Shown piece after piece: positions 1 to 64,000 of a stretch of DNA of 64,000 nucleotides. The notes below the pieces were generated by a model. That model had not been told where the DNA came from. It worked only from the letters and a program-made list of their open reading frames with translations, and made no database searches. The DNA lies in sequence record NC_101838.1; one strand, 5' to 3'. Position numbers and translations under genes: made by a program. Source of the stretch: a phage. Positions within the stretch are counted from its first letter, which is position 1. Each line of letters begins with the position of its first letter.

Positions 1-584
1 CAGAACGTGTATTTCAATCTGTTGCAATTGGTGGTGGTGCTAAAATAAAGAGAAAAGAAACTATCGAGAAGTCAAAGAAAGATAGGGATAAGGTCTATGT
101 ACATCCAAATGAGGATATTGAAGGATTTTATATCGCAAATGGTAGGCAAATGGTCTTTTACTCCAATAGGCTTTTGGAAATTGACGGGAAAATGCAACCT
201 GCGGAACTAATAACTGATGTTTGGACAGACATTAGTTGGAATGGAATAGCAAATGAAGGCGGCGTTAGTTTCAAAAATGGGAAAAAACCAGAAGCGCTTT
301 TGAAGCGGATTTTCGAAATGTGTACGCGAGAAGGTGATTTGGTATTGGATTCATTTGGTGGTTCGGGAACTACTGCTGCTGTAGCTCACAAGATGAAAAG
401 ACGTTGGATCTCAATCGAGCTAGGTGATCATTGTCATACCCATATTATTCCGCGCTTGGAAAAAGTGATCGATGGTGAAGATCAAGGTGGTATTTCTAAG
501 TCTGTAAACTGGCAAGGTGGTGGTGGTTTCCGTTATTACAAACTTACCCCGACCTTAATTGCGAAAGATAAGTCTGATCAATAA
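1..584 (+). CDS. DNA N6-adenine/N4-cytosine methyltransferase (beta-class), C-terminal part; 5' end lies outside window
   Basis: Frame open from window start; SAM-binding motif DSFGGSGTT near C-terminus. Confidence 0.7.
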   Translation, partial: ERVFQSVAIGGGAKIKRKETIEKSKKDRDKVYVHPNEDIEGFYIANGRQMVFYSNRLLEIDGKMQPAELITDVWTDISWNGIANEGGVSFKNGKKPEALLKRIFEMCTREGDLVLDSFGGSGTTAAVAHKMKRRWISIELGDHCHTHIIPRLEKVIDGEDQGGISKSVNWQGGGGFRYYKLTPTLIAKDKSDQ

Positions 585-597
585 AGAGTACAATCAA

Positions 598-903
598 ATG
601 ATGAAACGTTATAAACCATACACTTTTGAAATCGATTTCGAACTTGACGATATGTTCACTGTGGAAGCTCAGGCAGTTGTCCAGTTGCCAGACCCAGAGT
701 GCCGTGATTCTGATGTTGACTATTATGGATTTAGACAGATCACTGATGTACATGTTTACCACAACGGCGAAGAGATTGACTTCCACCAACTGCCAAACGC
801 TGTGCGCCACTCAATTTACAAACGTGCAGCCCGTGAACTAGAGTCCTATCTGGATGCAGCTACAACAGCGGCTGCATTTGCTGAAGAAGTAGGAGGTTTC
901 TGA
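598..903 (+). CDS. hypothetical protein
   Basis: ORF track 559..903; internal ATG chosen; start uncertain. Confidence 0.4.
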   Translation: MMKRYKPYTFEIDFELDDMFTVEAQAVVQLPDPECRDSDVDYYGFRQITDVHVYHNGEEIDFHQLPNAVRHSIYKRAARELESYLDAATTAAAFAEEVGGF

Positions 904-1298
904 TGATTACAGGTGTGAAGGTTATCCAATACCACTTAACCAAATTGGAAGATGCTGAAAAAGAGCTTGCAGAAGTTCTGAACAGCGGGTATACTTTTCT
1001 ATCATGCGCCTGCTCAGACACCTACGTTGTGTGGACACTTATCCGGAAGGAAGAGCCTGCAGGGATCTTGGTGCCAAATCCTAAGATTATTAGTGAGGTG
1101 GATGACTACTCTCAGGACGGCCTGCCAGAAGGTTGGGAAGTATGGGAAGGTGGTGAAAACCCTGCACCAGGTAAGTGGGTAAAATACAAACTACGTAGCG
1201 GTGCACAGTACGCTGACTACTCTGATGACCTAGACTGGAGTCATTCTTCACCAGGATCATCTGCAAGTTCATATGATATCGTAGCTTTTCAGGAATAA
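903..1298 (+). CDS. hypothetical protein
   Basis: ORF with AGGAGG RBS upstream; ATGA overlap with previous stop. Confidence 0.55.
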   Translation: MITGVKVIQYHLTKLEDAEKELAEVLNSGYTFLSCACSDTYVVWTLIRKEEPAGILVPNPKIISEVDDYSQDGLPEGWEVWEGGENPAPGKWVKYKLRSGAQYADYSDDLDWSHSSPGSSASSYDIVAFQE

Positions 1299-1310
1299 GG
1301 AGAAGAAGGT

Positions 1311-1793
1311 ATGTCAGATTTTATGTGGAAAGTAGGTTACGCAACCCCTGAAATGTGTGAGGCTTGCTTTGTTAAAATAGGCCGCGAGGATATCGACAAA
1401 GTGATCCTTAAGTTTCGTGATGTGGCTGTGATCGGCAACCGAGTGCTTAAGCACTTAAAGAATCTGAAGCTCACCAAAAAGAAGTTCTTCGGACTTTTCG
1501 AAGAGAAGGTTGATGCTTGGACTCATTGCATTCAGGAAGCCAAATCCCACTACAGTGCCATCGTTACTCCAGAACGGGTAGCAAAGATGGAAGGATTCAT
1601 CAACAGCACAGAATTTGAGTGCCTAAAGGCTGCCCTTGATAGCTATCCAAAGTGCCTCAAACACCTTGACAAGTATGCAGAAAAGGATGGTGAAATGTAT
1701 CTCACCCTGGACGCATATTATGAGATGCAAGAAATTTTAAATTTAGATTTGACATTGGTATCCACCGAGTATACAATAGGTATCCGGGTTTAA
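1311..1793 (+). CDS. hypothetical protein
   Basis: ORF with AAGGAG RBS; followed by intrinsic terminator. Confidence 0.55.
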   Translation: MSDFMWKVGYATPEMCEACFVKIGREDIDKVILKFRDVAVIGNRVLKHLKNLKLTKKKFFGLFEEKVDAWTHCIQEAKSHYSAIVTPERVAKMEGFINSTEFECLKAALDSYPKCLKHLDKYAEKDGEMYLTLDAYYEMQEILNLDLTLVSTEYTIGIRV

Positions 1794-1801
1794 CACTAGG
1801 C

Positions 1802-1826
1802 CCTGCCCGAAAGGGTGGGGCTTTTT
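1802..1826 (+). terminator. rho-independent terminator
   Basis: Hairpin CCCTGCCC-GAAA-GGGTGGGG followed by TTTTT directly after stop at 1793. Confidence 0.6.
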
Positions 1827-1844
1827 GCATTAGGAGACAGCAAA

Positions 1845-2609
1845 TTGAAATTTATCTACAAAGAACACTACCACAAAGGTGTTGTGTGGAGTCTATTTGA
1901 CGGGTCTGGTGGTGCAGTCATTGACTGGGCAAAAGCTGGGTACCTGTGCCTGTGCTTTAATGCAGAAGGTGCTGATCACGGCAGTTATGCAGAGGTTATA
2001 ACCGATCATCCCAACATTCACTATGTGGATTATTGGATTGACCCATGGTTCCCTCAGGAAACTTTTTGCATGTACCCAGCTCCAGACTTTATTCTTGCAT
2101 TTCCTCCGTGCACGCATTTAGCGGTATCAGGTGCTGCACATTTTAAGAAAAAGCTGGCTAAGGACCCCATGATCCAAATTAATGCTGTAAAGGATGCTCG
2201 GGTTGCGGAAGAGCTGGGAGAGATTTACGATTGCCCGTGGCATGTAGAGAATCCTGTGGGTGTTATGTCCACACTGTGGCGTAAACCTGATTACCGTTTT
2301 CATCCTTCTGACTATGGTGGGTATTTACCGGAGGATGATGTAAACCCTTGGTTTCCTGAATTTATAGCTCCACGTGATGCCTATCCAAAAATAACTTGCG
2401 GCTGGATAGGTAATGGATTTATAATCCCGCCCACAAAACCTGTCCCGCAAATAGTTGACGCGGTTAGCGGGTATTCCATGCAACACGCCAAGCTGGGTGG
2501 GAAGAGTGCAAGAACGAAGATGATCCGAAGCCTCACACCACGTGGCTGGGCAAAAGCTGTATTCTTAGCAAACGAGCCTGTAGTAAGGAGCAGAATTAAT
2601 GGGAAGTAA
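1845..2609 (+). CDS. DNA cytosine-C5 methyltransferase-like protein (short form)
   Basis: Motifs LFDGSGG (motif I-like), FPPC (PC motif), ENPVG (ENV-like); no ATG, probable TTG start after AGGAG RBS. Confidence 0.45.
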   Translation: MKFIYKEHYHKGVVWSLFDGSGGAVIDWAKAGYLCLCFNAEGADHGSYAEVITDHPNIHYVDYWIDPWFPQETFCMYPAPDFILAFPPCTHLAVSGAAHFKKKLAKDPMIQINAVKDARVAEELGEIYDCPWHVENPVGVMSTLWRKPDYRFHPSDYGGYLPEDDVNPWFPEFIAPRDAYPKITCGWIGNGFIIPPTKPVPQIVDAVSGYSMQHAKLGGKSARTKMIRSLTPRGWAKAVFLANEPVVRSRINGK

Positions 2610-4677
2610 ATTTATGGCATCTGCATACAACCGTTTCGGTGAGCCAAACCCGAAAGCAACTAAGTATAAAAGCGGGGGAAGTGTGAAACGAGACTATCGT
2701 GATGAAAAAGAAGTTGAAACTGTAGAGACTGTTTTAGAAAATACTAAAATTGTCCCTGTCCCACAACAAAATATCGGTCTGATGGCTGCACAATATTTTG
2801 GTGTGCGATCAGCATTGTCCCAAGAAGACGGTGTGACAGTCACTGCAACATATTTCCCATATTACGACCGCTACGGAAATCTGTCCGGTTTCAAAAAGCG
2901 CGACTGGACGATTCCTAAAGAGCAAAGGGGCCATTTCTCCGTTGTTGGCATAGTAAAGGCTAACTCTCAGATGTTTGGTCAAAAGCTGTGTGCATCTTCC
3001 AACAACCGTAAGCAGATTAACGTTTGTGAGGGAGAAGGTGATGTTATTGCAGCATGGCAGGCTGCATATCAGATACAAGTAAAAGGGATTCTCACCAACG
3101 CTAAAGCCCCGGCAAAGGTGAAGCAGTGGGCTAAAGAGGTCCAGGACGGGATCGACGCAGTTATCAACGGTGGTGATCTGGCAGGAAAACCCTGCCTGCC
3201 TTTTGTTGGAATTAACTGTGGATGTGCAAACGCAGTAGATACTTTTGCAAACAATGAGAAGTTTATCCGCAGCTATGGAACAGTTGTGCTGGCAATGGAT
3301 AACGATGCAGCTAACGAGGTAGAGAAGCAAAAACACGTCATTAAAGGTGTTGAGGCCACGCACAATATCGCAGCATTTTTGATGGCTGATAACGTTTACC
3401 ACGTAGAATACCCTGGTGAAGTAAATGACCCTGACGGGGTAAAAGATATCCGTGACATGCTGAAGGCTAAAAAGCTGGAAGATATTGTCAACATGTTCCG
3501 GCACCCTGTTAAATATGTGCCTGATGCTGTGTCGGATTTAGAAGACTTCTCTATCGAGTCTTTGCGGAAAAAGACTTCCAACGGGGTAGATATCAGCGCA
3601 GAGTTCCCAAAACTGCAAAAAATGCTAAAAGGCTTGCACAAAGGGACACTCGTAATGCTTACAGGGCCATCAGGGGGCGGTAAAACAACTGTAGCTAAAA
3701 AACTGGAACATTGTATTGCAAGATACCTAATGGACCCGACATGCCCGAAGGCTGATGACTATGAAGAGGATGATCGTCTATGTATGATCCATCTTGAGGA
3801 GGACCCAGAGGAAGCAATTAACTCCTTGTATGCAAACCAGTTAGGGTTTGATGTTAAAGAGTTTGTTGAAGATCCTAGCCAGTTTTTAACTGATCAAGAA
3901 CACGCAGAGATTCACCAATCATGGGCAAAAGCTGGAAAAATCAAAGTGTTCAAACATTTCGGATCTATTCCGGTGGACGAGTTGATTACCAAGCTTAAGC
4001 AAATGGTTTGCCTGTACCATTGCCGTTATATTGTGCTGGATCACCTGTCCATGGTAATTTCAGGGCTTAATGTTAAGGATGAGCGAAAAGAACTGGACAT
4101 GGCTATGACTCAGCTGGCTGCGTTTTGTAAGCAGTTTAACGTGTTTATCTTGGTGATCGCTCACCTCAAACGTACAGAGATTGTGCCTCCTAAGGACAAG
4201 GATGGTAACCCGTTACCTTTCTGGTATCCTGTGCGAAAAGAGAATTTGCGAGGATCGGCGGGGCTTGAACAGTTGAGTTGGGTAGTCATAGGTGTCGAGG
4301 CCGAAGAAATGGTGGATCGTTCTCGTGGACGTGTCCGTCTGGTAGGTCTTAAAAACCGTCCAGCAAAAACTCTAGGTATTGCTGACACTTTGGTTATGGA
4401 CCCGCACACAGGTAAGTTCCATGATGCCAGTAATTGGTACTGGGACAAAGAAATGCAAATGTTTACAGACGGAGAAGGTGGGGAGGTTGTTTGGAGACCT
4501 CAGGCTATGTTTGAGGATCAGGAGCATGCAGTTGTAGAAACACCTATGGGCAAGGTTGTGGCTGATAAGGTTGTAACTCCTACTGTTAAGCCTGTTGACA
4601 CGCAGGAAGACCTCCAGTACGATGATCCATCCTCTGACCCGGTCCCTGGTTTTGAGGATGATGAAACGCCTTTTTAA
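2599..4677 (+). CDS. DNA primase/helicase fusion (toprim primase + DnaB-like helicase)
   Basis: Toprim motifs CEGEGD and MDNDAAN; Walker A GPSGGGKTT; Walker B IVLDHL; acidic C-terminal tail EDDETPF. Confidence 0.85.
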   Translation: MGSKFMASAYNRFGEPNPKATKYKSGGSVKRDYRDEKEVETVETVLENTKIVPVPQQNIGLMAAQYFGVRSALSQEDGVTVTATYFPYYDRYGNLSGFKKRDWTIPKEQRGHFSVVGIVKANSQMFGQKLCASSNNRKQINVCEGEGDVIAAWQAAYQIQVKGILTNAKAPAKVKQWAKEVQDGIDAVINGGDLAGKPCLPFVGINCGCANAVDTFANNEKFIRSYGTVVLAMDNDAANEVEKQKHVIKGVEATHNIAAFLMADNVYHVEYPGEVNDPDGVKDIRDMLKAKKLEDIVNMFRHPVKYVPDAVSDLEDFSIESLRKKTSNGVDISAEFPKLQKMLKGLHKGTLVMLTGPSGGGKTTVAKKLEHCIARYLMDPTCPKADDYEEDDRLCMIHLEEDPEEAINSLYANQLGFDVKEFVEDPSQFLTDQEHAEIHQSWAKAGKIKVFKHFGSIPVDELITKLKQMVCLYHCRYIVLDHLSMVISGLNVKDERKELDMAMTQLAAFCKQFNVFILVIAHLKRTEIVPPKDKDGNPLPFWYPVRKENLRGSAGLEQLSWVVIGVEAEEMVDRSRGRVRLVGLKNRPAKTLGIADTLVMDPHTGKFHDASNWYWDKEMQMFTDGEGGEVVWRPQAMFEDQEHAVVETPMGKVVADKVVTPTVKPVDTQEDLQYDDPSSDPVPGFEDDETPF

Positions 4678-4693
4678 TGTTTAACAAAGAGTG

Positions 4694-4724
4694 GGAGGGG
4701 TAGTACAACCGCCTCCCCTTTAAG
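4694..4724 (+). terminator. hairpin between helicase and polymerase genes (weak terminator/attenuator)
   Basis: GGGAGG...CCTCCC stem followed by short T stretch. Confidence 0.3.
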
Positions 4725-4735
4725 GAGAACTGTAT

Positions 4736-7513
4736 ATGAGTATGTGGTCTTTCGATTTTGAGTCATCCGGTTTGCTGGAAGACCCAGATCTTTATTATCA
4801 CTGCGGTCTGTTTAAAGAGCTGAATAAGAACCGTTTTATGCTGTTCCTTCCTCTAAATGACCGCACACACTACTCCGAGGAGGATATAGAAAAGGCTAAG
4901 AACTTCATTCTGGCAAAGAAAACTCTTTATAAAGATTTTGAAGTTCGCATAGCAGATTTTTCGGAGTTGGAAGGTTGGCTTACAGGCAATTCTGACTGGT
5001 CACCAACAGCTTTGAACTGCCATAACTGCTACAGTTATGACTTTATGCTAATGGAAAGATTATCCGGTATTCATTTTGATATGTTCCGTGATCCTAAATG
5101 CATGGGGACTATCAACGACCACCAGGTTAACCTGTTTGATACGTTGGCGATGAGCAGAATCTTGTGGCCTGATCGCCCTTTACCAAAAGGTTGTCCGGAC
5201 TCTGTATTCAACCCGGTTACTAAGAAAATGCAGCCTGTTGGTCCTCACGGCCTTATGGCATGGGGCTACGCCCTTGGTAACCAGAAAGTTCAAATTGATG
5301 ACTGGCGAGATCTTCCGTTGTGGAAGTATGTGGATCGTGTATTCGAGGACGTTATCATCCAGGAGCTGCTCTGGAAAGAGCTGGTAGCGGAATCAAAAGG
5401 TGTATTCTACGGCAAATCTGACATGCAGAACTTTATGTACGATCCAGCCAAAGAGAAGCCGAAAGGGTTCAAGAAAATCACCTGGAAGAACGCATTACGC
5501 CGAGGCATGCTGCAGCACTTCCTGATGGAGCTGCAGGCCCGTCAGGGTGTGTATTTCGACATAGATGGGGCTATTGCTTTACGTGACCGTTGCGATGCGT
5601 GGATGAAAGAGATCGCTGATCGTGTTGAACCTCAACTTCCTTTAAAAGAGTTGTCAATGTCTCAGCGGCCCAAGTTCCCTGAAAAGCCGTTTAACCAAGA
5701 TGGGACAATCTCCAATAATGGTTGGAAATGGTTAAAAGATAAGCTTGGCTATCCTGTAGACATGAGCGCTTTAGAATTCAAAGCCCCGCCTAAGCGAGCA
5801 TTTACCTCCACAGGAGATGTCAGCAAGATGGGGATAAAATGGTGCGAAGAGATGGGCTGCAAAGACCCCGACAAGATGGCTGATTTCTTGAGAGGTTATA
5901 TTAAGGGCACCTCCACACCACAACCTTTACCTAAAGAGCTGATGGATCAGGCAATAAGTGATCTGCAGCAGAAGCGAATGCCTGACTGCAAGATACCTAT
6001 GAAAATCAGCAATCAGGACGACATTAAGCGATACCTGATCAGTGCTGGTTGGCTTCCGACAATGTGGAGAACTAAGGATGTAACTAAGGACAGCAAGAAG
6101 AAAGCTCTACCTGATGCAGATGTTGATGCACGAGTATATGCATACATGGACGAGCTTTTAGAGTCAGAGTATTGTGACCTAATTATCAACTTCTGGAACA
6201 AAACTGATGCTAAGTTTCAGACAACAGTGCACAAGTTCCGAAGCTTTCCTAACTCCGAAAGGATTAAAAAGGAAGTGTTCGGGAAAATACGCAGAAAAGC
6301 CAGGGCACTTATTACTTCTCCGCAACTGAAAGATACGTTTGGACACCTATGTCCGAATCTTGAAAAATTGAACGGAGAGATGGCTAAAGATATCGTCTTG
6401 TGGTTATCATTGCGAAACCGCAGATCGGTCCTTGATCCAATCAAGGAGGATAAGGTTGATACTGGTCTTCTTAATCACCCACGTTTGAAGATTGACCATA
6501 AGCTTCCTGCTAAAAGCTCTGGATTAACAAACACTTCCCGACAGAAACACAGTATTTGTGCAAACATGCCTAAACCATCTCCTAAAGTGGTTATGGGTAA
6601 AGAGATGCGTAGCTTGTGGGGTGTTCCTCCTGGATATTTTGAGATCGGTATTGACGGGTCCAACTTAGAGCAGCTTATCGGGGCTTGGGGTGCCTTTGAG
6701 TTCGACAACGGCTTGTACTATGATGTTGTAAGTAACGGAGACGCACACCAAAACAATGCTGAGGCATATACAAAAGTAGCAGGCAGAGAGGTGTCTCGTA
6801 ACGACGGTAAACCTATCACGTATGGGGTTATGTACGGGGCACAAAAAGATAAAGTTGCAGATATGCTGGATATCTCCCCAGAGTTGGGGCAAAGGGTGAT
6901 CGATGCACTTTGGGATGCCAACCCCGGTCTTAAGGGGCGCAAAGAGGATCTGGAGAAATTCTGGGAAGCAACAGGTAAGAAGTTTATCTACTCTTTTGAT
7001 GGTCATGCTATCTGGACCCGATCTAAACACTCTTTACTTAATGCATACCAACAAAATGGTGGTGCATCGCTGTGTGACTTAGTTGGGATACTCATGCACC
7101 ACCAAATGGTGAAGCGTGGGTGGTACGATGAAGGTGTCCGTCGTATTATCTATTACCATGACGAATATCAGCTTCAAGTGCCTGACACACCGAAGTATAA
7201 GACTGTGTACACCTTCGACACAATTGAAGAACTGGAAGCATTTAAGGCAGAGCAGGAAGCCAAACTTCATGTGTTCGACGGTCATAAGTACAAAAAGGCA
7301 CGCAAGGATGAGGACGGAAACGAAGTGGTTGACAGAGACGGAAACACGGTGTACGATCCTATCCTGAACGATGACGGAAAGCTTGAACTTATCTGGAGCC
7401 CTGTGGGTGAAATGGTGGTGCATTGCTTCTGGCAAGCTTCTAAAATGATGGGAGTCCCGTTCCAGATCACAGGTGAATACTTGTGTGGTCGTAACTGGGG
7501 TGATTGTCACTAA
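4736..7513 (+). CDS. DNA polymerase, family A (Pol I-like) with 3'-5' exonuclease domain
   Basis: Exo I motif FDFESSG; Pol A motif B KPITYGVMYGAQ; motif C YHDEYQ; AAGGAGA RBS. Confidence 0.9.
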   Translation: MSMWSFDFESSGLLEDPDLYYHCGLFKELNKNRFMLFLPLNDRTHYSEEDIEKAKNFILAKKTLYKDFEVRIADFSELEGWLTGNSDWSPTALNCHNCYSYDFMLMERLSGIHFDMFRDPKCMGTINDHQVNLFDTLAMSRILWPDRPLPKGCPDSVFNPVTKKMQPVGPHGLMAWGYALGNQKVQIDDWRDLPLWKYVDRVFEDVIIQELLWKELVAESKGVFYGKSDMQNFMYDPAKEKPKGFKKITWKNALRRGMLQHFLMELQARQGVYFDIDGAIALRDRCDAWMKEIADRVEPQLPLKELSMSQRPKFPEKPFNQDGTISNNGWKWLKDKLGYPVDMSALEFKAPPKRAFTSTGDVSKMGIKWCEEMGCKDPDKMADFLRGYIKGTSTPQPLPKELMDQAISDLQQKRMPDCKIPMKISNQDDIKRYLISAGWLPTMWRTKDVTKDSKKKALPDADVDARVYAYMDELLESEYCDLIINFWNKTDAKFQTTVHKFRSFPNSERIKKEVFGKIRRKARALITSPQLKDTFGHLCPNLEKLNGEMAKDIVLWLSLRNRRSVLDPIKEDKVDTGLLNHPRLKIDHKLPAKSSGLTNTSRQKHSICANMPKPSPKVVMGKEMRSLWGVPPGYFEIGIDGSNLEQLIGAWGAFEFDNGLYYDVVSNGDAHQNNAEAYTKVAGREVSRNDGKPITYGVMYGAQKDKVADMLDISPELGQRVIDALWDANPGLKGRKEDLEKFWEATGKKFIYSFDGHAIWTRSKHSLLNAYQQNGGASLCDLVGILMHHQMVKRGWYDEGVRRIIYYHDEYQLQVPDTPKYKTVYTFDTIEELEAFKAEQEAKLHVFDGHKYKKARKDEDGNEVVDRDGNTVYDPILNDDGKLELIWSPVGEMVVHCFWQASKMMGVPFQITGEYLCGRNWGDCH

Positions 7514-7562
7514 TGTAAACTATCAGCACAGGGAGGTGCTGTTGAGCAAAGAGGAGACTTTT

Positions 7563-7847
7563 ATGGTAGTAGAGCCAACAAAAACATTTACATCCATGAC
7601 CATTCCTGTTATTATGCAGGTGGAGTGTGTTCAGGTATCTCAAGTGTGGCCTGGCACCAAAATCCCAACAGGGCCTGATTTCTTTCAGGTTGGGAAAGTG
7701 TACAATGTCTGGAAGGCACCAGATTGTTACCCTTTCATTAAAGATGACCGTGGGATGCTGTGGTATCTTGGAAATGACTTGACACTGCACCTTGGGAATG
7801 CTATTATTGCAGTATTCAGACTTAACAAGAAGGAGACCGATCAATGA
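7563..7847 (+). CDS. hypothetical protein
   Basis: Internal ATG with GAGGAG RBS chosen over track start 7473. Confidence 0.45.
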   Translation: MVVEPTKTFTSMTIPVIMQVECVQVSQVWPGTKIPTGPDFFQVGKVYNVWKAPDCYPFIKDDRGMLWYLGNDLTLHLGNAIIAVFRLNKKETDQ

Positions 7848-8071
7848 CGACTTTGGTTAAAGCTACCTTTGTAGAAGAAAAGATGACAGACCTGTCATTC
7901 TTTAAAGAAGGAAAGACCTACGAGGTTTATTACGATAAAGCTCGTGCAAACAAAATGATTAAAGACGAGGAAGGGGTTGCCTGGTATATCTCTCACCTGG
8001 CAAACGGTGAGTATCATATCTACGGAACCACTTTGCTTGCCAAGTTTGTAGTTGTTGAAGAGGACCTATGA
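7844..8071 (+). CDS. hypothetical protein
   Basis: ORF, ATGA overlap with upstream gene. Confidence 0.45.
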   Translation: MTTLVKATFVEEKMTDLSFFKEGKTYEVYYDKARANKMIKDEEGVAWYISHLANGEYHIYGTTLLAKFVVVEEDL

Positions 8072-8262
8072 AAGTAAAGTATCTTGCTGAAGGTATGAAT
8101 AGGTATTTTACCCTTGGGGAAGAATATTGGCCCTTTACAAACAACGGTGATGTCTACGTGAAAGATAATTTCGGCACGCCGTGGTTTCTGCACTCTAATG
8201 GGCTGGGATACTCCATTTACTGCGGTGCAGTGAACAACACAACTCTTGCAGAGTTCGTTTAG
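8068..8262 (+). CDS. hypothetical protein
   Basis: ORF, ATGA overlap with upstream gene. Confidence 0.4.
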   Translation: MKVKYLAEGMNRYFTLGEEYWPFTNNGDVYVKDNFGTPWFLHSNGLGYSIYCGAVNNTTLAEFV

Positions 8263-8272
8263 AGGAGGTAGG

Positions 8273-8644
8273 ATGTTAGTAAAAGGTACCCACACAGTCA
8301 AACAACGTATTGAAGTTGAGATTGATGATTGTGAGCTGAAGCATATTTTACGGTCATGCTCCAACGTTTTGCTCCTTAGTATTCTTCAGGAGCGAGCGGA
8401 GAACGAGTTCTTAAATGCATTGGCAGGCCGTCCCGGTGACTTCTGTGTGCGTAAGCGTGGTGACAACAAGTCATGGTTGTGGGAAATCGATGCCGACTGG
8501 GATTACCACAAAAATGAAGGTATAGATGAGCCTATTCGTGAACTGACTGACAAAGAGATTCAGATGTACAATGAAGTTTGTCATTGGGCAACACGCCAAC
8601 AAATTTACCTAGACCCTGTGTGGCTGATTGAAAATAGCCATTGA
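8273..8644 (+). CDS. hypothetical protein
   Basis: ATG after AGAGGAGG RBS (track start 8246). Confidence 0.45.
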   Translation: MLVKGTHTVKQRIEVEIDDCELKHILRSCSNVLLLSILQERAENEFLNALAGRPGDFCVRKRGDNKSWLWEIDADWDYHKNEGIDEPIRELTDKEIQMYNEVCHWATRQQIYLDPVWLIENSH

Positions 8645-8669
8645 CAAGAAGTAAGATTAGATATAAGAT
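8641..8669 (+). promoter_or_regulatory. sigma70-like promoter
   Basis: TTGACA then TATAAG/ATAAGA -10. Confidence 0.45.
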
Positions 8670-8720
8670 GCTTCGCACAAACAGAGTGTTGATTTTTAAA
8701 TAACTAAGGAGACTGCTAAG

Positions 8721-8975
8721 ATGAAAATTACTTTGAAGTCAGAATGCGTTGCAAATGACCGAGCTTTTAAAGATTGCACAGTCGGTGCAATTTATGAAGC
8801 AGAGTTTTGTGAGAACCCTCTGGTAAAAGCCCTCCTGGAAGAAGGGGCCCCTTTATCACAAGAAGAGATCGATGAGCTGGAAAACTCAGCACAGTGCCTT
8901 ACCTTTAAAGATGATGAAGGAGACTCTGTATGGTGCACTGTTAATGAAGTAGTTTTTGTAAAACCTGAACATTAA
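8721..8975 (+). CDS. hypothetical protein, Cys-motif family (paralog of 9039..9299)
   Basis: AAGGAG RBS; motifs DRAFKDCT and GDSVWCT shared with next gene. Confidence 0.55.
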   Translation: MKITLKSECVANDRAFKDCTVGAIYEAEFCENPLVKALLEEGAPLSQEEIDELENSAQCLTFKDDEGDSVWCTVNEVVFVKPEH

Positions 8976-8978
8976 TAC

Positions 8979-9007
8979 TTGACAACAGTGATGGGGCCTA
9001 ATATAAT
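8979..9007 (+). promoter_or_regulatory. sigma70 promoter
   Basis: TTGACA-N17-TATAAT. Confidence 0.55.
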
Positions 9008-9038
9008 GGCCCTATCAAAACGAAAGGGGACCACAGCA

Positions 9039-9299
9039 ATGACCAAACAATACCAACGAATTAAAGCCAAGGTTAAGCCAGACTATCTGGAGAAAGACTC
9101 TGCTTTTCGGGACTGCACAGCCGACAAAGTTTACACAGGGACTGTCCTGTTGAACGATAAACTTGAAGTAGATGTGCTGGGTAAAGAGGCCGTTATCGAG
9201 GATGACAACGGTGACTGTGTTTTCTGCACCACACGGGAGCTAGAAGTCTTAGAATACTTCGGTGAAATCTTCAACTCTTTAGACGACGAGGAAGCGTGA
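9039..9299 (+). CDS. hypothetical protein, Cys-motif family (paralog of 8721..8975)
   Basis: ATG downstream of promoter; motifs DSAFRDCT and GDCVFCT. Confidence 0.5.
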   Translation: MTKQYQRIKAKVKPDYLEKDSAFRDCTADKVYTGTVLLNDKLEVDVLGKEAVIEDDNGDCVFCTTRELEVLEYFGEIFNSLDDEEA

Positions 9300-9688
9300 T
9301 GAAAAATATTTGGGATATTGATATCTTTGAAGCCTCTAAGCTTGACGGTGCTGATGGAGTTATTATGGTGTCTGATGGCAAGGCAACACTAACTTCCGGA
9401 GATATCATCTATGCCTTGGACGAGCTGGCGCTTCTGAAATCTACCGGTAACACTTTAGAGGAGCGTCTTCAAGGCTTCGCCTTCAAAGAAGGTACAAATA
9501 CCGCCATGATGTGCACCACACGGACAGTTCAGGTTGGTAACGGTGTCTATATGATCATTGCGGTGTGTTATAAATTCAGCAACGTCAATAAAGATGATGC
9601 TGACGCTGTCAACGATGTGGTTGTTCTCTTCGTAGGTGACGCTATGGCAGACCTGATGAATGCAGGAGAAGCGGCAAATGAAGACTGA
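9296..9688 (+). CDS. hypothetical protein
   Basis: ORF, overlap-coupled. Confidence 0.5.
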   Translation: MMKNIWDIDIFEASKLDGADGVIMVSDGKATLTSGDIIYALDELALLKSTGNTLEERLQGFAFKEGTNTAMMCTTRTVQVGNGVYMIIAVCYKFSNVNKDDADAVNDVVVLFVGDAMADLMNAGEAANED

Positions 9689-9980
9689 AAACATTACCCC
9701 AGCAGGGTTCTTAAAAGTATACCGTGAACTGCTATATACTACAGAGGACAGTGTTCTAGAGTATCCAGAATATCTTTTGCTGTATAAGTATCTGCAGGAG
9801 GCTGGTGAAAATCTGCCAGTTAGTGCAGAAGGTGGTCCGAACTGGATATACAGCGCATGGAGAAAGGTTGACATTCTCCCAGATCCAGGTAAAGATATGG
9901 TAGTTTGGCAGCTTATCAACAACATTGGGATTCCAATCTTTGATGAAGCTGTTAAAATCTATTTTGAACTTGACGATTAA
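9678..9980 (+). CDS. hypothetical protein
   Basis: ATG after AGGAGAAG RBS (track start 9660). Confidence 0.45.
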   Translation: MKTENITPAGFLKVYRELLYTTEDSVLEYPEYLLLYKYLQEAGENLPVSAEGGPNWIYSAWRKVDILPDPGKDMVVWQLINNIGIPIFDEAVKIYFELDD

Positions 9981-9997
9981 TATCAGGAGACCTTAAG

Positions 9998-10243
9998 ATG
10001 ACTGAAGTAGTTGCTCGCGCAGGACAGAAAGTACGTTGTGTTGAAGTAGGTTTTGGTGGCAAAGGGTGTCAAAACTTGACTCAAGGTAAGGAATACGCTG
10101 TTATTTCTGGTGGTGGCGACGAAAGTATTGTGTTCGAGGGCCACATCCTGGATGCTGAAAACTTTGAAATCTTTGACGACGATGGGGATCCAATCACCTG
10201 CCTGCTGGACGGGAATTGGGGAACTTTCGAAGTGATTGGCTAA
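9998..10243 (+). CDS. hypothetical protein
   Basis: ORF with CAGGAGA RBS. Confidence 0.5.
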   Translation: MTEVVARAGQKVRCVEVGFGGKGCQNLTQGKEYAVISGGGDESIVFEGHILDAENFEIFDDDGDPITCLLDGNWGTFEVIG

Positions 10244-10326
10244 CAAATACCTATTGTAATTTGCAGAAGGGGATGCTAAAATAGTGTCTCCTTCTATGTT
10301 GTTCAAATAAAATCGGAGATTCCATA

Positions 10327-10692
10327 ATGGAACAAATGAACGATCAAGCGTCGGTTGCGATGAACGAGCAAGAACAACCTCAAGAATTTTTCTTAGGGTT
10401 AAGTAAAGATCAAGTGTCTCTTCTACTAGTGCTTTCTTCTTTCATGGGAAGACTTCAGGAGCTCACACAACAACCAGAGGCTGAACAATTATTTCAAGCT
10501 CTGCGTGAAGAAGAAAAATATCGTCGTTTGGACTATGCCTTAGGTTGGGTAGCTCAACAACGAGATATGCTGATGGCCCTCTCTGGGACCACAAGTTTTG
10601 CAATGGGGCTGTTGGCTCAAGTTCAGGACAAATTAATTCAAGCAGGGTTTGCACACACGGCAAACACTAACGAAGAACAAGGAGACAAATAA
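10327..10692 (+). CDS. hypothetical protein
   Basis: ORF with GGAG RBS. Confidence 0.5.
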   Translation: MEQMNDQASVAMNEQEQPQEFFLGLSKDQVSLLLVLSSFMGRLQELTQQPEAEQLFQALREEEKYRRLDYALGWVAQQRDMLMALSGTTSFAMGLLAQVQDKLIQAGFAHTANTNEEQGDK

Positions 10693-11918
10693 TGAGCGTT
10701 ATTCAACAATTCGCTAACCCGATGAATCCGCGTGAAACTGTTTTACTGGCTCACGGCATGATTAAACGTGTCAGCATCAAGCCTATCAAAGGTGCTGATC
10801 CTACAACAGGTATTAAAACCACTGTGTGGCAAGGTAAGAAAATTGAATCCAGCCACACCATCTCTTTACTGATTTCTGAACTGGATTCCTCTGATAACCT
10901 GCTTCAAGGTGGTGAAGAAGTTTGGATCAGCATGGGTGATAAGCTGCTTAAACCTGGTCATCAAGACTCTGTCTCTGTTAAAATTGATGACAAGTGGGAA
11001 ACCGTAACGCCGGGATGGATCGTAAATATCCCTTTGAAGGCAAACGAGCATAACGGTAAGACCTATTACAAAGGCTCACTGGCTAAGATGGTCAAGCTGG
11101 GTGCAGGAGAGGCTCCAGCAGCGACTCAGCAGCAAAAACAGCAACAAGGTGCACAATCACAAGGCCAGAAGCAGAAACCTCAGCAGAATGCCAATCAGGA
11201 CGTTTTACGCATCTATGGCGATGTGACTCAGATTGTTGGCAACGTGGTTACTGTTAATGACCACAAGATTGGCGAAGGTGCTATGGTTGTAACTGATGAG
11301 CAGCTTAAAGACCTGGTGGTAGGTGGTCGTGTTGCAGCCATTGTTGACAAAGACACCGGAAACATTATCAGTGGTTTCAAAGCCTATCCCCCTAAGGCAG
11401 AGAACGGCACTCAAGGCTCCGGTGGCAAGCGTAAATCCTCTTACGACCCTATCGGTGTGGAAACGGGGCATAGCATCAATGCGTTGCAGATCATCCTGGA
11501 TCGCGGGTTTAAGGTAGACGACCCACTGGGCGTGGCTAAAACACTGCACGTAGTCACCATTGAGCTTAAGAAAGAGTATGCTCAAGCCACCAACCGAACT
11601 GAAGATGAAGTAGGTGCCAGTGTCGGTAATGCGGTGTTGAACGCTTGTCGCCGTATTGACAAGAAAACGAAAGTTGATGATTTTGCAGCGGCAATTACTG
11701 CAGAAGCAAAAGATGTCTTGACTAATCTGGCTGAACCGTTGTACGATTGGATCAAGAACGGTGCTGGGTCAACTGACTATCAAGAACCCCAGGCTGCCAA
11801 ACAGGAAGCAGCTCCACAGCAAAACACTGTAGACGCTCCTCCTGTAAATGATGAGGAAGATGACCCAATGGATCAGAATCCAGCACAGTACACCTTTGAT
11901 GATGACATCCCTTTTTAA
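10692..11918 (+). CDS. putative ssDNA-binding protein (SSB-like C-terminal tail)
   Basis: Gln-rich linker and C-terminal DDDIPF identical to the canonical bacterial SSB tail; N-terminal fold not verified. Confidence 0.45.
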   Translation: MSVIQQFANPMNPRETVLLAHGMIKRVSIKPIKGADPTTGIKTTVWQGKKIESSHTISLLISELDSSDNLLQGGEEVWISMGDKLLKPGHQDSVSVKIDDKWETVTPGWIVNIPLKANEHNGKTYYKGSLAKMVKLGAGEAPAATQQQKQQQGAQSQGQKQKPQQNANQDVLRIYGDVTQIVGNVVTVNDHKIGEGAMVVTDEQLKDLVVGGRVAAIVDKDTGNIISGFKAYPPKAENGTQGSGGKRKSSYDPIGVETGHSINALQIILDRGFKVDDPLGVAKTLHVVTIELKKEYAQATNRTEDEVGASVGNAVLNACRRIDKKTKVDDFAAAITAEAKDVLTNLAEPLYDWIKNGAGSTDYQEPQAAKQEAAPQQNTVDAPPVNDEEDDPMDQNPAQYTFDDDIPF

Positions 11919-11934
11919 CATCTAGTTAACATAG

Positions 11935-11961
11935 CCCTGCCCGAAAGGGTGGGGCATTTTT
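11935..11961 (+). terminator. rho-independent terminator
   Basis: Same hairpin as at 1802 (CCCTGCCC-GAAA-GGGTGGGG) followed by T-run. Confidence 0.6.
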
Positions 11962-11980
11962 GTATAAGGAGATCTGAAAA

Positions 11981-12397
11981 ATGACATTAGAAGATATCAT
12001 TGTTAAGCCTGAGAACTATGACCAATACAACCTGTCAACTCAATCTGTAGACCTTGGATGCGCCACGGTCAGTGCGTGGCTGGTTAACGGAAAAGAGCTG
12101 GATAAATGCTTAGAAGCTCACATGTCTATTAACAAGTTTCTGGATGAAAATACTCACTGGCTTGAGGGTGCAGGCGTATATGCTTCATGGTTGGATAGTA
12201 TGGGATTCGACTACCAATCTGAAGAGGGGTGGTGGAGCTATTTAGCTATCTGTCCAGAGACGCTACAATGCTTCATGAAATATTCTGAAGATTTGGAGTA
12301 CCGGGCGGTGGTTGATAGTGCTATTGCCCGTTATAGCCGTAAACCTTTTTCCCACGACATTAAAACTGTGGAAGAATTTGTTGAAGTTTTCTGTTGA
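11981..12397 (+). CDS. hypothetical protein
   Basis: ORF with AAGGAGA RBS. Confidence 0.5.
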   Translation: MTLEDIIVKPENYDQYNLSTQSVDLGCATVSAWLVNGKELDKCLEAHMSINKFLDENTHWLEGAGVYASWLDSMGFDYQSEEGWWSYLAICPETLQCFMKYSEDLEYRAVVDSAIARYSRKPFSHDIKTVEEFVEVFC

Positions 12398-12425
12398 CAC
12401 AGATTGAAAGGTGTGCAATTATAAC
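12394..12425 (+). promoter_or_regulatory. sigma70-like promoter
   Basis: TTGACA with AT-rich -10 (ATTATA). Confidence 0.4.
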
Positions 12426-12493
12426 TTCATAGAACGGGAGGACGTGATGAACGAAGAAAACTGGGATGTATAACTAACAGGAGGCCACTGCCC

Positions 12494-12691
12494 ATGATTT
12501 ATCGAATCCGTGTAAGAGAAGATGCACCAGGCTGTTACTTTGACTGGCGTGGGTGGTGGTTTATCCACCCAATGGATGGACTCACAGATAGAATGCTGGA
12601 TGCTGCCCTTTACACAGATACCGACATAGAATATAATCTCTATCTGAAGGACGGTATAGATAACGGCCTGTTTGAAGCAATTCCTGTGTAA
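12494..12691 (+). CDS. hypothetical protein
   Basis: ORF with CAGGAGG RBS. Confidence 0.45.
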   Translation: MIYRIRVREDAPGCYFDWRGWWFIHPMDGLTDRMLDAALYTDTDIEYNLYLKDGIDNGLFEAIPV

Positions 12692-12759
12692 GAGACTGTG
12701 ATAGCTATGTTTTATGATCTTCCTGTAGCGCCACCACCTGTTGAACCAGGAGAACTAAG

Positions 12760-13185
12760 ATGATCTATGAAATGCCAAAACTGATTCGTGACGATGCCCA
12801 AAACGCTCACACCATTATTATGGGCAAACGCATGGATATTATTTGTCATAAAGATTTCTGGGAAGGAAGTTACTTCACAGAGTATTTTGGTAAACTGGAC
12901 AATGGTCTGCTGATCCAGTTCTACACCGATGCGGAAAACAACATTCCCTGGGAGTTCGAAACTGAAGATGTCCATAAACTTTTCACCTTCCTCGGTATTA
13001 AGGTTAAGGCCAAGTTTGAAGAAGGTGAGTGCGACGATTGTGGATTTTATGAGGTAACAGATTTCTACCTTCCTAGCGGTAAGAACCTTTACTATGAAAG
13101 CCACTTCGGTAACTCCAATATGCCACAGTGCTGGACTGAGTTTTTTGAAATTGCGGAAGAGGAGCTGGCTTACCGTGATTATTGA
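12760..13185 (+). CDS. hypothetical protein
   Basis: ORF with CAGGAGA RBS. Confidence 0.5.
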   Translation: MIYEMPKLIRDDAQNAHTIIMGKRMDIICHKDFWEGSYFTEYFGKLDNGLLIQFYTDAENNIPWEFETEDVHKLFTFLGIKVKAKFEEGECDDCGFYEVTDFYLPSGKNLYYESHFGNSNMPQCWTEFFEIAEEELAYRDY

Positions 13186-13633
13186 TACTGTAGAGGGAGA
13201 TTTAATCTCCCTTTTTAAGAGCGGTGCTGGTCACCTGATCCACGGTTGTAACTGCTTCCACACAATGGGCAAGGGTATAGCAAAACAGATTGCCCGTGAG
13301 TTTCCTCAAGCACTGTCAGCCGACAAAGAGACTAGATACGGTTGCCTAAGTAAACTGGGTGCGTTCTCCCGATGGGAGCACTTATCTCCGGTAGGTATTG
13401 TCTACGGAATCAATCTATATACCCAGTTCTACCCAGGACCTAATGCTGAGTATTTCTCAATCCTGAAAGGCTTTGAGCTAGTCAATGAAGTATTCAGCGG
13501 ATCGACTTTACCATTCTACATCCCTAAGATCGGGTGCGGCATAGGCGGTTTGAAGTGGGAACACGTAGAGGACGTTATTAACCTTGCCACTTTCGACATA
13601 GATATTGTCGTGGTGGAGTACAAAAAGTGTTGA
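13175..13633 (+). CDS. macro-domain protein (ADP-ribose binding/processing-like)
   Basis: Motifs LIHGCNCFHTMGKGIA and IPKIGCGIGG resemble macro-domain signatures; probable GTG start overlapping upstream stop. Confidence 0.5.
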   Translation: MIIDTVEGDLISLFKSGAGHLIHGCNCFHTMGKGIAKQIAREFPQALSADKETRYGCLSKLGAFSRWEHLSPVGIVYGINLYTQFYPGPNAEYFSILKGFELVNEVFSGSTLPFYIPKIGCGIGGLKWEHVEDVINLATFDIDIVVVEYKKC

Positions 13634-13658
13634 CGACCATCTTCTGAGGTGATATAGT
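13630..13658 (+). promoter_or_regulatory. sigma70-like promoter
   Basis: TTGACG-N17-TATAGT. Confidence 0.45.
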
Positions 13659-13687
13659 TTCCACGACAACTAAGAGAGGAGAGCACT

Positions 13688-13858
13688 GTGGAGACTAAAA
13701 TCTTAATTCTTGCTGTGGTAGATACAACCGAAGGAGCTATATTCGAATCTGCAGGAGGGTATTTCTACCTACCATACGGAAAAAGAACTTCCGAGCCAGG
13801 TAAAGATTCAATCCTCAAAGTGTTCCCGTGTGCTTTCTGGCTGGAGATTTTGGTATAA
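13688..13858 (+). CDS. small hypothetical protein (not in ORF track)
   Basis: GTG start after AAGAGAGGAG RBS, 56 codons. Confidence 0.3.
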   Translation: METKILILAVVDTTEGAIFESAGGYFYLPYGKRTSEPGKDSILKVFPCAFWLEILV

Positions 13859-13884
13859 GATTGCAGAGGATTTGGGAGAGAATT

Positions 13885-14079
13885 ATGAGAAACAAGAAAG
13901 AACTTTACTCCGGTGAGTGGATCAACGATCAACAGGTGGGAGAGGTAACCTGCTTCCGATGTTTTACCAGGTACAATCTTAAAACTGCACCAAAAAGTGT
14001 TCCAAAGACTGACGGTTACTACATAAAAGAACCTCATTGCCCAAAATGTAAATGCCGATTGTACTGGAGCAATCTGTAA
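13885..14079 (+). CDS. small zinc-ribbon protein
   Basis: CxxC...CxxC pairs; ATG after GGAGAG RBS. Confidence 0.45.
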   Translation: MRNKKELYSGEWINDQQVGEVTCFRCFTRYNLKTAPKSVPKTDGYYIKEPHCPKCKCRLYWSNL

Positions 14080-14083
14080 GAGG

Positions 14084-14111
14084 TTGACATCTGAAAACTG
14101 CAGTGTATAAT
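14084..14111 (+). promoter_or_regulatory. sigma70 promoter
   Basis: TTGACA-N16-TATAAT. Confidence 0.6.
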
Positions 14112-14142
14112 ATACGCATAAACTAACAGAGGGTGATGTATT

Positions 14143-14334
14143 ATGGTAATTTTTAACCGGGATGGTATCATAGTTAGACAGCACCCGTTCCTTGAATACT
14201 ATCAAATTGAGCAATGGTGCTACGGGGATTGCAGTCACTCCTATGGGCAAAGTTGGGGATATCGTACAGTTTTTGAATCCACAGACCTTGACAAAGTAAA
14301 ACAGAAAGTTTTAGAACTTCTTAACAACAAGTGA
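14143..14334 (+). CDS. hypothetical protein
   Basis: ORF downstream of consensus promoter. Confidence 0.45.
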   Translation: MVIFNRDGIIVRQHPFLEYYQIEQWCYGDCSHSYGQSWGYRTVFESTDLDKVKQKVLELLNNK

Positions 14335-14344
14335 GTATCGTGCC

Positions 14345-14677
14345 ATGGTAACATTGGAAAGACGTAAAGCTATTGCCGCCACACTGGCAGACATCTTTTG
14401 GGATTGTAATTTAAAATCTACCCGAAATTGTGGTGCATCTGTAGATGTATTATTCCCACGGCCTACTATTGTTGCAATGGGCAACCTGCTCGATGTGGTA
14501 TATGGAGCATGGGACAAGGAAGGTGGATTCTATATCTGGCAACCTGACTACGGGACTTGGAAAGAGGTTAGTGGTTCTTCGGACTTCACTCCTGCAGTGG
14601 CTAAAATGGATGGCTGGAAAATCTATGTCGGTAACGACATGGAACTGAAAGGCGAAATTGTTTACTGGTTACCTTAA
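14345..14677 (+). CDS. hypothetical protein
   Basis: ORF. Confidence 0.45.
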   Translation: MVTLERRKAIAATLADIFWDCNLKSTRNCGASVDVLFPRPTIVAMGNLLDVVYGAWDKEGGFYIWQPDYGTWKEVSGSSDFTPAVAKMDGWKIYVGNDMELKGEIVYWLP

Positions 14678-14698
14678 GAAAGTCCAGGAGATAAAGTT

Positions 14699-14944
14699 AT
14701 GAACAAAGGGTGGACATTTGTAGACGGCGTTAAAAACATGCCTCTAGGAAAGTATATTGTAGCCATGGCAGATGAGAATGGCAAGGTTGATTTCGGAGTT
14801 TGCGAGGTTGTTCTTGCAGGATCTGGTGACTATGCTCACAAAACTGGGATAATTAACGGTCATTTCTACTTTGATTACAACCCTGTTGTGGCGTATATGG
14901 CTATGCCAGAGTTCGAGCTCCCAAAGGAAGGTGCAGATGTTTAA
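14699..14944 (+). CDS. hypothetical protein
   Basis: ORF with CAGGAGA RBS. Confidence 0.5.
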   Translation: MNKGWTFVDGVKNMPLGKYIVAMADENGKVDFGVCEVVLAGSGDYAHKTGIINGHFYFDYNPVVAYMAMPEFELPKEGADV

Positions 14945-15134
14945 GCTTAAATCTGCATGGAACATCGCTGTGGGGGACGAGATCCGTATCCCAGGTGGAA
15001 AGACCATTATGAAAATATCTCGTATCGAGTACGAAGGTGATCGTGTATTTCATATCTTTGCAGAAGATGGTCGAGAAATTTATATACAGGCAGGCTCTCA
15101 CATCTATATTCGTAAGAAAGGGGAGGACAAATGA
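14937..15134 (+). CDS. hypothetical protein
   Basis: Internal ATG after AAGGAAGG (track start 14871). Confidence 0.4.
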   Translation: MFKLKSAWNIAVGDEIRIPGGKTIMKISRIEYEGDRVFHIFAEDGREIYIQAGSHIYIRKKGEDK

Positions 15135-15460
15135 CAGAGATCATCATTTCAACTGCAGGGTATGTATTCCTGACAATCATTGCGCTGGCTATTCTGGTGG
15201 CGGTGTATGGATTTGTTATCCTTCCTATCCTTGAGACATTTAGTTTGTGTCGGTGTTGGAGAAAAGCTTACGGTCCACAACCATGGAAGGACTGGCCCCA
15301 CCTGGTGCGCTTAGCGTTCTCTTATGCTTACGATCACTCCAGTAGTGCATGCATAACCGGATACCACGCCCACAACTGGAGCTGGGAAGGGTTGAGGAAA
15401 TGGAATGTTACAAAGACCATACCTCTGCGCATGTACAAACCTAAAAACAAAGACAACTGA
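15131..15460 (+). CDS. membrane protein (N-terminal transmembrane helix)
   Basis: Hydrophobic N-terminus; GGGGAGG RBS. Confidence 0.5.
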   Translation: MTEIIISTAGYVFLTIIALAILVAVYGFVILPILETFSLCRCWRKAYGPQPWKDWPHLVRLAFSYAYDHSSSACITGYHAHNWSWEGLRKWNVTKTIPLRMYKPKNKDN

Positions 15461-15499
15461 TACTTGAAAATTCCTGGCATATCAAGTATAAGGGGGATT

Positions 15500-15960
15500 T
15501 CTAAAATGGATTTCCTCCTTTTGATATTTCACCGGGCTGGATATTTTAAAATTCTTAGAAAATCAGAAAATGGATCGAAAACTAAAATGGATTTTTCAGA
15601 GTAGGCGCGACAAGCTGAATAACTCATCCTATCGTTTGCACCATATTCCAGGCCACCATTATAGATTTCCCACACATGCTAACCTCCCTCTACTAGAACT
15701 TCCTCCACTTACCCTTGACCTTCTATGGTAACAATCTAACCGCTATCTTGAAGTTGCGGTGCAGCTTTCCAGGTACTCGATCTACTTTTCATTTCAGGGC
15801 TTGGATTTTCTGAAAATTTTTCTCGATAAATTTCTCAGTACTCGATCTGTTTTTCGTTTTCTGAATCGGATTTTCTGGAAATCGTTCCGGCTCTCAACCT
15901 GAAATTTTTGGGGACGAAATCGATTTTTCGTTTTCAGAAATGGATTTTTAAAATTTCTAT
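15500..15960. repeat. iteron-like direct repeat cluster (candidate replication origin or packaging-related site)
   Basis: Repeated AAATGGATTT, GGATTTTCTGRAAAT and ACTCGATCT...TTTTCRTTT units in a non-coding region. Confidence 0.55.
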
Positions 15961-16065
15961 ATGGGAATATTTTAGTGGATACTATTTTATAGTAAATTGT
16001 TACGGAGGGTAATTAGCGTGCTAATTAAATTTATTAAATGCGAGGAGTTCTCATTTAGAATCTTG

Positions 16066-16084
16066 AATGATAATCATTCTCGTT
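16066..16084. promoter_or_regulatory. Fur-box-like site
   Basis: GAATGATAATCATTCTC closely matches Fur consensus GATAATGATAATCATTATC. Confidence 0.45.
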
Positions 16085-16197
16085 TGCAGAATAACGGGCA
16101 GGCCCGGTGATTGTCTCCCGGCCCCTGTTGCCCCGGCTTGTTATTATAGTATCACACAGGACAAAGAAAGCAAGGATTTTTTGCATAAATTTTTAAA

Positions 16198-16216
16198 TGA
16201 TAATGATAACCGTTCT
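16198..16216. promoter_or_regulatory. Fur-box-like site (second copy)
   Basis: GATAATGATAACCGTTCTC; about 130 bp downstream of the first. Confidence 0.4.
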
Positions 16217-16473
16217 CATTTTATGCAGCGCTCATCCCTGGTGGTTGTCTCCCCCGTCACCGGTGCCTGCCGTCCTTTCGATAGGTATATTGTGCCACCT
16301 GTCGGGGCCGCTGTCAACACTTTTCAAAAAATTTTTCTAACCTGATGCGCTAACCGCTGCAACCTGGCGGGGCCAGCCTGGCAGGACCTAACTGACCAGG
16401 TGGGAGAGGGTGAAATCTTGCAAACCTGGTAGGCCCATGCTGTAGGGTAAACAATTGAAGAGGAGGTACAAAA

Positions 16474-16611
16474 ATGAAAGGTAATGCTACTCACCTGGGA
16501 AATGTAGTGATTAATGATACAGAAGCGCGGGAACATAAAGAAGAGTACGAAAAAATGGTGGTTAACCTGGCGGGGGGGCGGCAGGTGGATTCTATCATAA
16601 AAATAATTTAA
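16474..16611 (+). CDS. small hypothetical protein (45 aa, not in ORF track)
   Basis: ATG after GAAGAGGAGG RBS. Confidence 0.3.
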   Translation: MKGNATHLGNVVINDTEAREHKEEYEKMVVNLAGGRQVDSIIKII

Positions 16612-16619
16612 AATAATCG

Positions 16620-16649
16620 TTGACAACAAGGTTAATCATGGTATTATTA
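16620..16649 (+). promoter_or_regulatory. sigma70 promoter
   Basis: TTGACA-N17/18-TATTAT. Confidence 0.55.
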
Positions 16650-16697
16650 CCCTACAAGGTGAACAACACCGCACTAACCAGTAAAGAGGATAAATTT

Positions 16698-16895
16698 ATG
16701 AACGCATACGGGATCAAAGTACGTCGCAACACTCGCCAGGTGGTCACCGATCAAATGGTTTGCCAGGTGGACGTAACCATCAACAACGGGCAAGGCCTTT
16801 ATAAATTCCGTCGCGGTCAGAGCTATACCCGGCAACAGCTTAATCGTTGCGCCCTGACAAAAGGACAGATCAACCACTGGTTTAATAAAAAATAA
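16698..16895 (+). CDS. hypothetical small basic protein
   Basis: ATG after AAGAGGA RBS (track start 16620 lies inside the promoter). Confidence 0.5.
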   Translation: MNAYGIKVRRNTRQVVTDQMVCQVDVTINNGQGLYKFRRGQSYTRQQLNRCALTKGQINHWFNKK

Positions 16896-16898
16896 GTA

Positions 16899-16927
16899 TT
16901 GACATATAGTCCGACACCAAATACACT
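16899..16927 (+). promoter_or_regulatory. sigma70-like promoter
   Basis: TTGACA-N17-TACACT. Confidence 0.5.
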
Positions 16928-16959
16928 AAAAGCACAAAAGACACTAAGAGGATAAAATC

Positions 16960-17358
16960 ATGAAAACCACTACCTTTAATTTTGATAATGCGGACTTTTC
17001 TTTTTCTGATGTCAAGAACTGCCGCCGTGATCGTGGATTTTACAAGGCTTATAATCTGGTGGGCCTGGACGATGACAATAATTTGCACGAAGTAGCTGAG
17101 ATCCGGTATTATGCCGCCGTCAGCGGGAACACTCACTACTGCGTGTTTTGGATTCACGACAACAAGAACAATAAGTACGGTTATACTGGCGGCAAGGCGA
17201 GCGGTCACGGTTACGATAAAGCTAACGCAGCACTTGAGAGCGCATTAAATGCTATGGGGATCACTGCCGACGGCTGGATCTACGAAGAAGAGTTTTTGTC
17301 GGCACTTGCTGACCACCTGGGCTATAAAAAACACATTGTAACATGCGCCCACGAATAA
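16960..17358 (+). CDS. hypothetical protein
   Basis: AAGAGGA RBS. Confidence 0.55.
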   Translation: MKTTTFNFDNADFSFSDVKNCRRDRGFYKAYNLVGLDDDNNLHEVAEIRYYAAVSGNTHYCVFWIHDNKNNKYGYTGGKASGHGYDKANAALESALNAMGITADGWIYEEEFLSALADHLGYKKHIVTCAHE

Positions 17359-17364
17359 AAATCA

Positions 17365-17392
17365 TTGACACGCTGCAAAATTTAAGTAAACT
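17365..17392 (+). promoter_or_regulatory. sigma70-like promoter
   Basis: TTGACA-N16-TAAACT. Confidence 0.5.
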
Positions 17393-17440
17393 AGACACAA
17401 AAGGCGGGAATGTTTCCCGCCAGCACAAAGGAAAAAGATC

Positions 17441-17836
17441 ATGAATAAGAACGTACGCCGCATCATGAACGAACTGGCAAACGATGAAAAAATTATTGAT
17501 ATGCATTTGGTCAACATTTGCCGCCGTTGTGTAACATATAACAACCGCGCCGCAAAAGCGCGTGAGATGAACGCAAAAGGCACCTTAAAGCCCTTTCAGG
17601 TGGTTGTAAAATCTATAACTAGCGCAGCAGGCCAGGCGCAGGACCACAACAACGAGAGCGCTAATATTGATCCGTCTTACGTAATGAAACGGATCCGGAC
17701 TTGCAAGAATAAAGAGCAGGTATATAACGTCATAGATTGGCTGGACTCCCTGGGCGATGTGGTTTACAATAGGTTTTCTGCAGCTATCGAGATCCAGCTT
17801 GACAGATTGGACGGGAAAGTACTAAAAACTTATTGA
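17441..17836 (+). CDS. hypothetical protein
   Basis: AAAGGA RBS. Confidence 0.55.
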   Translation: MNKNVRRIMNELANDEKIIDMHLVNICRRCVTYNNRAAKAREMNAKGTLKPFQVVVKSITSAAGQAQDHNNESANIDPSYVMKRIRTCKNKEQVYNVIDWLDSLGDVVYNRFSAAIEIQLDRLDGKVLKTY

Positions 17837-17837
17837 G

Positions 17838-17883
17838 TTTATTTTTAGATGGCCTTGACACCAGGGCCATCAATAAAGTAAAC
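17838..17883 (+). promoter_or_regulatory. repeated palindrome/promoter element, copy 1
   Basis: TTATTTTTAGATGGCCTTGACACCAGGGCCATCAATAAAGTAAAC; palindrome GATGGCC/GGCCATC flanks a TTGACA box. Confidence 0.5.
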
Positions 17884-17916
17884 TAACCACAGTTGAGCGG
17901 AAAAGGAGGCTTAAAG

Positions 17917-18036
17917 ATGAGCACTACACGCCAGCACACAAAGGTAACCATCATCGTTTGCATCATTGGGTACATCCTGGCGCAAATGTTGATGGGTAGC
18001 GCCAACGGTGTCGCAAAATTTTTCTTAAACTTTTAA
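17917..18036 (+). CDS. small membrane peptide (39 aa, not in ORF track)
   Basis: ATG after AAAGGAGG RBS; hydrophobic core. Confidence 0.3.
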   Translation: MSTTRQHTKVTIIVCIIGYILAQMLMGSANGVAKFFLNF

Positions 18037-18064
18037 TTGACAAGCTAACTTAAATCGATATAAT
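18037..18064 (+). promoter_or_regulatory. sigma70 promoter
   Basis: TTGACA-N16-TATAAT. Confidence 0.6.
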
Positions 18065-18115
18065 AAGCACATAAACGGGAAAACTTCCCAGAACACACAA
18101 AAGGAGAAAAACACC

Positions 18116-18457
18116 ATGACTACTATGACCGCCTCAGAAAAAGCTATGCAGATCGCTGAACTGAAAAAACAGATCGCAGACCTTGAGAATAAGATCGATA
18201 ACTTTGAAATCGACGAGGACAAGTACGACGAAAACTATGATGAATGGTTAGACGAGATCTACGGCGAAATTATGATCGGAAACATTTCTTTTCTTCCGTC
18301 GCGTATCCTCAAGGAGCTAGATCCTATCGCTTACCGCTGCGGATTTAGCGACTACATCGACAGCCTGGATATTGAGGACGATGAAGAATACCAGGAATTA
18401 CAGACAGAGTTAGAAGAAGCAAAAGAAGAGCTTGCGGAGCTGGAAGAAAACGAGTAA
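18116..18457 (+). CDS. highly acidic coiled-coil protein
   Basis: AAAGGAGA RBS; Asp/Glu-rich sequence. Confidence 0.55.
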   Translation: MTTMTASEKAMQIAELKKQIADLENKIDNFEIDEDKYDENYDEWLDEIYGEIMIGNISFLPSRILKELDPIAYRCGFSDYIDSLDIEDDEEYQELQTELEEAKEELAELEENE

Positions 18458-18503
18458 GCTTATTTTTAGATGGCCTTGACACCAGGGCCATCAATAAAGT
18501 AAA
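18458..18503 (+). promoter_or_regulatory. repeated palindrome/promoter element, copy 2
   Basis: Same 46-bp element as 17838..17883. Confidence 0.5.
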
Positions 18504-18546
18504 CTTTATACTGTTAACACTGAACTAATGCATAGGAGTTAAAACC

Positions 18547-18792
18547 ATGGCAGCACTAATCACCAAATATTATGCCCCTACCAACACCAAAAGCGCCCGT
18601 ATCATGGTAAAAGGCTTCGGACGTAAAAAGGTGTACACCTGGGATTATGCCTTAGACATGGAAGACAACTACACCAACGCAATGACCGATTTTATTAATG
18701 AACTAAATAAGCAGATCTTGACAAGTTATAAAGTGACCGATATTGCTTATATAGGTGAAGGCGGGATCTGTTTTGTAGGCATTGTGAAATAG
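18547..18792 (+). CDS. hypothetical protein
   Basis: ATAGGAG RBS. Confidence 0.55.
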   Translation: MAALITKYYAPTNTKSARIMVKGFGRKKVYTWDYALDMEDNYTNAMTDFINELNKQILTSYKVTDIAYIGEGGICFVGIVK

Positions 18793-18840
18793 TTATTTTT
18801 TCGGTGGTCCTGGCTGCAGGGCCATCTATAAAGATAATTT
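18793..18840 (+). promoter_or_regulatory. degenerate variant of the palindrome/promoter element
   Basis: TTTTTTCGGTGGTCCTGGCTGCAGGGCCATCTATAAAGATAA. Confidence 0.35.
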
Positions 18841-18866
18841 ATCAACACCATGAAAGGAGAAAGTAC

Positions 18867-19220
18867 ATGATCAGCGGGGCTAGTTTTATTATTGGCGCTA
18901 TTGCTACGGCTTTAATTGTAAACAAGATCCAATCTAAAAACGAAAAAGATAGCAACGCGCTCACAGAATACCCATTTTGGGTATTCAACGACAACGAAGA
19001 CTACATAATCAAGTACAAAGATGAGAGAGGCGACCAGGTAACACCGCGACCGATCCCAGCTTACAAGATGCAGGAAACACTATACCGCCTAAAGGCCGGA
19101 GGCGCAAAGATCGTAGACTTTTGGGGATATGATTGCAAGGATCAGGAGGTCATAAAACGTCGTATCCGGGCGATTCAGGCAAATATTGAAATTAGTAAAG
19201 GGGAAATTTATGAAAATTAA
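18867..19220 (+). CDS. membrane-anchored hypothetical protein
   Basis: ATG after GAAAGGAGA RBS; hydrophobic N-terminus. Confidence 0.5.
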   Translation: MISGASFIIGAIATALIVNKIQSKNEKDSNALTEYPFWVFNDNEDYIIKYKDERGDQVTPRPIPAYKMQETLYRLKAGGAKIVDFWGYDCKDQEVIKRRIRAIQANIEISKGEIYEN

Positions 19221-19407
19221 TTTCGAAAAAATTGTAAAGCGCCCCCACGATTCCGAAGAGCTGCCGGAACGCCGCCAGCGTAACAATAAACTGAATAAAC
19301 CGAAAAGGTTCGGGAAGATCTGGAGGAATCACTATGATCGCAAATTACCGGGCCTGCTTTTGGAACGTGAACGACAGGCGGAACGATACCGCCACAAAGG
19401 CAAATAA
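19210..19407 (+). CDS. small basic protein
   Basis: ATG after AAAGGGG; Arg/Lys-rich. Confidence 0.4.
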   Translation: MKINFEKIVKRPHDSEELPERRQRNNKLNKPKRFGKIWRNHYDRKLPGLLLERERQAERYRHKGK

Positions 19408-19423
19408 CAACCAACGCCCCGCC

Positions 19424-19452
19424 ATTGTGCGGGGCTTTTTATTTCTATCCTA
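19424..19452 (+). terminator. rho-independent terminator
   Basis: CGCCCCGC-loop-GCGGGGC followed by TTTTT. Confidence 0.65.
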
Positions 19453-19577
19453 CGAATAGCGCCCCTGGTTGGCCCCACAAACGCCACAAAAGCCCCTACC
19501 TATGCAATCCCCTTTCTTAGCCTGAAAACATCACCCAGGACCGTTTTATGGTGTTAAAAATATCTTTTATTTAAAGC

Positions 19578-19606
19578 TTGACACCTTGGAATCGCCTGGA
19601 TATACT
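19578..19606 (+). promoter_or_regulatory. sigma70 promoter
   Basis: TTGACA-N17-TATACT. Confidence 0.55.
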
Positions 19607-19641
19607 AACCACATCAAAGCAAGAAGAAAGGAGTAAACGCC

Positions 19642-19902
19642 ATGCGTAAATTAAAAAATTTTGATAAAGTCGATGTTGTCCTGAATAATTTTTACTACTG
19701 CAATAATAAGGCCGTTTGGTGGCGTGATAGTTCCACCGATAAAGTTAAAGCGCGCTTTCTCCAGGGGCACTGGCAAGGCCGCCCAGTGATTAAGATCCGG
19801 GGGCAATTGGTAGCGTTTAAAAATTGCCGCCGTGTTGATGACGTTGAAGAGATTCTAAACATTTTACGCCACAATAATTTAAAAAATAGTGTTGACAAGT
19901 AA
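19642..19902 (+). CDS. hypothetical protein
   Basis: AAAGGAG RBS. Confidence 0.55.
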   Translation: MRKLKNFDKVDVVLNNFYYCNNKAVWWRDSSTDKVKARFLQGHWQGRPVIKIRGQLVAFKNCRRVDDVEEILNILRHNNLKNSVDK

Positions 19903-19920
19903 GCCTCAATAAGTATACTT
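19893..19920 (+). promoter_or_regulatory. sigma70 promoter
   Basis: TTGACA-N16-TATACT. Confidence 0.55.
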
Positions 19921-19976
19921 AAACACACAGGCGGGAAAACTTCCCGCCACTAACAAAGAAAATAGGAGAAAATATC

Positions 19977-20600
19977 ATGACCACCGTTAACATTACCGCA
20001 GGTTACAATTTATCTTTCGACGTGCTGACCGACGAACAAAAAGAAAAAGCCGTTGAAATGGTCCGCGAAAGAGAAGAACACAGCGGGGATAACTTTTTTG
20101 CAGAAAGTGTAATTGAATACTATAAAGAATATGTTTTTCCAGAGTATGGCCTTGAAGATACCGAAGTACATTGGTCAGGCTTTTGGTGCCAGGGTGACGG
20201 CGCGTCAATCAGTGCTGAAAACGTGGATTTAGAAAAATTTTTGCGTAAAGTAAAGGCCCTGACCAAGTTCCGATCAATTCGTCACTTGTTCGGCACAATG
20301 CACGATGGCGAGTTATCAGCCAGTGTTGAGCGTGATCCATATAGCCGCTATAGTCACGAAAACACTGTAAGCGGATACATTGATACCACCTGGCTAGATC
20401 TGACCGCCAAACAAGAAAACAAAGTGGAAGACCTGGAAGAGCTGATCACCGAGACGGTACGGGAGCTATCCCGCAAGGTTTACGTAGACCTGGAGGAGGC
20501 CTATCTTGAACAGTTTACTACCGAAAACCTGATCGGCCTTATTGAGGCCAATGATTGGCGGTTTGATGTGGATGAATATGGCGAGATGACTTTTTCATAA
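19977..20600 (+). CDS. hypothetical acidic protein
   Basis: ATAGGAGA RBS. Confidence 0.55.
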   Translation: MTTVNITAGYNLSFDVLTDEQKEKAVEMVREREEHSGDNFFAESVIEYYKEYVFPEYGLEDTEVHWSGFWCQGDGASISAENVDLEKFLRKVKALTKFRSIRHLFGTMHDGELSASVERDPYSRYSHENTVSGYIDTTWLDLTAKQENKVEDLEELITETVRELSRKVYVDLEEAYLEQFTTENLIGLIEANDWRFDVDEYGEMTFS

Positions 20601-20689
20601 ATAAAGTGTTGCAATAACCTAAAAACCTGCTATATTAAAACTCAAGGGGGCAAGACGTTTGCCCCACACAAAACAAAGAGGAAAACATT

Positions 20690-21070
20690 ATGAAAAACAC
20701 TACCAAGGCTATTGACACCGTTATGTTTAACCTGGTTACATTCCGTGAAGATATGAAAGATCTTCCACGTGAAACAGTGTGCGATCACATTGAAAACTAT
20801 CGCAAACTAATCAAAGAGTTGCCCCTAAAACGTGACCAGTATGCGGCTAACGCTATGCTCAACGCCATGATCAAAAAGATGATCCAGTGTGATTTAACCC
20901 TGGCCTATGACTATGCGGGTGGTCGTTTTGCAGTATACAATCAGCCCGTGCCTGGTATGGGCACCACCGAAGAATTGCACGCGCTCAATCTAAAACAAGA
21001 CGTATGGGATAACATGCCCCGCGTGGTGGTGTGGGCAGAAAGCGGAAAGATTTACGGCGATAATTTTTAA
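20690..21070 (+). CDS. hypothetical protein
   Basis: AAGAGGA RBS. Confidence 0.55.
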   Translation: MKNTTKAIDTVMFNLVTFREDMKDLPRETVCDHIENYRKLIKELPLKRDQYAANAMLNAMIKKMIQCDLTLAYDYAGGRFAVYNQPVPGMGTTEELHALNLKQDVWDNMPRVVVWAESGKIYGDNF

Positions 21071-21079
21071 TCAGGTAAC

Positions 21080-21103
21080 AGGCGGCAAATATGCCGCCTT
21101 ATT
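21080..21103 (+). terminator. weak intrinsic terminator hairpin
   Basis: GGCGGCA-loop-TGCCGCC followed by TTATTGTT. Confidence 0.35.
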
Positions 21104-21134
21104 GTTAAACAGAACTGCAAAAGAGGTACATAGA

Positions 21135-21506
21135 ATGGAATTTATTATTTTGGCTGTAGTAGTTGCCTTGTTCAACGCCTGGATCGCTGGCAAGATGGGT
21201 AGATCCGCCTTTTTATGGTTTATTATATCTATTTTCCTGGGGGTGGTTGCAACTATTGTACTTGTTATCCTTGCAATTGTTGACAAGGGGAATAATAGAA
21301 AGGGTAAAGTATTTTCAGACCTGTACGACGCTCAAACGTTTGTCAACGCCTATTATAGTGATCTTCCAGTCTCCCTACGCTGCAGCCTGGCACAACAAGT
21401 TTTCGATGAGGCTAAAACCAGAGATCAAGCCCATGAGATATGTTTAACTGAGGCGGATCGCCTATTTGAGAGGAATAGAAAATATGTGGGCCAACCGTTT
21501 AAATAA
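21135..21506 (+). CDS. membrane protein (two predicted transmembrane helices)
   Basis: ATG after AAAGAGG RBS; hydrophobic segments. Confidence 0.5.
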   Translation: MEFIILAVVVALFNAWIAGKMGRSAFLWFIISIFLGVVATIVLVILAIVDKGNNRKGKVFSDLYDAQTFVNAYYSDLPVSLRCSLAQQVFDEAKTRDQAHEICLTEADRLFERNRKYVGQPFK

Positions 21507-21705
21507 TGCCACGTTAATTAATCCCTTTAGTGAAGATTTGAAGCCAGCCGCCTGGCGTGATGGATTCAATAACGAACGCTTTATTTTCAAGCCTGATCTT
21601 GAGGAATTTTATAACAATGGATCGAACAACGACAGAGATAATTTTTCTTGTGGTGTGCGTAGTGATGGTACTCCTGGGGGCCATTGTAAACCACGTCACT
21701 ACTAA
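21484..21705 (+). CDS. hypothetical protein
   Basis: ORF overlapping the end of the previous gene. Confidence 0.35.
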   Translation: MWANRLNNATLINPFSEDLKPAAWRDGFNNERFIFKPDLEEFYNNGSNNDRDNFSCGVRSDGTPGGHCKPRHY

Positions 21706-21725
21706 CAGGGGGAAAGGGGGAGACG

Positions 21726-21845
21726 ATGACACCCAAGGATAAGCCCCGCACCGATAAGGCGCGCCGTGTTATGGTATGGCTTGAGATCATCGCCCTTGAA
21801 ATATTGTTAGGGGTAGGGATGTACTTTATCGCTGTAAGTAACTAA
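21726..21845 (+). CDS. small membrane peptide (39 aa, not in ORF track)
   Basis: ATG after AAGGGGGAG RBS; hydrophobic C-terminal half. Confidence 0.3.
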   Translation: MTPKDKPRTDKARRVMVWLEIIALEILLGVGMYFIAVSN

Positions 21846-21849
21846 GAAC

Positions 21850-21878
21850 GGCCCCCCGATCATGGGGGCCTATCTTTT
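21850..21878 (+). terminator. rho-independent terminator
   Basis: GGCCCCCC-GATCAT-GGGGGCC followed by T-rich run. Confidence 0.6.
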
Positions 21879-21904
21879 AAAAAAAAAAAAAATTCTTCCG
21901 GGGT

Positions 21905-21933
21905 GTTGCAATCCGGTCCGGAATGTGGATAAT
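21905..21933 (+). promoter_or_regulatory. sigma70-like promoter
   Basis: TTGCAA-N17-ATAATA. Confidence 0.45.
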
Positions 21934-21989
21934 AACAATCAACGGGGAGCTAATCCCCACCACCACAAAAACCAGAAAGGAGAAACAAA

Positions 21990-22190
21990 ATGAGCAACAA
22001 TATCCGCGTTATTAACTTCAAAAAAGAAGAAAAAATTGCCGTGCTGATTGACGGTCAAGAAATCTTCAAGGGCGACTATGAAGATCATCAAACGGCGATT
22101 AGTATCACTCGCGTGATTGGTTACCATAATTTTTACCCCCAAGGCGCTGAGGCAGCGGTTAAACGAATCAAAGAGATTGTAGGCCTGTAA
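21990..22190 (+). CDS. hypothetical protein
   Basis: AAAGGAGA RBS. Confidence 0.55.
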   Translation: MSNNIRVINFKKEEKIAVLIDGQEIFKGDYEDHQTAISITRVIGYHNFYPQGAEAAVKRIKEIVGL

Positions 22191-22193
22191 AAT

Positions 22194-22238
22194 TTATTTT
22201 TAGATGGCCTTGACTCCAGGGCCATCAATAAAGTAAAT
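22194..22238 (+). promoter_or_regulatory. repeated palindrome/promoter element, copy 3
   Basis: Same element as 17838 with TTGACT in place of TTGACA. Confidence 0.5.
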
Positions 22239-22284
22239 TTAAACCCTGTTAAAAATACCACGCAGTTAACAAGGAGTGATAGAC

Positions 22285-22584
22285 ATGTTTATCCAGGCTA
22301 ATAATCTTTATTTCTTTGATGGTCAGATCGTAGACGGTGTGGAAGTGGAGATCACCGGGTGCCCTGGCGGTCAGGCTATGACTTTTCGGAATAATGCCTT
22401 TGATGATTCTCATATCGTTATGAGAATGGAAGTTACGAAGCTGGACGACAAGAAAACACTTATTGACTATTCTGTGAAAGATCATCCAGACTACCGCATG
22501 ATCCATGGCGATTTGTGCATTGTTGACCGTGACAAGGTGGGCGGCATTGTGATCGCTATTGTGAACGATGTTTTCTCAAACTAA
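22285..22584 (+). CDS. hypothetical protein
   Basis: ATG after AAGGAG RBS. Confidence 0.5.
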   Translation: MFIQANNLYFFDGQIVDGVEVEITGCPGGQAMTFRNNAFDDSHIVMRMEVTKLDDKKTLIDYSVKDHPDYRMIHGDLCIVDRDKVGGIVIAIVNDVFSN

Positions 22585-22601
22585 TTTCAGCAGGTGATTT
22601 T

Positions 22602-22952
22602 ATGAAAGTCAAACTATATTACCTTAATGAGCTTAACCCCCTTGCCCAGGTCCGCGCCCTAGCTAATACCTTGATTTGTGAGAAATCTGCATATTGTGTT
22701 GAGCTTAACGCCATGCGTGAACGTCTCAAAGGGGGTTACTTTGACATCCATGCTGCAATCAACGGCCTGAATATGGAATTTATACGCTTACGTAACAGCC
22801 GCCGGAATCTGGCAAGAATGGAACAAGATCCGGCCCACCTTCGTAAGCTGGTTATTGAAAATCATCTGATGTTTAATGCCGAGGGTGATTATTACCATTT
22901 TCACCGCAAACGCTGGTACCGTGGCGGCAATACAGGCAAGAATGCAAAATAA
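22602..22952 (+). CDS. hypothetical protein
   Basis: ORF. Confidence 0.5.
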   Translation: MKVKLYYLNELNPLAQVRALANTLICEKSAYCVELNAMRERLKGGYFDIHAAINGLNMEFIRLRNSRRNLARMEQDPAHLRKLVIENHLMFNAEGDYYHFHRKRWYRGGNTGKNAK

Positions 22953-22990
22953 GGCCCCAGGCAGGGCCTGCAGCGATATAATCACATAAA

Positions 22991-23021
22991 GGCTATGCGG
23001 TTGCATGGCCTTTATTATTTT
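22991..23021 (+). terminator. intrinsic terminator
   Basis: GGCTATGC-loop-GCATGGCC followed by TTTATTATTTT. Confidence 0.5.
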
Positions 23022-23072
23022 AGCGTTACAGCGGCCCCAAGGCGCTTAAAAAAAAAATTTTTAAAGAAGTAC

Positions 23073-23101
23073 TTGCATCAAGTCCTACAATATGGATAAT
23101 A
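23073..23101 (+). promoter_or_regulatory. sigma70-like promoter
   Basis: TTGCAT-N17-ATAATA. Confidence 0.45.
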
Positions 23102-23157
23102 GGACGTGTCAGGGGGGCGGCCCCCAATCATTAACCGGATAGATAGGAGTTAAAATC

Positions 23158-23442
23158 ATGACTATTGTCACCGTTGGCGATGTAGTGGAAATGGAAGCAA
23201 AATACTTAAAAGCGGGTATGCATATCCTACGGAATGATCAAGAATTGTTATTAACGATGGTAGACTATAATCCCGGCCAGGATTATCCAAGCATCGACTA
23301 CTTTTTTGAGTATGTTGATGAAGAATTGAAAGAGGATGAGGCTTATCAGGGTGAATTCTGCAATTTCTTTTGCCCTGATGAGGTTGTAAAAGTTATCTAT
23401 CAACCTGGAGTACCTTTCCCGCTGCACGCTATCAATAAATAA
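23158..23442 (+). CDS. hypothetical protein
   Basis: ATAGGAG RBS. Confidence 0.55.
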   Translation: MTIVTVGDVVEMEAKYLKAGMHILRNDQELLLTMVDYNPGQDYPSIDYFFEYVDEELKEDEAYQGEFCNFFCPDEVVKVIYQPGVPFPLHAINK

Positions 23443-23496
23443 ACCTGGTGGGGCCGAAAAGGCCCCAATTATGAAAATAAAGAGAGGTAAATCATC

Positions 23497-23730
23497 ATGA
23501 TGGAACAAATTAAACGCGCTGAGTCTATTAATGGCAATGTGATCTATTTTGTCAGCAAAAACGAAAAAGGCGTACCATATGCGGCGGTAATAGTACAACC
23601 TGACGGCGATTATTGGTTTACTGTATACGGATCTTATTCTTTCGGGCGTCCGGTTCATGATAGAATTTTGAAAGTAGCAAATCCGACCGGGAAAAATATC
23701 ACAGCAGAAAAATTTTTTGAAAATAGTTGA
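23497..23730 (+). CDS. hypothetical protein
   Basis: AAGAGAGG RBS. Confidence 0.5.
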   Translation: MMEQIKRAESINGNVIYFVSKNEKGVPYAAVIVQPDGDYWFTVYGSYSFGRPVHDRILKVANPTGKNITAEKFFENS

Positions 23731-23756
23731 CATGACCATATAAGACTGTAATATAT
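23728..23756 (+). promoter_or_regulatory. sigma70 promoter
   Basis: TTGACA-N16-TAATAT. Confidence 0.55.
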
Positions 23757-23807
23757 AAATCAAAGGGGGGGCAACAAGCCCCACCAACCACAAAGAGGAT
23801 AAAAATC

Positions 23808-23987
23808 ATGGCTATTATTGCAAAGACTGAGATCGTAGGCTTAGATTCTATTCTCCTCGCATATGAGGAAGCTATAGAAATGTATGTGGTTTCCTATGGT
23901 GAGTATATTCGTGAATATAAATCTATTGATCTGGCTTTTGAATGTTATATTCGCCAGGTTAATAAAGCGTACGATGATTATCGTTAA
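23808..23987 (+). CDS. small hypothetical protein (59 aa, not in ORF track)
   Basis: ATG after AAGAGGA RBS. Confidence 0.4.
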   Translation: MAIIAKTEIVGLDSILLAYEEAIEMYVVSYGEYIREYKSIDLAFECYIRQVNKAYDDYR

Positions 23988-24077
23988 AATAGTTTGACAA
24001 CAAACAACCATCTAACAAAGCATAATACATAAGGCGGTGGAATGGTCCGCCACCTGGAACAAGAAGAGGAAAACAAG

Positions 24078-24182
24078 ATGAAACAGAAATTAATTGATGC
24101 GGTGATCCTGGTTATTGCCCTGGGTATTGGCCTGATTGCAACCATGGCTAATATGATCTTGTCTTCCAACGGTATCGGGTGA
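24078..24182 (+). CDS. small membrane peptide (34 aa, not in ORF track)
   Basis: ATG after GAGGAAAA; hydrophobic. Confidence 0.3.
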   Translation: MKQKLIDAVILVIALGIGLIATMANMILSSNGIG

Positions 24183-24191
24183 GGTTGGCAA

Positions 24192-24407
24192 ATGATCACT
24201 AACAAAACAGGCAAAACAGAATTTTTACGCAACTTACAGATCGGTAAGTCTGAGATCTGGTATTGCACTAAAACACCCCGTGACGAAATGAAAGACTTCA
24301 CCGCCACGCTGCAACGGGTAAAGATATCCATCACGCAGAAAAAGGCCTTACTAGTGGTGGAAGGTGAGATCCCCCAAACCGTTGTTATAGTTGAGCGTAC
24401 AGCATAG
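24192..24407 (+). CDS. hypothetical protein
   Basis: ORF. Confidence 0.45.
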   Translation: MITNKTGKTEFLRNLQIGKSEIWYCTKTPRDEMKDFTATLQRVKISITQKKALLVVEGEIPQTVVIVERTA

Positions 24408-24498
24408 TTTAATTTATACAGATACCTTAAAATTAACCAACAAAGCATAAACAGGCGGTTACCGCCGCCTTAAACGTAGCAGAAAGAGGATAGACACA

Positions 24499-24783
24499 AT
24501 GAAAAAGATGATCGCAGTTGTTGCCCTGGTTGTTGGACTTAATGCGCCTGTAATGGCTAAAGAGCTGGCAAAAGAGGTTAATCTAACGGATATTCATGCC
24601 GTCAATCAAATAGGGGTTACTTATCGCTTATGCCTTGCCGCTAAAACTTTTAAGGACGGCACAACAGAGTACTACGGCTTCGAGGGTGTCCGGTGCGGTG
24701 AACTTGCTCGCGACCTTAAAGAAGATCCAGACCTGGAAGATCTGCCCATCACCGTAAATGGTAAAGCTTACGTAAACCGTTAA
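24499..24783 (+). CDS. secreted protein with N-terminal signal peptide
   Basis: AAAGAGGA RBS; N-terminus MKKMIAVVALVVGLNAPVMA. Confidence 0.55.
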   Translation: MKKMIAVVALVVGLNAPVMAKELAKEVNLTDIHAVNQIGVTYRLCLAAKTFKDGTTEYYGFEGVRCGELARDLKEDPDLEDLPITVNGKAYVNR

Positions 24784-24785
24784 CC

Positions 24786-24920
24786 ATGAGAAAGATAATC
24801 ATCACCTTGGGGATTGTGGCGGGATCGCTGGCGCTCTTTCTCCTTATGGTTAGGTATGTGCTGATCGGTATTGTCCTGGTAGTCAGCGATCTGTTGGAAA
24901 CGGTTGGCACCTTGTTTTAA
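24786..24920 (+). CDS. small membrane peptide (44 aa, not in ORF track)
   Basis: ATG 2 nt after upstream stop; hydrophobic. Confidence 0.35.
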   Translation: MRKIIITLGIVAGSLALFLLMVRYVLIGIVLVVSDLLETVGTLF

Positions 24921-24932
24921 AGAGCGGTAAAA

Positions 24933-25124
24933 ATGAATATCGAACAAGTTAGAAAGGTATTGGCGGTACTGCGTTATCATAATCATAGAAAGGTCATAGA
25001 CGATCCTGATTATGTCGATTCAAGCCTGGAAGGGGATACACTACAAGCCATAAGTAACATGCAAGAATTGCTAAAGCGCATGACAGAGAAAAACCGACCG
25101 GACTACATAGGCGAAAAAATATAA
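24933..25124 (+). CDS. hypothetical protein
   Basis: ORF. Confidence 0.45.
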   Translation: MNIEQVRKVLAVLRYHNHRKVIDDPDYVDSSLEGDTLQAISNMQELLKRMTEKNRPDYIGEKI

Positions 25125-25140
25125 TCCTTATAAACTACAA

Positions 25141-25172
25141 AACAGGGCTTGCAATGGTCCTGTTTTTTGTTA
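25141..25172 (+). terminator. rho-independent terminator
   Basis: AACAGGGC-loop-GTCCTGTT followed by TTTTTGTT. Confidence 0.6.
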
Positions 25173-25255
25173 TACTTGTTTCACGGCAGGCACCTGGCGA
25201 CGGGGGGGGGAGACAATCACCGGGTGTGCCTGCTATATAAAAACTATAAAAACCG

Positions 25256-25284
25256 TTGACATCTGCCAGGTGGTGGGGTAGCAT
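25256..25284 (+). promoter_or_regulatory. sigma70-like promoter
   Basis: TTGACA-N17-TAGCAT. Confidence 0.45.
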
Positions 25285-25339
25285 TTATCTCGAAGGGGGC
25301 AAAAGCGCCCACACAACAACTGGAAGAGAGGAAAACGCC

Positions 25340-25612
25340 ATGTTAAGCTGGATTAACCAAGAAGTTGAATCACGTTTTAATGCTATTTGGGATCTCATCG
25401 AAAAAGAGGACGGAACATCAAGCCCTTATCTCAATAATCTTGAATTCCATTTCGTGGAAGCGATGAACGCAGAACATGATCACGAAGGTGGTGCGGATGA
25501 ATTCGCTAAAGGATATGGCTTCAACAATGCCAACGAAATGATCGAGGCGGTTGTACTCCAGGCTGAGGAAGATTATCAATTAAAAACGCTTGAATTCTGC
25601 CGCCGTAAGTAA
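25340..25612 (+). CDS. hypothetical protein
   Basis: ATG after GAGAGGAAAA RBS (track start 25256). Confidence 0.5.
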   Translation: MLSWINQEVESRFNAIWDLIEKEDGTSSPYLNNLEFHFVEAMNAEHDHEGGADEFAKGYGFNNANEMIEAVVLQAEEDYQLKTLEFCRRK

Positions 25613-25674
25613 TAAGATAATGACACGGGCCAAAAGGCCCACTAAACAAAAACCACATAAAGAGGAAAAACATC

Positions 25675-25938
25675 ATGAAACGCCTTGATCAGCTCAAATT
25701 AGTTCAATATATGGCTTATCGTGTTCTTGAAGTCCAGAAAGGTAGCAAAAAAGAGGTTTGCGAGAAAGCTTATAAGATCTTCACTCGCAAAAAAGATGAC
25801 TGGATGCTGCGCCAGACTAAAAAGGCTGACATCTTGGGGTACCTGGAAGAAGAGATCCGCCTTGAAGAGCAAGAAGAGATCCGCCGTAGTGAGGCAGATT
25901 ATCAGGCAGCTTGGGAAAACTGGATGAGCAACAAATAA
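25675..25938 (+). CDS. hypothetical protein
   Basis: AAAGAGGA RBS. Confidence 0.55.
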   Translation: MKRLDQLKLVQYMAYRVLEVQKGSKKEVCEKAYKIFTRKKDDWMLRQTKKADILGYLEEEIRLEEQEEIRRSEADYQAAWENWMSNK

Positions 25939-26003
25939 TACAACAAGTTACGGTCAGGGGGTAATAAAGCCCCTTGATCACATAAAAATTATGCTATCCC
26001 TGG

Positions 26004-26032
26004 TTGACAGGGATCGGCAGTTTTGCTATATT
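26004..26032 (+). promoter_or_regulatory. sigma70 promoter
   Basis: TTGACA-N17-TATATT. Confidence 0.55.
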
Positions 26033-26081
26033 CTTTTTTGAAGGGAAGTTGTAAGAAAATTAACTAAGAGGTAAAAACACC

Positions 26082-26501
26082 ATGAACATTAAATCTAATA
26101 ATCCGGCATATAGCTTTGATAACGCTTTTTGTCACGGTCCGGCGGCGAAAGGATTCGAAATCGATGGTAAACTAATTATTGTCAATGTTGACGGGGAAGA
26201 GGTTGCAGTATATCCGGTGGCAGACGTAAAAAGCCGTTTACAATGCCGCATGGATGTTACCGCCTATCAGCTTGATCCGGTTCGCATAGTTGCCCTGGTC
26301 CTGGAAGAAGAAATTAAAGCCATGCACCATAGCAACAGGTTTATTGGTGACGCTCAGGATAATATGAAGGTGTGCCGCCATAAAGTTAATGAAGTGCTTA
26401 AAGAGTACGGCTATAAAGATCTTATGATCAAACGTGATGAAAAATTCCGCTACCGTAACGACCTGGCAAATCGGATTTTTGAAATATACGAATCATTATA
26501 A
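26082..26501 (+). CDS. hypothetical protein
   Basis: AAGAGG RBS. Confidence 0.55.
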   Translation: MNIKSNNPAYSFDNAFCHGPAAKGFEIDGKLIIVNVDGEEVAVYPVADVKSRLQCRMDVTAYQLDPVRIVALVLEEEIKAMHHSNRFIGDAQDNMKVCRHKVNEVLKEYGYKDLMIKRDEKFRYRNDLANRIFEIYESL

Positions 26502-26519
26502 TTTTTTAACTGAATTATC

Positions 26520-26546
26520 AAGGGGCTTAGCCCCTTTCTTTTTGTC
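26520..26546 (+). terminator. rho-independent terminator closing the plus-strand block
   Basis: AAGGGGC-TTA-GCCCCTT followed by TCTTTTT. Confidence 0.65.
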
Positions 26547-27464
26547 TGCTCTTCCCCCTACCATAAACGGCCCTACCTGGAAAGTGGAATAATTGACGAG
26601 CCATCAATCCCACACACTGTACAAACATACATGTAAAATAGCTATTGCATAACCTTTCATTGTGTGGTAGCGGTGCTATTTTTTACCAGTTTTCCTTCCA
26701 AAATTGCACGTAATGCAGCTATTGCATAAATTTTAACCTGATGCATATCTTCAATATCTTGTCAACAAATAAAAATTCTTATAAGTCATACACTTATACC
26801 CCCACAAAAGCGTTCTCTACGTGAAAAATCGGGCATAACTATAGCCGCCAGATCTCAGAATTTACGTACGCTCGCCATTCTATAGCCTGCTAAGTATTTA
26901 TTCCAACCATAGAATAATGGAATAGTCAATACCTGAATAAAATAATTATTCGTTTAAACTGCATAACATAAATCAGCTCAGGTGTCAACATTTTTCGTAA
27001 ACAGTCTTAAATTGTCACTGTGAGTTATCATAAACAGAGAAATCTTTAGTCGTCTAATGTTTACTGTACGTTACTATACTGACTGGAATCATTAGATGAC
27101 TAATAGAAAGATAAGAAATAATTAACGATACAATTATTTTACCTGTAACAATAAGGCAACTATGCAAACGAATGGCATGGCGCGACGGAGTCGCGACATA
27201 ATATAAAAGCAGTAACCATCACCCCCGTGATAGTTTGTCTGCAAACTATTAATCAGATCATAGTTGCCTTGTATTTAGTTAATCATGACATAACAAGCAA
27301 GGCAACTATAGATCTTCTAATAGTTGCCCTGCTTTTATATTATGTCATGCTAATTATAATCAGTGCGATTATTGTCATGCAAACGAATGGCATGGCTTAT
27401 CATCTCTGTGTAAACAATCTATGCGTGAACAGTGAAACATGAAATAATAACAGTCGTTATTGTG

Positions 27465-27520
27465 TCAAGTATTCCGATTGTGTCACCATTGTGTCTAAAG
27501 TGTCATATTGTGTCAGACAA
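27465..27520. repeat. four closely spaced ATTGTGTCA-type direct repeats
   Basis: ttattgtgtcaag, attgtgtcacc, attgtgtctaa, tattgtgtcagac in tandem. Confidence 0.5.
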
Positions 27521-27969
27521 GTTTTTCTCCTCTTTGTCAAGTGCTGCATGAAAAATTTACAAACTGGTATGGTAGCATTTTTGCGGACCTGTTTACATTC
27601 AGGAGTGTATGTATAATCCTTGTTGTGTGGGCGTTTATACGTCTGGACGGTCAGAAGTCTGCAGGTTAATATCTAATCTATTGGCTGCTAACTATATCCC
27701 ACACAAATGATAAGAAATATAATTGTTATATGCGTAAACTGTAACTCATGTTATCAATCCCTGTATGGATCGCCAGTGGTGCGCATAATGGGTATTATGT
27801 TAAATTGCCCGTAATGATAAAGGTTCTCACAATGATAGGTATTCTCATTCACCCTCACAAAATAGATTGCAAATGTTGTGCCACTGTGTGAACGGCCTCA
27901 CCTATTAATTTGCCTCACTGCCTCGATATTTGAGAATTATTATAAGAATGAGAAGTATTCCCATTCCGT

Positions 27970-28330
27970 CCGCCTGGCAGCACTCCTGTAGGTCCTGCAA
28001 GGACTCTAGCTTTCAGCTAGACCCTTCGGGCCTCCCTGTAGGTCAGGTCAAAATCGGGGTAGAATTGGGCCTATTCAGATATTTCTGGCTGACTCTTCAG
28101 GTCTGTGTGGGAAAAGCCAACCTCTCCGGCGGGGCAGGGGGATATCTGCGGGAAAATTGCAGGTCAATTAAAAAATTTACGTGGTATATGAAGCGCTCTT
28201 CAGGTAAGGCATGTATTATGGGATGAAACCCTCTTCAGGCAATGATATTTGTGGGTGTGATATTTGCTGGAAAGCCAGATATGACGGGACTCCCGGCGGG
28301 GCAGGGGTGGTACAGACAGGGAAAATATGA
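27970..28330. repeat. degenerate repeat cluster in non-coding DNA
   Basis: Recurring CCTGTAGGTC (x2), CCGGCGGGGCAGGGG (x2) and CTCTTCAGG units. Confidence 0.45.
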
Positions 28331-29005
28331 AGGATGTGGTTGGGTAGATTGATCAGACAGGTAGAGTATGGAATATGTTACAAGTATGTTAAATATGGAG
28401 GTTGAATATCTGTAGGATTTGTGTGTAAAATCAAAGACTTAAGTGGTGTTGTGGTATTTTCTATAAATAATTCAAGTTTAATAGGCAATATTTGTCTCTA
28501 TCCGCTTTGTGTGGTAAACAGATTCAGATTAGATTGGTTTACAAGTGTATACATAATATACAAATTAAAGATACAAGAAACCCCCCCTCCCCCCTTCGGC
28601 TACCATTCACCTTTTCCTCTGACTGGTACTTAAACACTTATTCAGACTCTTCAGGTTATCACCCATATATCATATGGCAGTGACTGGTGTCCTCCGGCCC
28701 CTCTTTCGTCACCCGTCCGCTTCGCCATGCTAATGCCATAGCTAATGGTTCGGTTGTTCACCCTGTTCACTCAGGTGTATCTCTATACCCCTTCAAACCG
28801 AAGAGAACAGAAAACCCGAATTACTCGGTAAAAGAAAAGAGAAGAACTTAATTTTATCAGGATAGGCAAGAATGTCAAGGTATGACTGCTCACTAAACAA
28901 GCAAACAGTCATGTGTGGGAGGTAAGTGATTGTGGTGGTAGGAAATTTAGTTGAAAGATGTGTTATAGGTGCTTCCAGCACTTTAGCCGGGCAGCTAATT
29001 GTGTG

Positions 29006-29221
29006 TCAGTCCAGCGGTTCATCCTCTACTTCACTGAAATCAATGTTCATGGTCTCTTCCCAACCATCGATCTCAGCACAAGAGTGGAGTTCTTTAGGGT
29101 TTACTCCCAAAGCCTCAGCAACAGAGTCTATATTTAACACCTCTGGCAGGTATGATTCATCGAATTCAAGGTAAATCAGGCCACGAGTGTTGTCAGCTCC
29201 ACCAAATATCTCTATCTTCAT
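29006..29221 (-). CDS. hypothetical acidic protein
   Basis: AGAGGAGA RBS. Confidence 0.45.
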   Translation of the reverse strand: MKIEIFGGADNTRGLIYLEFDESYLPEVLNIDSVAEALGVNPKELHSCAEIDGWEETMNIDFSEVEDEPLD

Positions 29222-29342
29222 AAAATCTCCTCTGGGAATGAAAGTGTGAACAGGGTTTTATACGTTCTAATGCACAGGAATTATACACGTTTGCCTCTTC
29301 AGGCCATGCTTTAGCATGAGGAACCTGTGTGGGCTCGGTGCT

Positions 29343-29555
29343 TCATAGTCTACCACCTCTGAACTCTTCGTGCTCAGGCATAATAGAGAACCAGATATCT
29401 ACGATGTCTTCCCACGTTAGGTCATCAGCCTCAGGATCTACCTGGAGCGAAGATGGAGAATCTTCAGAATCTAAGTTTTCCTCTTTCACTGGCTCAGCCA
29501 AGGGACATATAGTCACTCCTTTGGATGTCTCTTCAGATGCATGTGTGTTTATCAT
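29343..29555 (-). CDS. hypothetical acidic protein
   Basis: ORF. Confidence 0.4.
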   Translation of the reverse strand: MINTHASEETSKGVTICPLAEPVKEENLDSEDSPSSLQVDPEADDLTWEDIVDIWFSIMPEHEEFRGGRL

Positions 29556-29653
29556 GTTCCACCCGTGAGTATTCCGGCAACAGCCGCTATGGACGTAATG
29601 ATCATCAGGATCACCACTAAAACTTCGGACAATGTTCTCATTGTGTACTCCAT
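29552..29653 (-). CDS. small membrane peptide (33 aa, not in ORF track)
   Basis: ATG downstream of promoter; hydrophobic core; stop overlaps next start. Confidence 0.3.
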   Translation of the reverse strand: MEYTMRTLSEVLVVILMIITSIAAVAGILTGGT

Positions 29654-29668
29654 ATTCTACAAACTATG

Positions 29669-29699
29669 TGTGGATACTATCACTGGATCGGTAATGTGT
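29669..29699 (-). promoter_or_regulatory. sigma70 promoter for the last minus-strand genes
   Basis: On minus strand TTGACA-N17-TAGTAT; the -35 lies inside a tandem 17-bp direct repeat. Confidence 0.5.
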
Positions 29700-29883
29700 C
29701 AACAGTCGGTAATGTGTCAACAGAAACGCCGCGAGGGTTTGGTTAAAATCCGAGCGTATGGTGATTTGGGTCAAAACGGACGTGCGTTCTCGCTACGCTC
29801 GAAATATGGAGTTGTTTGTAGGGAGCTCTTAAACGCTCTGTAATGAGATTAACTGCCCAAGGTATGCAATCGTGCACCAGATA

Positions 29884-29912
29884 AAGAAAAGGACGCCACA
29901 GAGCGTCCTAGG
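29884..29912 (-). terminator. rho-independent terminator (minus strand)
   Basis: GGACGC-loop-GCGTCC followed on minus strand by TTTTCTTTAT. Confidence 0.5.
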
Positions 29913-29933
29913 TGTCTTAAATTTGATATTTTG

Positions 29934-30245
29934 CTATACCCACGAGGGCTTATCAAGGTTGGAGTAGCTGAAAGGTGTCAAAAGGTGACTGTCAAAATCT
30001 CTCAAACTATCCAAATCTTTTTCCTCGTCCTGACACCATCTGTGCCTACATTTGTTGTTGTAGTGCATGGAATGCATAGCGTTCTGCAACTTAACAGGCA
30101 CAAGTGATTCAGGAGTAGATAGTATTGTTGGGTATGCCAGAACCACCTCAAACAGTGGAAACACATCGAAACTAAAGTCTACCTCTGCAGAGGTTGATGG
30201 CATGTAGGAGTATTTAGCCGCCTTTGTAGACATAATCCACCTCAC
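29934..30245 (-). CDS. hypothetical protein
   Basis: ORF, overlap-coupled. Confidence 0.45.
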   Translation of the reverse strand: MRWIMSTKAAKYSYMPSTSAEVDFSFDVFPLFEVVLAYPTILSTPESLVPVKLQNAMHSMHYNNKCRHRWCQDEEKDLDSLRDFDSHLLTPFSYSNLDKPSWV

Positions 30246-30574
30246 ACAGGTTTGATAATACCTTCACCGAATAGCTCTTCGTATCTAATCTTGTCCGGAT
30301 CCCACTCCTGGATAATTTCGAAGACAATATCCAACCCAGGGACAATCACTTCTCCAGTGTCAAGCTTAGCAAGAACAAAACCGGAAGGTTGAATGGTTTC
30401 CCAGTTACGGCGATCAGAATAAAATACTTCGAAAATATCACCAACCTCAATCCGTTTCTGTTGCTCAAGATGCTCAAGGTTCTCTTTCATACGGATGCAG
30501 CGTATTTTTCGTGCAGGCCATAGACCACCTGCATCACGTTCATTCAATTCTTTTACAGTGATCGGTATACCCAT
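30242..30574 (-). CDS. hypothetical protein
   Basis: ORF. Confidence 0.5.
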   Translation of the reverse strand: MGIPITVKELNERDAGGLWPARKIRCIRMKENLEHLEQQKRIEVGDIFEVFYSDRRNWETIQPSGFVLAKLDTGEVIVPGLDIVFEIIQEWDPDKIRYEELFGEGIIKPV

Positions 30575-30629
30575 CTCAAATCTCCTTCATAGATAGTAAA
30601 AAGAGGGGCCCAAGCCCCTCTATTTGTCA

Positions 30630-30935
30630 TTATTCTACAGAGCGTTTGAACAGAATGTCTGCCTCGGACATGTGCTCAACCTCTTCTTCGATTTTAGCTC
30701 GACGTTTTTCAGCCTCATAGCGAATATCGAACTCGGTAGCCACCAGAGATTTGATGAATTTAGGAGAATACAGGTGATCCTGCTTCTCAACGAGAATGAT
30801 ATCCTTAATGGCATCTTTCAGATCTTTAATCTGAAGTTGGAGTTCCACCAGTTCTTCGATTGTCTTGCGAAGGCGATCACGCTCTGCAGTGTCAGAAGGA
30901 AGAGAGGTGAACAGTTCAACTTTAGATTTAGCCAT
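30630..30935 (-). CDS. coiled-coil protein
   Basis: Charged heptad-like sequence. Confidence 0.5.
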   Translation of the reverse strand: MAKSKVELFTSLPSDTAERDRLRKTIEELVELQLQIKDLKDAIKDIILVEKQDHLYSPKFIKSLVATEFDIRYEAEKRRAKIEEEVEHMSEADILFKRSVE

Positions 30936-30963
30936 AGTAAGAGTCTCCTTATGTTGTTTTAAA

Positions 30964-31215
30964 TTAACGTTCTACAAAAATACCGTTCAGTTCAATAACC
31001 AGGAATTTCTGGTCTTCACTGTCGTCTCGTGCCAGCACCTCACAGACGTATCGGTCATCTCCATCATCATCGCAGTCAAATACAAGACTGAGGACTTTAT
31101 CATGATAAACCTTCGCCACTACCGCCTCGTAAGTATTGCCGATTGTGAATCCAAGATAATCTCCGATGCATTTGACAACAACATGGTCGCCAGCATTCAA
31201 GTCAATCTTCGTCAT
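30964..31215 (-). CDS. hypothetical protein
   Basis: Internal ATG after AAGGAG RBS (track 30964..31281). Confidence 0.45.
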   Translation of the reverse strand: MTKIDLNAGDHVVVKCIGDYLGFTIGNTYEAVVAKVYHDKVLSLVFDCDDDGDDRYVCEVLARDDSEDQKFLVIELNGIFVER

Positions 31216-31370
31216 TACTGCGCTCCTTGGGTAATAATACTGTATGTAAAACTTTAACCAGAGATGTGAATAACGCCCCAAAACACACCGATAGCGCTAA
31301 AACAGACAAGGCCATCATTAAAGCTTCAGTAAAATCAGTCACTCCTCACCTCTTGTTAGTCACTATACTG

Positions 31371-31634
31371 TCATTTATCCTTGCCGTCAAGAACTTTTTT
31401 AAATCTTTCAGGGATATCGCCTGTTCTTAGATAGCTCATGACCTCACAAGGTTCCCACTTGAATTTCTTACAAAGCAGGGCGGCTGAGATTGTTTCATTG
31501 CGAAAAGAAAGGATATTAATATCCCATTCTGAGAACCCCAACTTCCGAAGGGTAGCTACAGAAATCCTCACCGCAACCCAGCAGCAAAAACATGCAACAA
31601 ACGCCACTGCTATAACCCACATCAGGATGTTCAT
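31371..31634 (-). CDS. membrane protein
   Basis: Hydrophobic N-terminal helix. Confidence 0.5.
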   Translation of the reverse strand: MNILMWVIAVAFVACFCCWVAVRISVATLRKLGFSEWDINILSFRNETISAALLCKKFKWEPCEVMSYLRTGDIPERFKKVLDGKDK

Positions 31635-31723
31635 ACAAGCACCTCACTGAAATACAAGACACAGTGTTAAGGTTACAGACCAGCAAATAATTAACAGTGC
31701 CGTTGCAACCTTGGCAAGATTTA

Positions 31724-32011
31724 TCATAGTGCCTCTAAGATTTCATATCCTTCGGGTCGGAATACAAGCCACTCCGTGGCTCCGTTTGGTCGATACGCTT
31801 TATACAGAACAACCTGATCTCGGCACATGCACATAGCTACATAGTTTTCATCCACACCTGCAGCCTGCATTGCAGCTTCTTCTCCGGCAACTGCTTTGCT
31901 TACAACCTCCTTAGTAGGCAGGTGTGCGATCAGCTCGTCACCATCATTAATTCCAAAATGGCTGAGTTCTCCATTGGTATCTTTAATCTTAATCTTAACC
32001 AGATCTTTCAT
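31724..32011 (-). CDS. hypothetical protein
   Basis: ORF. Confidence 0.5.
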   Translation of the reverse strand: MKDLVKIKIKDTNGELSHFGINDGDELIAHLPTKEVVSKAVAGEEAAMQAAGVDENYVAMCMCRDQVVLYKAYRPNGATEWLVFRPEGYEILEAL

Positions 32012-32340
32012 TAGTCTTCCTCCAGGTTCAAAGGCCCTAAGATTTCATATGCCAGATTAGAAGTTACCAGAGGGTCTTCTGCATCTTTAGTATTATACCA
32101 CCCGTGAATAACCAGAGTCCCACTCTGTTTCATATCTAACTGGAACTGTTCTGCAGTTTCCTCATCCATCTCTAAGATCTCCATAAGGTACTTGATGTTA
32201 GGAAGGTATGCAGCTGTTACAGTTCCCTCTACCAGACCTTCGGGCCAACCTACATCCGGATGACAAGTAGGAACCAGGTTGGTCAGCTTAATGGTGTACG
32301 CTTTTTCTGCACGAGCCTTCAGTAACTGGTCAATCTTCAT
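32011..32340 (-). CDS. hypothetical protein
   Basis: ORF, stop/start overlap. Confidence 0.5.
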   Translation of the reverse strand: MKIDQLLKARAEKAYTIKLTNLVPTCHPDVGWPEGLVEGTVTAAYLPNIKYLMEILEMDEETAEQFQLDMKQSGTLVIHGWYNTKDAEDPLVTSNLAYEILGPLNLEED

Positions 32341-32690
32341 TATTCGTCCTCCTCTTCGGTGCCTGCTTCCAGTAATAAGTTAAGAATATCTTCTGCACAA
32401 GGCTCATAGAACTCTTGGCCTTCATTATCGATGATTTTGTAGTCATCTCCGCGAATAATCAGAGGATCACTCTCAAAATTATCGAGACCTTTAACAACGA
32501 CAACACGATCGATTGCCATCATTGTAAGAACTTTATCGACATCTTCCTCTGCTACACCATACTGCAGCAGAATGTCTTTGGTAGGAGGAACAGCATCCAC
32601 CACAACACCGTTACCAAAACCTTCCGGTAAGTTAGCTAAAATATCTTCCGGAACCACACTAACATCAAAACCAGTAATTTCTACTTTCAT
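32340..32690 (-). CDS. hypothetical acidic protein
   Basis: ORF, stop/start overlap. Confidence 0.5.
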   Translation of the reverse strand: MKVEITGFDVSVVPEDILANLPEGFGNGVVVDAVPPTKDILLQYGVAEEDVDKVLTMMAIDRVVVVKGLDNFESDPLIIRGDDYKIIDNEGQEFYEPCAEDILNLLLEAGTEEEDE

Positions 32691-32951
32691 TTACAGCACC
32701 TCTTCGTCAACTACTTCATAAAAATGGCCTGGGATTGCAATAGCGTTCTCACCTTCACCTACAAACACAGTTCCGTCAAGAATCAACATCATAAGAGTTT
32801 CTGGAATATCCTCTTCCTGAACGTTGCCAAAACCTTTAATCAGCTCGTAGGTTGGAAGATTTACCTCTAAGATGTCACCATCTTTAGAGCGGAAATCAAC
32901 ACCATCCTGAATCTCTGCCATTTCAAGGTTTTTCAGTTTAATCTTCATCAA
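32691..32951 (-). CDS. hypothetical acidic protein
   Basis: ORF. Confidence 0.5.
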   Translation of the reverse strand: MMKIKLKNLEMAEIQDGVDFRSKDGDILEVNLPTYELIKGFGNVQEEDIPETLMMLILDGTVFVGEGENAIAIPGHFYEVVDEEVL

Positions 32952-33027
32952 TCAGTCTCCCGTCTTGTTAAGATGAAGGTATTATTTCACACAGGGTTGG
33001 CGTTGTCAACACCTGTGTGCAAGAAAA

Positions 33028-33423
33028 TTACTGAAACAGTGCGGATAAATTACCTTCTGGTGGGAACTTATCTGCCAAAAACGGTGTTAGCACAGTAGCC
33101 TTCTGAAGATCTGGGGTCCACTCGTTGTTCAGAACATCCCAGTAGTACGCAATGTTGCTGTGTGGGTGCCGCATTACGAACTTTTTCCCTTCGTAGTCAT
33201 CTGAAACCTCTACAGAAGAAATAACAACAGAATCTTCAAGGGTTTCTTCATAGAAAGATCCACCTTCAAATTTCCAACGAGATGCAAGAGCTCCTGCCTT
33301 GAACGCTGCAGATAACGGACTGTCGGCAAGAACATACATTTCTTGCACTCTGTCGCTGCGATCTTTGCTTCTTACGTTGTATACAGTATCTGAGCTATAC
33401 TCAACACGGTATAGGCTTACCAT
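33028..33423 (-). CDS. hypothetical protein, paralog of 35230..35628
   Basis: Shared motif HPxS..YW..W.TWTP. Confidence 0.5.
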   Translation of the reverse strand: MVSLYRVEYSSDTVYNVRSKDRSDRVQEMYVLADSPLSAAFKAGALASRWKFEGGSFYEETLEDSVVISSVEVSDDYEGKKFVMRHPHSNIAYYWDVLNNEWTPDLQKATVLTPFLADKFPPEGNLSALFQ

Positions 33424-33782
33424 TACCGCACCTCCTCAATAACTTCCACATCTGAGCCCACCACAAATGCAAAAGGACAGGTTTCATGAAAGACATCCGG
33501 ATCGCCGCCAAGCTTGCTAACAATCTCTCCACCACTAATAAACACAAGCTCACCGATATTCATCAGATTGCTGAAATAGTACCCATAATGATTAAAGAAT
33601 GCAGCAGGGTCAGGTAGACTAGTAGCCTCAAGCACTACATCAGTTGAGGTTACTTTCTTATCATAACCTCTCGCCTTTTGAGATGCAAGATCTGCAGAAT
33701 CCTCAGGCGACCGGAGATGCACAGGAATTGTTTCACCAATAAAGCGTACTTTCATATTATCACCCAACAACCATAGCTTCAA
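33423..33782 (-). CDS. hypothetical protein
   Basis: ORF. Confidence 0.45.
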   Translation of the reverse strand: MKLWLLGDNMKVRFIGETIPVHLRSPEDSADLASQKARGYDKKVTSTDVVLEATSLPDPAAFFNHYGYYFSNLMNIGELVFISGGEIVSKLGGDPDVFHETCPFAFVVGSDVEVIEEVR

Positions 33783-34023
33783 AAGGGGTCATGAACGAAT
33801 AAACGGCATCATCATCTGCTTCAGGGAATGCTCCCAAAGACTTCATGTCTGAGCCCTTGACAAATACAAGGTTTTGATCAAAAGCTTCTTGAGGATCAAT
33901 CCGATACATATTTCGTAGAATATCGCCTACCTCCTCATCAAGAGGTGAGTATGCTGTGCACGTTTTTCCGATCAAGCTTTGAGAATCAGGGTATCCACCT
34001 GAAGTTTTAAAATAAACAATCAT
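33760..34023 (-). CDS. hypothetical protein
   Basis: ORF. Confidence 0.45.
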   Translation of the reverse strand: MIVYFKTSGGYPDSQSLIGKTCTAYSPLDEEVGDILRNMYRIDPQEAFDQNLVFVKGSDMKSLGAFPEADDDAVYSFMTPFEAMVVG

Positions 34024-34114
34024 ATAGTATCACCTCTGGTAAGAGATTGGGATTCCTTTCCCACAAATAATTACAAACCTTCCTTATCGAGGAAGTATGC
34101 TAATCCAAGCAGGA

Positions 34115-34384
34115 TTATTCCTCTACAATCTCATACACATCCGGAGTTACAATCAACTCTTCTCCGTTACCCGGTGCAACAAACACCACCATGCCTTCAG
34201 GTGTGTGCTTTTTAGCCATCTCGATAACATCTTCTCGCAGAGCTGGCTCCATCAGATCAAAACCTTCACCCAGGGCATCACGAACCACCTTCATATAGTC
34301 AACTGGTTGTGCTTCGACAATCATACCTTCAACCAGTCCACAGTTTTTGTCTGCCAGCTCAGTTTTGAATAATTTAATTTTCAT
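34115..34384 (-). CDS. hypothetical acidic protein
   Basis: ORF. Confidence 0.5.
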   Translation of the reverse strand: MKIKLFKTELADKNCGLVEGMIVEAQPVDYMKVVRDALGEGFDLMEPALREDVIEMAKKHTPEGMVVFVAPGNGEELIVTPDVYEIVEE

Positions 34385-34521
34385 TTAGAGGTCTCCTCAA
34401 TTATTTGATATTAATAGCCGTAACCTAACACATTAACTACAACTGCGATTGCAAACATAATTTCAAAGCATGCAATCTCTACATTTGGGACTAATTTCTT
34501 GATCACACCCATTGTAGCACC

Positions 34522-34839
34522 TCATTCTCTAAAGTCAATCTTTACTTTGCCTTTCCCCTTACCTTTCTTTCCACCGCATTTAGCCAGTTGACGTGCTGCA
34601 ACATCTACCATACGGTCAGTTGCCTCGTAAGCATCACTGCCTTTAGCTTTGGCAATAACTTCTTTTCCAGAATTGTCAAAAATGAACGCCATAACTTCCT
34701 GGTGATCATTTTCAACTTTTACACTCACACGTGCATAGTTGGCAGAGGGATGCAAACGCTCCAGCTTAGACATTTTGTGGGAAATGAAAGACACCATACC
34801 TTCAGTGATTTCTACGTTGCCAGTGATTTCAATTTGCAT
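34522..34839 (-). CDS. hpf: ribosome hibernation promoting factor / RaiA (YfiA) family protein
   Basis: N-terminus MQIEITGNVEITEGM and overall pattern resemble bacterial HPF/RaiA; basic C-terminal tail. Confidence 0.6.
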   Translation of the reverse strand: MQIEITGNVEITEGMVSFISHKMSKLERLHPSANYARVSVKVENDHQEVMAFIFDNSGKEVIAKAKGSDAYEATDRMVDVAARQLAKCGGKKGKGKGKVKIDFRE

Positions 34840-34921
34840 AACGTGTTCCTTTTAAAGAAGAGGGAACCAAACCCTCTTTGAAAACAATGATACTAAATCT
34901 GAAGCGTTGTGTCAACAGTTT

Positions 34922-35212
34922 TTACAGATTGTTGTCGATAGTTTTTAAAATATCCACAGCAAGATCTGCCATTTTTCGAACATACTCTGCAAACTCAACA
35001 GGATCCTTGATCAAAGAATTCACAGGGTCGTACCCTAGAGCGTTCAAAATGGCTGCAGCATCTACAACCTTCTCATCATTTGCGAAGATCTCTCCATCAA
35101 ACTTGTAGGTCCATTTTGAGTCAATCTTGGCAGGGAATGATTGGTCAACGCTTGTTACACCATCCTTTTTAAACGCTCCGGTGTTATCAGTGTCTAGAAC
35201 TAAATCCATCAT
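34922..35212 (-). CDS. hypothetical protein
   Basis: ORF. Confidence 0.5.
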   Translation of the reverse strand: MMDLVLDTDNTGAFKKDGVTSVDQSFPAKIDSKWTYKFDGEIFANDEKVVDAAAILNALGYDPVNSLIKDPVEFAEYVRKMADLAVDILKTIDNNL

Positions 35213-35229
35213 GTTAGTACCTCACCGTT

Positions 35230-35628
35230 TCAGTTTAGCTTTTCTTCAACAACCCCATAGCTCGGGACAGAGTCAAGAGCTTTCTGGTTTAAAAGTGGTG
35301 TAGCAGAATCTGCAAACGGTGTCCAAGTTTTTGTTCTGGCATTCCAGTAATGCTTCACTCTGGAATCTGGATGCACTATAACAAAAACTTTTTCACTTGT
35401 CAACACATTAATTTCTTCTACACCCTTGCTGATAATTTCTCCGTCATAGCCACCAGTCTGGTATCCTTCGTACCAGGTTCTTGCATATGCATAGCCAGCC
35501 TGCCAGCATGCAGCCTCCTCCGAGGTGGAGACTACGTAGAAGTCTTTCTCAAATTCTGGGATACGCCCTTGCTTTACGCTCCAAGCTCCGCGAATTTTCA
35601 TTGTAACTTTGAACAGTTTATTTTTCAC
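35230..35628 (-). CDS. hypothetical protein, paralog of 33028..33423
   Basis: Shared motif VIVHPDSRVKHYWN..TKTWTP. Confidence 0.5.
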   Translation of the reverse strand: MKNKLFKVTMKIRGAWSVKQGRIPEFEKDFYVVSTSEEAACWQAGYAYARTWYEGYQTGGYDGEIISKGVEEINVLTSEKVFVIVHPDSRVKHYWNARTKTWTPFADSATPLLNQKALDSVPSYGVVEEKLN

Positions 35629-35640
35629 AACGGTTACCCA

Positions 35641-35895
35641 TCACAGCTCTACAATCTCTGCATCTGACCCTGCCCCAAAGGCATAATAGGATTCTTCCCC
35701 GAAATAATATTCCGGTGCACCAGCAGCGATCAGGTCTGATCCCAAGATAAACACCACGTTGTGGCCTACATAACTGTGATGTTGCCGCACAGGATCATCC
35801 CACGGCAACCCTTCAAAGTATACCGCAGGAACGACCTTTCCCTTCAGGAAGGATTGTCCCAAGTAGACGTTAGAATCAAGAATTTTAACCTTCAT
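35641..35895 (-). CDS. small protein, MKVK family member
   Basis: MKVKILDSNVYLGQ...DLIAAGA; paralogous to 35885..36112 and 39525..39758. Confidence 0.5.
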   Translation of the reverse strand: MKVKILDSNVYLGQSFLKGKVVPAVYFEGLPWDDPVRQHHSYVGHNVVFILGSDLIAAGAPEYYFGEESYYAFGAGSDAEIVEL

Positions 35896-36112
35896 TCTCG
35901 TCCTCCACTATCTCTACATCCTCACCAAGGGCAAAGTTGTAGGTCCACTGGCTGTCAAAGCAGTCCTGAGATGCACCAGCGGAAATAAGATCTGCACCTT
36001 TTATTTTTAAAAGGTCAGGATAATCTTCGTTAGGGATAGCGGTAAACACTTTCCCCACTAAGGGCTCCTGACCAATATAGAAGCTTGAATCTAAAACTTT
36101 AACTTTCATCAA
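35885..36112 (-). CDS. small protein, MKVK family member
   Basis: MMKVKVLDSSFYIGQ...DLISAGA. Confidence 0.5.
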   Translation of the reverse strand: MMKVKVLDSSFYIGQEPLVGKVFTAIPNEDYPDLLKIKGADLISAGASQDCFDSQWTYNFALGEDVEIVEDENEG

Positions 36113-36396
36113 CGGTCTCCCTCAGGCGGTTGTGGGACGTAAACACTGTTACGAATATCGTCAGCAGTGTAGTAATAAGTGGTTCCAACCCTATCTCGGG
36201 CTGCAATGTACTCTGCTATACCAATAAGTGCCATTGATTTGGTGGCGTATCTTCCCCACTCGTTAGCTCCCCAGTAGAATTTAGACCAGTAGGGAATAAT
36301 ACCGAACAAATATACCTTTTGACGAACTTCCCAGTAAGTGCCTTTTCCGACAAGTTTAAACTCTACTTCACTACTGTTAATCTTTTTCATTATCAA
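36109..36396 (-). CDS. hypothetical protein
   Basis: ORF. Confidence 0.45.
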   Translation of the reverse strand: MIMKKINSSEVEFKLVGKGTYWEVRQKVYLFGIIPYWSKFYWGANEWGRYATKSMALIGIAEYIAARDRVGTTYYYTADDIRNSVYVPQPPEGDR

Positions 36397-36689
36397 TCTC
36401 CCTCTACCGTGGTCGGATTGTCAGTAAGAAATTGAGCATTGGCTGGAGGCACGCCTGACATTTTCCACACAACCATAAGTTTGTAACCAGGAACTCTATT
36501 AAGTGCAGATCGAGTAGAGTTTGTGCACGTATACTTTCGCTTTCCAAACCCGTTCTCCATCATAATCCAGTACCCAGTATCTTTGTCACCAGGTATCGGT
36601 AGACCACCTTCATCAACCCACTGAATGGACCACGGCACGATGGCTACAGCTTTATATTTAAACTTTTTAAACCACTCAAAAAGTTTCAT
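36393..36689 (-). CDS. hypothetical protein
   Basis: ORF. Confidence 0.45.
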   Translation of the reverse strand: MKLFEWFKKFKYKAVAIVPWSIQWVDEGGLPIPGDKDTGYWIMMENGFGKRKYTCTNSTRSALNRVPGYKLMVVWKMSGVPPANAQFLTDNPTTVEGD

Positions 36690-36784
36690 AATTCAGCCTC
36701 GCATAGACATAATCACTATAAACAGGCAAACAATGAATCCGAATGCCACGCCACCCATAAACGTTAATATTGATGCAATCATAG

Positions 36785-36970
36785 TCAATCAGCCTCGCTT
36801 GGCAACTCTTCTACCTTAACATGCCGAAAAGTGTTACCGTAATGGTTGATCCATGACATCAGCTCGCTTTCTTGCTCTTCCTCTGGGATGAACTCTCGAA
36901 TGCTGACAAGTTTTAAGAAAACCCAATCACAATCTGCACCCATTCTACCAGACAGGCAATAGTGCTTCAT
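36785..36970 (-). CDS. hypothetical protein
   Basis: Internal ATG after GGGAGG RBS. Confidence 0.4.
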   Translation of the reverse strand: MKHYCLSGRMGADCDWVFLKLVSIREFIPEEEQESELMSWINHYGNTFRHVKVEELPSEAD

Positions 36971-36987
36971 AAAACCTCCCACCTGGT

Positions 36988-37182
36988 TTAGAATATTGCT
37001 TCTTCCATTGCACCTGAGAGCAACAAAGAGGTGATCTGGCTAACATTCATCTCAGACTCTACTTCCTCCCCTTTGAAAGGTTCGCGGCAGAATAGGACTG
37101 TTTCAGGACTTTTACTTCGAACAATATAATACAAATCATTCAATGTGTTGTAGTAATAAGTGTTAAAACGTAAGTTTTTCAT
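36988..37182 (-). CDS. hypothetical protein
   Basis: ORF. Confidence 0.4.
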   Translation of the reverse strand: MKNLRFNTYYYNTLNDLYYIVRSKSPETVLFCREPFKGEEVESEMNVSQITSLLLSGAMEEAIF

Positions 37183-37466
37183 TTTCTAGTCCCCTTCTTA
37201 GATTTTTGTGTAGAAACGCTTTCTGCAATACGAGACAAACGTTCTTCTGAAGCCTTGCCTATTCCAGGTTTTTTGAGTGGGTTATCTTTATGACCACACT
37301 CCAATTGGATATTGGATACCTCTCCAACCTTGTAAGTCAATTCTAGCAAAAGGTTGTCGTCCTTGTCAAATGTTCTTACGATAAATTTTTTATCGTTCTC
37401 CTGAACTTCGTATCGGGTACCCGCAGTATACAGCATGGTGCCATCCGCATAGGATATCCAGATCAT
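37179..37466 (-). CDS. hypothetical protein
   Basis: ORF. Confidence 0.45.
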   Translation of the reverse strand: MIWISYADGTMLYTAGTRYEVQENDKKFIVRTFDKDDNLLLELTYKVGEVSNIQLECGHKDNPLKKPGIGKASEERLSRIAESVSTQKSKKGTRK

Positions 37467-37810
37467 TGAACCTCCTTCTGCTGCAACAGCATTAACTCTT
37501 TGTTGGAGATTTTTACTGCTGTTTTTATTGTTCCATCTTCACGAAACCACGACCAGAACTCTACAGTGTCCCCACTGTCAAGCAAAGCATACCCGTGGTA
37601 GAAGTCTTTGTCCTTAGACAGTTTCTCATCTATGTCTGCATCGACACATTCGTGATCCATAGCATTTTGCCTGAATGCATCGGTTATACCAATGCACGCC
37701 TTGCTCTCAAGACTGGTATATCCGATATCTTTTAATTCAGTTTCCCAAGTCCAGTACCCTATAAAAGCTAAAACAGCTACCCACATTAATAACGTTTTAA
37801 TCTTTGGCAT
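37463..37810 (-). CDS. membrane or secreted protein (N-terminal hydrophobic segment)
   Basis: N-terminus LLMWVAVLAFIGYW. Confidence 0.5.
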   Translation of the reverse strand: MPKIKTLLMWVAVLAFIGYWTWETELKDIGYTSLESKACIGITDAFRQNAMDHECVDADIDEKLSKDKDFYHGYALLDSGDTVEFWSWFREDGTIKTAVKISNKELMLLQQKEVQ

Positions 37811-37872
37811 TCTCTCTACCTCTTTCTTAGTTTATTTCACTATGGCACATCCTTTGTGCCATATCTCAACCA

Positions 37873-38334
37873 CTACTTAAATAGTAGTCCAAAATAGTGC
37901 AAAATTAACAGAAGTTGAACTACACCTAGTGCAACGGCGAGTATGTTAATCTTAGAATCGAAAAACTTCTTAACTTTTACTCTAAAAGGTTCCTTAATGT
38001 CCTTTACGATCCTATTTATAGATGATTTCATATCCCTGATTACCATCCTAAACATTAGAGACGGATCTTCCTTCTCTGTAATAGAATCGAAAACATACTC
38101 TCTTCGGTCATAAGGGCCTCCAGATCTGCGTATTAACCTCTCCACAGAGACCTCGTACGACACACCTGTAACGTAATCATCTATGATAAGTAGTGACGGG
38201 TCTTTATCGTCCAAGGGTATTAAAGTTATCTTTCCAGATTTTGTTAAAATTTCTCCTTTTTCAAGCAAGGTGTACCAATGCTCTCTACCAAGATTGTTGA
38301 GGCACGTTTTTACATATTTAACAAACATCGTCAC
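37873..38334 (-). CDS. C-terminally membrane-anchored protein
   Basis: C-terminal hydrophobic helix ILAVALGVVQLLLILHYFGLLF. Confidence 0.5.
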   Translation of the reverse strand: MTMFVKYVKTCLNNLGREHWYTLLEKGEILTKSGKITLIPLDDKDPSLLIIDDYVTGVSYEVSVERLIRRSGGPYDRREYVFDSITEKEDPSLMFRMVIRDMKSSINRIVKDIKEPFRVKVKKFFDSKINILAVALGVVQLLLILHYFGLLFK

Positions 38335-38534
38335 CCCTCATCGCACGTCTGATATAACCACTCTATGAAATCTTGATACCATTCGCCCTCTGAGCGCTCC
38401 GTAGGCCAATAATCTTCACCCTCTCGTGCATTAAAATCTGAGTATTCAACTTTCCACTCCTTTACCAGCTCGTGGAGAAGGTTTTCAGCCTGCTCTAAAG
38501 ATTTATTTTTTGCCATTGCTGTCTCCTTTTTCAA
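38331..38534 (-). CDS. hypothetical acidic protein
   Basis: ORF. Confidence 0.45.
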   Translation of the reverse strand: MKKETAMAKNKSLEQAENLLHELVKEWKVEYSDFNAREGEDYWPTERSEGEWYQDFIEWLYQTCDEG

Positions 38535-38735
38535 GATAGTTATACATCAGAACTGCACCACCTAAGATGGCTACCAGTAACAATATCCCAGATAGCATCT
38601 CAATAAACATGGCTTGAAACACTGGAAGGTCTCCCTAAATTAACGCACCATTTTAAATACATGCTCTTTTCCCATAAAGGTGCCTGGCTAAGATCTGCGT
38701 AGAACGCAATCTCTTTAAGAACAGTATAGATAGTT

Positions 38736-38963
38736 TTAGGTGCGGTCTCCATCCCTACTCTCCTTCCTGATATTCTTGTAGTAATCAACTAGGCACATTA
38801 TTACGATGAAGATAACAACAGGCCAAAAAGGTGCAGCAGTGATGATGGTGATAAAATCATCAAACTTCACCCTTCGTCTGGACACGATGCATACACCTGT
38901 CAAGAATACCGCTGTTATAACGGACATTACCAGGTAACCTATTAGCACAACATTTATACTCAT
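38736..38963 (-). CDS. membrane protein (two hydrophobic helices)
   Basis: Internal ATG chosen; hydrophobic segments. Confidence 0.4.
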   Translation of the reverse strand: MSINVVLIGYLVMSVITAVFLTGVCIVSRRRVKFDDFITIITAAPFWPVVIFIVIMCLVDYYKNIRKESRDGDRT

Positions 38964-38994
38964 TGGTCCTCCCCTTTGTAGGTTAAATTGTATA

Positions 38995-39528
38995 CTACAA
39001 ATGGTCGCTGAGGGTGTCAAGAAAATTATCCCGTTCTTTCTCAGAGTTTTCATGTGTGTAGCTGAAAAACATATCGAGAATAACCTTATTGATATATTCC
39101 AGCTCCTCTGTGTTCAGATGCTTAGCAGGATCTACAATGACATCCCAAATATCATACAGACCACACTCATGATACCCATAACGCCACTCAATTGTCAAGC
39201 TGAGCGGCAAATCTTTACCTTCACAAACAACCTTCCATCTACATATGTTGGTATCTGGTCGTACCTGTGCACGGTAAACCTGCACAAAATCCAATTTGAA
39301 TTTGAGGTACTCGTCATACAATTTAAGCACAAAGCTCTCGATTTGTGGAGACACTTTTGCAGCAAACTGTGCGTATTTGTACTTGCACTGGATGATCTTT
39401 CTGCGTTTTGCAGTTAAATTTTTTGCCGCCAGTTGTTCTTCAGTGTATCTCCACCTACGATCAACAAACGCAACAGGGTCTTTGTCCCCATAGAGGTCTT
39501 CCCAGTTAATCAGAAGCATACCTGTCAC
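38995..39528 (-). CDS. hypothetical protein
   Basis: ORF. Confidence 0.5.
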   Translation of the reverse strand: MTGMLLINWEDLYGDKDPVAFVDRRWRYTEEQLAAKNLTAKRRKIIQCKYKYAQFAAKVSPQIESFVLKLYDEYLKFKLDFVQVYRAQVRPDTNICRWKVVCEGKDLPLSLTIEWRYGYHECGLYDIWDVIVDPAKHLNTEELEYINKVILDMFFSYTHENSEKERDNFLDTLSDHL

Positions 39529-39758
39529 TCCTCCACAACTTCAAGGCCTTTACCGCCTCGCTCTGGCAGATTACTTAAAGATAGGTAATACATATAATCA
39601 GGAGAGATCCTGCCAGACTCTGCACCTGCAGCTAGTAAATCCTTCCCTTTAACCAGGACAACATTCTCGTTTGCAGATAGCCGTTTTGCTTCCACAATTT
39701 TACCAACACAGTCAACCAAGGAAGGGTACCCTAAATCTGTAAGAAATTTAACTTTCAT
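39525..39758 (-). CDS. small protein, MKVK family member
   Basis: MKVKFLTDLGY...DLLAAGA. Confidence 0.5.
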   Translation of the reverse strand: MKVKFLTDLGYPSLVDCVGKIVEAKRLSANENVVLVKGKDLLAAGAESGRISPDYMYYLSLSNLPERGGKGLEVVEE

Positions 39759-39795
39759 GCTACCTCCTACCTACCGTCCCTGGTAAGATAAATTA

Positions 39796-40194
39796 TTACT
39801 GAACAGAGCGCGGTGCTGGGAAGGATAACTCTTCTAAAGAGAAGATTTCATTTCCTACCACCCAAGTTGCTGGGTCATCTGGATCAACAGGTTGGATAAT
39901 CATTACCTCATCCGCCTCGCACACACGTTTCCCACCCATAGTAGCGTCAGCCACTAACATACGCGGCTCTTCAGAAATGCACAGGTAGCCACCTCGGCCC
40001 ACTGTTCCTTCCACGGGATCCTGCCCTTTGACCACAATGAATACCTTCTCTCCTGTGGAGATATTACTTTTCACACTAACAGTTTGACCAACTTTAGATG
40101 TACCGATCTTGGTGGCTTCAAACATTAAATCCCGAATTACTGTTGCATAGTTGCCGGACACTTTCTTACCTTCTTTAGTAATCTCAATCTTCAT
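39796..40194 (-). CDS. hypothetical protein
   Basis: ORF. Confidence 0.5.
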   Translation of the reverse strand: MKIEITKEGKKVSGNYATVIRDLMFEATKIGTSKVGQTVSVKSNISTGEKVFIVVKGQDPVEGTVGRGGYLCISEEPRMLVADATMGGKRVCEADEVMIIQPVDPDDPATWVVGNEIFSLEELSFPAPRSVQ

Positions 40195-40463
40195 AATCTA
40201 GGCTCCTTAAATGAATCTATGTAATCAATTAAATCCCAAGCATCCCTATGACCTGTCAGAGGGTATACTTCTCCAAGAGGGATCATAGCAATAAGTCTAT
40301 CAAAAACCCAATCTGGACGCAACATTTTATGGTGATACTCCCACTCACCTTCTACAGACTTTTTCTGAGTGATCAGGATCTCTGTGTAGTGTTTCGCCTG
40401 TCTTGAGTAGATTGAGAATGACTTGTACATAAATGGCCCCCTCTTGTTGAAAACAAAATACAC
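40191..40463 (-). CDS. hypothetical protein
   Basis: ORF. Confidence 0.45.
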   Translation of the reverse strand: MYFVFNKRGPFMYKSFSIYSRQAKHYTEILITQKKSVEGEWEYHHKMLRPDWVFDRLIAMIPLGEVYPLTGHRDAWDLIDYIDSFKEPRL

Positions 40464-40465
40464 TA

Positions 40466-40750
40466 CTACCAGGTCACTGTCAAGTAGGCAACTGTGTTAT
40501 TTTTCTCCGGAGAGATGCCAACAACATCCACCTGCAGACCTCCTGCCCTCAAATCCCCAACAATGTGTGGGAAGTAGTCTGAGAGGTGTGATGGGAGATT
40601 TATCGAAAATCCACATCCCAGAAAGCCTGCTAACGCTTTATTTTGTATCTCCCCAACAATCGCATCATAAATAGAGTTAAGCTCGTCAGGAAGCGTTACA
40701 GGACGTTTTAGCGCTAACTGGTGTAATTTGTCCTTAGCACTCATTTTCAT
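40466..40750 (-). CDS. hypothetical protein
   Basis: Internal ATG giving ATGA overlap with upstream stop. Confidence 0.4.
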   Translation of the reverse strand: MKMSAKDKLHQLALKRPVTLPDELNSIYDAIVGEIQNKALAGFLGCGFSINLPSHLSDYFPHIVGDLRAGGLQVDVVGISPEKNNTVAYLTVTW

Positions 40751-41280
40751 TTCAGGTCTACCTCTGGTGGTGCCAACCACATAAATGGCGGCAAGTCTAG
40801 ACGGTTTTTCTTGTCCCATACAAAATATGCATATGCCTGCCCATCCGTTCTACCATTAGATTGGAATGACGGACGCTTAGATATTGTGATCACAGTGGTA
40901 GGTGCATTATCAAGCCACCATTCAAATCTGGCCTTGCTTTCCAGAAAATTAAGACGCAAAAGCATAATAACTACGTCGGCATCTTTCAACGCCTTGTCCA
41001 CAAACTCACGAGCCAGGCTGTACGGCGGGTTGGTGATAATACAGTCAACATGGTTGTATTCTGTATTCAGATAGTCAACACCTTCTTGGATTTCTCCCCA
41101 TGCAGATCCTAACGGCATACGGGAGTAGAACACACCTGAGGCACTATTCCTGCAAGGCTCTAAGTAGGTCCAGTCTTCTGGGAACGGAATAAGGTCATAC
41201 AGCCCTTCTGCACACCACTCCGGTGTCACATACTCATCGTAGGCGTTACGTTGTTCATCAGGTTTTCTAGCACAAGTCAT
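40747..41280 (-). CDS. dam: DNA N6-adenine methyltransferase (phage Dam-like)
   Basis: Catalytic motif IITNPPY. Confidence 0.7.
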   Translation of the reverse strand: MTCARKPDEQRNAYDEYVTPEWCAEGLYDLIPFPEDWTYLEPCRNSASGVFYSRMPLGSAWGEIQEGVDYLNTEYNHVDCIITNPPYSLAREFVDKALKDADVVIMLLRLNFLESKARFEWWLDNAPTTVITISKRPSFQSNGRTDGQAYAYFVWDKKNRLDLPPFMWLAPPEVDLK

Positions 41281-41331
41281 GCAAATCTCCAGATCATAAA
41301 AGCCCTCCGAAGAGGGCTTTAGAATTAATGT

Positions 41332-42381
41332 TTAAGCTTCTTCGACAATTCCTGCACCCAGGATTTTTTCATTGAGCTCTTTTGCTGTTTTAATAATATT
41401 GTCCACCAGACGCTTGCGAGTCTTATCTTTCACCTTAACCTCTTCACCTCCGTTCAGAGTAGTCTTCAATTGAGACAGAATATCCTGAAGTTCAACGACA
41501 GAGAATCTCTGCAGATCTTCTGAAGTAATCTCACTCAGGGCAATTCTGACGGTCTCGCCACTTTCCATCTGCAGATTCAGGAACACAGTGTGAACATCAC
41601 CTTTCGAACCACCCGCTTTTGCAGATTCAACAGCATGAACTAACTCATCTAAAGATGTGCACTGGTGAATCTCCGGAAGACCTGCTTCACCTAACACGCC
41701 TTCTTCATCACCTTTTGCCAGAAGCTTTTTCGGTTTTTGTCCGTTCTGGATGCGTTGTATGTTGCCTTCATCCAGAATAATAGCTCCAGTGCGTGCTGCC
41801 AGCTCTTCTCCGTCCAACCACACTTCGCCACCAGCTGTGATGGATGCGATCTCATCTTCTGTCAGCACCCCACCGTAGTATTTTTCGATCAGGCGTTCAA
41901 AACGTTTTTTCCAGTAGCTGACCTGAGTATTCATGTTCACACCGTTACCATAAGTGCCACCTTGATAGTAGTGGAACATAAACTCTGTGTCCGGAGCCAC
42001 AGTACGTTCTTTACAACCAAGCCATAAGATTGTTCCAGCAGAGCAGCACATCCCTTCAGCATGTGCAACAACGCTTGCCTGAGACTCTCGGAATGCCTGC
42101 AGATAAGCCATTGCAATGTGCACGCAACCCCCAGGGCTATTGATGATCACCCGAATGCTCTCTTCCGGCTGAGCCATACGGATCGTCTGCAGACGAGACA
42201 TATGATCTTGTAAGTCTTCCAAATCGTCGATATAAAGAACGTGGTCAACAACAGGTGTTGGGTAGCTGTATGTTTCCATGATACCGCCCGGCATACCAAA
42301 CATTTTATTACTCATAGGTTCGAAACCGTTCTGTTTTTCTTTCATGCCGTGTACCATGGTTCTGCGAGGTGTTAAATTCAT
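41332..42381 (-). CDS. ClpP-family (S14) serine protease-like protein with C-terminal extension
   Basis: INSPGGCVHIAMAYLQAF resembles ClpP signature; candidate Ser in GMCCSAG. Confidence 0.65.
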   Translation of the reverse strand: MNLTPRRTMVHGMKEKQNGFEPMSNKMFGMPGGIMETYSYPTPVVDHVLYIDDLEDLQDHMSRLQTIRMAQPEESIRVIINSPGGCVHIAMAYLQAFRESQASVVAHAEGMCCSAGTILWLGCKERTVAPDTEFMFHYYQGGTYGNGVNMNTQVSYWKKRFERLIEKYYGGVLTEDEIASITAGGEVWLDGEELAARTGAIILDEGNIQRIQNGQKPKKLLAKGDEEGVLGEAGLPEIHQCTSLDELVHAVESAKAGGSKGDVHTVFLNLQMESGETVRIALSEITSEDLQRFSVVELQDILSQLKTTLNGGEEVKVKDKTRKRLVDNIIKTAKELNEKILGAGIVEEA

Positions 42382-42441
42382 GAGAAATCCTTAATATTGG
42401 AAGTTGAAAGCTATTTATTTAAACCTGATTCACATTTACCT

Positions 42442-42753
42442 TTATTTAGCAATCACTATGGAATACTTACGATTGTCAGAAGCATCACAACTCAATGATT
42501 GCCAGTCTACCACATACCACGTATCATTGTCAACAATTACTTTATCGCCTGTTCTGTAGCAAGTGCTGCTTTCAATAATTCGAGACTCGATAAAGAATCT
42601 GTGTCGGCGCTCACGTAGCAACGCTAAGTTAATTATATTACCACCGCTGTCCTTGGTCCACACATTCTTGGATCCCTTATTTGCCAAAATTGTCTCGCCG
42701 TTATAGACAAACAGGCAGTATATTTTATTCAGTTTCTCTTGTATTGTAGCCAT
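42442..42753 (-). CDS. hypothetical protein
   Basis: Internal ATG chosen. Confidence 0.4.
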   Translation of the reverse strand: MATIQEKLNKIYCLFVYNGETILANKGSKNVWTKDSGGNIINLALLRERRHRFFIESRIIESSTCYRTGDKVIVDNDTWYVVDWQSLSCDASDNRKYSIVIAK

Positions 42754-42854
42754 ACTGTCCTTCTCTCTGTTTTGTCCGATAATAATATCTAAAGCTTGCC
42801 TATTTGTCAACAACTGTTTTAGATATTTAAGGGTGGAATAACCACCCTTCTGTA

Positions 42855-43643
42855 TTACTCGGAAACAGGGGTCCAAATATGATTTGCACGATCCTCAATA
42901 AGATTGAGTGCGATTTGACGACCCAACCCGGAACGAACGACATCGTCTGGACTATCAAAGCTGATCATTCCAACCTCAGGATCTGGATGACGAGTAAAGA
43001 AATCCGTCACCCATGCAAGGCCAGATTTACCAGGGATGTCACGTTGGCTATTATCACCCATAATTACAAGGGTGGCTTGATCAGAGATCCTTGTGATAAT
43101 TGACAACATTTCTTCAGGGTTAGTTTGCTGTGCCTCGTCAATCAGGACAAAGCATCGCTCATCGAAACTACGACCACGAATGCTTTCAACTTCACAAATC
43201 TCGATACGACTGTTCTGACCGTCTCCCAGCATTGCGGCAAAAGCACCTTTGCCAACACGACGACAAATCGTGTCCATCATGCTTCGAAGATAGGGCCACA
43301 GTTTCTGCATTGCATTTCCGGGTTTAAATCCTGAAGTCTTTCCTGTCTGGACGTAAGGACGTGCAACAATGATCTTATCAATCTCGTTCTTACGCAGAAG
43401 ATCACCTGCATATGCAGATGCCATAAATGTCTTACCGGATCCAAACACACCGTTTACAATAATAATCTTACGTGACCCTAGATAATCAAGATACTTTTGC
43501 TGCTTCTTATTCATTGGTCGGAGAGCTGGAGCGGTGTGCTCTCTTTCGTCAGCAAATTTCTCAGCAGCCTTACGCAGGCGATCAGATTTGCGAGCCTCTC
43601 TAGCTTCATCACGCATGCGTTTTGTTTCTTTAGCTCGACCCAT
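42855..43643 (-). CDS. phoH: PhoH-like ATPase
   Basis: Walker A GVFGSGKT; Walker B FVLIDEAQQ. Confidence 0.8.
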   Translation of the reverse strand: MGRAKETKRMRDEAREARKSDRLRKAAEKFADEREHTAPALRPMNKKQQKYLDYLGSRKIIIVNGVFGSGKTFMASAYAGDLLRKNEIDKIIVARPYVQTGKTSGFKPGNAMQKLWPYLRSMMDTICRRVGKGAFAAMLGDGQNSRIEICEVESIRGRSFDERCFVLIDEAQQTNPEEMLSIITRISDQATLVIMGDNSQRDIPGKSGLAWVTDFFTRHPDPEVGMISFDSPDDVVRSGLGRQIALNLIEDRANHIWTPVSE

Positions 43644-43681
43644 GTTGGGACTCCTTTCAGATTGAGATGTGCCAAGTACTT

Positions 43682-44032
43682 TTACTGCAACAGTTTTTCA
43701 ATAGCCGCTTCCATGCTGCTTGCAACAGCCTGAACTCGGATATTCATCTCTTCTTGGTGGATCAGCTCCTTAAGCTCTTTAATGGTAAATTCTTTAGAGA
43801 AACCTTCCACCATAATCTTGTGCAAGGCTTCTTGCGTGTCTACTTGCAAGAACTTTTCCAGTTTGTTGGCAGAGGCTTCTAAATCAGCCCGAATACGAGG
43901 GTCATCTGTGCGATTCAGCATTAGGCGTAAGCCATCAAGATTAGTAGAAATAGCATCTGCATGTTGAGTAACTAACCGTGGCAAAATGAGATCTACAAAC
44001 TTATTAGCCAAATCGATACGTTCTTGTGTCAC
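43682..44032 (-). CDS. hypothetical protein
   Basis: ORF (GTG start in track). Confidence 0.45.
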   Translation of the reverse strand: MTQERIDLANKFVDLILPRLVTQHADAISTNLDGLRLMLNRTDDPRIRADLEASANKLEKFLQVDTQEALHKIMVEGFSKEFTIKELKELIHQEEMNIRVQAVASSMEAAIEKLLQ

Positions 44033-44204
44033 TGTTGCACCCCCTCTTCATCTTCATGATGTTTCTTTTCACGCTTGTGTTTTTTCTTAAGCTCAAGCGC
44101 AATCTCTTTCTTGTACGCCTTCTTCAAGGCTTTTTTAGCCATTTGGCACCTCCTCTGCTTTCATTACGACAATTATAACCGACTTAACAAAGCTTTGTCA
44201 ACGA

Positions 44205-44678
44205 TTAGTCAACCTGAACCCAACCATCTGCTACCTTTTTAAACATTCTTTGGTTATCACTGCCTCTAAAGGGTTTTTTGGTGGGGTTATCTTTTTCGTA
44301 CTTACCGTCCATAATGTAATCAACACTATCTTTAATGTAATCGGGGACTTCTTCAAACAAATACCCTGTGTACACCCAGATAGTTTTTGTGTTGCCGAAG
44401 TGTTCACGGATAGCGCGAATGATCGAGTACATACCATCAATATTGTAAGGCGCTAAAGGTTCGCCACCGCATAATGTAACGCCAGTAATGTGTTTCGGCT
44501 TTATAGAGTGAAGTATACTCTCAATAGTGTCATTTGTTAACGGTTCCCCTTTAGCTGGTGACCAAACACTTTTGTTTTGGCAACCGACGCAGTGATGTGG
44601 GCAACCAGAACAGAACACCGTTGTCCTAATGCCTGGGCCGTCAACCATGCTACACTCTATAATATTAACAACATTCAT
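44205..44678 (-). CDS. nrdG: anaerobic ribonucleotide reductase activating protein NrdG (radical SAM)
   Basis: VDGPGIRTTVFCSGCPHHCVGCQN: CxxxCxxC cluster typical of NrdG. Confidence 0.8.
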   Translation of the reverse strand: MNVVNIIECSMVDGPGIRTTVFCSGCPHHCVGCQNKSVWSPAKGEPLTNDTIESILHSIKPKHITGVTLCGGEPLAPYNIDGMYSIIRAIREHFGNTKTIWVYTGYLFEEVPDYIKDSVDYIMDGKYEKDNPTKKPFRGSDNQRMFKKVADGWVQVD

Positions 44679-44911
44679 TCCTTATCCTCTTTTAGGTAAG
44701 GATATTCAGGCCCACAATAAGCTCTATCCAAGAAAACAGCTTCTTCCCCTCTGGAATCAGTAGATCTATAATACCCATCACCATGGTAACTAACGAACCA
44801 GTGGCACCCATCATCGCTTTCTACTGTTGTGGCTCTGTCCGAATGAAAGATAATTTCGTAATCCTTACCGAATGTAAACCATCTGTTAGCTTTTACACAG
44901 ACACCTATCAT
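44675..44911 (-). CDS. hypothetical protein
   Basis: ORF. Confidence 0.5.
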   Translation of the reverse strand: MIGVCVKANRWFTFGKDYEIIFHSDRATTVESDDGCHWFVSYHGDGYYRSTDSRGEEAVFLDRAYCGPEYPYLKEDKE

Positions 44912-45231
44912 AAGGAACCTCTCTTCTGTGATGTGCTTCTATTCAAGATAAACCTATAAAAGTCCATTTGATGAAGCCGTATAACTTTTTATACTTACGC
45001 TTCAGTGCTAACAATTTTATCTTGATTTTCTTGATAGATTTCCGCATTTCGACCCCTTATGCTTATAAGTACTCCGCATCGCATTCAGGGCAATGCCAAA
45101 TAAAATCGTCCAGTGCCTTGCACCAACGAAGATTGCAACGACAACCACACTTGCAAATTTTATAAATACCTGATGACATACTGCACCTCCTTAGTTAATA
45201 GCATGTTTAAGATATGCATATCTTTCTACAA

Positions 45232-46164
45232 TCATTTACCACAAATCTTCTTGTATACCTCTTCTACCGTGTCAAACACTTCAGGCCTGTAGTAGAAAAA
45301 CTCAGTGCTACCGTCAAATTTTACAGGAAAGTTTATTTTATACTTGCTCAAGGCCTTATGCACAGATTTTTCTAAATCTACCATGTTTTGAGTTGATCCG
45401 CTCCATGTTTTTACTACGTGAAGAGTGTGGACACCTGCGCCAGATTTACGAGCACTGTTAAGCACCTCATTTTTCCTCCTGTGCATTTTAACGCATACAC
45501 CGATTTTCATAAGTGTTGGCACTTCTAAGTCATCAACCATAATGTAGAGTTTACCGTACTCATGAGATAAGAATCCATTTTGTGCGCATTTACAGCAGCC
45601 ACGACCACTTTTTAGGTTATTAGGTTTAGCAGACCACTTATACCCACAAATTTTGCACCTACATTGCACTTTTGTGTTATCATTGGCAATTTTCTCTAAT
45701 ATTTCTATGTCTGGGTTGGCTTTGTGGATAATTGCAGCGTGCTCCTTATGGGTTAACGCTTGACTTTGCCCACGTCTTAAGTCATAGCACTCTGGGCAGC
45801 CGTTTCTTTGGTATAAGTGGTTTTCAGGGTATTGTTCAAACACACCGTGTTCAGGGCAAACAATTTTTACAGGCGTTCTCATGTTCGCATATTTGACTAA
45901 TGAGTAATCGTACTTGTCCCCATGAACAGCCATAGCCTCTTTTATGAACTCTTCAGTGTTCTTTTTCGCTGACCCACCACACCTTGGACAACCATGATTC
46001 TTGAAAGCATGTGCCACAGGGGTTTGCCAGAACTCACCGTGCTCAGGACAAATTATACACACAGGTGTCTTGTTGTTTTTATACTCCACTTTGAAGTAAT
46101 CATATTTGTCACCATGTATAGTCTGAGCTTTTTCTATAAACTCTTCGGTTGTTAGTCTTCTCAT
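45232..46164 (-). CDS. free-standing homing-endonuclease-like protein (duplicated zinc-binding module plus T5orf172-like domain)
   Basis: Two repeats of HGDKYDY...CPEHG...GCP(R/E)C; C-terminal KIGVC...GSTEFF resembles T5orf172-type domain; own promoter. Confidence 0.55.
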   Translation of the reverse strand: MRRLTTEEFIEKAQTIHGDKYDYFKVEYKNNKTPVCIICPEHGEFWQTPVAHAFKNHGCPRCGGSAKKNTEEFIKEAMAVHGDKYDYSLVKYANMRTPVKIVCPEHGVFEQYPENHLYQRNGCPECYDLRRGQSQALTHKEHAAIIHKANPDIEILEKIANDNTKVQCRCKICGYKWSAKPNNLKSGRGCCKCAQNGFLSHEYGKLYIMVDDLEVPTLMKIGVCVKMHRRKNEVLNSARKSGAGVHTLHVVKTWSGSTQNMVDLEKSVHKALSKYKINFPVKFDGSTEFFYYRPEVFDTVEEVYKKICGK

Positions 46165-46236
46165 TACCAGACCAGACCCTTCCGCTATTCACTTTATATT
46201 GCATACTATAGAAAAGAGGAATAGAAGTCAATAAAA

Positions 46237-46275
46237 ACAAAAAAAAAAATGAGAGCATCCTTGCTCTCCACCTCT
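46237..46275 (-). terminator. rho-independent terminator after nrdD (minus strand)
   Basis: GAGAGCAAGGATGCTCTC hairpin followed on minus strand by a long T-run. Confidence 0.6.
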
Positions 46276-46279
46276 TTCC

Positions 46280-47557
46280 TTATTTACTCAACGGACAACA
46301 GTCTACATTCCCAACATGTTTAACACGTTCGATAACCTCTGCTTGTTTACCTGTGTTATACGGCCTACTGTTCGGGCTGGAGAGATAGCCAGACACTCTT
46401 CGGATCACTGAGATATATTGTTCATCGTGGCATCCGCACGCAGGGCAGCAGAACCCTTTAGCTGTTGCACTGAACTCACCAGAGAAACCACACTTGAGAC
46501 ATTTATCCACAGGTTGGTTAATACCAAAATACATAATGTGTTTATACCCGAAGTCAACAAGAGCCTCTAAAGCATCAAGGTTGTTTTTCAGGTTAGGTGT
46601 CTCTACGTATCCGATGTTGCCACCGGAGGAGATCATAGCAAAACCTTCCTCATACTCCCACTTATCAAAAGGAGAGCTATTGATCCATACTGGCTGATGG
46701 AAACTGTTGGTGAGATATTCATGCTCGTGCTTTAACACTTCTGGATATTCACGATCCAGACAGGTTGCAGCTTTATAGCATAGACTCTCAGAAGGAGTGC
46801 CGTACAAGCTAAATGCTAGTCTACTTTCCTTCTTGTATCGCTCACAAGCATCTCTCATGTGCTGAAGGATTCCAAGAGCTAAAGCCTTGTCACCTTCTCT
46901 GCCCAAAATCTGACAGGTTTCATACACACCAATGTACCCAATGCTGATGGAAGCGTACCCGTCATAGAAGAGTTTATCAATACTTTCTTCAGGATCCAGG
47001 CGAGCAAGAGCGCCTTCACACCACATGATGGGGTTCTGCCCTGCCTTTGTTCCTTTTAGACGGTTAACCCTTACAAGGTGAGCCTCGTATGCAAGATCCA
47101 AGTATTCGTCAAGAACTGCAAAGAAATCAACACCTTCCGTCTTAGCTTTTGCCGCAATCATTGGCAGGTTAAGGCTAACAACGCCTAAGTTAAATCTGCC
47201 AAGGTATTTCTCCTCGCCTGTTTCCAAGTCATTGTATTTGCTAAGAAAACTCCGGCAACCCATGCTCGTTACTTTGCCATCTGTCGAGCCTGTCACTTTT
47301 CTATTTAGTGGTACAGATACGAAGTCAGGATAGATACGTTCTGCACAGCATTCCAGAGCTAATCGTTTCAAATCATAGTTAGGATCTCCAGGGTTCATGT
47401 TGACACCCTCTTCTAGGAAGAACAGCACTTTAGGGAACACAGGTGTGATCCGTTCTTCACCAAGACCCATTTTGTGGACTTTCAAGTAATTTTTGGTAAT
47501 CATTCTACCAAAGACCGAGGTATCCAGTCCTAAACTTAATGTGATGAATGGAGTCTG
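46280..47557 (-). CDS. nrdD: anaerobic ribonucleoside-triphosphate reductase NrdD, exon 2
   Basis: Begins QTPFITLS, continuing exon 1; CCPACGCH zinc site; glycyl-radical motif RRVSGY near C-terminus. Confidence 0.8.
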   Translation of the reverse strand, partial: QTPFITLSLGLDTSVFGRMITKNYLKVHKMGLGEERITPVFPKVLFFLEEGVNMNPGDPNYDLKRLALECCAERIYPDFVSVPLNRKVTGSTDGKVTSMGCRSFLSKYNDLETGEEKYLGRFNLGVVSLNLPMIAAKAKTEGVDFFAVLDEYLDLAYEAHLVRVNRLKGTKAGQNPIMWCEGALARLDPEESIDKLFYDGYASISIGYIGVYETCQILGREGDKALALGILQHMRDACERYKKESRLAFSLYGTPSESLCYKAATCLDREYPEVLKHEHEYLTNSFHQPVWINSSPFDKWEYEEGFAMISSGGNIGYVETPNLKNNLDALEALVDFGYKHIMYFGINQPVDKCLKCGFSGEFSATAKGFCCPACGCHDEQYISVIRRVSGYLSSPNSRPYNTGKQAEVIERVKHVGNVDCCPLSK

Positions 47558-48354
47558 CTGTCTCCTCCCTGTGTTTCCACAGGGCCAGACTATCTCTTAC
47601 TCTACTTCAATAAGATAATAACCCTTTATTGTGAGATGCTTACCTTCGGCATTTCCTTCGATAGCCCTATGAACGTTACCTACGTTCAAATTTAAGGCTT
47701 TTGCACAGGCATAGAGTGAAGGATATTCACCCACCAAGGTTTTCCCTTTGTATGCCTGCACTTTCCTATAGCACTTACCTGGACAAAGTCCTGTTCGGAA
47801 AGCATGTCTCTTATTATCTTCCGGCAAAACCCACTCTAGGTTAGACGGATGATCATTCAATGTATTGCCATCTTTATGATTCACTTCCCAGTTTTCAGGG
47901 TCTTCTGGGACATCCGGCAAACAATACAAGGCAACAATCCTTGAGGTTTGGATTCGAATCTTTTTACCTTTGTGGTTGAAAGAGTACATATAACGGCGTT
48001 TAACATGCTTGTTACCTTTTCCATAACCTCCCCACAATATTGGGTGTAGCATTCCACGTTTCCCGTATACGTTTCCAACCTCATCAATCACATAGTTTGA
48101 TTCTTCACCATTAAGAATGATCTTTTTCATAGAGCCTCTCCATTTCGAAGTTAGTATTTCAACTAACCCCTACACTACTTGGTTCAGAAATGTTTGTCAA
48201 GCATCTCTGCCTTTCGTTAGTCGTTACAACCGTTCCAACTCCTGTAAGAACTAGTCACGGGATTGGCATAGCTTTCGCCTTAGCGTTCCCCGTTAGCCGG
48301 ATTTACCGACCCCTCTTATGAGGTTAGGAGAGTTTTACAACGGCCAGTTTGTTA
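47558..48354 (-). mobile_element. group I intron interrupting nrdD
   Basis: In-frame stop right after exon 1; conserved NrdD sequence resumes at 47557; core-like elements ACGGGGAAC and CAATCCCGTG; exon 1 ends in U, intron ends in G. Confidence 0.7.
47597..48130 (-). CDS. HNH homing endonuclease (intron-encoded)
   Basis: EVNHKDGNTLNDHPSNLEWV HNH motif; GGAGAGG RBS inside intron. Confidence 0.8.
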   Translation of the reverse strand: MKKIILNGEESNYVIDEVGNVYGKRGMLHPILWGGYGKGNKHVKRRYMYSFNHKGKKIRIQTSRIVALYCLPDVPEDPENWEVNHKDGNTLNDHPSNLEWVLPEDNKRHAFRTGLCPGKCYRKVQAYKGKTLVGEYPSLYACAKALNLNVGNVHRAIEGNAEGKHLTIKGYYLIEVE

Positions 48355-49215
48355 ACCGTTGACAGAAGTTAACGTATTGATTTGATAGAGCAAAGTCTGC
48401 ATGCTGTCAAATACGTCTTTATCTGTCATTTGCATTGCAACAGTCTCAGCATCTGGCAACCAATGTTCCTGGCAAAATTTAAGGTTCTTCTCATAGGTCG
48501 CTTCAGCATACTGTGCCAGATAATGATCAATATGGCTCATAGTCTGACCCCCATATTGAGCACTAGCTACTGCACTAGAGATTTGGCTAAGGATTGTTGT
48601 TGCAACCCCTATTGACTTAGGCTTACTGACATGGGCGTTACCAATGTTGAATCCGTTTTCCAACATATCTGGATAATTTACCAAACAACAGTTTGTTAAC
48701 GGACTGATCAAGTAGTCAAGATCATGCACATGGATGAAGCCTCTATTGTGCTCTTCTGAGACACGGTCTGGCAGGATCTGTGTTGATGCAAGGTGTTTGC
48801 TAAGAATGCCTGCAAGCAGGTCACGATGAGTGTGTACATGATTGGTAGGCTTATTTGCGTTTTCTTTTGTAAATTCATCACAAGTGCGATCCAAGAAGCC
48901 ACTAATATCTGCAAGCAGTTTTCCACCTGCCTCTCTGTTATTATCTCTTGTCTGCCTATACTGGATGTATTCTCTGGCTGCACATTTTAAACCCATATCC
49001 ATAAGAGCGTCTTCAACAAGGATATGGATATTTTTTACAGAGATCGTGCACTGGTCGGTTGGTAGATTGTTAGCAACAACTTCATTAACCGCGCAGGCGA
49101 TCCGGTAAGCTTCTTCTTCAGTATGTCCAGACTCAAGTAAGGCGGACTCTGCCGCCTTGATCACCTTAATTCCGTTATAGACCTCTTCTCTACCGTCCCG
49201 TTTTACAACTTTCAC
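48355..49215 (-). CDS. nrdD: anaerobic ribonucleoside-triphosphate reductase NrdD, exon 1
   Basis: ATP-cone start MKVVKRDGREE; NrdD blocks GFIHVHDLDY, TNCCLV, MLENGFNIGNA, PKSIGVAT, QYGG. Confidence 0.85.
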
Positions 49216-49490
49216 TTTTTCTCTCCAAAACCATTCTTAACAAAAGAGATGAAATCGTCGGCACCGCCTATATGGACACTTTCAAGATTACTTTCTAAGA
49301 AGATCTGCGGCAACGTTCTGGGTACGATTGGACTGCACTTCTCAATAAGCTCTTCTTTTGTGTAACCCTCGCCAAGTGTCTTATATACAAAAGGCAGACC
49401 TTTACTGACTGCAAATTCTTTTGCTCTTACACAATGTGGGCAGTTATCTTTACCGTAAATAATAAAGAAAAAAGATTTTTCACAGCTCAT
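49212..49490 (-). CDS. glutaredoxin-like protein
   Basis: CPHC active site in glutaredoxin-like context. Confidence 0.75.
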   Translation of the reverse strand: MSCEKSFFFIIYGKDNCPHCVRAKEFAVSKGLPFVYKTLGEGYTKEELIEKCSPIVPRTLPQIFLESNLESVHIGGADDFISFVKNGFGEKK

Positions 49491-49493
49491 GTA

Positions 49494-50582
49494 TTAAAAC
49501 TCCCAAATTTCTTCTTCAGCGTCATTAACAGTTGTGTTGACGCGGTAGTCAGTGTTCGACATTTCTTGGTTCGCCGTCTGTTGCAATGAAGGTTTCATCC
49601 ACACCTGCATAAACGGTAGAGGGTCCTTTGTTGGCGGCACAAAGTCTTTGTCGATGCCGTAGTAATCATAAATCGGTGAGCAGTTATAGTCAACCCATTC
49701 TTTAAGCAACGGTGAGTTAAGACCTATAATCGCTCTTCCTTCGCTGAAAATATAGTCACTCCAACCGTACTCTTTGGTTCGTACTTCATCAAGAATCTCT
49801 TTTAACTCCCCCTTTATCTCAAGGAAGCTTTTCTCCCATGCGGGATCGTTAAGCAAGATATCAATGATGGCAAAATCACCTTTCGAATGTAGCATTTCGT
49901 CAAGCATGATTTTTTGAACAAGCTGCGCCACCTGAACAAAAATACCCTGTTCAGCTACTGCGAAAGTGCATGCAAAACTTGCAATAAACTCAATACTTTC
50001 CAGGGCTAAAAGTGCAAAAAGCGCTCTAAGAATGCATTTCCGCACAATATCTTCTTCAACACTAGAAGGATCCAGGCGGTATTTTGCACCAATAACCTCA
50101 AGCTCTTGCATGTATTTGACAATAACGCCGGATCTGCTCAGAACGTTTTGGTTTTCCTGAATCTCTTCTATAATCTCACGGGCATTGGGGAGGCATTGTC
50201 TAACAATCTCTGAGTAAGTTAGTGCGTGAAGAACTTCAATCTCTGACTGTTTCATCAATAGAGTGAAAAGCTCACTATTAGTGATGAATGGTGAAAAGAG
50301 GCAGATGATCGATCTTGCCGCAACGCTATCAGCCTCCCATTGCCACATCAAGGTCTGCACCATCACGTCATAAGTTGACTTTGAGCATGTTACAAAATCT
50401 GAAATAGATTGCGACAAATCCACTTCATCCTCTGCCCAATCTTGCTCTTTTTGTTTTTTGTATAGTTCAAACAGTTGTGGATATTTTTTGTTGATAGAGT
50501 CGTACATACCCATTTGCTGTCCCAGAAACAGCGGATAGTCACCAGTTTTATGAGCGGTGTTCTCAGCATTAAATACAGCCAT
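49494..50582 (-). CDS. nrdB: ribonucleotide reductase class I small subunit
   Basis: Di-iron ligand ExxH motifs; acidic C-terminal tail EEEIWEF. Confidence 0.85.
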   Translation of the reverse strand: MAVFNAENTAHKTGDYPLFLGQQMGMYDSINKKYPQLFELYKKQKEQDWAEDEVDLSQSISDFVTCSKSTYDVMVQTLMWQWEADSVAARSIICLFSPFITNSELFTLLMKQSEIEVLHALTYSEIVRQCLPNAREIIEEIQENQNVLSRSGVIVKYMQELEVIGAKYRLDPSSVEEDIVRKCILRALFALLALESIEFIASFACTFAVAEQGIFVQVAQLVQKIMLDEMLHSKGDFAIIDILLNDPAWEKSFLEIKGELKEILDEVRTKEYGWSDYIFSEGRAIIGLNSPLLKEWVDYNCSPIYDYYGIDKDFVPPTKDPLPFMQVWMKPSLQQTANQEMSNTDYRVNTTVNDAEEEIWEF

Positions 50583-50621
50583 TATTCTAACCTCTAAAAT
50601 GGGGCCGAAGCCCCTTTAAAA

Positions 50622-52937
50622 TTATAGTGCACAACTTTCGCAATACTGATCTTCAACTGAACTATCTGCATTCAAAGGATAGTTCTTTCTGGTTTCATCT
50701 TCAGCCTGTTTCTTGGCATGAAGTTCCTCTGCCAAGGAGTCGCCAGCACCAACCCTAGAGTTTAAATAATACCATGTCTTCATTCCGAATTTAGTGGCAC
50801 GGATAAGGTACCCTAGCTGCTCCTTCATTGAAATTTTACCATCTTTCAACTTGGTGTAGTCTATGTACAAATCCGCGCTGATTGCCTGACCTGTGAATTT
50901 TTGAATCACAGCATACATATCGATCATGTCGTTAGTATCAACGTCCCAAGCCGAAGTGTAATACTCTTTCAACTCATCATAGTCAGGAACGATAAACAGC
51001 ACCTGCCCTTGTGGCGACTTTTTAAAGATAATGTGCTCACGGACAGGATAAACCCCGTTAGTGGTGTTTGTTGCCAGCGAAGAGCTTTCATTAGGCATAT
51101 ATGCTTCAAGAACGCTATTACGTAGCCCACCATTCTCAATGATTTCTTTACGTAACCCTTCCCAATCCTGTTTAAGAGAAGGATCTTTCACCACGCTATC
51201 GACCTCTTTGTTATAGGTGTCGATTGGTAACCAACCTTCTGGATATTTTGTTTTATGCATCCACTCGCAGACACCACGCTCTTTTGCCAACCGTAAACTT
51301 GCCTTATGCAAGCTGTAGCTGTGAAGTTCTGCAAGATCGTGAACGAGCTGTTTACTTTCAGGAGACCCGTAAGTAACCTTGTGGCTGGCAATAAAATGTG
51401 CAACATTGGTAAGGCCAACCCCGATGGATCTGCGTTTTTTAACTGTGCTTTCCATATTTTCATACGGATATGTCATGATTTCCATAACATTGTCAATCAT
51501 AAGCACCGTATAGTATGCAACATCCTCATACTCCTCTGGAGTAACCCTCCCAGCTACAAGAGATGACAGGAAGCACAATGCAACCTCTCCATCATCAGCA
51601 TCGTACTTGAAGATATTACGCATATCTGAATAGCCTTTTGTCGGGAGGGCTATTTCTGCACACAGGTTGCTTGAATAGATCACATCTTTAAAAGGTGTAT
51701 GTCTATTCATCTCATCTGTCCAGTATACGTACAGCCTTCCCACCTCAGTGCGCTGCGTGATCAGTTCAACAGCAAGATCTCTAGCTCGGATCCATGTTTT
51801 AGGAATACTGTCATCTTTAGCAATACGATCAACCTCTGCATCAAACTCCTCCATAGACATGGTGAAGATACCCTCATGCAGTTGAGGCGCGTGCTTATAA
51901 GAAACAAGCATCCAATCTAAATTCTTAGCCACACGGTTGATAAACGACCTATTAATACCGATGGAGTAGTCCATGGTGTTGATTCTTTTTGAAGCAACAG
52001 TCATAGGGTTTCTCAAACGGATTAGCTCATCAATCTGCGGGTCCAGTGCAAGGAATGATACTGTTGCAGAACCACCACGTGATTGTTGTCTGTTCTCCTT
52101 AACCCCAGCATCAATACCTCGATAATATGGAATCTTACCCATATGTTTAATAGTGTTACCACGAACACCATCGCCTGCAGATCTTGAGGATAAGTAGTAG
52201 CCGATACCTGCTTGGTTAACCGTCATTGTGTACGCAACTTCACGTGCCACACCAATAGATTTTGCTGTATCGTCAGCTTTTATTACACAACAAGATGCAT
52301 ACCCTGTCTTACCTGTGCGCAGCCCGTTTAAGTACGGTGTTGGGGCATTGATCTTTAAGTCGGACAGATAAGTGTATAATTTTACAACATCGTTGATACG
52401 ACGTTCTTTCGGCATATTCTTCATGACAGCCATTGCTATCCCCATAAACATCATCTGGGGAGATTCAAACAAGGTGTCTTTAAGAGTATCCTTGATCCCG
52501 TATTTGTCGCGAAACTGTTTAAGGACTGCATAGCCATAACCGAGATCTTTACTGTGGTCAATAACAGCGTCTAAAGTGTTTAGCTCGGTAAAGCTATAAC
52601 CCATATCCTCCCAATAACCTTTCTCAACCATGTCATTGTAAAATGATGGTAAGGAAGGGATCTTTGTAAACCCTCCAAAAGCCTCTTTATAGATCTGACC
52701 AATAAGAACACGACCAGCCATACGGGAATGTGCTTCGTCTTTACGGCTAACACAAGAGTCTATAATAGCTTGGTTAACTTCTTTGGTTGTACATCCATCA
52801 TACAACCGCTTGTAGGCATCCAGTGCAATATGTGACCAATTGCCGTTACCATCGTCACCGAAAATAGCTGCCTTATTTAAACGTTCTGGATCGAATGCCA
52901 CTTCACATCCGTTGCTTTTAATTACCTTGGTGATCAA
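50622..52937 (-). CDS. nrdA: ribonucleotide reductase class I large subunit
   Basis: N-terminal ATP-cone; active-site motif SNLCAEI. Confidence 0.9.
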   Translation of the reverse strand: MITKVIKSNGCEVAFDPERLNKAAIFGDDGNGNWSHIALDAYKRLYDGCTTKEVNQAIIDSCVSRKDEAHSRMAGRVLIGQIYKEAFGGFTKIPSLPSFYNDMVEKGYWEDMGYSFTELNTLDAVIDHSKDLGYGYAVLKQFRDKYGIKDTLKDTLFESPQMMFMGIAMAVMKNMPKERRINDVVKLYTYLSDLKINAPTPYLNGLRTGKTGYASCCVIKADDTAKSIGVAREVAYTMTVNQAGIGYYLSSRSAGDGVRGNTIKHMGKIPYYRGIDAGVKENRQQSRGGSATVSFLALDPQIDELIRLRNPMTVASKRINTMDYSIGINRSFINRVAKNLDWMLVSYKHAPQLHEGIFTMSMEEFDAEVDRIAKDDSIPKTWIRARDLAVELITQRTEVGRLYVYWTDEMNRHTPFKDVIYSSNLCAEIALPTKGYSDMRNIFKYDADDGEVALCFLSSLVAGRVTPEEYEDVAYYTVLMIDNVMEIMTYPYENMESTVKKRRSIGVGLTNVAHFIASHKVTYGSPESKQLVHDLAELHSYSLHKASLRLAKERGVCEWMHKTKYPEGWLPIDTYNKEVDSVVKDPSLKQDWEGLRKEIIENGGLRNSVLEAYMPNESSSLATNTTNGVYPVREHIIFKKSPQGQVLFIVPDYDELKEYYTSAWDVDTNDMIDMYAVIQKFTGQAISADLYIDYTKLKDGKISMKEQLGYLIRATKFGMKTWYYLNSRVGAGDSLAEELHAKKQAEDETRKNYPLNADSSVEDQYCESCAL

Positions 52938-53164
52938 TTTGCTTCCTCCACTTCACTAACGTATTTATCAAGGCAGGTATCAGTATCTTGCTGGATAAAA
53001 GTATCCTCTTCTACAGAGATATTTATAATTTTACCTGTATACTCGTCATAATAGACATCATCATACATTTTAATATCGTTTGTCAGGCCATTGAACCAAA
53101 GCCAACCAACATACTCTGCCCGACTTGCAAAACCAAGATCCTTCCACTTGGAGTTATGACTCAT
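52934..53164 (-). CDS. hypothetical protein
   Basis: Internal ATG chosen (track 52934..53242). Confidence 0.4.
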   Translation of the reverse strand: MSHNSKWKDLGFASRAEYVGWLWFNGLTNDIKMYDDVYYDEYTGKIINISVEEDTFIQQDTDTCLDKYVSEVEEAN

Positions 53165-53174
53165 CTTCACCACC

Positions 53175-53675
53175 TTAGCTTTCAATACCGAATAATTTTT
53201 CCAGGCGATGCAGATCTTCAAAATTGAAAGGTTCATCAACAATATGAATATCTTCAGCCTTTTCAGATTGTTTTGTATACTTTCTTACATTAACACGATC
53301 CTCTACAGGGATATCATACGGGAGATTTTGAACAAGCATTGCCTCACCAGGTGCTTTATCTACATCTAAAATATCTACACCGTTATACATTTGTGGGTAT
53401 CTAAAGTCTGCACGCATGACACCAGCAAATACATCTGCCTTTCGATAATGTGTTGGCTTATTTTTGCATCGAACGTTTTTTCCACGAAGAACATCAATAC
53501 TTTTTAAATCAAACCCTACGGCAAAGAGTGCAGCTCGGAGACCGTTTCGTGTGCGAACGTTAAACCCGGGGACGGTAGATAGAAAATCTAAAGTAACTGA
53601 AATAAATGTCTTTTTAGGAATCATAACATTACTCATATCTGTCTCCATTTCTGGCTCACCAACAAAGTGAGCCAT
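53175..53675 (-). CDS. hypothetical protein
   Basis: ORF. Confidence 0.45.
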   Translation of the reverse strand: MAHFVGEPEMETDMSNVMIPKKTFISVTLDFLSTVPGFNVRTRNGLRAALFAVGFDLKSIDVLRGKNVRCKNKPTHYRKADVFAGVMRADFRYPQMYNGVDILDVDKAPGEAMLVQNLPYDIPVEDRVNVRKYTKQSEKAEDIHIVDEPFNFEDLHRLEKLFGIES

Positions 53676-53734
53676 TATTATAGATTATCTAATACTATTA
53701 GTCAACACAAAAGTTACCTATCGCTGTGATAGGA

Positions 53735-54718
53735 TTAACCTTTCACGAAGTGGTTATTAAGCAGTTGTCTGTGCTGAACCCACCCACAAAAGTTGGCAGA
53801 CCAGAATTTACCATCACGGTCTTGATGGGTTACACCTTCCTGCCAAGTACTGATGTCTTGTGTGATTTCACATGAAGACAGGTAGTAGTTTAAACGTTCC
53901 ATTGCGTTATCGTGATCCATAGGTGTTGCCTGGTGCTCGTAAGGGCTTGCATGAATACGATCCCCACCAATCAATTTTTTAGCCACACTATCTGCCTTTT
54001 CAAACGTGCTGTCAATATTTCGATAAGATACTTGTGCACAGCAACTAGCACTGATAGACAGAGCTTCTTTAGTATCGAGAATGCAGAGCTTTCCTTCTGT
54101 GTCACGTACAGCGTAGTTAAACTCTCCGTCCAAATAAACGTGCTCTACATATGGGGTGTGCCATTGACCCGGTTTAAGGATTTCAGGAGTGCTATTCTCA
54201 AGAGCCTCCCACATACAATTAGCTAACATCTGAATCGTAGGATCCGCATCGTGCCAGCAACGGAGGTGGAAAAAATTATTCCACTCGGTGCTTGTTACAA
54301 CTGTTTTCATGCGCTGGAACGGCTCCACTAAGCGGTTACATACTTGCTTATGGTAACCAGCAAGGGCGAACTTCTCTGCATGCCAAGCGGCGTTTTTTGC
54401 AGCTTCTTTCCAAAACTCTTCAGGAGTTAGCTCCATGTCAGTGTACTCTACACGGATCTTTTGATCGTGTTCCCCACCATCTTCCATTCCTCGCTTATTT
54501 ACACCGAAGCGAACTGGCATTGCCGGATTCTCCACAATCTGTTGCAGCATCTTGCCGACAGGTACTGCACGGGAAGACATGGCGTTTCGGCTGAACACTC
54601 GGTGCGTCATAAGCTCTGAGTGAATAATTCGAGGATACTCTAGTTCAAAAGTGGTGATACGCTTACCTTTCTCGGAAATGCTGTCAGCAATAATCTTTGC
54701 AGTGCACAGTTTTAGCAT
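53735..54718 (-). CDS. thyX: flavin-dependent thymidylate synthase (ThyX-like)
   Basis: THRVFSRNAMSS fits ThyX signature (R)HRx7S. Confidence 0.65.
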   Translation of the reverse strand: MLKLCTAKIIADSISEKGKRITTFELEYPRIIHSELMTHRVFSRNAMSSRAVPVGKMLQQIVENPAMPVRFGVNKRGMEDGGEHDQKIRVEYTDMELTPEEFWKEAAKNAAWHAEKFALAGYHKQVCNRLVEPFQRMKTVVTSTEWNNFFHLRCWHDADPTIQMLANCMWEALENSTPEILKPGQWHTPYVEHVYLDGEFNYAVRDTEGKLCILDTKEALSISASCCAQVSYRNIDSTFEKADSVAKKLIGGDRIHASPYEHQATPMDHDNAMERLNYYLSSCEITQDISTWQEGVTHQDRDGKFWSANFCGWVQHRQLLNNHFVKG

Positions 54719-54918
54719 TATTTAGCTCTCCTTGTTTTAATTTTGGAAATTTCGTCTGGGTTTATGTTGGCCTTAAATGCAAGGTATCTGTTGAACATGT
54801 CAGAGCACATATCTTGGGTGATCCTAGAGGCATACACTAGCTTACCTCCTAGATCATACACCTCTAGCCAGTCACCGTATCTGACTACAGGATCGCCACC
54901 TTTAGAACATCTGCCCAT
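54718..54918 (-). CDS. hypothetical protein
   Basis: ORF. Confidence 0.45.
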   Translation of the reverse strand: MGRCSKGGDPVVRYGDWLEVYDLGGKLVYASRITQDMCSDMFNRYLAFKANINPDEISKIKTRRAK

Positions 54919-54919
54919 T

Positions 54920-55513
54920 TCAAATACCTTCTAAAAATTTTCCTATTTTATACCAGCTATTAGCGGTATAGTCAACACTGACCTTTAACTCCTCGAATTG
55001 CTCATAAGGCGTATCTTTTAGGATTTTAATAACTTCAGGTCGTGAAGCGAATTGGTTCAGGTATTCATGCCTGTCGTCAATTATAACATCTACAGCCACA
55101 TTCCCTTTGAAATGTATGGCGTAGAAGCCGTGGCCCTGGGTGTGATCGTCCAGATCCATAAAATCACTGGTCCAACGCTTTAAGAACCTTGATTTAGATG
55201 CAAGGTGACCTTTCTTGCATACCGAGATAAATGCAAGCTTGTGACCACGAGCCACCAAATCTTTCATAACCTCAATAGCCCCCTCTTCAGGCTTAAGGAA
55301 GTCGTAGAGGAACGGATCACTCCAGAAATCAAAAGGTCCTATGATGTTTTCTTTGGGACGATCAGGCCAATACTTTGACAGATCGTAATACATTAGCCCA
55401 TTAGAAGGTTTAGCTACTGTCTTACTGGCTGGACCATACAAACGCTCCAACCACTCCCACCATGCTGTTCCTGAATCTACCAGTGTCAGATCTACATCAA
55501 TTCCGATTAACAT
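54920..55513 (-). CDS. HAD-superfamily phosphatase, probable 5'-deoxynucleotidase
   Basis: HAD motif I DVDLT at N-terminus; C-terminal DDR. Confidence 0.5.
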   Translation of the reverse strand: MLIGIDVDLTLVDSGTAWWEWLERLYGPASKTVAKPSNGLMYYDLSKYWPDRPKENIIGPFDFWSDPFLYDFLKPEEGAIEVMKDLVARGHKLAFISVCKKGHLASKSRFLKRWTSDFMDLDDHTQGHGFYAIHFKGNVAVDVIIDDRHEYLNQFASRPEVIKILKDTPYEQFEELKVSVDYTANSWYKIGKFLEGI

Positions 55514-56121
55514 TCTTCTTGGGCCTCTTTAGCATCAATATACTTGCACACAATCTCCGATGCACACTCCCAAGGTGCACCTTCAGGGTTTACAACATCA
55601 AACTCAACCCCTTTTATTCCGTTCTTTTCCAGACTTAGATAGGTTCTGGAATCATTTCCCCAGTCATATCCTACACGGTGAATACGGAACAACAACAGAT
55701 CTCCACCTGTGCTGTATGCGTACTCGCTAAGGCATGCCAGTTCCTCTTTGAATCCACCATCGGAGTAAACAATAACCCCTTTACTTTCAGGAAAATCTTT
55801 CTTCAAAGATGCGACTGCGGCTTTACCGAAAGCATCTTCACCAAAGATAGGTTTAATCAGATTTTCACTACAATGGATCATCCATTCTCGCGGAGAAACA
55901 TGCTTGCCGTCTATCATTAAGAAAGGGCAAGGCTCTTCTTTGTAGTGGCGGTCATAAAGTGCATTCCAGAGTTGAGGAGTTACACCAGCTGCCTTAATTG
56001 CCACGCTGAAGAGCATTTCCTTAACCTCGCGGTGGTGTGAGTTAGGAATAGCTTCCAACAAGAGATCTGCAATGTGATCCTTACCACTGCTGGGCGGGGC
56101 GTTAAGAACAATAATATCCAT
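55507..56121 (-). CDS. P-loop nucleotide kinase, probable deoxynucleoside monophosphate kinase
   Basis: N-terminal P-loop NAPPSSGKD. Confidence 0.55.
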   Translation of the reverse strand: MDIIVLNAPPSSGKDHIADLLLEAIPNSHHREVKEMLFSVAIKAAGVTPQLWNALYDRHYKEEPCPFLMIDGKHVSPREWMIHCSENLIKPIFGEDAFGKAAVASLKKDFPESKGVIVYSDGGFKEELACLSEYAYSTGGDLLLFRIHRVGYDWGNDSRTYLSLEKNGIKGVEFDVVNPEGAPWECASEIVCKYIDAKEAQEEC

Positions 56122-56324
56122 TAAAAACCTCCGTGGTATTCTTCAACTGCATCAATAATACTTTTACACTTATCTACCAGCTCGTTAGCCACTACAGCAT
56201 CGTCTTCCCAAACAGCCTCCTCAATCTGATCAAGCAATGATCGCATCTTACTCATCATTTCTGGGATAAAGTTTTCTGAAAAGCTGTCTGGAATTGTTAA
56301 CTCTAGTGTCATTTCGGTCTCCAA
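56121..56324 (-). CDS. hypothetical acidic protein
   Basis: ORF. Confidence 0.45.
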   Translation of the reverse strand: METEMTLELTIPDSFSENFIPEMMSKMRSLLDQIEEAVWEDDAVVANELVDKCKSIIDAVEEYHGGF

Positions 56325-56339
56325 TCATACTATACGTTA

Positions 56340-56798
56340 TTAGAAGTTTGTTTTTACACGTCCCTTTTCATCAACCTCGTTGTTAGCTAAAAGCGTTACA
56401 AAGTCTGTGAAACGAACATGAAGAACCCTTTTCTTATCAAGGTATCCTAAAGCCACCCCTGAGAAATTTAGCATCAAAGGGGCTAAAGAAGCTCTGGCAC
56501 TGAAATGCTGTTGTTCTACCCTTCCAACACCCTTAGTGTAGGATGGGTTAAGATTGTAAGTTCTGAATCCCAGTTTTGTTGGAGCTTTAGAATTAAAAAC
56601 GACTTTATAGCGTTTCTTACTCAACTTATGTTCCAGGATAAGCATTCCCTTATCACCTTTGATAAGTTGAAAATCTGTAAAGTGCTCTTTTAAGACGAAA
56701 GGTAGTGCCAGTCCCATCGCCTGTCCTCTTTGTACCGCTGTCTCACCAAAAGCTTTTGCATCAGTAAGTTCTTTGGTCAAGTCTATGCTTTTGATCAT
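56340..56798 (-). CDS. hypothetical protein
   Basis: ORF. Confidence 0.5.
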   Translation of the reverse strand: MIKSIDLTKELTDAKAFGETAVQRGQAMGLALPFVLKEHFTDFQLIKGDKGMLILEHKLSKKRYKVVFNSKAPTKLGFRTYNLNPSYTKGVGRVEQQHFSARASLAPLMLNFSGVALGYLDKKRVLHVRFTDFVTLLANNEVDEKGRVKTNF

Positions 56799-57609
56799 AC
56801 CTGGTCTCCAAAATGTATTGTAGTTCTTTCTTACCTATACTCTTCATTCCAGCAGTCTTACCTGCTTCTTCTTGAAAAGAAGAATAGCATTCAGCAAACA
56901 CTCTGTCAACACCGTCAACTAAAGATTTTATGAAATATGTAGATTCTTCAGATTTTGGGTCATCCTCCCCCAATACTTTTCCAGCATTATACCCAACACG
57001 TCTTACACAGAAGTCGTAGTCATCTGGTGTGCTAAAAGAAAATAACTTATTCTCTCCAATCTCTACAGGATCCCTATTGCACGCCTTTTTCTCCCAAATT
57101 TGGAAAACACATGGCACGTCATAAGGTTTGCCATTAAGTAAAAACGAGTTCTTAGGGCACCTTTCGCTGTAGACAAGGTGCATCGACATGTCCAATTTGT
57201 TTGCAAAAAATATTTTTTCAAATGTCCGTGGCAAGATGAAGGCTATAGCCCCTCCAAGCTCTAGCAATGATGCACAATGGTTAAAGAATTTGCAAGCTAA
57301 GGATGAATTCTTGCCAAATGGTGGGTTACCTATGAAGACATCTGCCTTGGGATGCACCTCTAAGAAGTTTGCCTGAATGCACGGTGTTGGTCCTTCAAAT
57401 TCAGGATCTGGTACTAAATCGTACGACAGTATCTCTGAAAATAGTTTTGAAAAAGAACCCCTTCCAGCAGAAGGCTCAACGTATGCACAATTCCCATACC
57501 TATCTTTTACTTTACCAACAAGATATTCTGCATACTCAGGGTTTGTGTAATATTTGTCGTTGGACTCTTTCTTGCTCAAAGTGCCTCCAAAAGGAAAAGG
57601 GAGGCGCAA
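56761..57609 (-). CDS. DNA adenine methyltransferase
   Basis: SAM motif EPSAGRGSF; catalytic motif GNPPFG. Confidence 0.65.
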   Translation of the reverse strand: MRLPFPFGGTLSKKESNDKYYTNPEYAEYLVGKVKDRYGNCAYVEPSAGRGSFSKLFSEILSYDLVPDPEFEGPTPCIQANFLEVHPKADVFIGNPPFGKNSSLACKFFNHCASLLELGGAIAFILPRTFEKIFFANKLDMSMHLVYSERCPKNSFLLNGKPYDVPCVFQIWEKKACNRDPVEIGENKLFSFSTPDDYDFCVRRVGYNAGKVLGEDDPKSEESTYFIKSLVDGVDRVFAECYSSFQEEAGKTAGMKSIGKKELQYILETRYDQKHRLDQRTY

Positions 57610-57624
57610 GCCTCCCTATAGTTG

Positions 57625-58608
57625 TTAGATTATCTGAATCAGGGTGTTTTTCATTTCTTCTCTGGTGCGGATGTTGTTACGGTCACGAACAACAGATCCA
57701 CAACCTTCGCAGCGGTATGTTTTAAATGCACTCAGTTGAGTATACGCCAAAGCTTCTTCCTCGTGAAGGTGTTCTCCACCACAGCGTGGACAACGAACTT
57801 TTGGCTCCTCGTCTTGATAGTACAATGACATGTTTGGGTGCTGCTTAGCAAACGGGCGAGCCAGCAAATACAGGCCTTCCAGAGACAAGATATCACCAAC
57901 ATTGTACTCCCGCATCTGTTTAAACGCCTCAAGGTCACCGTGAACACACTTGATCCACATTTCAAATGTGTGGTCAATCAGTTTCTGTCGGGCAAGTTGG
58001 AAGTATTTGCATGCATACTCCAAAGTGTTTGCATTCAAACGGAATGCCTTCTTGATCATTTTAAGGGTGTCAACCTCTTTGTAGGGGCTTGTTGGAGGCA
58101 ACCCGTGAAATGCAAATCGTTGGTTGGCCCACCCACAGTCAAAACCTGAATTGTGGGCTACTGCGACATCACATTTATCCAGATAATACCACAAATCCTG
58201 AATCAATTCGAGATCATTGTGAATATCCTCATCCCACATTTTGTAATCGGGAAGAGCGCAGTCAACCACACTAGGACTGTCTAACCACTTACCTGCGAAA
58301 GTTAGCATGTAGGGCATAATTTCAATACCGCAGGTTTGAATGTTGGTCTTATAGTGCCCAAAGAACCAGCCGTTTGTTGGAGATGTCTCTGTATCATACA
58401 CCCAAACTTTAGCACCTTTGTGCTCTTCAAGGAAGCGCTCCGTTGCTTCTCCTACAATCTCTGACATATTCTCCTGTGCACGTTTAAGCTGTAGTCGGAT
58501 CCAGCTCTCACGTGACTCACGGCCTAAAAATTCACGAGCAATTTGTCTATTAGTGTATCCCTGTTGCTTTAGTGTTAAAATTTGCTCAAGAGTTAACTTT
58601 GTCATCAT
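57625..58608 (-). CDS. DnaQ-like (DEDD) 3'-5' exonuclease with N-terminal HTH and C-terminal zinc ribbon
   Basis: Exo I VYDTETS; Exo II AHNSGFD; Exo III YNVGD; CPRCGG...CEGCG. Confidence 0.7.
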   Translation of the reverse strand: MMTKLTLEQILTLKQQGYTNRQIAREFLGRESRESWIRLQLKRAQENMSEIVGEATERFLEEHKGAKVWVYDTETSPTNGWFFGHYKTNIQTCGIEIMPYMLTFAGKWLDSPSVVDCALPDYKMWDEDIHNDLELIQDLWYYLDKCDVAVAHNSGFDCGWANQRFAFHGLPPTSPYKEVDTLKMIKKAFRLNANTLEYACKYFQLARQKLIDHTFEMWIKCVHGDLEAFKQMREYNVGDILSLEGLYLLARPFAKQHPNMSLYYQDEEPKVRCPRCGGEHLHEEEALAYTQLSAFKTYRCEGCGSVVRDRNNIRTREEMKNTLIQII

Positions 58609-58620
58609 CGTTAAGATTCC

Positions 58621-58842
58621 TTAGTAAAACTGAAGAATGTCTTTTAAAGCGAAGTCACGATATTCGCCCTTGTCTACATCGAAGGCACGCATCAACCACT
58701 GCTCTTCTTTATGATACTCTGTAGAGCCAAACCATAAATTAGGCTCAGTAACGCAGCGATCTGCAACAACACCTTTCCAGTTACGGTATTTCATCCTGAT
58801 CAGGACTGAGTCGCAAGGATTGAATACCTTTTTCATCCCCAT
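58621..58842 (-). CDS. hypothetical protein
   Basis: ORF. Confidence 0.45.
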   Translation of the reverse strand: MGMKKVFNPCDSVLIRMKYRNWKGVVADRCVTEPNLWFGSTEYHKEEQWLMRAFDVDKGEYRDFALKDILQFY

Positions 58843-59386
58843 AGAAATCTCTCTCCTCAGTTTTCTTTATAAACTCTTGCATGTAGAACTCAATAGCCTC
58901 ATGCTTGGTGCACTCTGGATTAATGACAATATTGAGATCTGATTCTGCTCGTGCAATGATCGTAGCTTTAGAGCATCTCCTCAAGAACTTTGTCATATCA
59001 TCTCTGTAGTTTTTGTGGAGCGGGAAGTCGCTGTAGTCTTTCTCCAAATAGTCAGCCATCCGGCGCAACGCCTCTGATAAACTGCAATCTGTATACTCGT
59101 TACAGTATTTCATCCAGTATTTAAGCACATACCCCTCAAAGGTATTAGTGCACTGAGACAAAACACCCCTGCAACGACCAGTCAGATGATCATGATCTAA
59201 ACAAGGCTTACGAAGTGGCTCGCACAAGATCGGATCAAGACCATCCTGCTCCTCTGACAATTCTTTTCGAAAGTTGGCTATGTCCTTAGAATCTTTTAAC
59301 CACCCGTTATGAACGGGGGCTTTGACAGCTTTCTTTCTTATTTTACGCTTTGCGATAATCCCTCCAGATGCGCCCTGCCTATCCAA
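58781..59386 (-). CDS. endonuclease VII-like Holliday junction resolvase
   Basis: CEPLRKPCLDHDHLTGRCRGVLSQCTNTFEG matches T4 endo VII core. Confidence 0.7.
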   Translation of the reverse strand: MDRQGASGGIIAKRKIRKKAVKAPVHNGWLKDSKDIANFRKELSEEQDGLDPILCEPLRKPCLDHDHLTGRCRGVLSQCTNTFEGYVLKYWMKYCNEYTDCSLSEALRRMADYLEKDYSDFPLHKNYRDDMTKFLRRCSKATIIARAESDLNIVINPECTKHEAIEFYMQEFIKKTEERDFYGDEKGIQSLRLSPDQDEIP

Positions 59387-59967
59387 TAAGCATCTGCGAG
59401 ATCGGCCTTACCTTGTACCAAATTGATCCCATCTAGGAACCCAGGTTCAGATACTTCGCAGGCCTTAACCATCAACTTTTTATCCATCGTAACAGGTTTC
59501 TTCACAGTATGCTCTTTACCTGTCTTTTTGTCAAGCTTTTTCTTCTCCTCGAAAGCAAGTTCCTCAGGAAGATGACCACGAGCAAACTTTTTGGCAGTTG
59601 TTGGTGTCACTGTGTGGACCTTAAACAGGCCGTCATTTTCACAATCAGCTAAGGCATCCCAAAGCATAACTTCAAGACCGTAAAACAACCCAGCCAGTTC
59701 ACGTGTGGCATCCCCGCGTGATCCAAAGGAAAGCCCTTCCATAACTACAGTGTCAACGCCGTGCGTGTGGATATAATATCTGACCTGTTTGCAGATCCAG
59801 TCAATACGCTCAGCAGCTGTTGCAAAAGAAACCGTCCCTGGTTTCTTCTCTTTTGCAGATGAGCTTTGAGTTCGTAACACAACCTTATGAACAGGCTTTC
59901 CATCGTCCCATACAACGCAAGCTGTGTGTGTCAACGACTGGTCTATGGATAATAGACGCTCTCTCAT
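59338..59967 (-). CDS. putative RuvC/YqgF-like (RNase H-fold) nuclease
   Basis: N-terminal LSIDQSLTHTACVV resembles RuvC/YqgF first motif; weak. Confidence 0.35.
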   Translation of the reverse strand: MRERLLSIDQSLTHTACVVWDDGKPVHKVVLRTQSSSAKEKKPGTVSFATAAERIDWICKQVRYYIHTHGVDTVVMEGLSFGSRGDATRELAGLFYGLEVMLWDALADCENDGLFKVHTVTPTTAKKFARGHLPEELAFEEKKKLDKKTGKEHTVKKPVTMDKKLMVKACEVSEPGFLDGINLVQGKADLADAYWIGRAHLEGLSQSVK

Positions 59968-60299
59968 GCTTCCTCATCCTCCTCTCCTTCATCAGGAGCA
60001 TAAGCCTTATCTTTGAACAATACGAGAGAGCAAAGCTTAACATCTGTTTCCACACTGGTGAACATGCATAACCGCTCGCCCTCAATCAGCTCACAATCCT
60101 CTTTTAAAACAGCAGACCATACACGGTCATCTGCGTAATCATCCGTGTACAGGATGTATGAAATGGTGTCATCTTCATACAACCGCCACATACCTGTGGC
60201 AACAACGAATGTATTTTTTGTTTTAAGTGTCCCTGTTGTGTGATCATCCTCAAAAACAGCTTCCATAATTGCGTTATCTACAGAATTTTTAGTCATCAA
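59964..60299 (-). CDS. hypothetical acidic protein
   Basis: ORF. Confidence 0.5.
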   Translation of the reverse strand: MMTKNSVDNAIMEAVFEDDHTTGTLKTKNTFVVATGMWRLYEDDTISYILYTDDYADDRVWSAVLKEDCELIEGERLCMFTSVETDVKLCSLVLFKDKAYAPDEGEEDEEA

Positions 60300-61435
60300 A
60301 TTGCTCCAACATTTCTAAGAACGTTAACAAGTTTTGTTTGATCATTGAATGTTCGCTTCATATACAAACAGTCAAAAATTATACTCATCCATTGACCTAC
60401 GGAGATTCTACGATCAATACCATTGAAGTCAGTATACTTAACAACACCTTTCGGGAACCACTTCTTGTACTGATCAATAATAGCCACCCACATCTCCTTT
60501 GGAGTGCTGCACTGAGACAGTAGGTAGAATGCTGAGGCATCTCCGAACTTACCCTTACCGATAAGTCCTTGATACGGCTTGATATTGTCAGCAGAGTCAC
60601 CACACAGCATTTGGTATCCGAAGAACAGCATTCCGTAACCACCAACCTCTCCATTAGGCTTCATGAAGATGTTTCCCATACCGTTATCGATCAGCATAGG
60701 GGTTTCCCTTACAAAATCTCCCTTATCGTTTCGCATGGGATCGAACACAAGCCCCGGTAGTGTTCTTTGGTCCTTATCAATAGAGATAATAAACTTGTTG
60801 AACTTACCTGTTTTTTGGTAGTGGTTCCAACCTTCAAATTGCTGGATAGCTAACCAGTCGTCAGCCTCGATACCGTTGATCACTTGAGCATTATACTGCT
60901 TTTGGAGATACTGTCTTGCATCTCCAAGCAGCAGTGGTCGAAGAGTATTGTTACGGTTGGCTTTGTATCTTTCCGGCATGGGAAGATCTAGTCTGAAATT
61001 ACCTGTGCCTCCAAGTACCCCCACGCACCGATCTTCCGGAATACCGAGATAATTAAGGACTGCATTAGCTTTACACTTAATTGTGTGCAAGCAGTTCTCT
61101 ACAGGATCAGGGGTTTGGATATCCAAGACATCGAAATCTTCTCGTGTCCACGGAATAAACTCCTTGCCAGCCTTTTTACATGCAGCTTCACGGTTGGTAT
61201 TCTCAGCTTTTAACCAACCACCAACGGTGTTCTTCTGCCGCCCCCAGAACTCTGTTCGTGTTTTAAACATCTTCTTACGTCCGGAGGCTTTGTGTGTTAC
61301 CTCAATTGTCCTTTTTTCACAACTTGCTGCAGCTTGATATGCAACCTGATCGAAGTCATAATAAACTATAGCGTCAGGTTCAAGAAGATCAGCCAGACAA
61401 TCTATGGACTCAATAAGTGGATATTCTCTACTCAA
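60296..61435 (-). CDS. 5'-3' exonuclease / flap endonuclease (FEN family)
   Basis: GIEADDWLA and ISIDKDQRTL match FEN motifs. Confidence 0.75.
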   Translation of the reverse strand: MSREYPLIESIDCLADLLEPDAIVYYDFDQVAYQAAASCEKRTIEVTHKASGRKKMFKTRTEFWGRQKNTVGGWLKAENTNREAACKKAGKEFIPWTREDFDVLDIQTPDPVENCLHTIKCKANAVLNYLGIPEDRCVGVLGGTGNFRLDLPMPERYKANRNNTLRPLLLGDARQYLQKQYNAQVINGIEADDWLAIQQFEGWNHYQKTGKFNKFIISIDKDQRTLPGLVFDPMRNDKGDFVRETPMLIDNGMGNIFMKPNGEVGGYGMLFFGYQMLCGDSADNIKPYQGLIGKGKFGDASAFYLLSQCSTPKEMWVAIIDQYKKWFPKGVVKYTDFNGIDRRISVGQWMSIIFDCLYMKRTFNDQTKLVNVLRNVGAI

Positions 61436-61736
61436 AGACCCTCCTGTTAGTTATTCTGCAAGATGGTTGGATGCTGTAATGGAAGGCATCATCACTCTCT
61501 GCAATAAGTGACTCAACATCCCAATACTTTTCAAAAAGGAACGGATTAGACCCCCAGTGGTGGGTTATTTTCATCAAGGAGTCTGGTATCATATAACCAC
61601 AGATCTTAATTACATCGCCAGGTTGAATTGTGTTTTCATGAAGGTTGCTTGCCTTCTTCAGAATCATACCTTTATGATTCTCGTTTGCATACAACTGGAC
61701 AATATCTTTATCTTCAACAATAAAAATTTTAAGCAT
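61428..61736 (-). CDS. hypothetical protein
   Basis: ORF. Confidence 0.45.
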   Translation of the reverse strand: MLKIFIVEDKDIVQLYANENHKGMILKKASNLHENTIQPGDVIKICGYMIPDSLMKITHHWGSNPFLFEKYWDVESLIAESDDAFHYSIQPSCRITNRRVFE

Positions 61737-61795
61737 ATCTAGTTCTCCTAGTTTATAGATATCTTACCGATAATATCAGATTAATAACACTTTTG

Positions 61796-62089
61796 TCAAG
61801 ACTCTTTAGTCTTTCTTGGAGAGCTTTTTGTTGATCTTTTCCTTTTGTGGTAGATTCCAAGTGCAGCGTTTTCTTGGGCGCACGTTTTAACAGTTCTCAG
61901 ACAAGAACTTTCAGCTTTAGGCAGGTTTAACTCCCACCAACCAAGCCAGTAAAGTTCTGATTCAGACAACTGCTCAGATTCAGCCTTCCGATACAAGGCT
62001 TGCATACCTCTGATGATATCGTCCAGAGGTGTATCGAATACAAAAGCTGTCTTATCGAATTTCTCTTTTACAGGTTTCTTAGCCATCAA
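61796..62089 (-). CDS. hypothetical protein
   Basis: ORF. Confidence 0.45.
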   Translation of the reverse strand: MMAKKPVKEKFDKTAFVFDTPLDDIIRGMQALYRKAESEQLSESELYWLGWWELNLPKAESSCLRTVKTCAQENAALGIYHKRKRSTKSSPRKTKES

Positions 62090-62543
62090 GGTAACCCTCT
62101 ATCCACGAAAAGTCAGTCTTCCACTCTGGAACTTTACTAAGCTCACGCCACTCTGCAAAGCAGTCTCGGTAATACGCCTCTGCCATACCTTTGGTGATCT
62201 TATTCACCTTAGCCAACTGATTAACTGCCTGAGCATACTTTCCACGAATATTTGCTAACCCAGGATGCACCGATGTGTGACAATCTGGGCACAACGCTAT
62301 CAGTCCGACAAGCCGGATCACTCCCTCTTCGAAAGTGTAAAGTTCATGACACTCCACTGGATGTTTGCTGCCTTTACCGCCGCACACCTCACAGGTGTAG
62401 TTGGCTTCTCTATAGCACTTCTTGCGGATCTTATCCCACTCACTCTTCTTTACAGCGTTTCGGAGGTTATTATACCAAGCTGTTTCTGGGATCAGTTGCA
62501 CAATAAGCCTGCGTTCAGACTTCATTAAACGTCCGTCTTCCAC
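62079..62543 (-). CDS. zinc-binding protein, possible HNH-type nuclease
   Basis: CEVCGG...ECHE...CPDCH arrangement. Confidence 0.4.
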   Translation of the reverse strand: MEDGRLMKSERRLIVQLIPETAWYNNLRNAVKKSEWDKIRKKCYREANYTCEVCGGKGSKHPVECHELYTFEEGVIRLVGLIALCPDCHTSVHPGLANIRGKYAQAVNQLAKVNKITKGMAEAYYRDCFAEWRELSKVPEWKTDFSWIEGYLDG

Positions 62544-62552
62544 GTATCCTCC

Positions 62553-62759
62553 TCATTCAAAGAAATGGGTGCGAGGGCAGGAACCTGCCTCTCCTTGTTT
62601 CACAAGTTCGTAGAGCTCACCTTGGCTTGTCTCATAAAGGCAAATACGTTTACCATTGTCCCGATATACATCGACAAGATACGCTGTTTCACCTGCAAAC
62701 ACTACACCACAGGCCAGACATGCCGCCATGAACAAAATTGCCAACAGAAAATCTTTCAT
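62553..62759 (-). CDS. small secreted or lipoprotein-like protein
   Basis: Hydrophobic N-terminus with Cys residues (LAILFMAACLACG); directly downstream of endolysin. Confidence 0.45.
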   Translation of the reverse strand: MKDFLLAILFMAACLACGVVFAGETAYLVDVYRDNGKRICLYETSQGELYELVKQGEAGSCPRTHFFE

Positions 62760-62822
62760 GGTTAAACCCTCTCAAACATTTTATGAGGTGACAATACCAC
62801 GTCCGTGTGGTTATGTCAATGA

Positions 62823-63293
62823 TCAATCCAGGGCAACACCGCCTGCCTTTTTAAACACCTCGATCAACTTCTCGATCTTCTGTTCATGCTGACCATATCC
62901 AGCGCCGGGTAACGAAGCCCAGCGGGAACGGCATTTGCGGATAGCTTCGTGGATACGCCCTTCGTCAATGTCGGCGAGAGCCTTGCACTCACGGATCAGT
63001 TGCAACGCAATCTTGTCCTGACTGGCAGGGCCAAAATCTGGTAATCCTAACTGTTTCATGTAGTGTTTAGCAAACTTCTCCAAAACCTGGTAACGACCAG
63101 CAGCGGAGGAGGTAAGTTTAGCATTTAGCTTAACGTAAACACCTGGATGCTTGCTGTAATCGCTGAACAGCTTGCCGCCGACTATGACATCGTACCCCCG
63201 ATCCTTGGTAGGTTGTCTACCATTATCTGTTCCTTCCGAATATGCGATCATATCCAAGAAAGCTTTTCGTTGAACATTTTTATCAAGTTTCAT
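62823..63293 (-). CDS. endolysin, lambda R-like lytic transglycosylase
   Basis: QRKAFLDMIAYSEGTDNGRQ...GYDVIVGG...WASLPGAGYGQ closely parallels lambda R. Confidence 0.9.
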   Translation of the reverse strand: MKLDKNVQRKAFLDMIAYSEGTDNGRQPTKDRGYDVIVGGKLFSDYSKHPGVYVKLNAKLTSSAAGRYQVLEKFAKHYMKQLGLPDFGPASQDKIALQLIRECKALADIDEGRIHEAIRKCRSRWASLPGAGYGQHEQKIEKLIEVFKKAGGVALD

Positions 63294-63417
63294 TTTTCAT
63301 ACTCTCCAGTTTGCTCATAACTAACCCGATCAACAACACTGCATAGTGTGGTTATGTAGGTGCCAATTGAAAAACCATCATTCAATTGGCTACCGTTACC
63401 TACTAAACCATCCTACA

Positions 63418-64000
63418 TCATTCCAGAACCTCCCAAGTGTCTGGGTTAACATTTCGGACGCAGATACCGACAGGGAATTGGTAGTTGTTGTCTTCTGTCC
63501 TTGCTTGATATTTGAAGGTGACAAACTTGCCGATCATTTCCTGCATCCTGTCATAGCTACGCTCCTCGTGCGTGCCTTTCATCTTCATTTTAACAACAAC
63601 ACCTTCCTTGTCAACACAGATAAGAACACCTTCATCATTCTTATCTTTCTCAACGTCAATAACTTTCACCTCTGCGTCGTTGAACTTTTTCCATTTCAAT
63701 GCTTCAGATGTTCGCTGACCATACTCATATTTACCGCAGAAGTTACGCATAATGGTACCTTCATATCCTTCAGACATAAATATACCAACAGACTCTTCGC
63801 ACCGATCAACCGTATATGCAAGCTCTGCATCAACAACCTTAATATGATCAAGCATCAAAGAAGTAATAGCACCGTTTGCCTCCATAAGATCCTTACAGCG
63901 ACCAGACTCTGTTTCAGGATCCCACCACACCTTATCGCTAGGGATATCGAAAATATGATACTCTAGGTCGTAGCTGCAGTACCCACCGTAACGCAAATCA
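63418..64000 (-). CDS. ATP-dependent DNA ligase-like protein, C-terminal part; N-terminus lies beyond window end
   Basis: Frame open to window edge; motif IV-like EGYEGTIMRN; motif V-like ALKWKKF. Confidence 0.5.
   Translation of the reverse strand, partial: DLRYGGYCSYDLEYHIFDIPSDKVWWDPETESGRCKDLMEANGAITSLMLDHIKVVDAELAYTVDRCEESVGIFMSEGYEGTIMRNFCGKYEYGQRTSEALKWKKFNDAEVKVIDVEKDKNDEGVLICVDKEGVVVKMKMKGTHEERSYDRMQEMIGKFVTFKYQARTEDNNYQFPVGICVRNVNPDTWEVLE

Follow-up and report, generated by a model that had tools for sequence, protein, structure and literature searches.

Results

A gene-free gap in a Vequintavirus genome

The window, by which we mean the whole stretch of 64,000 nucleotides analysed, is part of the genome of a Vequintavirus, an rV5-like coliphage. 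At positions 15461-16473 it contains a gap of about 1 kb without credible genes, flanked on both sides by long series of small + strand genes, with the early genes starting from 16474 on its right. The boxes described below sit in this gap, and the 1-kb stretch around them was 99.9% identical to Escherichia phage vB_EcoM_HdK5 and shared 80-100% identity with 121 rV5-like members of the genus Vequintavirus.

Two open reading frames fall inside the gap, one on the + strand (16067-16345), annotated as a gene in some records, and one on the minus strand (16055-16186). Neither matched a protein family, the annotation of the gap was inconsistent between records, and phage AlexBoehm (Bas56, a viable BASEL phage) carries a natural deletion of 134 nt, not a multiple of three, that runs through the frames and destroys ORF 16067-16345; both were therefore rejected as coding sequences. 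No tRNA and no Rfam RNA family was found in the region. A replication origin was also considered and rejected by GC skew, which demonstrated no inflection at 16 kb and only a single switch near 30 kb, coincident with the change in gene orientation.

The left part of the gap is occupied by three direct repeats of about 65 nt each (15763-15948; GTACTCGATC...TTTTCGTTTTC...GGATTTTCT; repeat families D1 and D2), and three equivalent repeats with GATC were present in phages GAP31, 4MG, CR8, CB7 and F4M1E. A + strand hairpin followed by a T-rich run lies at 16010-16037, just before the boxes.

Fur-type palindromes in the gap

The Fur consensus used for comparison, GATAATGATAATCATTATC, is the one cited for strain MG1655 (PMC7157518). 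A Fur site is described as a 7-1-7 inverted heptamer (TGATAATnATTATCA), pairs of which overlap at a 6-nt offset (Baichoo and Helmann, 2002, PMC135393, as relayed in PMC7157518). Box1 (16063-16092) is an extended operator-type site made of five hexamers in perfect 6-nt register (TTGAAT, GATAAT, CATTCT, CGTTTG and CAGAAT), with a 7-1-7 core, TGATAATCATTCTCG, at 16068-16082. It includes GAATGATAATCATTCTC at 16065-16081, and its 19-mer TTGAATGATAATCATTCTC at 16063-16081 matched the consensus at 15/19 positions. Box2 (16195-16221, AAATGATAATGATAACCGTTCTCATTT) is of the classical 19-bp type, consisting of two 7-1-7 motifs with cores at 16198 and 16204, a classical double site offset by 6 nt, and its 19-mer GATAATGATAACCGTTCTC at 16199-16217 matched at 16/19. 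The 7-1-7 architecture, the 6-nt offset of pairs and the hexamer register were all found across box1 and box2. Genuine K-12 Fur sites from eight promoters gave 12-16/19 by the same scoring.

The initial annotation had reported two Fur-box-like sequences about 130 bp apart; both are confirmed here, at coordinates right within 1-2 nt and with a start-to-start spacing of 134-136 bp. It overlooked a second cluster of boxes at 27810-27966, described below, and box0 (16036-16056, AAATGCGAGGAGTTCTCATTT), a half-degenerate Fur-like palindrome with a perfect right half and a decayed left half. Box0 is the homologue of a distal box, TGAGAAGnnTTCTCA, in GAP31, 4MG, KpS8 and anhysbys.

Matrix scores in both directions

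With no more than three mismatches to the Fur consensus, a single site (box2) was found in the 64-kb window against 0.01 expected, and with no more than four mismatches there were five strand-hits against 0.32 expected. A 21-nt matrix was built from 23 boxes of nine relatives, with the window excluded, and has the consensus AAATGAGAATCATTCTCATTT. Five sites of the window reached 19 bits with this relatives' matrix, compared with 0.025 expected, including box1 (26.7 bits), box2 (24.4 bits) and box0 (20.2 bits). The mean best score on shuffled sequence was 11.3 bits, and the other 75 kb of the closest genome held no site above 12.1 bits, which gives about five strong sites, in two clusters, per 139-kb genome.

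In a forward test, the relatives' matrix was scanned over 250 kb of E. coli K-12, which include eight intergenic regions that we take to be Fur-controlled. The ryhB promoter ranked first and the fecI promoter second, and 9 of the top 13 hits fell in the eight regions, which make up less than 1% of the scanned DNA; the promoters picked out were those of ryhB, fecI, fecA, cirA, fhuA, entC/fepB, fepA/fes and entS. For the reverse direction, the site closest to the consensus was taken from each of the eight regions to build a matrix. Over the 64-kb window, this E. coli matrix placed box2 first (21.0 bits) and box1 second (20.3 bits), within the 18.8-22.8 bits of its own training sites. As judged by such scores, the boxes are indistinguishable from strong E. 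coli Fur sites.

At heptamer position 4 of the phage boxes G is dominant (68% TGAGAAT) where the textbook consensus has T; GAGAAT is also the reading at the K-12 sites that the matrix found in the ryhB and fecI promoters. The commonest form of the box, TGATAAT-n-ATTCTCA, is asymmetric and uncompensated. This suggests a protein site that tolerates T or G there, as Fur does, and it speaks against a role of the palindromes as RNA or cruciform hairpins, which was rejected. ArgR, KdgR, Zur, LexA, CRP, DnaA and IHF were also considered and rejected, as the half-site spacing or core of their sites did not fit. A tblastn search with E. coli Fur found no phage-encoded Fur in this phage group.

Conservation of the boxes

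Box1 and its surroundings were invariant in seven Vequintavirus genomes. A sensitive search found the unit of box and GC-rich segment in Seunavirus (GAP31, 4MG and GEC_vB_MG), Certrevirus (CR8, CB7 and F4M1E), Mydovirus (KpS8), W70 and Phapecoctavirus (anhysbys), the last of which belongs to a different subfamily. The proximal box, corresponding to box1, was present in every genus examined while the adjoining spacers diverged, and in 4MG it is the perfect TGATAATCATTATCA. The relatives carry arrays of two to four boxes at exactly 29 bp, with four boxes at this spacing in Certrevirus and Phapecoctavirus. Box2 is specific to the genus Vequintavirus and is absent from AlexBoehm, in which units A and B have become one by recombination between the GC-rich segments, with loss of box2 and promoter P(-)A. 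Since AlexBoehm is viable with the fused unit, one unit is enough, and box2 and P(-)A are dispensable.

These data effectively refute the reading of the boxes as chance AT-rich palindromes or functionless relics, to which we give almost no credence. The gap is indeed AT-rich, and single exact matches in IMG/VR could, by a rough estimate, be near the chance number. Chance nevertheless does not account for five sites where 0.025 were expected, for sites invariant in seven Vequintavirus genomes and kept across two subfamilies amid diverging flanks, or for multi-site arrays, which cannot arise in this way.

The GC-rich segments and their promoters

The initial annotation had also noticed similar GC-rich segments beside the boxes, and these are present: GGTGATTGTCTCCCGG at 16106-16121 in segment A and GGTGGTTGTCTCCCCC at 16240-16255 in segment B, both written as the + strand, with repeat families D7 and D9 covering the copies in both segments. 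The segments form part of a repeated module, which consists of a sigma-70 promoter and a leader with the invariant motif GAGACAAnCACC. Read on the minus strand, segment A (16096-16133) is an imperfect stem-loop or leader with the invariant motif GAGACAATCACC and folds at -17 to -22 kcal/mol; segment B (16225-16271, minus strand, repeat D9) holds the second copy of the leader motif, GAGACAACCACC, and also folds. The left arm of segment A and the right arm of segment B, TCACCGGTGCCTGCC, are complementary, and the A/B fusion of AlexBoehm forms a hairpin of -33 kcal/mol.

Each unit has its promoter on the minus strand. P(-)A (16146-16173), read from the sequence as TTGCTT-16-TACTAT with a TG extension, points leftward into segment A and then box1, and P(-)B (16289-16317), found by the promoter scan at 10/12 with TG (TTGACA-17-TGgCACAAT), points leftward into segment B and then box2. 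P(-)B was invariant in seven genomes and is homologous to the promoter of another conserved RNA-like element in other genera. The order of the module is thus P(-)B, segment B, box2, followed by P(-)A, segment A, box1, box0, with outward-facing promoters; the centre of box2 lies at about -69 relative to the P(-)A start. In all genera, a -35 of TTGnnn and a -10 of TAnnnT were kept at 16-18 nt while the spacer sequence had wholly diverged, and the only promoters conserved in all genera were these minus-strand ones on the far side of the GC-rich segments. With the promoters to their right, the segments are transcribed towards the boxes, which lie at about +45 to +85 downstream.

Unit C (25149-25233, + strand) is a third copy of the module and has the promoter TTGCAA-16-TATACT followed by GGCAGGCACCTGG...GGGGGGAGACAATCACC...GGGTGTGCCTGC. 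It carries no Fur-like box, was recognised by an exact 13-mer match (GGAGACAATCACC) and has been kept in Vequintavirus and Phapecoctavirus.

The leader motif was invariant across all copies and genera, and each copy of the segment folds to an imperfect stem-loop of -12 to -33 kcal/mol. RNAalifold gave no consensus structure for the copies, and 69.6% of cells were paired compared with 68.2% in shuffles, so that we call it a leader motif and not a proven structure. Covariation was not significant, with a few series from G-C through G-U to A-U in the outer stem. Targets of the loop motif were considered and rejected, the sole exact match being the third module copy and all others having at least two mismatches at near the chance number. 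The pseudo-ToxI of phiTE showed no resemblance by eye.

A possible promoter beneath box1

A + strand sequence, TTGAAT-18-CAGAAT, overlaps box1 with a promoter match of 8/12 that the promoter scan did not report, and the core of box1 falls exactly within its 18-nt spacer, the classical Fur layout. This raises the alternative that the boxes overlap rightward promoters at which Fe-Fur represses a + strand small RNA or leader starting with the GC-rich hairpin. Such an RNA would be antisense to the leftward leaders and might extend into the early genes from 16474. It would begin at the base of hairpin A, the arrangement would be the canonical Fur architecture as at ryhB, and the hairpin with T-rich run at 16010-16037 could end upstream transcripts before they reach the boxes. 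The promoter is, however, poorly kept: the TTGAAT -35 is missing in W70 and Phapecoctavirus, and the A at -11 of CAGAAT is lost in KpS8 (CTGAAT) and CB7 (CGGAAT). As GAAT keeps the 6-nt hexamer register through these changes, CAGAAT reads first as an operator hexamer and only possibly as a -10. Box2 has no -10 equivalent either, with CAGCGC at its place, the + strand fold was no better than shuffles (z = +0.8), no intrinsic (Rho-independent) terminator was found for the putative small RNA, and the GC-rich segments had no Rfam match at the gathering score or at E values up to 5. We therefore regard a Fur-repressed rightward RNA as unlikely.

The same observations bear on the proposal in the initial annotation of an iron-responsive small RNA or leader. 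Its resemblance to a Fur operator holds, but its layout does not, since the conserved promoters are on the minus strand and aimed at the boxes. With a module read in that direction, and a third copy that carries no box, a Fur box upstream of a + strand GC-rich small RNA is not the arrangement at this locus; the missing Rfam match, terminator and significant covariation leave such a unit unsupported.

A second cluster at the genome end

Cluster 2 (27810-27966) is conserved in the genus. It comprises boxes TAATGATAAAGGTTCTCAC and CAATGATAGGTATTCTCATTC at 27810-27850 (19.7 bits at 27830) and, at 27932-27966, a run of the hexamers GAGAAT, TATTAT, AAGAAT, GAGAAG and TATTCC with the box GAATGAGAAGTATTCCCATTC (22.0 bits); in phages FFH2 and EPFV3 the first box reads TGATAAC-n-ATTCTCA. 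Phage Gotham has experimentally defined ends with a terminal repeat of 459 bp (PMC7471380). This repeat corresponds to 27516-27974 of the window, so that cluster 2 lies within it, and one box of the cluster starts 8 nt from the physical DNA end as in Gotham (9-29 of the Gotham record). Counted from Gotham's left end, the gap lies at about 11.0-12.0 kb and its boxes at 11.16-11.35 kb, or 8.1-8.3% of the genome. Between the end and the gap are about 40 small genes, all directed towards the end and each with a sigma-70 promoter.

The same motif in other phages and in the T5 iss

IMG/VR contained at least 120 contigs with the exact motif AATGAKAATNATTMTCATT. Of the loci retrieved, 67 carry more than one strong site, frequently as regular arrays, which reach 6-9 boxes, and many copies are textbook 19-mers (GATAATGATAATCATTCTC, 18/19). 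At 11 of 47 array loci, these 11 being from uncultured phages, a gene for the terminase large subunit lay at a median of about 0.8 kb. Several array loci proved to be T5-like phages, so that a phage-plasmid origin was rejected for them; the T5-like array region had no match in a plasmid collection.

The range of carriers bears on the possibility that the palindromes bind a protein other than Fur (a phage initiator or regulator, a terminase subunit or another host factor) and that the likeness to Fur sites is convergent. The G at heptamer position 4, together with AAA/TTT flanks, gives a 21-bp consensus more specific than that of Fur. The 29-bp arrays beside repeats of about 65 nt resemble the iterons of an origin or pac site, many units in T5-like phages are half-sites in direct repeat, and terminase genes adjoin the arrays in those 11 uncultured phages. 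On the other hand, the rV5-like, T5-like and terminase-linked phages (contig GC 0.21-0.57) have no neighbouring gene family in common; the textbook 19-mers include one more hexamer upstream, which no model but that of Fur predicts; the phage matrix finds E. coli Fur promoters; and the KdgR, ArgR and Zur consensus sequences fit worse. The only gene shared by T5-like and rV5-like phages, by position probably a homing endonuclease, was dismissed as an implausible binder. We consider a non-Fur ligand quite improbable. A motif present in unrelated phages that have no candidate binding protein in common points instead to a host factor, and we favour Fur.

The same motif (CATTCCGCTTTTTAAATGAGAATCATT) makes up the DRD repeat array within the annotated injection stop signal (iss) of T5. 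With the rV5-derived matrix, sites at 9551, 9586, 9655 and 9690 scored 16-34 bits, the highest being AAATGAGAATCATTATCATTT at 9655 with 34.2 bits, and the array lies at 7.8-8.0% of the genome. The shear site of first-step transfer is at about 9618 (7.9%), inside the DRD array, in an analysis that does not mention Fur and describes the iss as unresolved for about 50 years (Davison, 2020, bioRxiv 10.1101/866236).

The T5 iss, or Repeat Region 3, and the rV5-like gap are both non-coding, repeat-rich regions of about 1 kb that separate blocks of genes at a distance of about 8% from the left end, and both contain repeat units about 65 nt long and an array of the motif AAATGAGAATCATT...TCATTT; the array numbers three boxes in the gap of the window and up to four in relatives. 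T5 alone has paired DnaA boxes in the large inverted repeats IRD'/IRC', the genes A1/A2 and a terminal repeat of about 10 kb that spans the region. No DnaA box with at most one mismatch was found in 15461-16473, compared with four in 9437-9518 of T5, and tblastn over a whole Vequintavirus genome gave no A1/A2 homologue below E = 4. With a terminal repeat of 459 bp and not 10 kb, the right end carries no second copy of the gap.

One explanation of this likeness is that the array forms a nucleoprotein structure, bound by Fur or another protein, that marks the end of the first-entering segment and the termini, as proposed here by analogy with the iss. The high-scoring DRD array with the shear site within it, the nearly equal relative positions, the end-directed genes, the pair of repeat-rich regions and the box next to the end of the virion DNA all favour it. 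Against it stand the lack of A1/A2 homologues and of DnaA boxes and the short terminal repeat; the likeness is confined to box motif and layout, with no alignable homology. We know of no report of two-step injection for rV5-like phages. We give this explanation a small probability. A wider version, in which Fur-type box arrays are a widespread, undescribed phage element marking the termini as well as the inner limit of the segment that enters first, the rV5-like gap being the counterpart of the T5 iss and host Fur or iron status holding or releasing the DNA or switching early transcription, is speculative and likewise improbable; if true, the T5 iss would gain a concrete, testable protein partner.

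The arrays might alternatively serve as a Fur sponge, the boxes titrating Fe-Fur during genome replication and so altering iron homeostasis in the host or keeping phage DNA clear of Fur. In the FURTA assay, the Fur regulon is derepressed by a Fur box in multicopy, which speaks for such an effect, as do sites as strong as the best host sites, arrays untied to good promoters, two clusters per genome and the larger arrays of other phages. Just about five strong sites per 139-kb genome are few for this purpose, however, and a sponge requires neither a fixed position by conserved promoters nor a T5-like relative position in the genome. T5, which carries the same arrays, breaks down host DNA in a matter of minutes, so that derepression of the host is not their general purpose. 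We think titration an unlikely function.

Discussion

The sites occur far beyond chance expectation, are conserved and hold a fixed position relative to conserved promoters. We infer that the boxes are operators for the Fe2+-Fur dimer, kept by selection in a conserved non-coding boundary region. Fur probably does bind these sequences. That host Fe-Fur, once bound, also gates transcription across the boundary region is plausible, though we rate it a little below an even chance.

In an iron-replete cell, Fe-Fur would occupy the operators, namely the 30-bp five-hexamer site of box1 and the double 7-1-7 site of box2. Bound Fur would halt the leftward transcripts before they run into the AT-rich repeats and enter the upstream genes in antisense, and it may also occlude a weak convergent rightward promoter in box1. 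Under iron starvation, apo-Fur would depart and transcription across the boundary would be altered. That the conserved minus-strand promoters point to the boxes in each of the two units, whatever the genus, counts in favour of such a gate.

Several observations weigh against it. Fur normally represses by overlapping the -35 and -10 elements, and no good promoter overlaps a box (best 8/12). A roadblock at +45 to +85 corresponds to no Fur mechanism documented to our knowledge. The dominant G at heptamer position 4 departs from the textbook Fur consensus. The 29-bp arrays, the box 8 nt from the end and the terminase-adjacent arrays would suit elements of architecture, packaging or entry better than the control of promoters. 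In addition, module C works without a box, and AlexBoehm dispenses with box2 and P(-)A.

If Fur binds, large virulent coliphages would sense the iron status of the host, or make use of a plentiful DNA-binding protein of the host, both at a conserved control region and at the ends of their DNA. Because iron is normally limiting in the gut and at sites of infection, such control would bear directly on the behaviour of rV5-like and T5-like phages in phage therapy. The motif also stands exactly where first-step transfer of T5 stops, which makes an old puzzle experimentally approachable. This phage group has other non-coding parts still to be characterised, namely the module of promoter and leader and the conserved RNA-like element beside it.

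For the GC-rich segments, lambda nut and HK022 put offer an analogy that is only a lead. These, too, are conserved sequences or stem-loops that recur several times in a genome, each 10-50 nt beyond the start site of a selected promoter; the phage segments differ in having no sequence similarity to them, no significant covariation and no known partner. RyhB-type small RNAs likewise combine a Fur-box sequence with a short structured non-coding segment. In the phage, by contrast, there is no Rfam match or terminator, the conserved promoter stands beyond the segment on the other strand, and the third copy is free of a box.

The operators of E. coli ryhB, fhuA, fecI and iucA have the same 19-bp/7-1-7 architecture, with GAGAAT/GATAAT hexamers and comparable scores, and those of ryhB (GAATGAGAATGATTATTATTG) and fhuA (ATAATCATTCTCGTTT) are near-identical to box1. 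The E. coli operators overlap the -35 and -10 elements that they regulate, whereas the phage boxes lie downstream of conserved promoters without convincing overlap, and the boxes of relatives, unlike E. coli operators, are separate palindromes at a regular 29 bp.

A Fur box borne by a phage has a precedent in the stx1 promoter of Stx1-converting lambdoid prophages, which is reportedly repressed by Fur and puts a phage-borne function under iron control. There, the carrier is a temperate prophage and a single box overlaps the promoter of a toxin, a gene of benefit to the host; the rV5-like phages are virulent and have several boxes in non-coding control regions and at the terminus, with no obvious regulated gene. 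The literature searched, including the rV5 and CB7 genome papers and Davison's analysis of the T5 iss, contained no report of conserved Fur boxes in virulent phages. Fur operators, and a Fur box on a temperate phage as at stx1, were already known; the conservation of such boxes in the control regions and termini of virulent phages, and their identity with the repeats of the T5 iss, have no counterpart in the papers searched.

Units A and B and related modules

Between genes at 15461-16473 of the window lie units A and B, each composed of a minus-strand sigma-70 promoter, a GC-rich leader segment and a Fur-like box, a palindrome resembling the operator of the host iron sensor Fur and predicted from sequence. 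Phage AlexBoehm (Bas56; L029) has a natural 134-nt deletion corresponding to 16111-16244 of the window, which is the product of recombination between the two GGTGrTTGTCTCCC segments. One hybrid unit was retained in this phage, and one of its arms is the perfect complement of the other (GGCAGGC-CCGGTGA / TCACCGG-t-GCCTGCC, -33 kcal/mol). Because the hybrid arms match perfectly, the left arm of A could pair with the right arm of B across approximately 150 nt in phages carrying both units.

A third promoter and GC-rich leader module was detected on the plus strand at 25149-25233 (TTGCAA-16-TATACT, then GGCAGGCACC...GGGGGGAGACAATCACC...GTGCCTGC); it is intergenic, carries no Fur box, and is kept in both Vequintavirus and Phapecoctavirus. 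A further copy of the module was seen in a Klebsiella phage contig (L017:404-463), approximately 11 kb from unit A.

In relatives, the position of Vequintavirus unit B is occupied by a highly conserved RNA-like element of approximately 100 nt (...CGCCACCCCACGGCGAAAAGGCGGGGCTAACGTACCGGG...GGTCGGAAGGTGGATCGCCGGTAG), located on the minus strand at L002:1660-1790, L003:1640-1760, L001:1690-1790 and L009:1640-1760. The element has its own conserved minus-strand promoter, is missing from the window and had no match in Rfam. It is adjoined by a small minus-strand gene, the GAP31 copy of which encodes 63 aa and matches DUF7170.

To the left of the boxes, three direct repeats of approximately 65 nt were found at 15763-15948, and five GGATTT(T) motifs occur within 450 bp (15498-15950). 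Relatives carry three equivalent GATC-rich repeats, CTCGATCGA...CGTATTTTTTCT. An origin, a pac site and an entry element are all possibilities for these elements.

Fur-like boxes at the DNA terminus

A second cluster of Fur-like boxes was located at 27810-27850 and 27932-27966, inside the window equivalent (27516-27974) of the 459-bp direct terminal repeat of phage Gotham, which has experimentally defined ends. One box of this cluster starts 8 nt in from the physical terminus, and the cluster is kept in phages FFH2 and EPFV3.

The region at 26500-29900 comprises approximately 3.4 kb without coding sequence, at a switch of gene orientation and GC skew. It is repeat-dense: TTGTGTCA occurs five times at 27458-27516, and GCAAACGAATGGCATGG is present in inverted copies. 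The region is the counterpart of the 'non-coding' box in the rV5 genome paper, with the genome termini inside.

Arrays in other genomes

Arrays of two to nine Fur-type boxes, spaced approximately 29-43 bp apart, were present in many unrelated IMG/VR contigs (L041-L158) with a GC content of 0.21-0.57. A terminase large subunit gene was near the array in 11 of 47 loci, at a median distance of approximately 0.8 kb. Among 41 whole contigs, 18 have the motif no more than 10% away from one of their ends (p = 4e-4); genuine termini could account for this bias, as could breaks in assembly at repeats.

E. coli K-12 has high-scoring Fur-like sites in the map/rpsB (L012 189580-189600) and yeiS/preT (L015 2233860-2233880) intergenic regions; we know of no Fur regulation of either.

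The DRD repeats in the injection stop signal (iss) of phage T5 (L159, 9540-9720) are arrays of the same Fur-like box as in the window, scoring up to 34-35 bits with the matrix of relatives' boxes, and such arrays recur in T5-like contigs L142, L052, L063, L145 and L135. A perfect Fur 7-1-7 core, TGATAATCATTATCA, also lies within the T5 dmp gene (L161, 230-250), 230 nt from the left terminus. The T5 array adjoins known DnaA boxes. Fur is unmentioned in Davison's T5 iss analysis, and the published first-step-transfer shear site falls within the Fur-like array (Davison 2020, bioRxiv 10.1101/866236).

Follow-up and report, generated by a model that had tools for sequence, protein, structure and literature searches.

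What does a long run of small genes on one strand of a phage genome encode, and how is it expressed and assembled? We analysed such a run in a 64,000-nucleotide stretch of NC_101838.1 (the window), which was assigned to Vequintavirus (rV5-like coliphages) and shows 94-97% identity to published genomes.

An accessory block of small genes

The one-strand array reported in the initial annotation is indeed present: 29 genes (G0-G28), all on the plus strand, were called at 16474-26501, with products of 34-207 aa. All 29 start with ATG, and 27 are preceded by a Shine-Dalgarno (SD) sequence (AGAGGA, AAGGAG or GAGGT). The array region (16474-26546) corresponds to rV5 genes of about 164-197.

G0, 16474..16611 (+), 45 aa; ATG with AGGAGG SD; phrog_21957
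G1, 16698..16895 (+), 65 aa, basic; phrog_7119
G2, 16960..17358 (+), 132 aa; phrog_7028
G3, 17441..17836 (+), 131 aa; phrog_13245
G4, 17917..18036 (+), 39-aa membrane peptide, hydropathy 2.08; phrog_16391; missing, with G5, in ECP26 and ime
G5, 18116..18457 (+), 113 aa, acidic, helical; phrog_9294
G6, 18547..18792 (+), 81 aa; phrog_3199
G7, 18867..19220 (+), 117 aa, N-terminal membrane helix; PHROG match
G8, 19210..19407 (+), 65 aa, T7 gene 1.1 family; start overlaps G7 end
G9, 19642..19902 (+), 86 aa, basic; phrog_11241
G10, 19977..20600 (+), 207 aa, acidic (pI 4.4); phrog_5162
G11, 20690..21070 (+), 126 aa; phrog_7352
G12, 21135..21506 (+), 123 aa, N-terminal membrane helices; PHROG match
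G13, 21484..21705 (+), 73 aa, overlaps G12; phrog_12060
G14, 21726..21845 (+), 39-aa membrane peptide; PHROG match
G15, 21990..22190 (+), 66 aa; phrog_12347
G16, 22285..22584 (+), 99 aa; phrog_7366
G17, 22602..22952 (+), 116 aa; PHROG match; missing in SYGMH1 and V18
G18, 23158..23442 (+), 94 aa, acidic; PHROG match
G19, 23497..23730 (+), 77 aa; phrog_9227
G20, 23808..23987 (+), 59 aa; at the nucleotide level 93% identical to Justusliebigvirus alia gp110
G21, 24078..24182 (+), 34-aa membrane peptide, revised start; PHROG match
G22, 24192..24407 (+), 71 aa; phrog_5988
G23, 24499..24783 (+), 94 aa, hydrophobic, signal-peptide-like N-terminus; PHROG match
G24, 24786..24920 (+), 44-aa membrane peptide, no SD (translationally coupled); missing in Murica and JLBYU08
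G25, 24933..25124 (+), 63 aa; phrog_9599
G26, 25340..25612 (+), 90 aa, acidic; PHROG match
G27, 25675..25938 (+), 87 aa; phrog_11701
G28, 26082..26501 (+), 139 aa; missing in SYGMH1 and APCEc02; homologue in Phapecoctavirus

The start of G21 was moved to 24078 because, in the longer ORF from 24042, the PHROG profile aligns to residues 13-46 only. The individual proteins singled out at the outset were described correctly: G5 is strongly acidic (pI 4.1, net charge -27, 32% D+E), G23 carries a hydrophobic signal-like segment at its N-terminus, and the small membrane peptides are four one-helix proteins of 34-44 aa (G4, G14, G21 and G24). All 29 genes have PHROG matches, and every family is of unknown function. 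Searches of Pfam and PDB with G2 yielded zero matches, and no structural neighbour of the AF2 model of G10 (pLDDT 87) was found in PDB. With no known function for any of the 29 proteins, 'host takeover' as the role of the region is a guess. The array is a hyperplastic accessory gene block of Vequintavirus, made up of small ORFans on one strand.

Promoters and the timing of expression

The -35 and -10 hexamers of the sigma70-type promoters are located on the coding strand, mainly in intergenic regions, with a few overlapping gene ends.

P1, 16620..16647 (+), TTGACA-16-TATTAT, 11/12, with TG; -35 invariant in 10 relatives; roughly rV5 P195A
P2, 16899..16927 (+), TTGACA-17-TACACT, 10/12; rV5 P195
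P3, 17365..17392 (+), TTGACA-16-TAAACT, 10/12; rV5 P194
P4, 17855-17884 (+), TTGACA-18-TAAACT; inside D1 copy 1
P5, 18037..18064 (+), TTGACA-16-TATAAT, 12/12; rV5 P192
P6, 18476-18505 (+), TTGACA-18-TAAACT; inside D1 copy 2
P7, 19578..19606 (+), TTGACA-17-TATACT, 11/12; rV5 P186
P8, 19892..19919 (+), TTGACA-16-TATACT, 11/12; -35 overlaps G9 end; rV5 P185
P9, 20609..20636 (+), TTGCAA-16-TATATT, 9/12, with TG; hexamers invariant in 10 relatives
P10, 21906..21933 (+), TTGCAA-16-GATAAT, 9/12; hexamers invariant in 10 relatives
P11, 22210-22239 (+), TTGACT-18-TAAATT, 9/12; inside D1 copy 4
P12, 23073..23100 (+), weak, TTGCAT-16-GATAAT, 8/12
P13, 23727..23754 (+), TTGACA-16-TAATAT, 10/12; rV5 P174
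P14, 23994..24023 (+), degenerate, TTGACA-18-AAGCAT, 9/12; cassette hot spot
P15, 25149-25176 (+), promoter-like site, TTGCAA-16-TATACT, 9/12, with TG; -35 in the loop of terminator T5
P16, 25256..25284 (+), TTGACA-17-TAGCAT, 10/12; rV5 P168
P17, 25590..25618 (+), weak, TTGAAT-17-TAAGAT, 8/12
P18, 26004..26032 (+), TTGACA-17-TATATT, 11/12, with TG; rV5 P164

The near-consensus promoters of the array are far above chance and strand-specific: 12 plus-strand sites match at least 10 of the 12 consensus positions, the minus strand has no such site, and 300 dinucleotide shuffles yield 1.88±1.54 (maximum 8). The density of 1.19 per kb, against 0.67 and 0.74 per kb on the coding strands in the rest of the window, makes the array only about 1.6-fold richer in promoters. 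Among 10 relatives, mean identity to the window is 98.0% for the -35 boxes and 96.3% for the -10 boxes, compared with 90.3% for spacers, 92.0% for other intergenic DNA and 89.8% for codon position 3; conservation of the hexamers is on a par with that of codon positions 1 and 2. The 22 nt upstream of the promoters are 77% A+T, against a background of 57%.

The two promoters initially given as examples, P5 and P7, are exact, with 12/12 and 11/12 matches. The statement that most genes have a consensus promoter goes too far: of the 28 genes G1-G28, a promoter of 10/12 or better precedes 11 and one of 9/12 or better precedes 14, and about 17 are reached only with the 8/12 sites included. The remaining genes are translationally coupled or internal to short operons.

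Expression of the array by the host RNA polymerase early in infection is plausible from the promoter sequences, and the array is probably early-expressed; the polymerase would fire these promoters shortly after DNA entry. G8 matches PF08200, the T7 gene 1.1 family (42.1 bits, with the cut-off at 21 bits; E 1.2e-10), and gene 1.1 is a class I early gene in T7; by analogy, this membership is a hint of early timing, and only a hint. In the literature searched, we found no transcriptome, no mapped transcript ends (5' or 3') and no expression timing for any Vequintavirus. The array promoters had already been predicted in rV5: Table S4 of the rV5 genome paper already includes nine of them, along with four array terminators. 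The same paper reports sigma70-like promoters throughout the genome, and its authors doubted a modified polymerase; given this genome-wide distribution, promoters alone do not prove early expression.

Leader hairpins and terminators

The claim that many genes are followed by a terminator does not survive closer analysis, with a T-run following only six plus-strand hairpins. These six are the canonical terminators of the array and would split it into blocks.

T1, 19416..19444 (+), intrinsic terminator, GCCCCGC...GCGGGGC then TTTTTATTT
T2, 21080..21106 (+), intrinsic terminator; rV5 t184
T3, 21850..21878 (+), intrinsic terminator; rV5 t181
T4, 22986..23021 (+), intrinsic terminator; rV5 t177
T5, 25139..25171 (+), intrinsic terminator; loop holds the -35 box of P15
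T6, 26520..26544 (+), intrinsic terminator, closes the array; rV5 t164

At least 10 other GC hairpins, without a plus-strand T-run, start 9-13 nt downstream of a -10 box. Thus, most of the GC hairpins in the array are not terminators but 5' leader hairpins located right after promoters.

17403..17421 (+), leader hairpin GGCGGGAATGTTTCCCGCC after P3, 11 nt past the -10 box; -14.6 kcal/mol, z -4.1; no plus-strand T-run
18077..18089 (+), weak leader hairpin GGGAAAACTTCCC between P5 and G5
19930..19948 (+), leader hairpin GGCGGGAAAACTTCCCGCC after P8, 11 nt past the -10 box; -14.6 kcal/mol, z -5.2
20647..20665 (+), leader hairpin GGGGCAAGACGTTTGCCCC after P9, 11 nt past the -10 box; z -3.0
21944..21958 (+), leader hairpin GGGGAGCTAATCCCC after P10, 11 nt past the -10 box
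23113..23125 (+), short GC inverted repeat GGGGGCGGCCCCC in the G18 leader, 13 nt past the -10 box
23450..23466 (+), hairpin GGGGCCGAAAAGGCCCC in the G19 leader; no T-run, no recognisable promoter
23768..23782 (+), leader hairpin GGGGCAACAAGCCCC between P13 and G20
24033..24051 (+), leader hairpin GGCGGTGGAATGGTCCGCC downstream of P14
24453..24470 (+), hairpin in the G23 leader; no plus-strand T-run
25295..25310 (+), imperfect GC inverted repeat in the G26 leader, 11 nt past the -10 box
25627..25640 (+), leader hairpin GGGCCAAAAGGCCC downstream of P17

The repeat in the G18 leader folds no better than shuffles (z -0.13; 90 of 200 equal or better) and is doubtful as a leader hairpin, and the stability of the repeat in the G26 leader is not significant (z -0.77; 51 of 200 equal or better). 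Across the window and its relatives, 33 of the 117 unique promoters have a GC hairpin 10-13 nt past the -10 box, compared with 2.8% of random 40-mers; the leader fold has a median z of -1.9 in the array against about 0 at promoters elsewhere in the window. In Stephanstirmvirinae, the promoter-hairpin module is highly stereotyped (12 of 19 and 10 of 21 promoters, median z -3.8), and one 65-nt module occurs at 738 places in 155 phage records, mostly unannotated among the matches listed. In paralogous cassettes, the hairpin position is constant and the sequences vary (GGCGGC/GCCGCC, GGCGGG/CCCGCC, GGGGC/GCCCC and others). No usable consensus emerged when 35 MAFFT-aligned leaders were passed to RNAalifold, as the alignment does not keep their stems in register.

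At the RNA level, the leader hairpins would stabilise or insulate each short mRNA from a 5'-proximal position, and they may also serve as 3' barriers for read-through RNA of the upstream gene. A start site about 7 nt past the -10 box would leave 4-6 nt unpaired ahead of the hairpin, and under the ompA-type rule this is perhaps too long a stretch for complete protection of the 5' end. Alternatively, these hairpins could stop antisense transcription, as suggested by the T-rich runs that follow them on the minus strand. The terminator scan reports them as minus-strand 'terminators'.

Cassettes and gene exchange

A further recurrent signal is D1, a 49-nt palindromic element with four copies in the array, which abuts the upstream stop codon and holds the -35 box in its loop and the -10 box in its 3' arm.

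D1 copy 1, 17836..17884 (+), contains P4; -24.7 kcal/mol, z -8.1; recombination junction in ECP26 and ime
D1 copy 2, 18457..18505 (+), contains P6
D1 copy 3, 18791..18839 (+), degenerate, -35 box lost (CTGGCT); hairpin retained, -22 kcal/mol
D1 copy 4, 22191..22239 (+), contains P11

In D1 variants, including copy 3, the stem is maintained by G.U pairs that are possible in plus-strand RNA only. Copy 3 carries a terminator annotation in phage Murica.

Taken as a whole, the locus is likely best explained as an accessory array driven by sigma70 cassettes, with leader hairpins, in which the cassettes double as recombination linkers. The array would comprise about 14-17 short transcription units, each with one host sigma70-type promoter, and its expression signals appear to fall into a few recurrent, portable cassette types. 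The first would run from a promoter through a GC hairpin, which begins 10-13 nt past the -10 box (about transcript positions +4 to +6), and an unstructured C/A-rich leader to an AGAGGA or AAGGAG SD and the ATG; the second would be the D1 palindrome on the upstream stop codon, and the third, a terminator followed by an A/T tract and a TTGCAA-type promoter. The early impression of a cassette-like layout was therefore right and the most useful part of the initial annotation, although the unit consists of promoter, leader hairpin, CA-rich leader, SD and ORF rather than promoter, ORF and terminator. Because the same short cassette sequences are found repeatedly between ORFs that are unrelated, they could serve as linkers for homologous recombination, through which whole genes would be deleted, inserted or exchanged between strains of Vequintavirus and also with Phapecoctavirus and Justusliebigvirus.

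Comparison of the genomes indicates that the cassettes are where relatives acquire, lose and exchange whole genes and that the repeated cassettes mark the swap points. The segment 17885-18454, with G4 and G5, is missing from ECP26 and ime, which have a single shared D1 copy at the junction, and in ime, identity falls from 99.8% to 92.2% precisely at D1. The replacement in SYGMH1 begins at 23733, immediately past the -35 box of P13, and those in naswa and APCEc02 begin at 24004, 4 nt past the TTGACA at 23994 (P14). In the latter two phages, a 283-nt cassette is inserted just 3' of the leader hairpin at 25627..25640; the 310- and 283-nt insertions have repeats of 13-14 nt on either side, located at the SD and start codon. 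Intergenic breakpoints are expected regardless of cassettes because selection removes disrupted genes, and only one event, the D1-to-D1 deletion in ECP26 and ime, is an exact repeat-to-repeat case.

Exchange through the proposed linkers would follow the evolutionary mode already reported for the PeSL cassettes, regulatory units of T4-type phages that resemble the array cassettes and differ in hairpin position. Gene order is not the same between genera. Three additional mini-cassettes in naswa, each with a promoter, hairpin and SD, are about 90% identical to cassettes of Phapecoctavirus and Justusliebigvirus.

A small-gene array with host-type promoters

The plus-strand segment between 16474 and 26546 is a hyperplastic ORFan array with selected host-type promoters and six intrinsic terminators. 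We called 29 genes (G0-G28) at 16474-26501, encoding proteins of 34-207 aa, from start codons, Shine-Dalgarno (SD) sequences, the annotations of relatives and PHROG matches. All of them start with ATG, 27 of the 29 have an SD of the AGAGGA, AAGGAG or GAGGT type, and the coding density is only 78%. Over its full length, the 9.9-kb region is 93-96% identical to the corresponding part of many Vequintavirus (rV5-like) coliphage genomes, and positions 1-25000 of the window are at most 97.7% identical to phages CarlMeissner and nimi. Phages of the rV5 type rank high among those most often isolated on E. coli and are therapy candidates; tiny ORFans of unassigned function account for about one third of their genes. 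More than 20 GenBank records labelled 'Campylobacter phage' (host Campylobacter jejuni; for example, MG065659.1 and MG065655.1) are 93-94% identical to the region and look mislabelled or contaminated.

Plus-strand genes, including those for the DNA polymerase and the primase-helicase, fill the first 26.5 kb of the window, and minus-strand genes fill 28.8-64 kb, with the GC skew changing sign at ~28-30 kb. No tRNA genes and no tandem arrays of note were found. The array corresponds to ~115.8-105.9 kb of rV5, the distal end of what the authors of that genome considered one long unit (genes 10-1-238-164); they predicted sigma70-like promoters genome-wide and described 88 mainly small ORFs, along with an adjoining ORF-free stretch, at 92-121 kb (Kropinski 2013, PMC3606486).

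The proteins say little about function. The PHROG matches of all 29 are to families of unknown function, and 28 have no Pfam match above the gathering cut-off, with only a few sub-threshold hits. The remaining one, G8, belongs to the T7 gene 1.1 family (PF08200; score 42.1 bits, gathering threshold 21 bits, E 1.2e-10). NCBIfam returned no match for the 10 largest proteins, and neither did a PDB sequence search for the four tested (G2, G3, G10 and G28). The AlphaFold model of G10 (19977-20600; 207 aa, acidic, pI 4.4, with conserved G58, GF..QGDGA at 68-76, R119 and H127) is confident (pLDDT 87), yet no structural neighbour was found in the PDB; homologues of this protein also occur on ~360-kb contigs. 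For the labels 'YeeU-like antitoxin', 'acetyltransferase', 'DNA translocase FtsK', 'Rel homology' and 'holin', which these genes bear in some GenBank records, we found no support. The physical features listed in the initial annotation all hold: the acidic protein is G5 (pI 4.1, net charge -27), the N-terminus of G23 is signal-like, and the small membrane peptides are the single-helix products of G4, G14, G21 and G24 (34-44 aa). The start of G21 was revised to 24078 because the PHROG profile and the homologues span just the last 34 residues of the longer ORF. Given that no function can be assigned beyond the G8 family, 'host takeover' and 'anti-defence' stay guesses. That this may be an early, host-takeover module is a plausible hypothesis; the host-type promoters and the T7 gene 1.1 homologue hint indirectly at early expression. 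In the BASEL data, Vequintavirinae are unusually sensitive to restriction-modification systems.

Twelve plus-strand sites match the consensus promoter hexamers in at least 10 of 12 positions; the minus strand has no such site, and dinucleotide shuffles give 1.88±1.54 (maximum 8). The two examples quoted initially (18037-18064 and 19578-19606) are exact. Across 10 relatives, the hexamers of 14 promoters are 98.0% (-35 boxes) and 96.3% (-10 boxes) identical to the window, the level of codon positions 2 and 1, whereas the spacers (90.3%) and the remaining intergenic DNA (92.0%) diverge in the manner of third codon positions (89.8%). The hexamers are thus conserved over both the spacers and codon position 3, so that the promoters are real as selected motifs; judging from this pattern, the hexamers are under purifying selection. 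The 22 nt 5' of the promoters are 77% A+T, against a background of 57%.

The claim that most genes have a consensus promoter goes too far: among the 28 genes G1-G28, 11 have a site at 10/12 or better, 14 at 9/12 or better and ~17 when 8/12 sites are included, that is, about half. In the block G12-G14, there is no promoter between terminator T2 and G12. Promoter density is 1.19 per kb in the array, ~1.6 times the 0.67 and 0.74 per kb on the other coding strands of the window. The list of promoters was already available from the rV5 paper (PMC3606486), which covers the same locus: its Table S4 already has nine of the 12 strong promoters and four of the terminators (P164, P168, P174, P185, P186, P192, P194 and P195 are P18, P16, P13, P8, P7, P5, P3 and P2, respectively, and P195A is roughly P1; t164, t177, t181 and t184 are T6, T4, T3 and T2). 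That paper gives a site list only, from which the promoters of the D1 element (18-nt spacer), T1, T5, the leader hairpins and the repeated cassettes are absent, and draws no link between promoter or terminator sites and gene gain or loss. The D1 promoters are missing because the rV5 search took spacers of 15-17 nt only. In the literature searched, we found no transcriptome for Vequintavirus or Stephanstirmvirinae and no 5'-end data for the former. A T4-late-like motif reported for rV5 (TGGTAAAATA, at most one mismatch) occurs at 17 window sites against 6.7±2.8 expected, most of which lie in the 28.8-64 kb arm, on its coding strand; with a single copy inside the array, it is uninformative as a timing clue for this region.

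Terminators, leader hairpins and the D1 element

Many of the genes had been described as followed by a terminator; only six plus-strand hairpins carry a T-run.

Intrinsic terminators of the array
19416, plus strand, T1, GC-rich hairpin with T-run
21080, plus strand, T2, GC-rich hairpin with T-run
21850, plus strand, T3, GC-rich hairpin with T-run
22986, plus strand, T4, GC-rich hairpin with T-run
25139, plus strand, T5, GC-rich hairpin with T-run
26520, plus strand, T6, GC-rich hairpin with T-run

The 234 nt between T1 and P7 (19408-19641) form a C-rich spacer without an ORF, and most of the ten relatives carry a small indel (19565-19600) in, or immediately 5' of, the P7 -35 box. Elsewhere in the window, an identical 22-nt terminator hairpin, GCCCTGCCCGAAAGGGTGGGGC, is present at 1800-1826 and 11934-11960, 10 kb apart (t232 and t213 of rV5).

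At least 10 further GC hairpins in the array lack, on the transcribed strand, the U-tract of a rho-independent terminator. The hairpins other than T1-T6 lie after -10 boxes or in leaders and include the following nine.

Hairpins after -10 boxes or in leaders
17403-17421, plus strand, leader hairpin
18077-18089, plus strand, leader hairpin
19930-19948, plus strand, leader hairpin
20647-20665, plus strand, leader hairpin
21944-21958, plus strand, leader hairpin
23768-23782, plus strand, leader hairpin
24033-24051, plus strand, leader hairpin
24453-24470, plus strand, leader hairpin
25627-25640, plus strand, leader hairpin

In most of these, the stem starts at position 11, counted from the base after the -10 hexamer, and the plus-strand sequence that follows is C/A-rich and leads to the SD. 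Two shorter GC inverted repeats (23113-23125 and 25295-25310) occupy the same position and fold no better than shuffled sequences. The case for the leader hairpins is built on positional enrichment and shuffle z-scores. A GC hairpin starts at positions 10-13 in 33 of the 117 unique promoters with at least 10/12 matches in the window and its relatives, compared with 2.8% of random 40-mers. The predicted leader structure has a median z of -1.9 in the region and ~0 for the other promoters of the window, and 42% of the leaders are structured, against 9% and 20% for promoters in the two other parts of the window. RNAalifold, run on a MAFFT alignment of 35 leaders, gave no covariation result, the stems being misaligned, and Rfam yielded nothing at gathering score and one sub-threshold chance match at E below 1. 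Taken together, the leader position, the spacing and the lack of a plus-strand T-run indicate that the regular unit is promoter, leader hairpin, CA-rich leader, SD and ORF, which replaces the succession of promoter, ORF and terminator originally proposed. The initial observation was real and was overstated with respect to the terminators and to a promoter for every gene.

The second type of repeated element, D1, is a 49-nt palindrome with four copies (17836, 18457, 18791 and 22191) that, within the window, are confined to the array; each adjoins the preceding gene right at its stop codon. D1 forms one extended hairpin, with a folding energy of -20 to -25 kcal/mol and a z of -5 to -8; TTGACA is in the loop and TAAACT 18 nt further on, in the 3' arm. 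Copy 3 has lost the -35 box and retained the stem via two G.U pairs that are specific to the plus-strand RNA; other variants have an altered loop or new G.U pairs. D1 is restricted to Vequintavirus, with ~3 places per genome (120 records).

Gene turnover at repeated cassettes

We aligned the region to ten relatives, leaving out O157 typing phage 4, a partial genome that is likely misassembled; breakpoints were placed with no formal null model. All ten of the larger structural differences end in intergenic regulatory DNA, in gene ends or, once, in the start codon of a gene, and they add or remove whole genes. In ECP26 and ime, G4 and G5 are lost with the segment 17885-18454, and the flanks overlap by exactly one D1 copy; the identity of ime to the window steps from 99.8% to 92.2% at D1. 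A replacement of 1.4 kb in SYGMH1 starts immediately 3' of the -35 box in the 23727 promoter; another replacement, in naswa and APCEc02, starts 4 nt after TTGACA at 23994. One insertion of 310 nt is flanked by a 13-nt repeat, AAACACCATGAAA, that runs from just 5' of the start codon into the first codons, and another, of 283 nt, by a repeat of 14 nt that lies in the CA-rich leader and SD. The repeated regulatory cassettes coincide with recombination junctions.

The hot spot at 24 kb of naswa holds three extra mini-genes, each with its own TTGACA-N16 -10 box, GTATTTCGTAG, GC hairpin and SD, in that order. The cassettes of these mini-genes are ~90% identical to those of Phapecoctavirus and Justusliebigvirus. 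Among the shared genes, G20 reaches 93% identity to one of Justusliebigvirus, and the rest are 71-83% identical and differently ordered.

Equivalent small-gene arrays are present in the Stephanstirmvirinae, namely, in Schickermooser (Phapecoctavirus) and alia (Justusliebigvirus), where many intergenic gaps of 80-90 nt hold a module of the form TTGACA-N16-TAAnnT, GTATCACRTAG, GGCGG(C/G)AA...CCGCC, CA-rich leader, SD and ATG. The gaps that bear it were seen across the whole of one examined locus (L012) and at 6800-18194 of another (L013). In a strict hairpin test, 12 of the 19 Schickermooser promoters and 10 of the 21 alia promoters pass, with a median leader z of -3.8. Among paralogous copies, the stem sequences vary, position and pairing are retained, and the G.U pairs again favour the sense RNA. 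One 65-nt copy of the module matches 738 places in 155 phage records; among the matches listed, there are at most 10 places per genome, mostly without an annotated feature. No earlier description of the leader-hairpin module or of D1 was found in the literature searched, which lay outside the genome papers of PVP-SE1 and phi92. The Schickermooser record has an identical 329-bp direct terminal repeat at both ends (L012 12371-12699 and L014 1-329), and the physical genome end lies only ~0.9 kb past the G28 homologue, so the small-gene array of this phage abuts the genome terminus.

Proposed roles of the cassettes and related systems

In the most likely reading, host RNA polymerase would fire the array promoters early; the leader hairpins would act on the RNA as 5'-proximal stabilisers or insulators, and possibly also as 3' barriers for read-through RNA; and the cassettes would be homology linkers for ORFan exchange. 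Beyond this, we put forward tentatively that the promoter-hairpin-CA-rich-leader-SD unit and D1 may form a hitherto undescribed family of portable cassettes of the Vequintavirinae and Stephanstirmvirinae, in which an RNA element standardises, insulates and stabilises the transcript of each ORFan and also supplies homology between genera. Compensatory and G.U changes on the sense strand would then maintain the RNA element, and the hairpin may be read by a phage or host RNA-binding factor, or by a nuclease, that determines what becomes of early mRNAs.

Four other explanations each fit the fixed spacing from the -10 box and the sense-strand G.U pairs less well. That the GC hairpins are transcription terminators, making each gene a closed promoter-ORF-terminator unit, appears improbable. 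A terminator consensus scan does find an excess of sites (30 against 11.6±3.2 expected), the six canonical plus-strand sites are among the evidence, four of them having been called by ARNold for rV5, and the Murica annotators marked two D1 copies as terminators; however, the minus strand accounts for 17 of the 30 sites, and the hairpins at 17403, 18077, 19930, 20647, 21944, 23768, 24453 and 25627 precede A/C-rich sequence rather than a T-run. The fixed distance of 10-13 nt from the -10 box links these hairpins with the downstream promoter instead of the preceding gene. Alternatively, the hairpins could be mainly antisense (minus-strand) terminators that shield the array from the converging unit 64000 -> 28800. 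Many hairpins have T-rich minus-strand tails (TTTTGTGT, TGTGTGTT, TTTATGTG) and pass the terminator scan, and the two arms of the window converge at 26.5-28.8 kb. We nevertheless regard this as very improbable: a terminator or two where the arms meet would be enough, neither the constant distance from the plus-strand -10 box nor the association with promoters would be explained, the Stephanstirmvirinae arrays are filled with the same promoter-hairpin module, and the G.U pairs favour the plus-strand RNA.

The same pairs bear on whether the leader hairpins and D1 are DNA sites, namely, operators for a dimeric phage repressor (early shut-off) or recombinase sites, rather than RNA structures. The elements are palindromic and overlap the -35 box (D1) or ~+4 to +25, which are classic operator positions, and the authors who described the PeSL cassettes of T4-type phages speculated on a recombination protein that binds the stem-loop (PMC2839356, PMC4122927). 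Yet the hairpin sequences vary widely across cassettes while pairing and position are constant; the G.T pairs (in D1 copy 3, the GATGGTC variant and GGGCGGC...GCCGCTC) disrupt the DNA palindrome and pair only as G.U in plus-strand RNA; and D1 copy 3 retains the hairpin despite the loss of its promoter. The DNA-site reading appears improbable. The array might also not be specifically early, with the promoters on throughout infection or with transcription coming mainly by read-through from the upstream replication module, the promoter-like sites being weak or redundant. The long unit and genome-wide promoters of the rV5 authors, the merely ~1.6-fold promoter density relative to the neighbouring arms and the lack of a promoter after T2 in the G12-G14 block are all compatible with this account; the purifying selection on the hexamers and the travel of promoters with inserted cassettes speak against it, and, with the array broken up by six terminators, the distal genes could not be served evenly through read-through alone. 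We consider it unlikely, though not implausible.

The closest described system is PeSL of T4-type phages (Arbiol 2010, PMC2839356; Comeau 2014, PMC4122927). As in PeSL, a repeated intergenic cassette combines a GC stem-loop with a near-consensus sigma70 promoter, the A/T-rich tract that precedes this promoter, and the SD and start codon; it is concentrated beside small ORFans in a variable (hyperplastic) region; indels and replacements in close relatives end inside the cassettes, including a deletion between two flanking copies, and crossovers fall between the -10 box, SD and ATG. In contrast, the lineage here is Vequintavirinae and Stephanstirmvirinae, not Tevenvirinae, there is no sequence similarity to the T4-type elements, and the motifs of the array, compared by description, differ from the published PeSL consensus. 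In PeSL, the stem-loop precedes the promoter and serves as terminator or attenuator, whereas the array hairpin is in the leader, after the -10 box, and has no U-tract; the D1 hairpin, unlike that of PeSL, encloses the -35 box. A terminator before or around a promoter is found in the array only at T3/P10, T4/P12 and T5/P15. With a stem-loop that is no upstream terminator, in a genome outside the T4 type, the array works like PeSL without being a member of it.

Strong sigma70 promoters and many small non-essential genes are shared with the early regions of lytic coliphages (T7 class I, T4 early), and one family, T7 gene 1.1 (PF08200), is common to the array and T7. T7, however, has three clustered promoters and RNase III sites, whereas the array has a promoter per one or two genes. 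The 5'-terminal stem-loops of the ompA 5' UTR type were reportedly described as mRNA stabilisers by Emory, Bouvet and Belasco in 1992; the resemblance lies in a stable hairpin near the predicted 5' end, with an unstructured leader and SD after it, and the difference in the ~4-6 unpaired nt that would precede the hairpin here, with 5' ends predicted from promoter geometry. Like phage accessory regions, which are hot spots for variable genes that often serve anti-defence (bioRxiv 10.1101/2023.04.06.535777), the array contains fast-turnover small genes that differ between near-identical genomes, but it is without a gene of demonstrated or predicted anti-defence function.

The array is, then, a phage region of an ordinary type whose regulatory-cassette architecture is a modestly new variant. 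It involves no new principle, multi-promoter early regions and cassette shuffling being already known. Should the reading of the array given here be correct, the map would provide concrete, testable transcription units for 29 tiny ORFan genes, the GC hairpins would be re-read as leader elements rather than terminators, and PeSL-style evolution, with regulatory cassettes as recombination linkers, would not be limited to T4-type phages. The promoter-hairpin-leader module could double as a compact, naturally insulated expression part.

The DNA on both sides of the array is poor in genes. Just 5' of it, ~1 kb (15460-16470) is without convincing genes and includes T-rich direct repeats of ~65 nt each (15763-15948); the relatives vary here, as in SYGMH1, where a 756-nt insertion at 15440-15539 carries a Clp-protease-like gene. 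On the 3' side, where the two transcription arms converge, 26550-28850 is ORF-poor and has the lowest GC of the window (0.379). This segment corresponds to the 'non-coding' box of rV5 and may represent an origin and/or the genome termini. It harbours repeated CAAGGCAACTAT / ATAGTTGCC and CAAACGAATGGCATGGC motifs at 27160-27400 and five repeats of the ATTGTGTCA type, spaced by ~10-11 nt, at 27458-27516.

Follow-up and report, generated by a model that had tools for sequence, protein, structure and literature searches.

A repeated intergenic element of rV5-like phages combining predicted promoter signals with a conserved RNA stem-loop

A short palindromic sequence recurs between small genes in the early region of an rV5-like coliphage, which raises the question of whether it acts on the DNA, on the transcript or on the arrangement of the genes themselves. 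The window, the whole 64,000-nt stretch of NC_101838.1 that was analyzed, belongs to the genus Vequintavirus and shows 99.8% identity to phage pangalan. A sequence-only reading described a promoter element that could also serve as an operator, a transcript-processing hairpin or a recombination repeat. The element is probably a composite junction, similar to the promoter-early stem-loops (PeSLs) of T4-type phages, in which an early promoter, a transcribed stem-loop and a recombination repeat come together between small early-gene cassettes.

Anatomy and distribution of the element

A repeat search for one 49-nt family shows four copies of the element on the + strand of the window, all within 4.4 kb, and a covariance model search finds only these four in the window and no further copy in the remainder of the near-identical pangalan genome. 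Compared with copy 1 (17836-17884), the identities are 98% for copy 2 (18457-18505), 94% for copy 3 (22191-22239) and 73% for the diverged copy (18791-18839). Two perfect occurrences of the 24-nt core GATGGCCTTGACACCAGGGCCATC (17848-17871 and 18469-18492) and one with a single mismatch (22203-22226), against matches in 0 of 100 shuffles, confirm the earlier description of three near-identical copies and a degenerate fourth. Some of its details need correction. The string given as 46 bp contains 45 nt, and its first two occurrences lie at 17839-17883 and 18460-18504 instead of 17838-17883 and 18458-18503, an offset of 1 to 2 nt; the third position, 22194-22238, is correct. This third string carries two differences, a loop A-to-T and a terminal C-to-T change, rather than a single substitution.

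Each copy abuts the stop codon of the upstream open reading frame (ORF), with TTTATTTTTA directly 3' of TGA, TAA or TAG in all four. The first base of copies 1 and 2 is also the final stop-codon base of the ORFs at 17441-17836 and 18116-18457, respectively, the diverged copy overlaps the stop codon of the ORF at 18547-18792, and copy 3 directly follows that of the ORF at 21990-22190. The RNA fold of copy 1 consists of a lower stem (17836-17845/17875-17884), an internal loop (17846-17847/17872-17874) and an upper stem (17848-17857/17862-17871) closed by a loop at 17858-17861. The inverted repeat, proposed as 7 bp, extends to 10 bp (GATGGCCTTG/CAGGGCCATC, including one T.G) and encloses a loop of 4 nt, and the flanks add a second, A/T-rich 10-bp stem to what had been taken for a simple palindrome. 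Copy 2 shows the same anatomy, and the loop of the diverged copy is GCUG. The covariance model scores copy 1 with 82.4 bits on the + strand and 40.3 bits on the - strand, the diverged copy with 73.4 and 26.2 bits, respectively, and copies 2 and 3 with 80.9 and 82.4 bits.

A search of related genomes finds the element confined to Vequintavirus, with four copies per genome, all intergenic and in the early ORFan region. Scans of IMG/VR and metagenomes yield no more than a few contigs, which are arranged as here, and the syntenic regions of Seunavirus SSE121 and phi92 contain neither the element nor a comparable repeat. A host origin or mimicry is rejected, with zero matches in 5,426 E. coli genomes. 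The window has no Rfam match at the gathering threshold, with only subthreshold chance hits in 17500-22600, and the sequence of the element was not found in print in the literature searched. All flanked ORFs are ORFans assigned to PHROGs of unknown function. Among them, the 81-aa ORFan between copy 2 and the diverged copy (18547-18792, + strand) has homologues at 35 to 46% identity in unrelated phage groups, and the 99-aa ORFan downstream of copy 3 (22285-22584, + strand) has its ATG 45 nt past the hairpin.

Hairpin and promoter signals within the same 49 nucleotides

In sense-strand RNA, all four copies adopt a two-tier fold, in which an A/U-rich lower stem of 10 bp is separated by a 2x3 internal loop from a G+C-rich upper stem, also of 10 bp, that ends in a tetraloop. 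The free energies are -21 to -25 kcal/mol and the z scores -5.6 to -7.8 (copy 1, -25.1 kcal/mol and z = -7.8; copy 2, z = -5.7; copy 3, z = -6.5). The diverged copy folds on the + strand (z = -5.6) and not on the - strand (z = -0.08). A set of 37 distinct copies, drawn from 16 genomes, has 97.8% of its pair cells paired on the + strand versus 86.9% on the - strand, and G.U cells number 89 versus 9; shifting the structure by 1 to 3 columns as a control gives pairing of at most 57%. Two-sided changes are found at four compensatory pairs, 6-54, 7-53, 9-51 and 10-50. In the upper helix, one-sided substitutions of four kinds (A-U to G-U, U-A to U-G, C-G to U-G and U-G to C-G) all keep the pairing, and just two pair-breaking changes occur there, each in a single sequence. 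Many variants of copy 2 lose pairing in the outer 2 to 3 bp of the lower stem. The covariation rests on few independent substitutions because the genomes compared are close relatives (≥90% identity), and a search for homologues outside Vequintavirus that could be used for this purpose found none. The copies are also homogenized by gene conversion, which bears on the covariation. Comparative analysis of the copies shows a conserved RNA structure, from which a function may be inferred, and a hairpin at the transcript level is well supported by the strand-specific G.U pairs, the compensatory changes and the folding of the diverged copy on the sense strand only.

The same bases contain promoter signals. 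By consensus match in a promoter scan of the gene strand, copies 1 and 2 carry TTGACA-N18-TAAACT (10/12), with the -35 box at 17855-17860 and 18476-18481 and the -10 box at 17879-17884 and 18500-18505, respectively, and copy 3 carries TTGACT-N18-TAAATT (9/12; 22210-22215 and 22234-22239). TTGAC is conserved, with variation in the sixth -35 base and the following loop base. All three predicted promoters are correctly placed ahead of the next ORF, and in the Gotham record copies 2 and 3 are called promoters by PhagePromoter. The designation as a promoter element is thus plausible for copies 1 to 3, with TTGAC(A/T)-N18-TAAA(C/T)T; the diverged copy has CTGGCT at the -35 position and no -35 box. 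The 10-bp upper stem encloses the -35 box, and since the -10 box and the 3' arm of the lower stem are the same bases, their conservation is not assignable to one function. The element has TTGACAC and AAGTAAACTA in common with the promoter at 17365, which is P194 in rV5 Table S4; the element itself is not among the entries of that table. Its promoter is suboptimal, with an 18-bp spacer and a TAAACT -10 box, and far better promoters lie nearby. Other promoters of the region are likewise coupled to stem-loops. No fit by eye was obtained for an IHF site, a MotA box or a T4 late promoter in the invariant CAGGGCCATC-N-ATAAAG, and no RNA-seq or transcription start site mapping for Vequintavirus was found in the literature.

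The sigma70 promoter could be the only part that matters, with the hairpin a by-product of promoter-module duplication and the deletions described below incidental homologous recombination. The consensus, the PhagePromoter prediction, the young and homogenized state of the copies and the lack of mosaic hotspots at the elements are in line with this explanation. It is nonetheless unlikely, as the diverged copy has lost its -35 box, yet G.U pairs and compensatory substitutions preserve both of its stems in several lineages (pair 7-53, for example, is U-A or C-G). In this copy, A53 to G makes the -10-like hexamer poorer, but a change on the opposite strand of the stem compensates for it, and the element cores are more conserved than the neighboring consensus promoter P18037.

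An operator is less probable still. Here, the 24-bp near-palindrome over the -35 box would bind a dimeric phage or host regulator and co-ordinately repress three early promoters, for which the centering of the palindrome on the -35 box is classic geometry. Three near-identical copies stand ahead of three ORFs, the phage encodes a putative transcriptional regulator (pangalan_142), and with DNA parameters copies 1 to 3 are symmetric enough, apart from one T.G, to pair on both strands. The diverged copy, however, is asymmetric, with three changes in its left half-site and an intact right half-site; these changes follow RNA wobble rules, and the copy is still conserved across genomes without a -35 box. 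The strand asymmetry of the G.U cells likewise shows substitutions that keep RNA pairing over half-site identity, and the covariation extends into the A/T-rich flanks beyond the palindrome. Of the functions suggested from the sequence, the operator for a dimeric regulator therefore fares worst.

The Murica record annotates two copies as "terminator," and a stable G+C-rich hairpin right after a stop codon agrees with that label, as does the finding that T4-type PeSL stem-loops without obvious U-tracts lowered downstream expression (PMC2839356). An intrinsic (Rho-independent) terminator is rejected, with little probability left to it, because neither strand has a U-tract 3' of the stem and the terminator scan does not call the element. 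Downstream of the stem, the + strand reads AAUAAAG and the - strand UAAAAAUAA; the U-rich tract is on its 5' side, opposite to the order in a terminator. The same scan calls classical terminators nearby at 19416, 21080, 21850 and 22986. Such terminators occupy other junctions of the region, unlike those with the element, which have no other terminator. A DNA cruciform as a supercoil switch, in which extrusion of the palindrome would place the -35 box in a single-stranded loop and turn the promoter off, is very improbable: hairpins are possible on both DNA strands of copies 1 to 3, at -12.3 and -10.7 kcal/mol, and extrusion is favored by the A/T-rich flanks, but the bottom-strand hairpin contains A.C mismatches, the diverged copy is unfolded on the - strand, and the strand-asymmetric conservation indicates RNA.

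For the composite junction of promoter, stem-loop and repeat, copies 1 to 3 would act at the DNA layer as a host sigma70-type early promoter with a T-rich UP-like tract, and the mRNA of the next ORF would start 27 to 41 nt ahead of its ATG. Read-through from upstream would let the same 49 nt fold as RNA into the two-tier hairpin of ∼20 bp, which starts at the upstream ORF's stop codon, in the slot taken elsewhere by classical terminators. The hairpin probably acts as intercistronic RNA punctuation, in that it would most likely define or protect the 3' end of the upstream cistron and uncouple it from the downstream one. Host RNase III is the leading candidate for processing because of the geometry, an interrupted duplex of about two helical turns with a 10-bp stem, a 2x3 internal loop, a second 10-bp stem and a tetraloop; as in RNase III-type sites, the structure is conserved in sense-strand RNA. 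The T7 RNase III sites, when folded likewise, show upper stems of 9 to 10 bp and loops of 4 to 5 nt in a repeated family beside promoters. By this analogy, the hairpin is a candidate RNase III site, the likeness being geometric only because RNase III has no strict consensus. Without cleavage, the hairpin could serve as a barrier to 3' exonucleases or as an attenuator. A more tentative possibility is that the 49 nt are dual-coded and selected at two levels, as a DNA promoter for the downstream gene and, upon read-through, as an RNase III-type processing or stability hairpin ending the upstream message.

Cassette deletion between copies of the element

The cassette body between copies 1 and 2 (17885-18456, + strand) contains a 39-aa ORF (17917-18036), a consensus sigma70 promoter (18037-18064) and a 113-aa ORF (18116-18457). 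In the phages magaca and ECP32, exactly this cassette is missing, a unit of 621 bp measured from copy start to copy start, and a single hybrid element with the left flank of copy 1 and the right flank of copy 2 stands in its place. These two phages are the most distant pair of the set and each has a near-identical relative that bears the cassette; at least two deletion events must therefore have occurred. The proposed role as a recombination repeat is thereby borne out in silico by two independent, precise deletions, each leaving a hybrid element, and the genome comparison shows the element as a recombination point at which gene cassettes are removed. Private variants common to paralogous copies of one genome are found in copies 1 and 2 of phiWec196, copies 1 and 2 of JeffSchatz and copies 2 and 3 of rV5. 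The element is not enriched as a mosaic boundary, with switches at the four copies in 1 to 5 of 66 to 91 genome pairs against a background of 0 to 12. At the genome layer, the near-identical direct repeats are thus substrates, by this in silico evidence, for homologous recombination and gene conversion, by which whole ORF-plus-signal cassettes are deleted or moved with the neighboring genes undamaged.

Comparison with PeSLs and other repeated hairpins

PeSLs were defined and tested experimentally in the T4-type phages RB49/phi1, T4/PST and KVP40/nt-1 (Arbiol et al. 2010, PMC2839356; Comeau et al. 2014, PMC4122927). The element resembles them in its intergenic position, which reaches from an ORFan's stop codon towards the next ORFan start, in its A/T-rich tract and in its sigma70-like early promoter, whose -35 box is overlapped by a stable stem-loop, one of five placements described for PeSLs. 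Several conserved copies are clustered in a plastic early region, and recombination between them drops ORFan cassettes and leaves a chimeric element. At the level of sequence, promoter consensus, stop-codon adjacency, overlapping stem-loop, multiple copies and a motif-bounded indel with a chimera are thus all found. The phages also draw on the same gene pool: the macro-domain gene shares 69% identity with one from Krischvirus, ORFs of rV5 carry RB49-like annotations, and intergenic cassettes of Krischvirus have a similar look under the same procedure. The lineage here, however, is Vequintavirus and not Straboviridae, and the element has no sequence similarity to T4-type PeSLs. It occurs in four copies of one sequence family in contrast to dozens, has a two-tiered ∼20-bp stem-loop with an internal loop instead of a polyG/polyC stem and is not enriched as a mosaic boundary, and any promoter, terminator or mini-circle activity of it is putative.

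The early RNase III sites of T7, R0.3, R0.5, R1, R1.1 and R1.3 (Dunn & Studier 1983), are likewise dispersed near-identical hairpins between early genes, beside promoters, that act in sense-strand RNA. As in the element, a G+C-rich upper stem of 9 to 10 bp includes a G.U pair and carries a loop of 4 to 5 nt, with an internal loop at its base and a lower stem that is weaker. The sequences are not homologous; the lower stem of the element is a regular 10-bp A-U helix, its internal loop is smaller (2x3), the promoter lies inside the hairpin rather than beside it, and the cleavage is a candidate activity. The REP/BIME-type intercistronic hairpins of enterobacterial operons are repeated, transcribed palindromes that can protect upstream mRNA from 3' exonucleases, and the element similarly forms a repeated transcribed palindrome between cistrons without a U-tract. 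It belongs to an unrelated sequence family with nothing similar in E. coli genomes, and REPs, unlike the element, are not known to carry promoters. Promoters of the N4 virion RNA polymerase are also associated with an inverted repeat; they have stems of 5 to 7 bp and a 3-nt loop and are read by a phage-encoded RNA polymerase. The 10-bp stem, the 4-nt loop and the sigma70-type hexamers of the element exclude an N4-type hairpin promoter. In the rV5 genome paper, the phage is regarded as relying on host RNA polymerase.

PeSL-type composites are already known from T4-type phages, and the rV5-like element resembles a further example. With four copies, one natural deletion series and one copy lacking the -35 box, it offers a compact test case for the role of the stem-loop RNA. 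If dual coding is true, each ORFan cassette would carry a self-contained start-and-stop module that doubles as the homology for its movement, and the PeSL principle would extend past T4-type phages with a defined RNA mechanism. If the composite reading holds, it would explain why the same sequence is annotated as a promoter in one record and as a terminator in another, and ORFan-shuffling junctions of promoter and stem-loop would not be peculiar to T4-type phages but would also occur in the rV5-like phages, which are widely used in therapy and biocontrol collections.

An early-region repeat that forms a conserved RNA hairpin

The window derives from a Vequintavirus (rV5-like myophage); its identity to Escherichia phage pangalan is 99.8% across the 6 kb compared. 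A repeat search identifies a single 49-nt family at 17836-17884 (copy 1), 18457-18505 (copy 2), 22191-22239 (copy 3) and 18791-18839, the last being a diverged copy with 73% identity within the family. No other dispersed repeat across 8-30 kb of the window is as long or as well conserved. The 24-nt core of the family occurs unchanged at 17848-17871 and 18469-18492 and with a single mismatch at 22203-22226, and no shuffled sequence yields a match, so that the repeat described in the sequence-only reading is real; two of its copies were placed 1-2 nt off, the string counted as 46 bp has 45 nt, and the 22.2-kb copy shows two differences instead of a single substitution. Downstream of the DNA polymerase gene, small early ORFs form a long plus-strand array that contains all four copies. 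Each of them begins on, or directly beside, the stop codon of the preceding ORF and ends 27-45 nt ahead of the next ATG. The seven flanking ORFs all belong to PHROGs of unknown function, and no Pfam domain was found in them.

On the plus strand, the RNA of all four copies folds into one common two-tier hairpin (ΔG of -21 to -25 kcal/mol; z of -5.6 to -7.8). The lower stem of 10 bp is A/U-rich and formed by the flanks TTTATTTT and AAAGTAAA; a 2x3 internal loop separates it from the G+C-rich upper stem of 10 bp (GAUGGCCUUG/CAGGGCCAUC, including one U.G), which carries a tetraloop. The diverged copy adopts the same fold on the plus strand (z of -5.6) and none on the minus strand (z of -0.08). In a covariance model built on this structure, the copies score 73-82 bits on the plus strand and 26-41 on the minus strand. 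A search with the model yields no further copies in the window or the remainder of the pangalan genome, and no Rfam family matches the element.

A comparison of 61 copies (37 distinct) from the window, 13 GenBank Vequintavirus genomes and two IMG/VR contigs shows standard pairs in 97.8% of pair cells, against at most 57% with the 3' partners slid by 1-3 columns. Four lower-stem pairs show changes on both sides, representing few independent events, as the genomes compared are at least 90% identical; alignment-column pair 7-53 is U-A or C-G, varying within the orthologous diverged copy, and pair 6-54 is G-C, A-U or G-U. In the upper stem, all four kinds of one-sided substitution (A-U to G-U, U-A to U-G, C-G to U-G and U-G to C-G) keep the pairing, and the two pair-breaking changes each occur in a single sequence. 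In copy 2, the outermost 2-3 bp of the lower stem are frequently disrupted. The plus strand has 89 G.U cells and 97.8% pairing cells, versus 9 and 86.9%, respectively, for the minus strand. This strand-specific pattern argues for selection of the structure in the sense-strand RNA and not as a symmetric DNA site, which leaves the operator for a dimeric regulator, one option of the sequence-only reading, poorly supported. Nucleotide diversity of the element cores is 0.8-4.8%, at or under that of flanking coding DNA and also under that of the neighboring consensus promoter at 18037 (12%). In copy 1 of phage Gotham (locus L024, 6001-6052), a 5-nt deletion from the right arm abolishes the hairpin as well as the promoter spacing; this is a natural knockout of a single copy in a viable phage.

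Putative promoter and proposed RNA punctuation

Copies 1 and 2 contain TTGACA-N18-TAAACT (10/12 in the promoter scan) and copy 3 contains TTGACT-N18-TAAATT (9/12). The -35 box covers the uppermost three pairs of the stem and continues through loop bases 1-3. TTGAC hardly varies among copies 1-3, and variation is free at the sixth -35 base and at the loop base after it, a pattern that fits the information content of a -35 hexamer. TTGACAC and AAGTAAACTA recur in the promoter at 17365, P194 in the list of the rV5 paper, whose own Table S4 does not contain the element. In the Gotham record, copies 2 and 3 are called promoters by PhagePromoter. From these motifs we infer promoter activity for copies 1-3. 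The diverged copy retains the hairpin with CTGGCT at the -35 position, which shows that conservation of the hairpin does not depend on the promoter.

Further promoters in the window are also coupled to stem-loops. Sigma70-type promoters at 17365, 18037, 19892, 20609 and 23727 have a G+C-rich hairpin a few nucleotides past each -10 box (17403-17421, 18076-18090, 19930-19948, 20647-20665 and 23768-23782; e.g., GGCGGGAA-N3-TTCCCGCC), which could act as a 5' stabilizer at the extreme mRNA 5' end; 18064 and 19920 belong to a repeat family (D9). A second type of promoter/stem-loop composite lies at 8979-9017, a consensus promoter (TTGACA-N17-TATAAT) with its -10 box in the loop of a GATGGGGCC/GGCCCTATC hairpin whose arms recall the main element.

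An intrinsic terminator is rejected, as the U-rich tract lies 5' of the stem and the A-rich tract 3' on both strands. The terminator scan calls classical terminators at 19416, 21080, 21850 and 22986 and not the element, and the "terminator" annotation of two copies in the Murica record is wrong in the strict sense. Past the classical terminator hairpin at 21850-21870 there is a 14-A run at 21879-21892, and a similar A10/T5 run lies at about 23045-23070, after hairpins near 22986-23015.

The hairpin nevertheless fills the terminator slot at four junctions without any other 3' signal, and it has the geometry of an RNase III substrate. The five early RNase III sites of T7, at the positions reported by Dunn and Studier (1983), likewise form a dispersed family of near-identical intergenic hairpins when folded identically. 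Their upper stems measure 9-10 bp and their loops 4-5 nt, and promoters adjoin them. Geometry, likeness to the T7 sites and position favor RNA-level punctuation of read-through transcripts by the hairpin. Processing by RNase III is the first candidate mechanism; failing this, the hairpin would act as an attenuator or as a barrier to 3' exonucleases. Of the transcript-processing hairpin suggested in the sequence-only reading, the conserved sense-strand RNA structure is borne out, and the processing step would follow by analogy.

Cassette loss and resemblance to PeSLs

The recombination repeat, the third option of that reading, finds support in phages magaca and ECP32. Both carry a single hybrid element, with the left flank from copy 1 and the right flank from copy 2, and align with gaps at all 561 columns of the cassette bounded by these copies. 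The two differ more from each other than any other pair in the set (at 91/940 flank positions), and each is almost identical to a relative that still has the cassette (0/474 and 6/465 left-flank differences); the cassette has therefore been lost at least twice. Database records contain the cassette in 114 cases and the element in 120, the element-only records being partly short fragments. Private variants common to paralogous copies of one genome indicate gene conversion. In a sliding test, mosaic breakpoints between genomes are not enriched at the elements, which are recombination substrates and not demonstrable hotspots. Homologues of the 113-aa (18116-18457) and 81-aa (18547-18792) cassette ORFans, at 35-55% identity, occur in unrelated phage groups, namely, Seuratvirus-type 60-kb coliphages and phages of Vibrio, Proteus, Pseudomonas and Klebsiella.

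Other features of the window include 1.2 kb without an annotated gene in pangalan (15473-16698), within which lie three to four imperfect tandem-like repeats of ∼65-74 nt (15763-15948), and a G-rich motif, ACCTGGCGGGGGGGCGGC, repeated at 16565, 23104 and 25192. Seventeen "Campylobacter phage" records (MG0656xx; A135, C12, A147 and others) share 95% identity with E. coli Vequintavirus genomes across the early region of the element; a mistaken host label or contamination is the probable explanation.

The element is specific to the genus Vequintavirus. It was not found in Seunavirus SSE121, phi92 or E. coli genomes, nor in the literature searched. Promoter-early stem-loops (PeSLs), cassette junctions of T4-type phages, are sited between ORFans in plastic regions, and their cassettes are excised by recombination between copies (PMC2839356, PMC4122927). 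The element shows all sequence-level characteristics of PeSLs and may share their activities. Junctions of Krischvirus, the genus from which the definition of PeSLs comes, have a similar appearance under the same layout analysis. The macro-domain (Tk.4-like) gene of the region (13094-13633; locus L038, 4998-5453) is 69% identical in protein sequence to its Krischvirus (RB49-like) counterpart, compared to 32-36% for other Vequintavirinae genera, which indicates gene exchange between the Vequintavirus and Krischvirus lineages. The element is a real, conserved, multilayer junction for recombination and probably for regulation, PeSL-like in its sequence features and located outside the T4-type phages.
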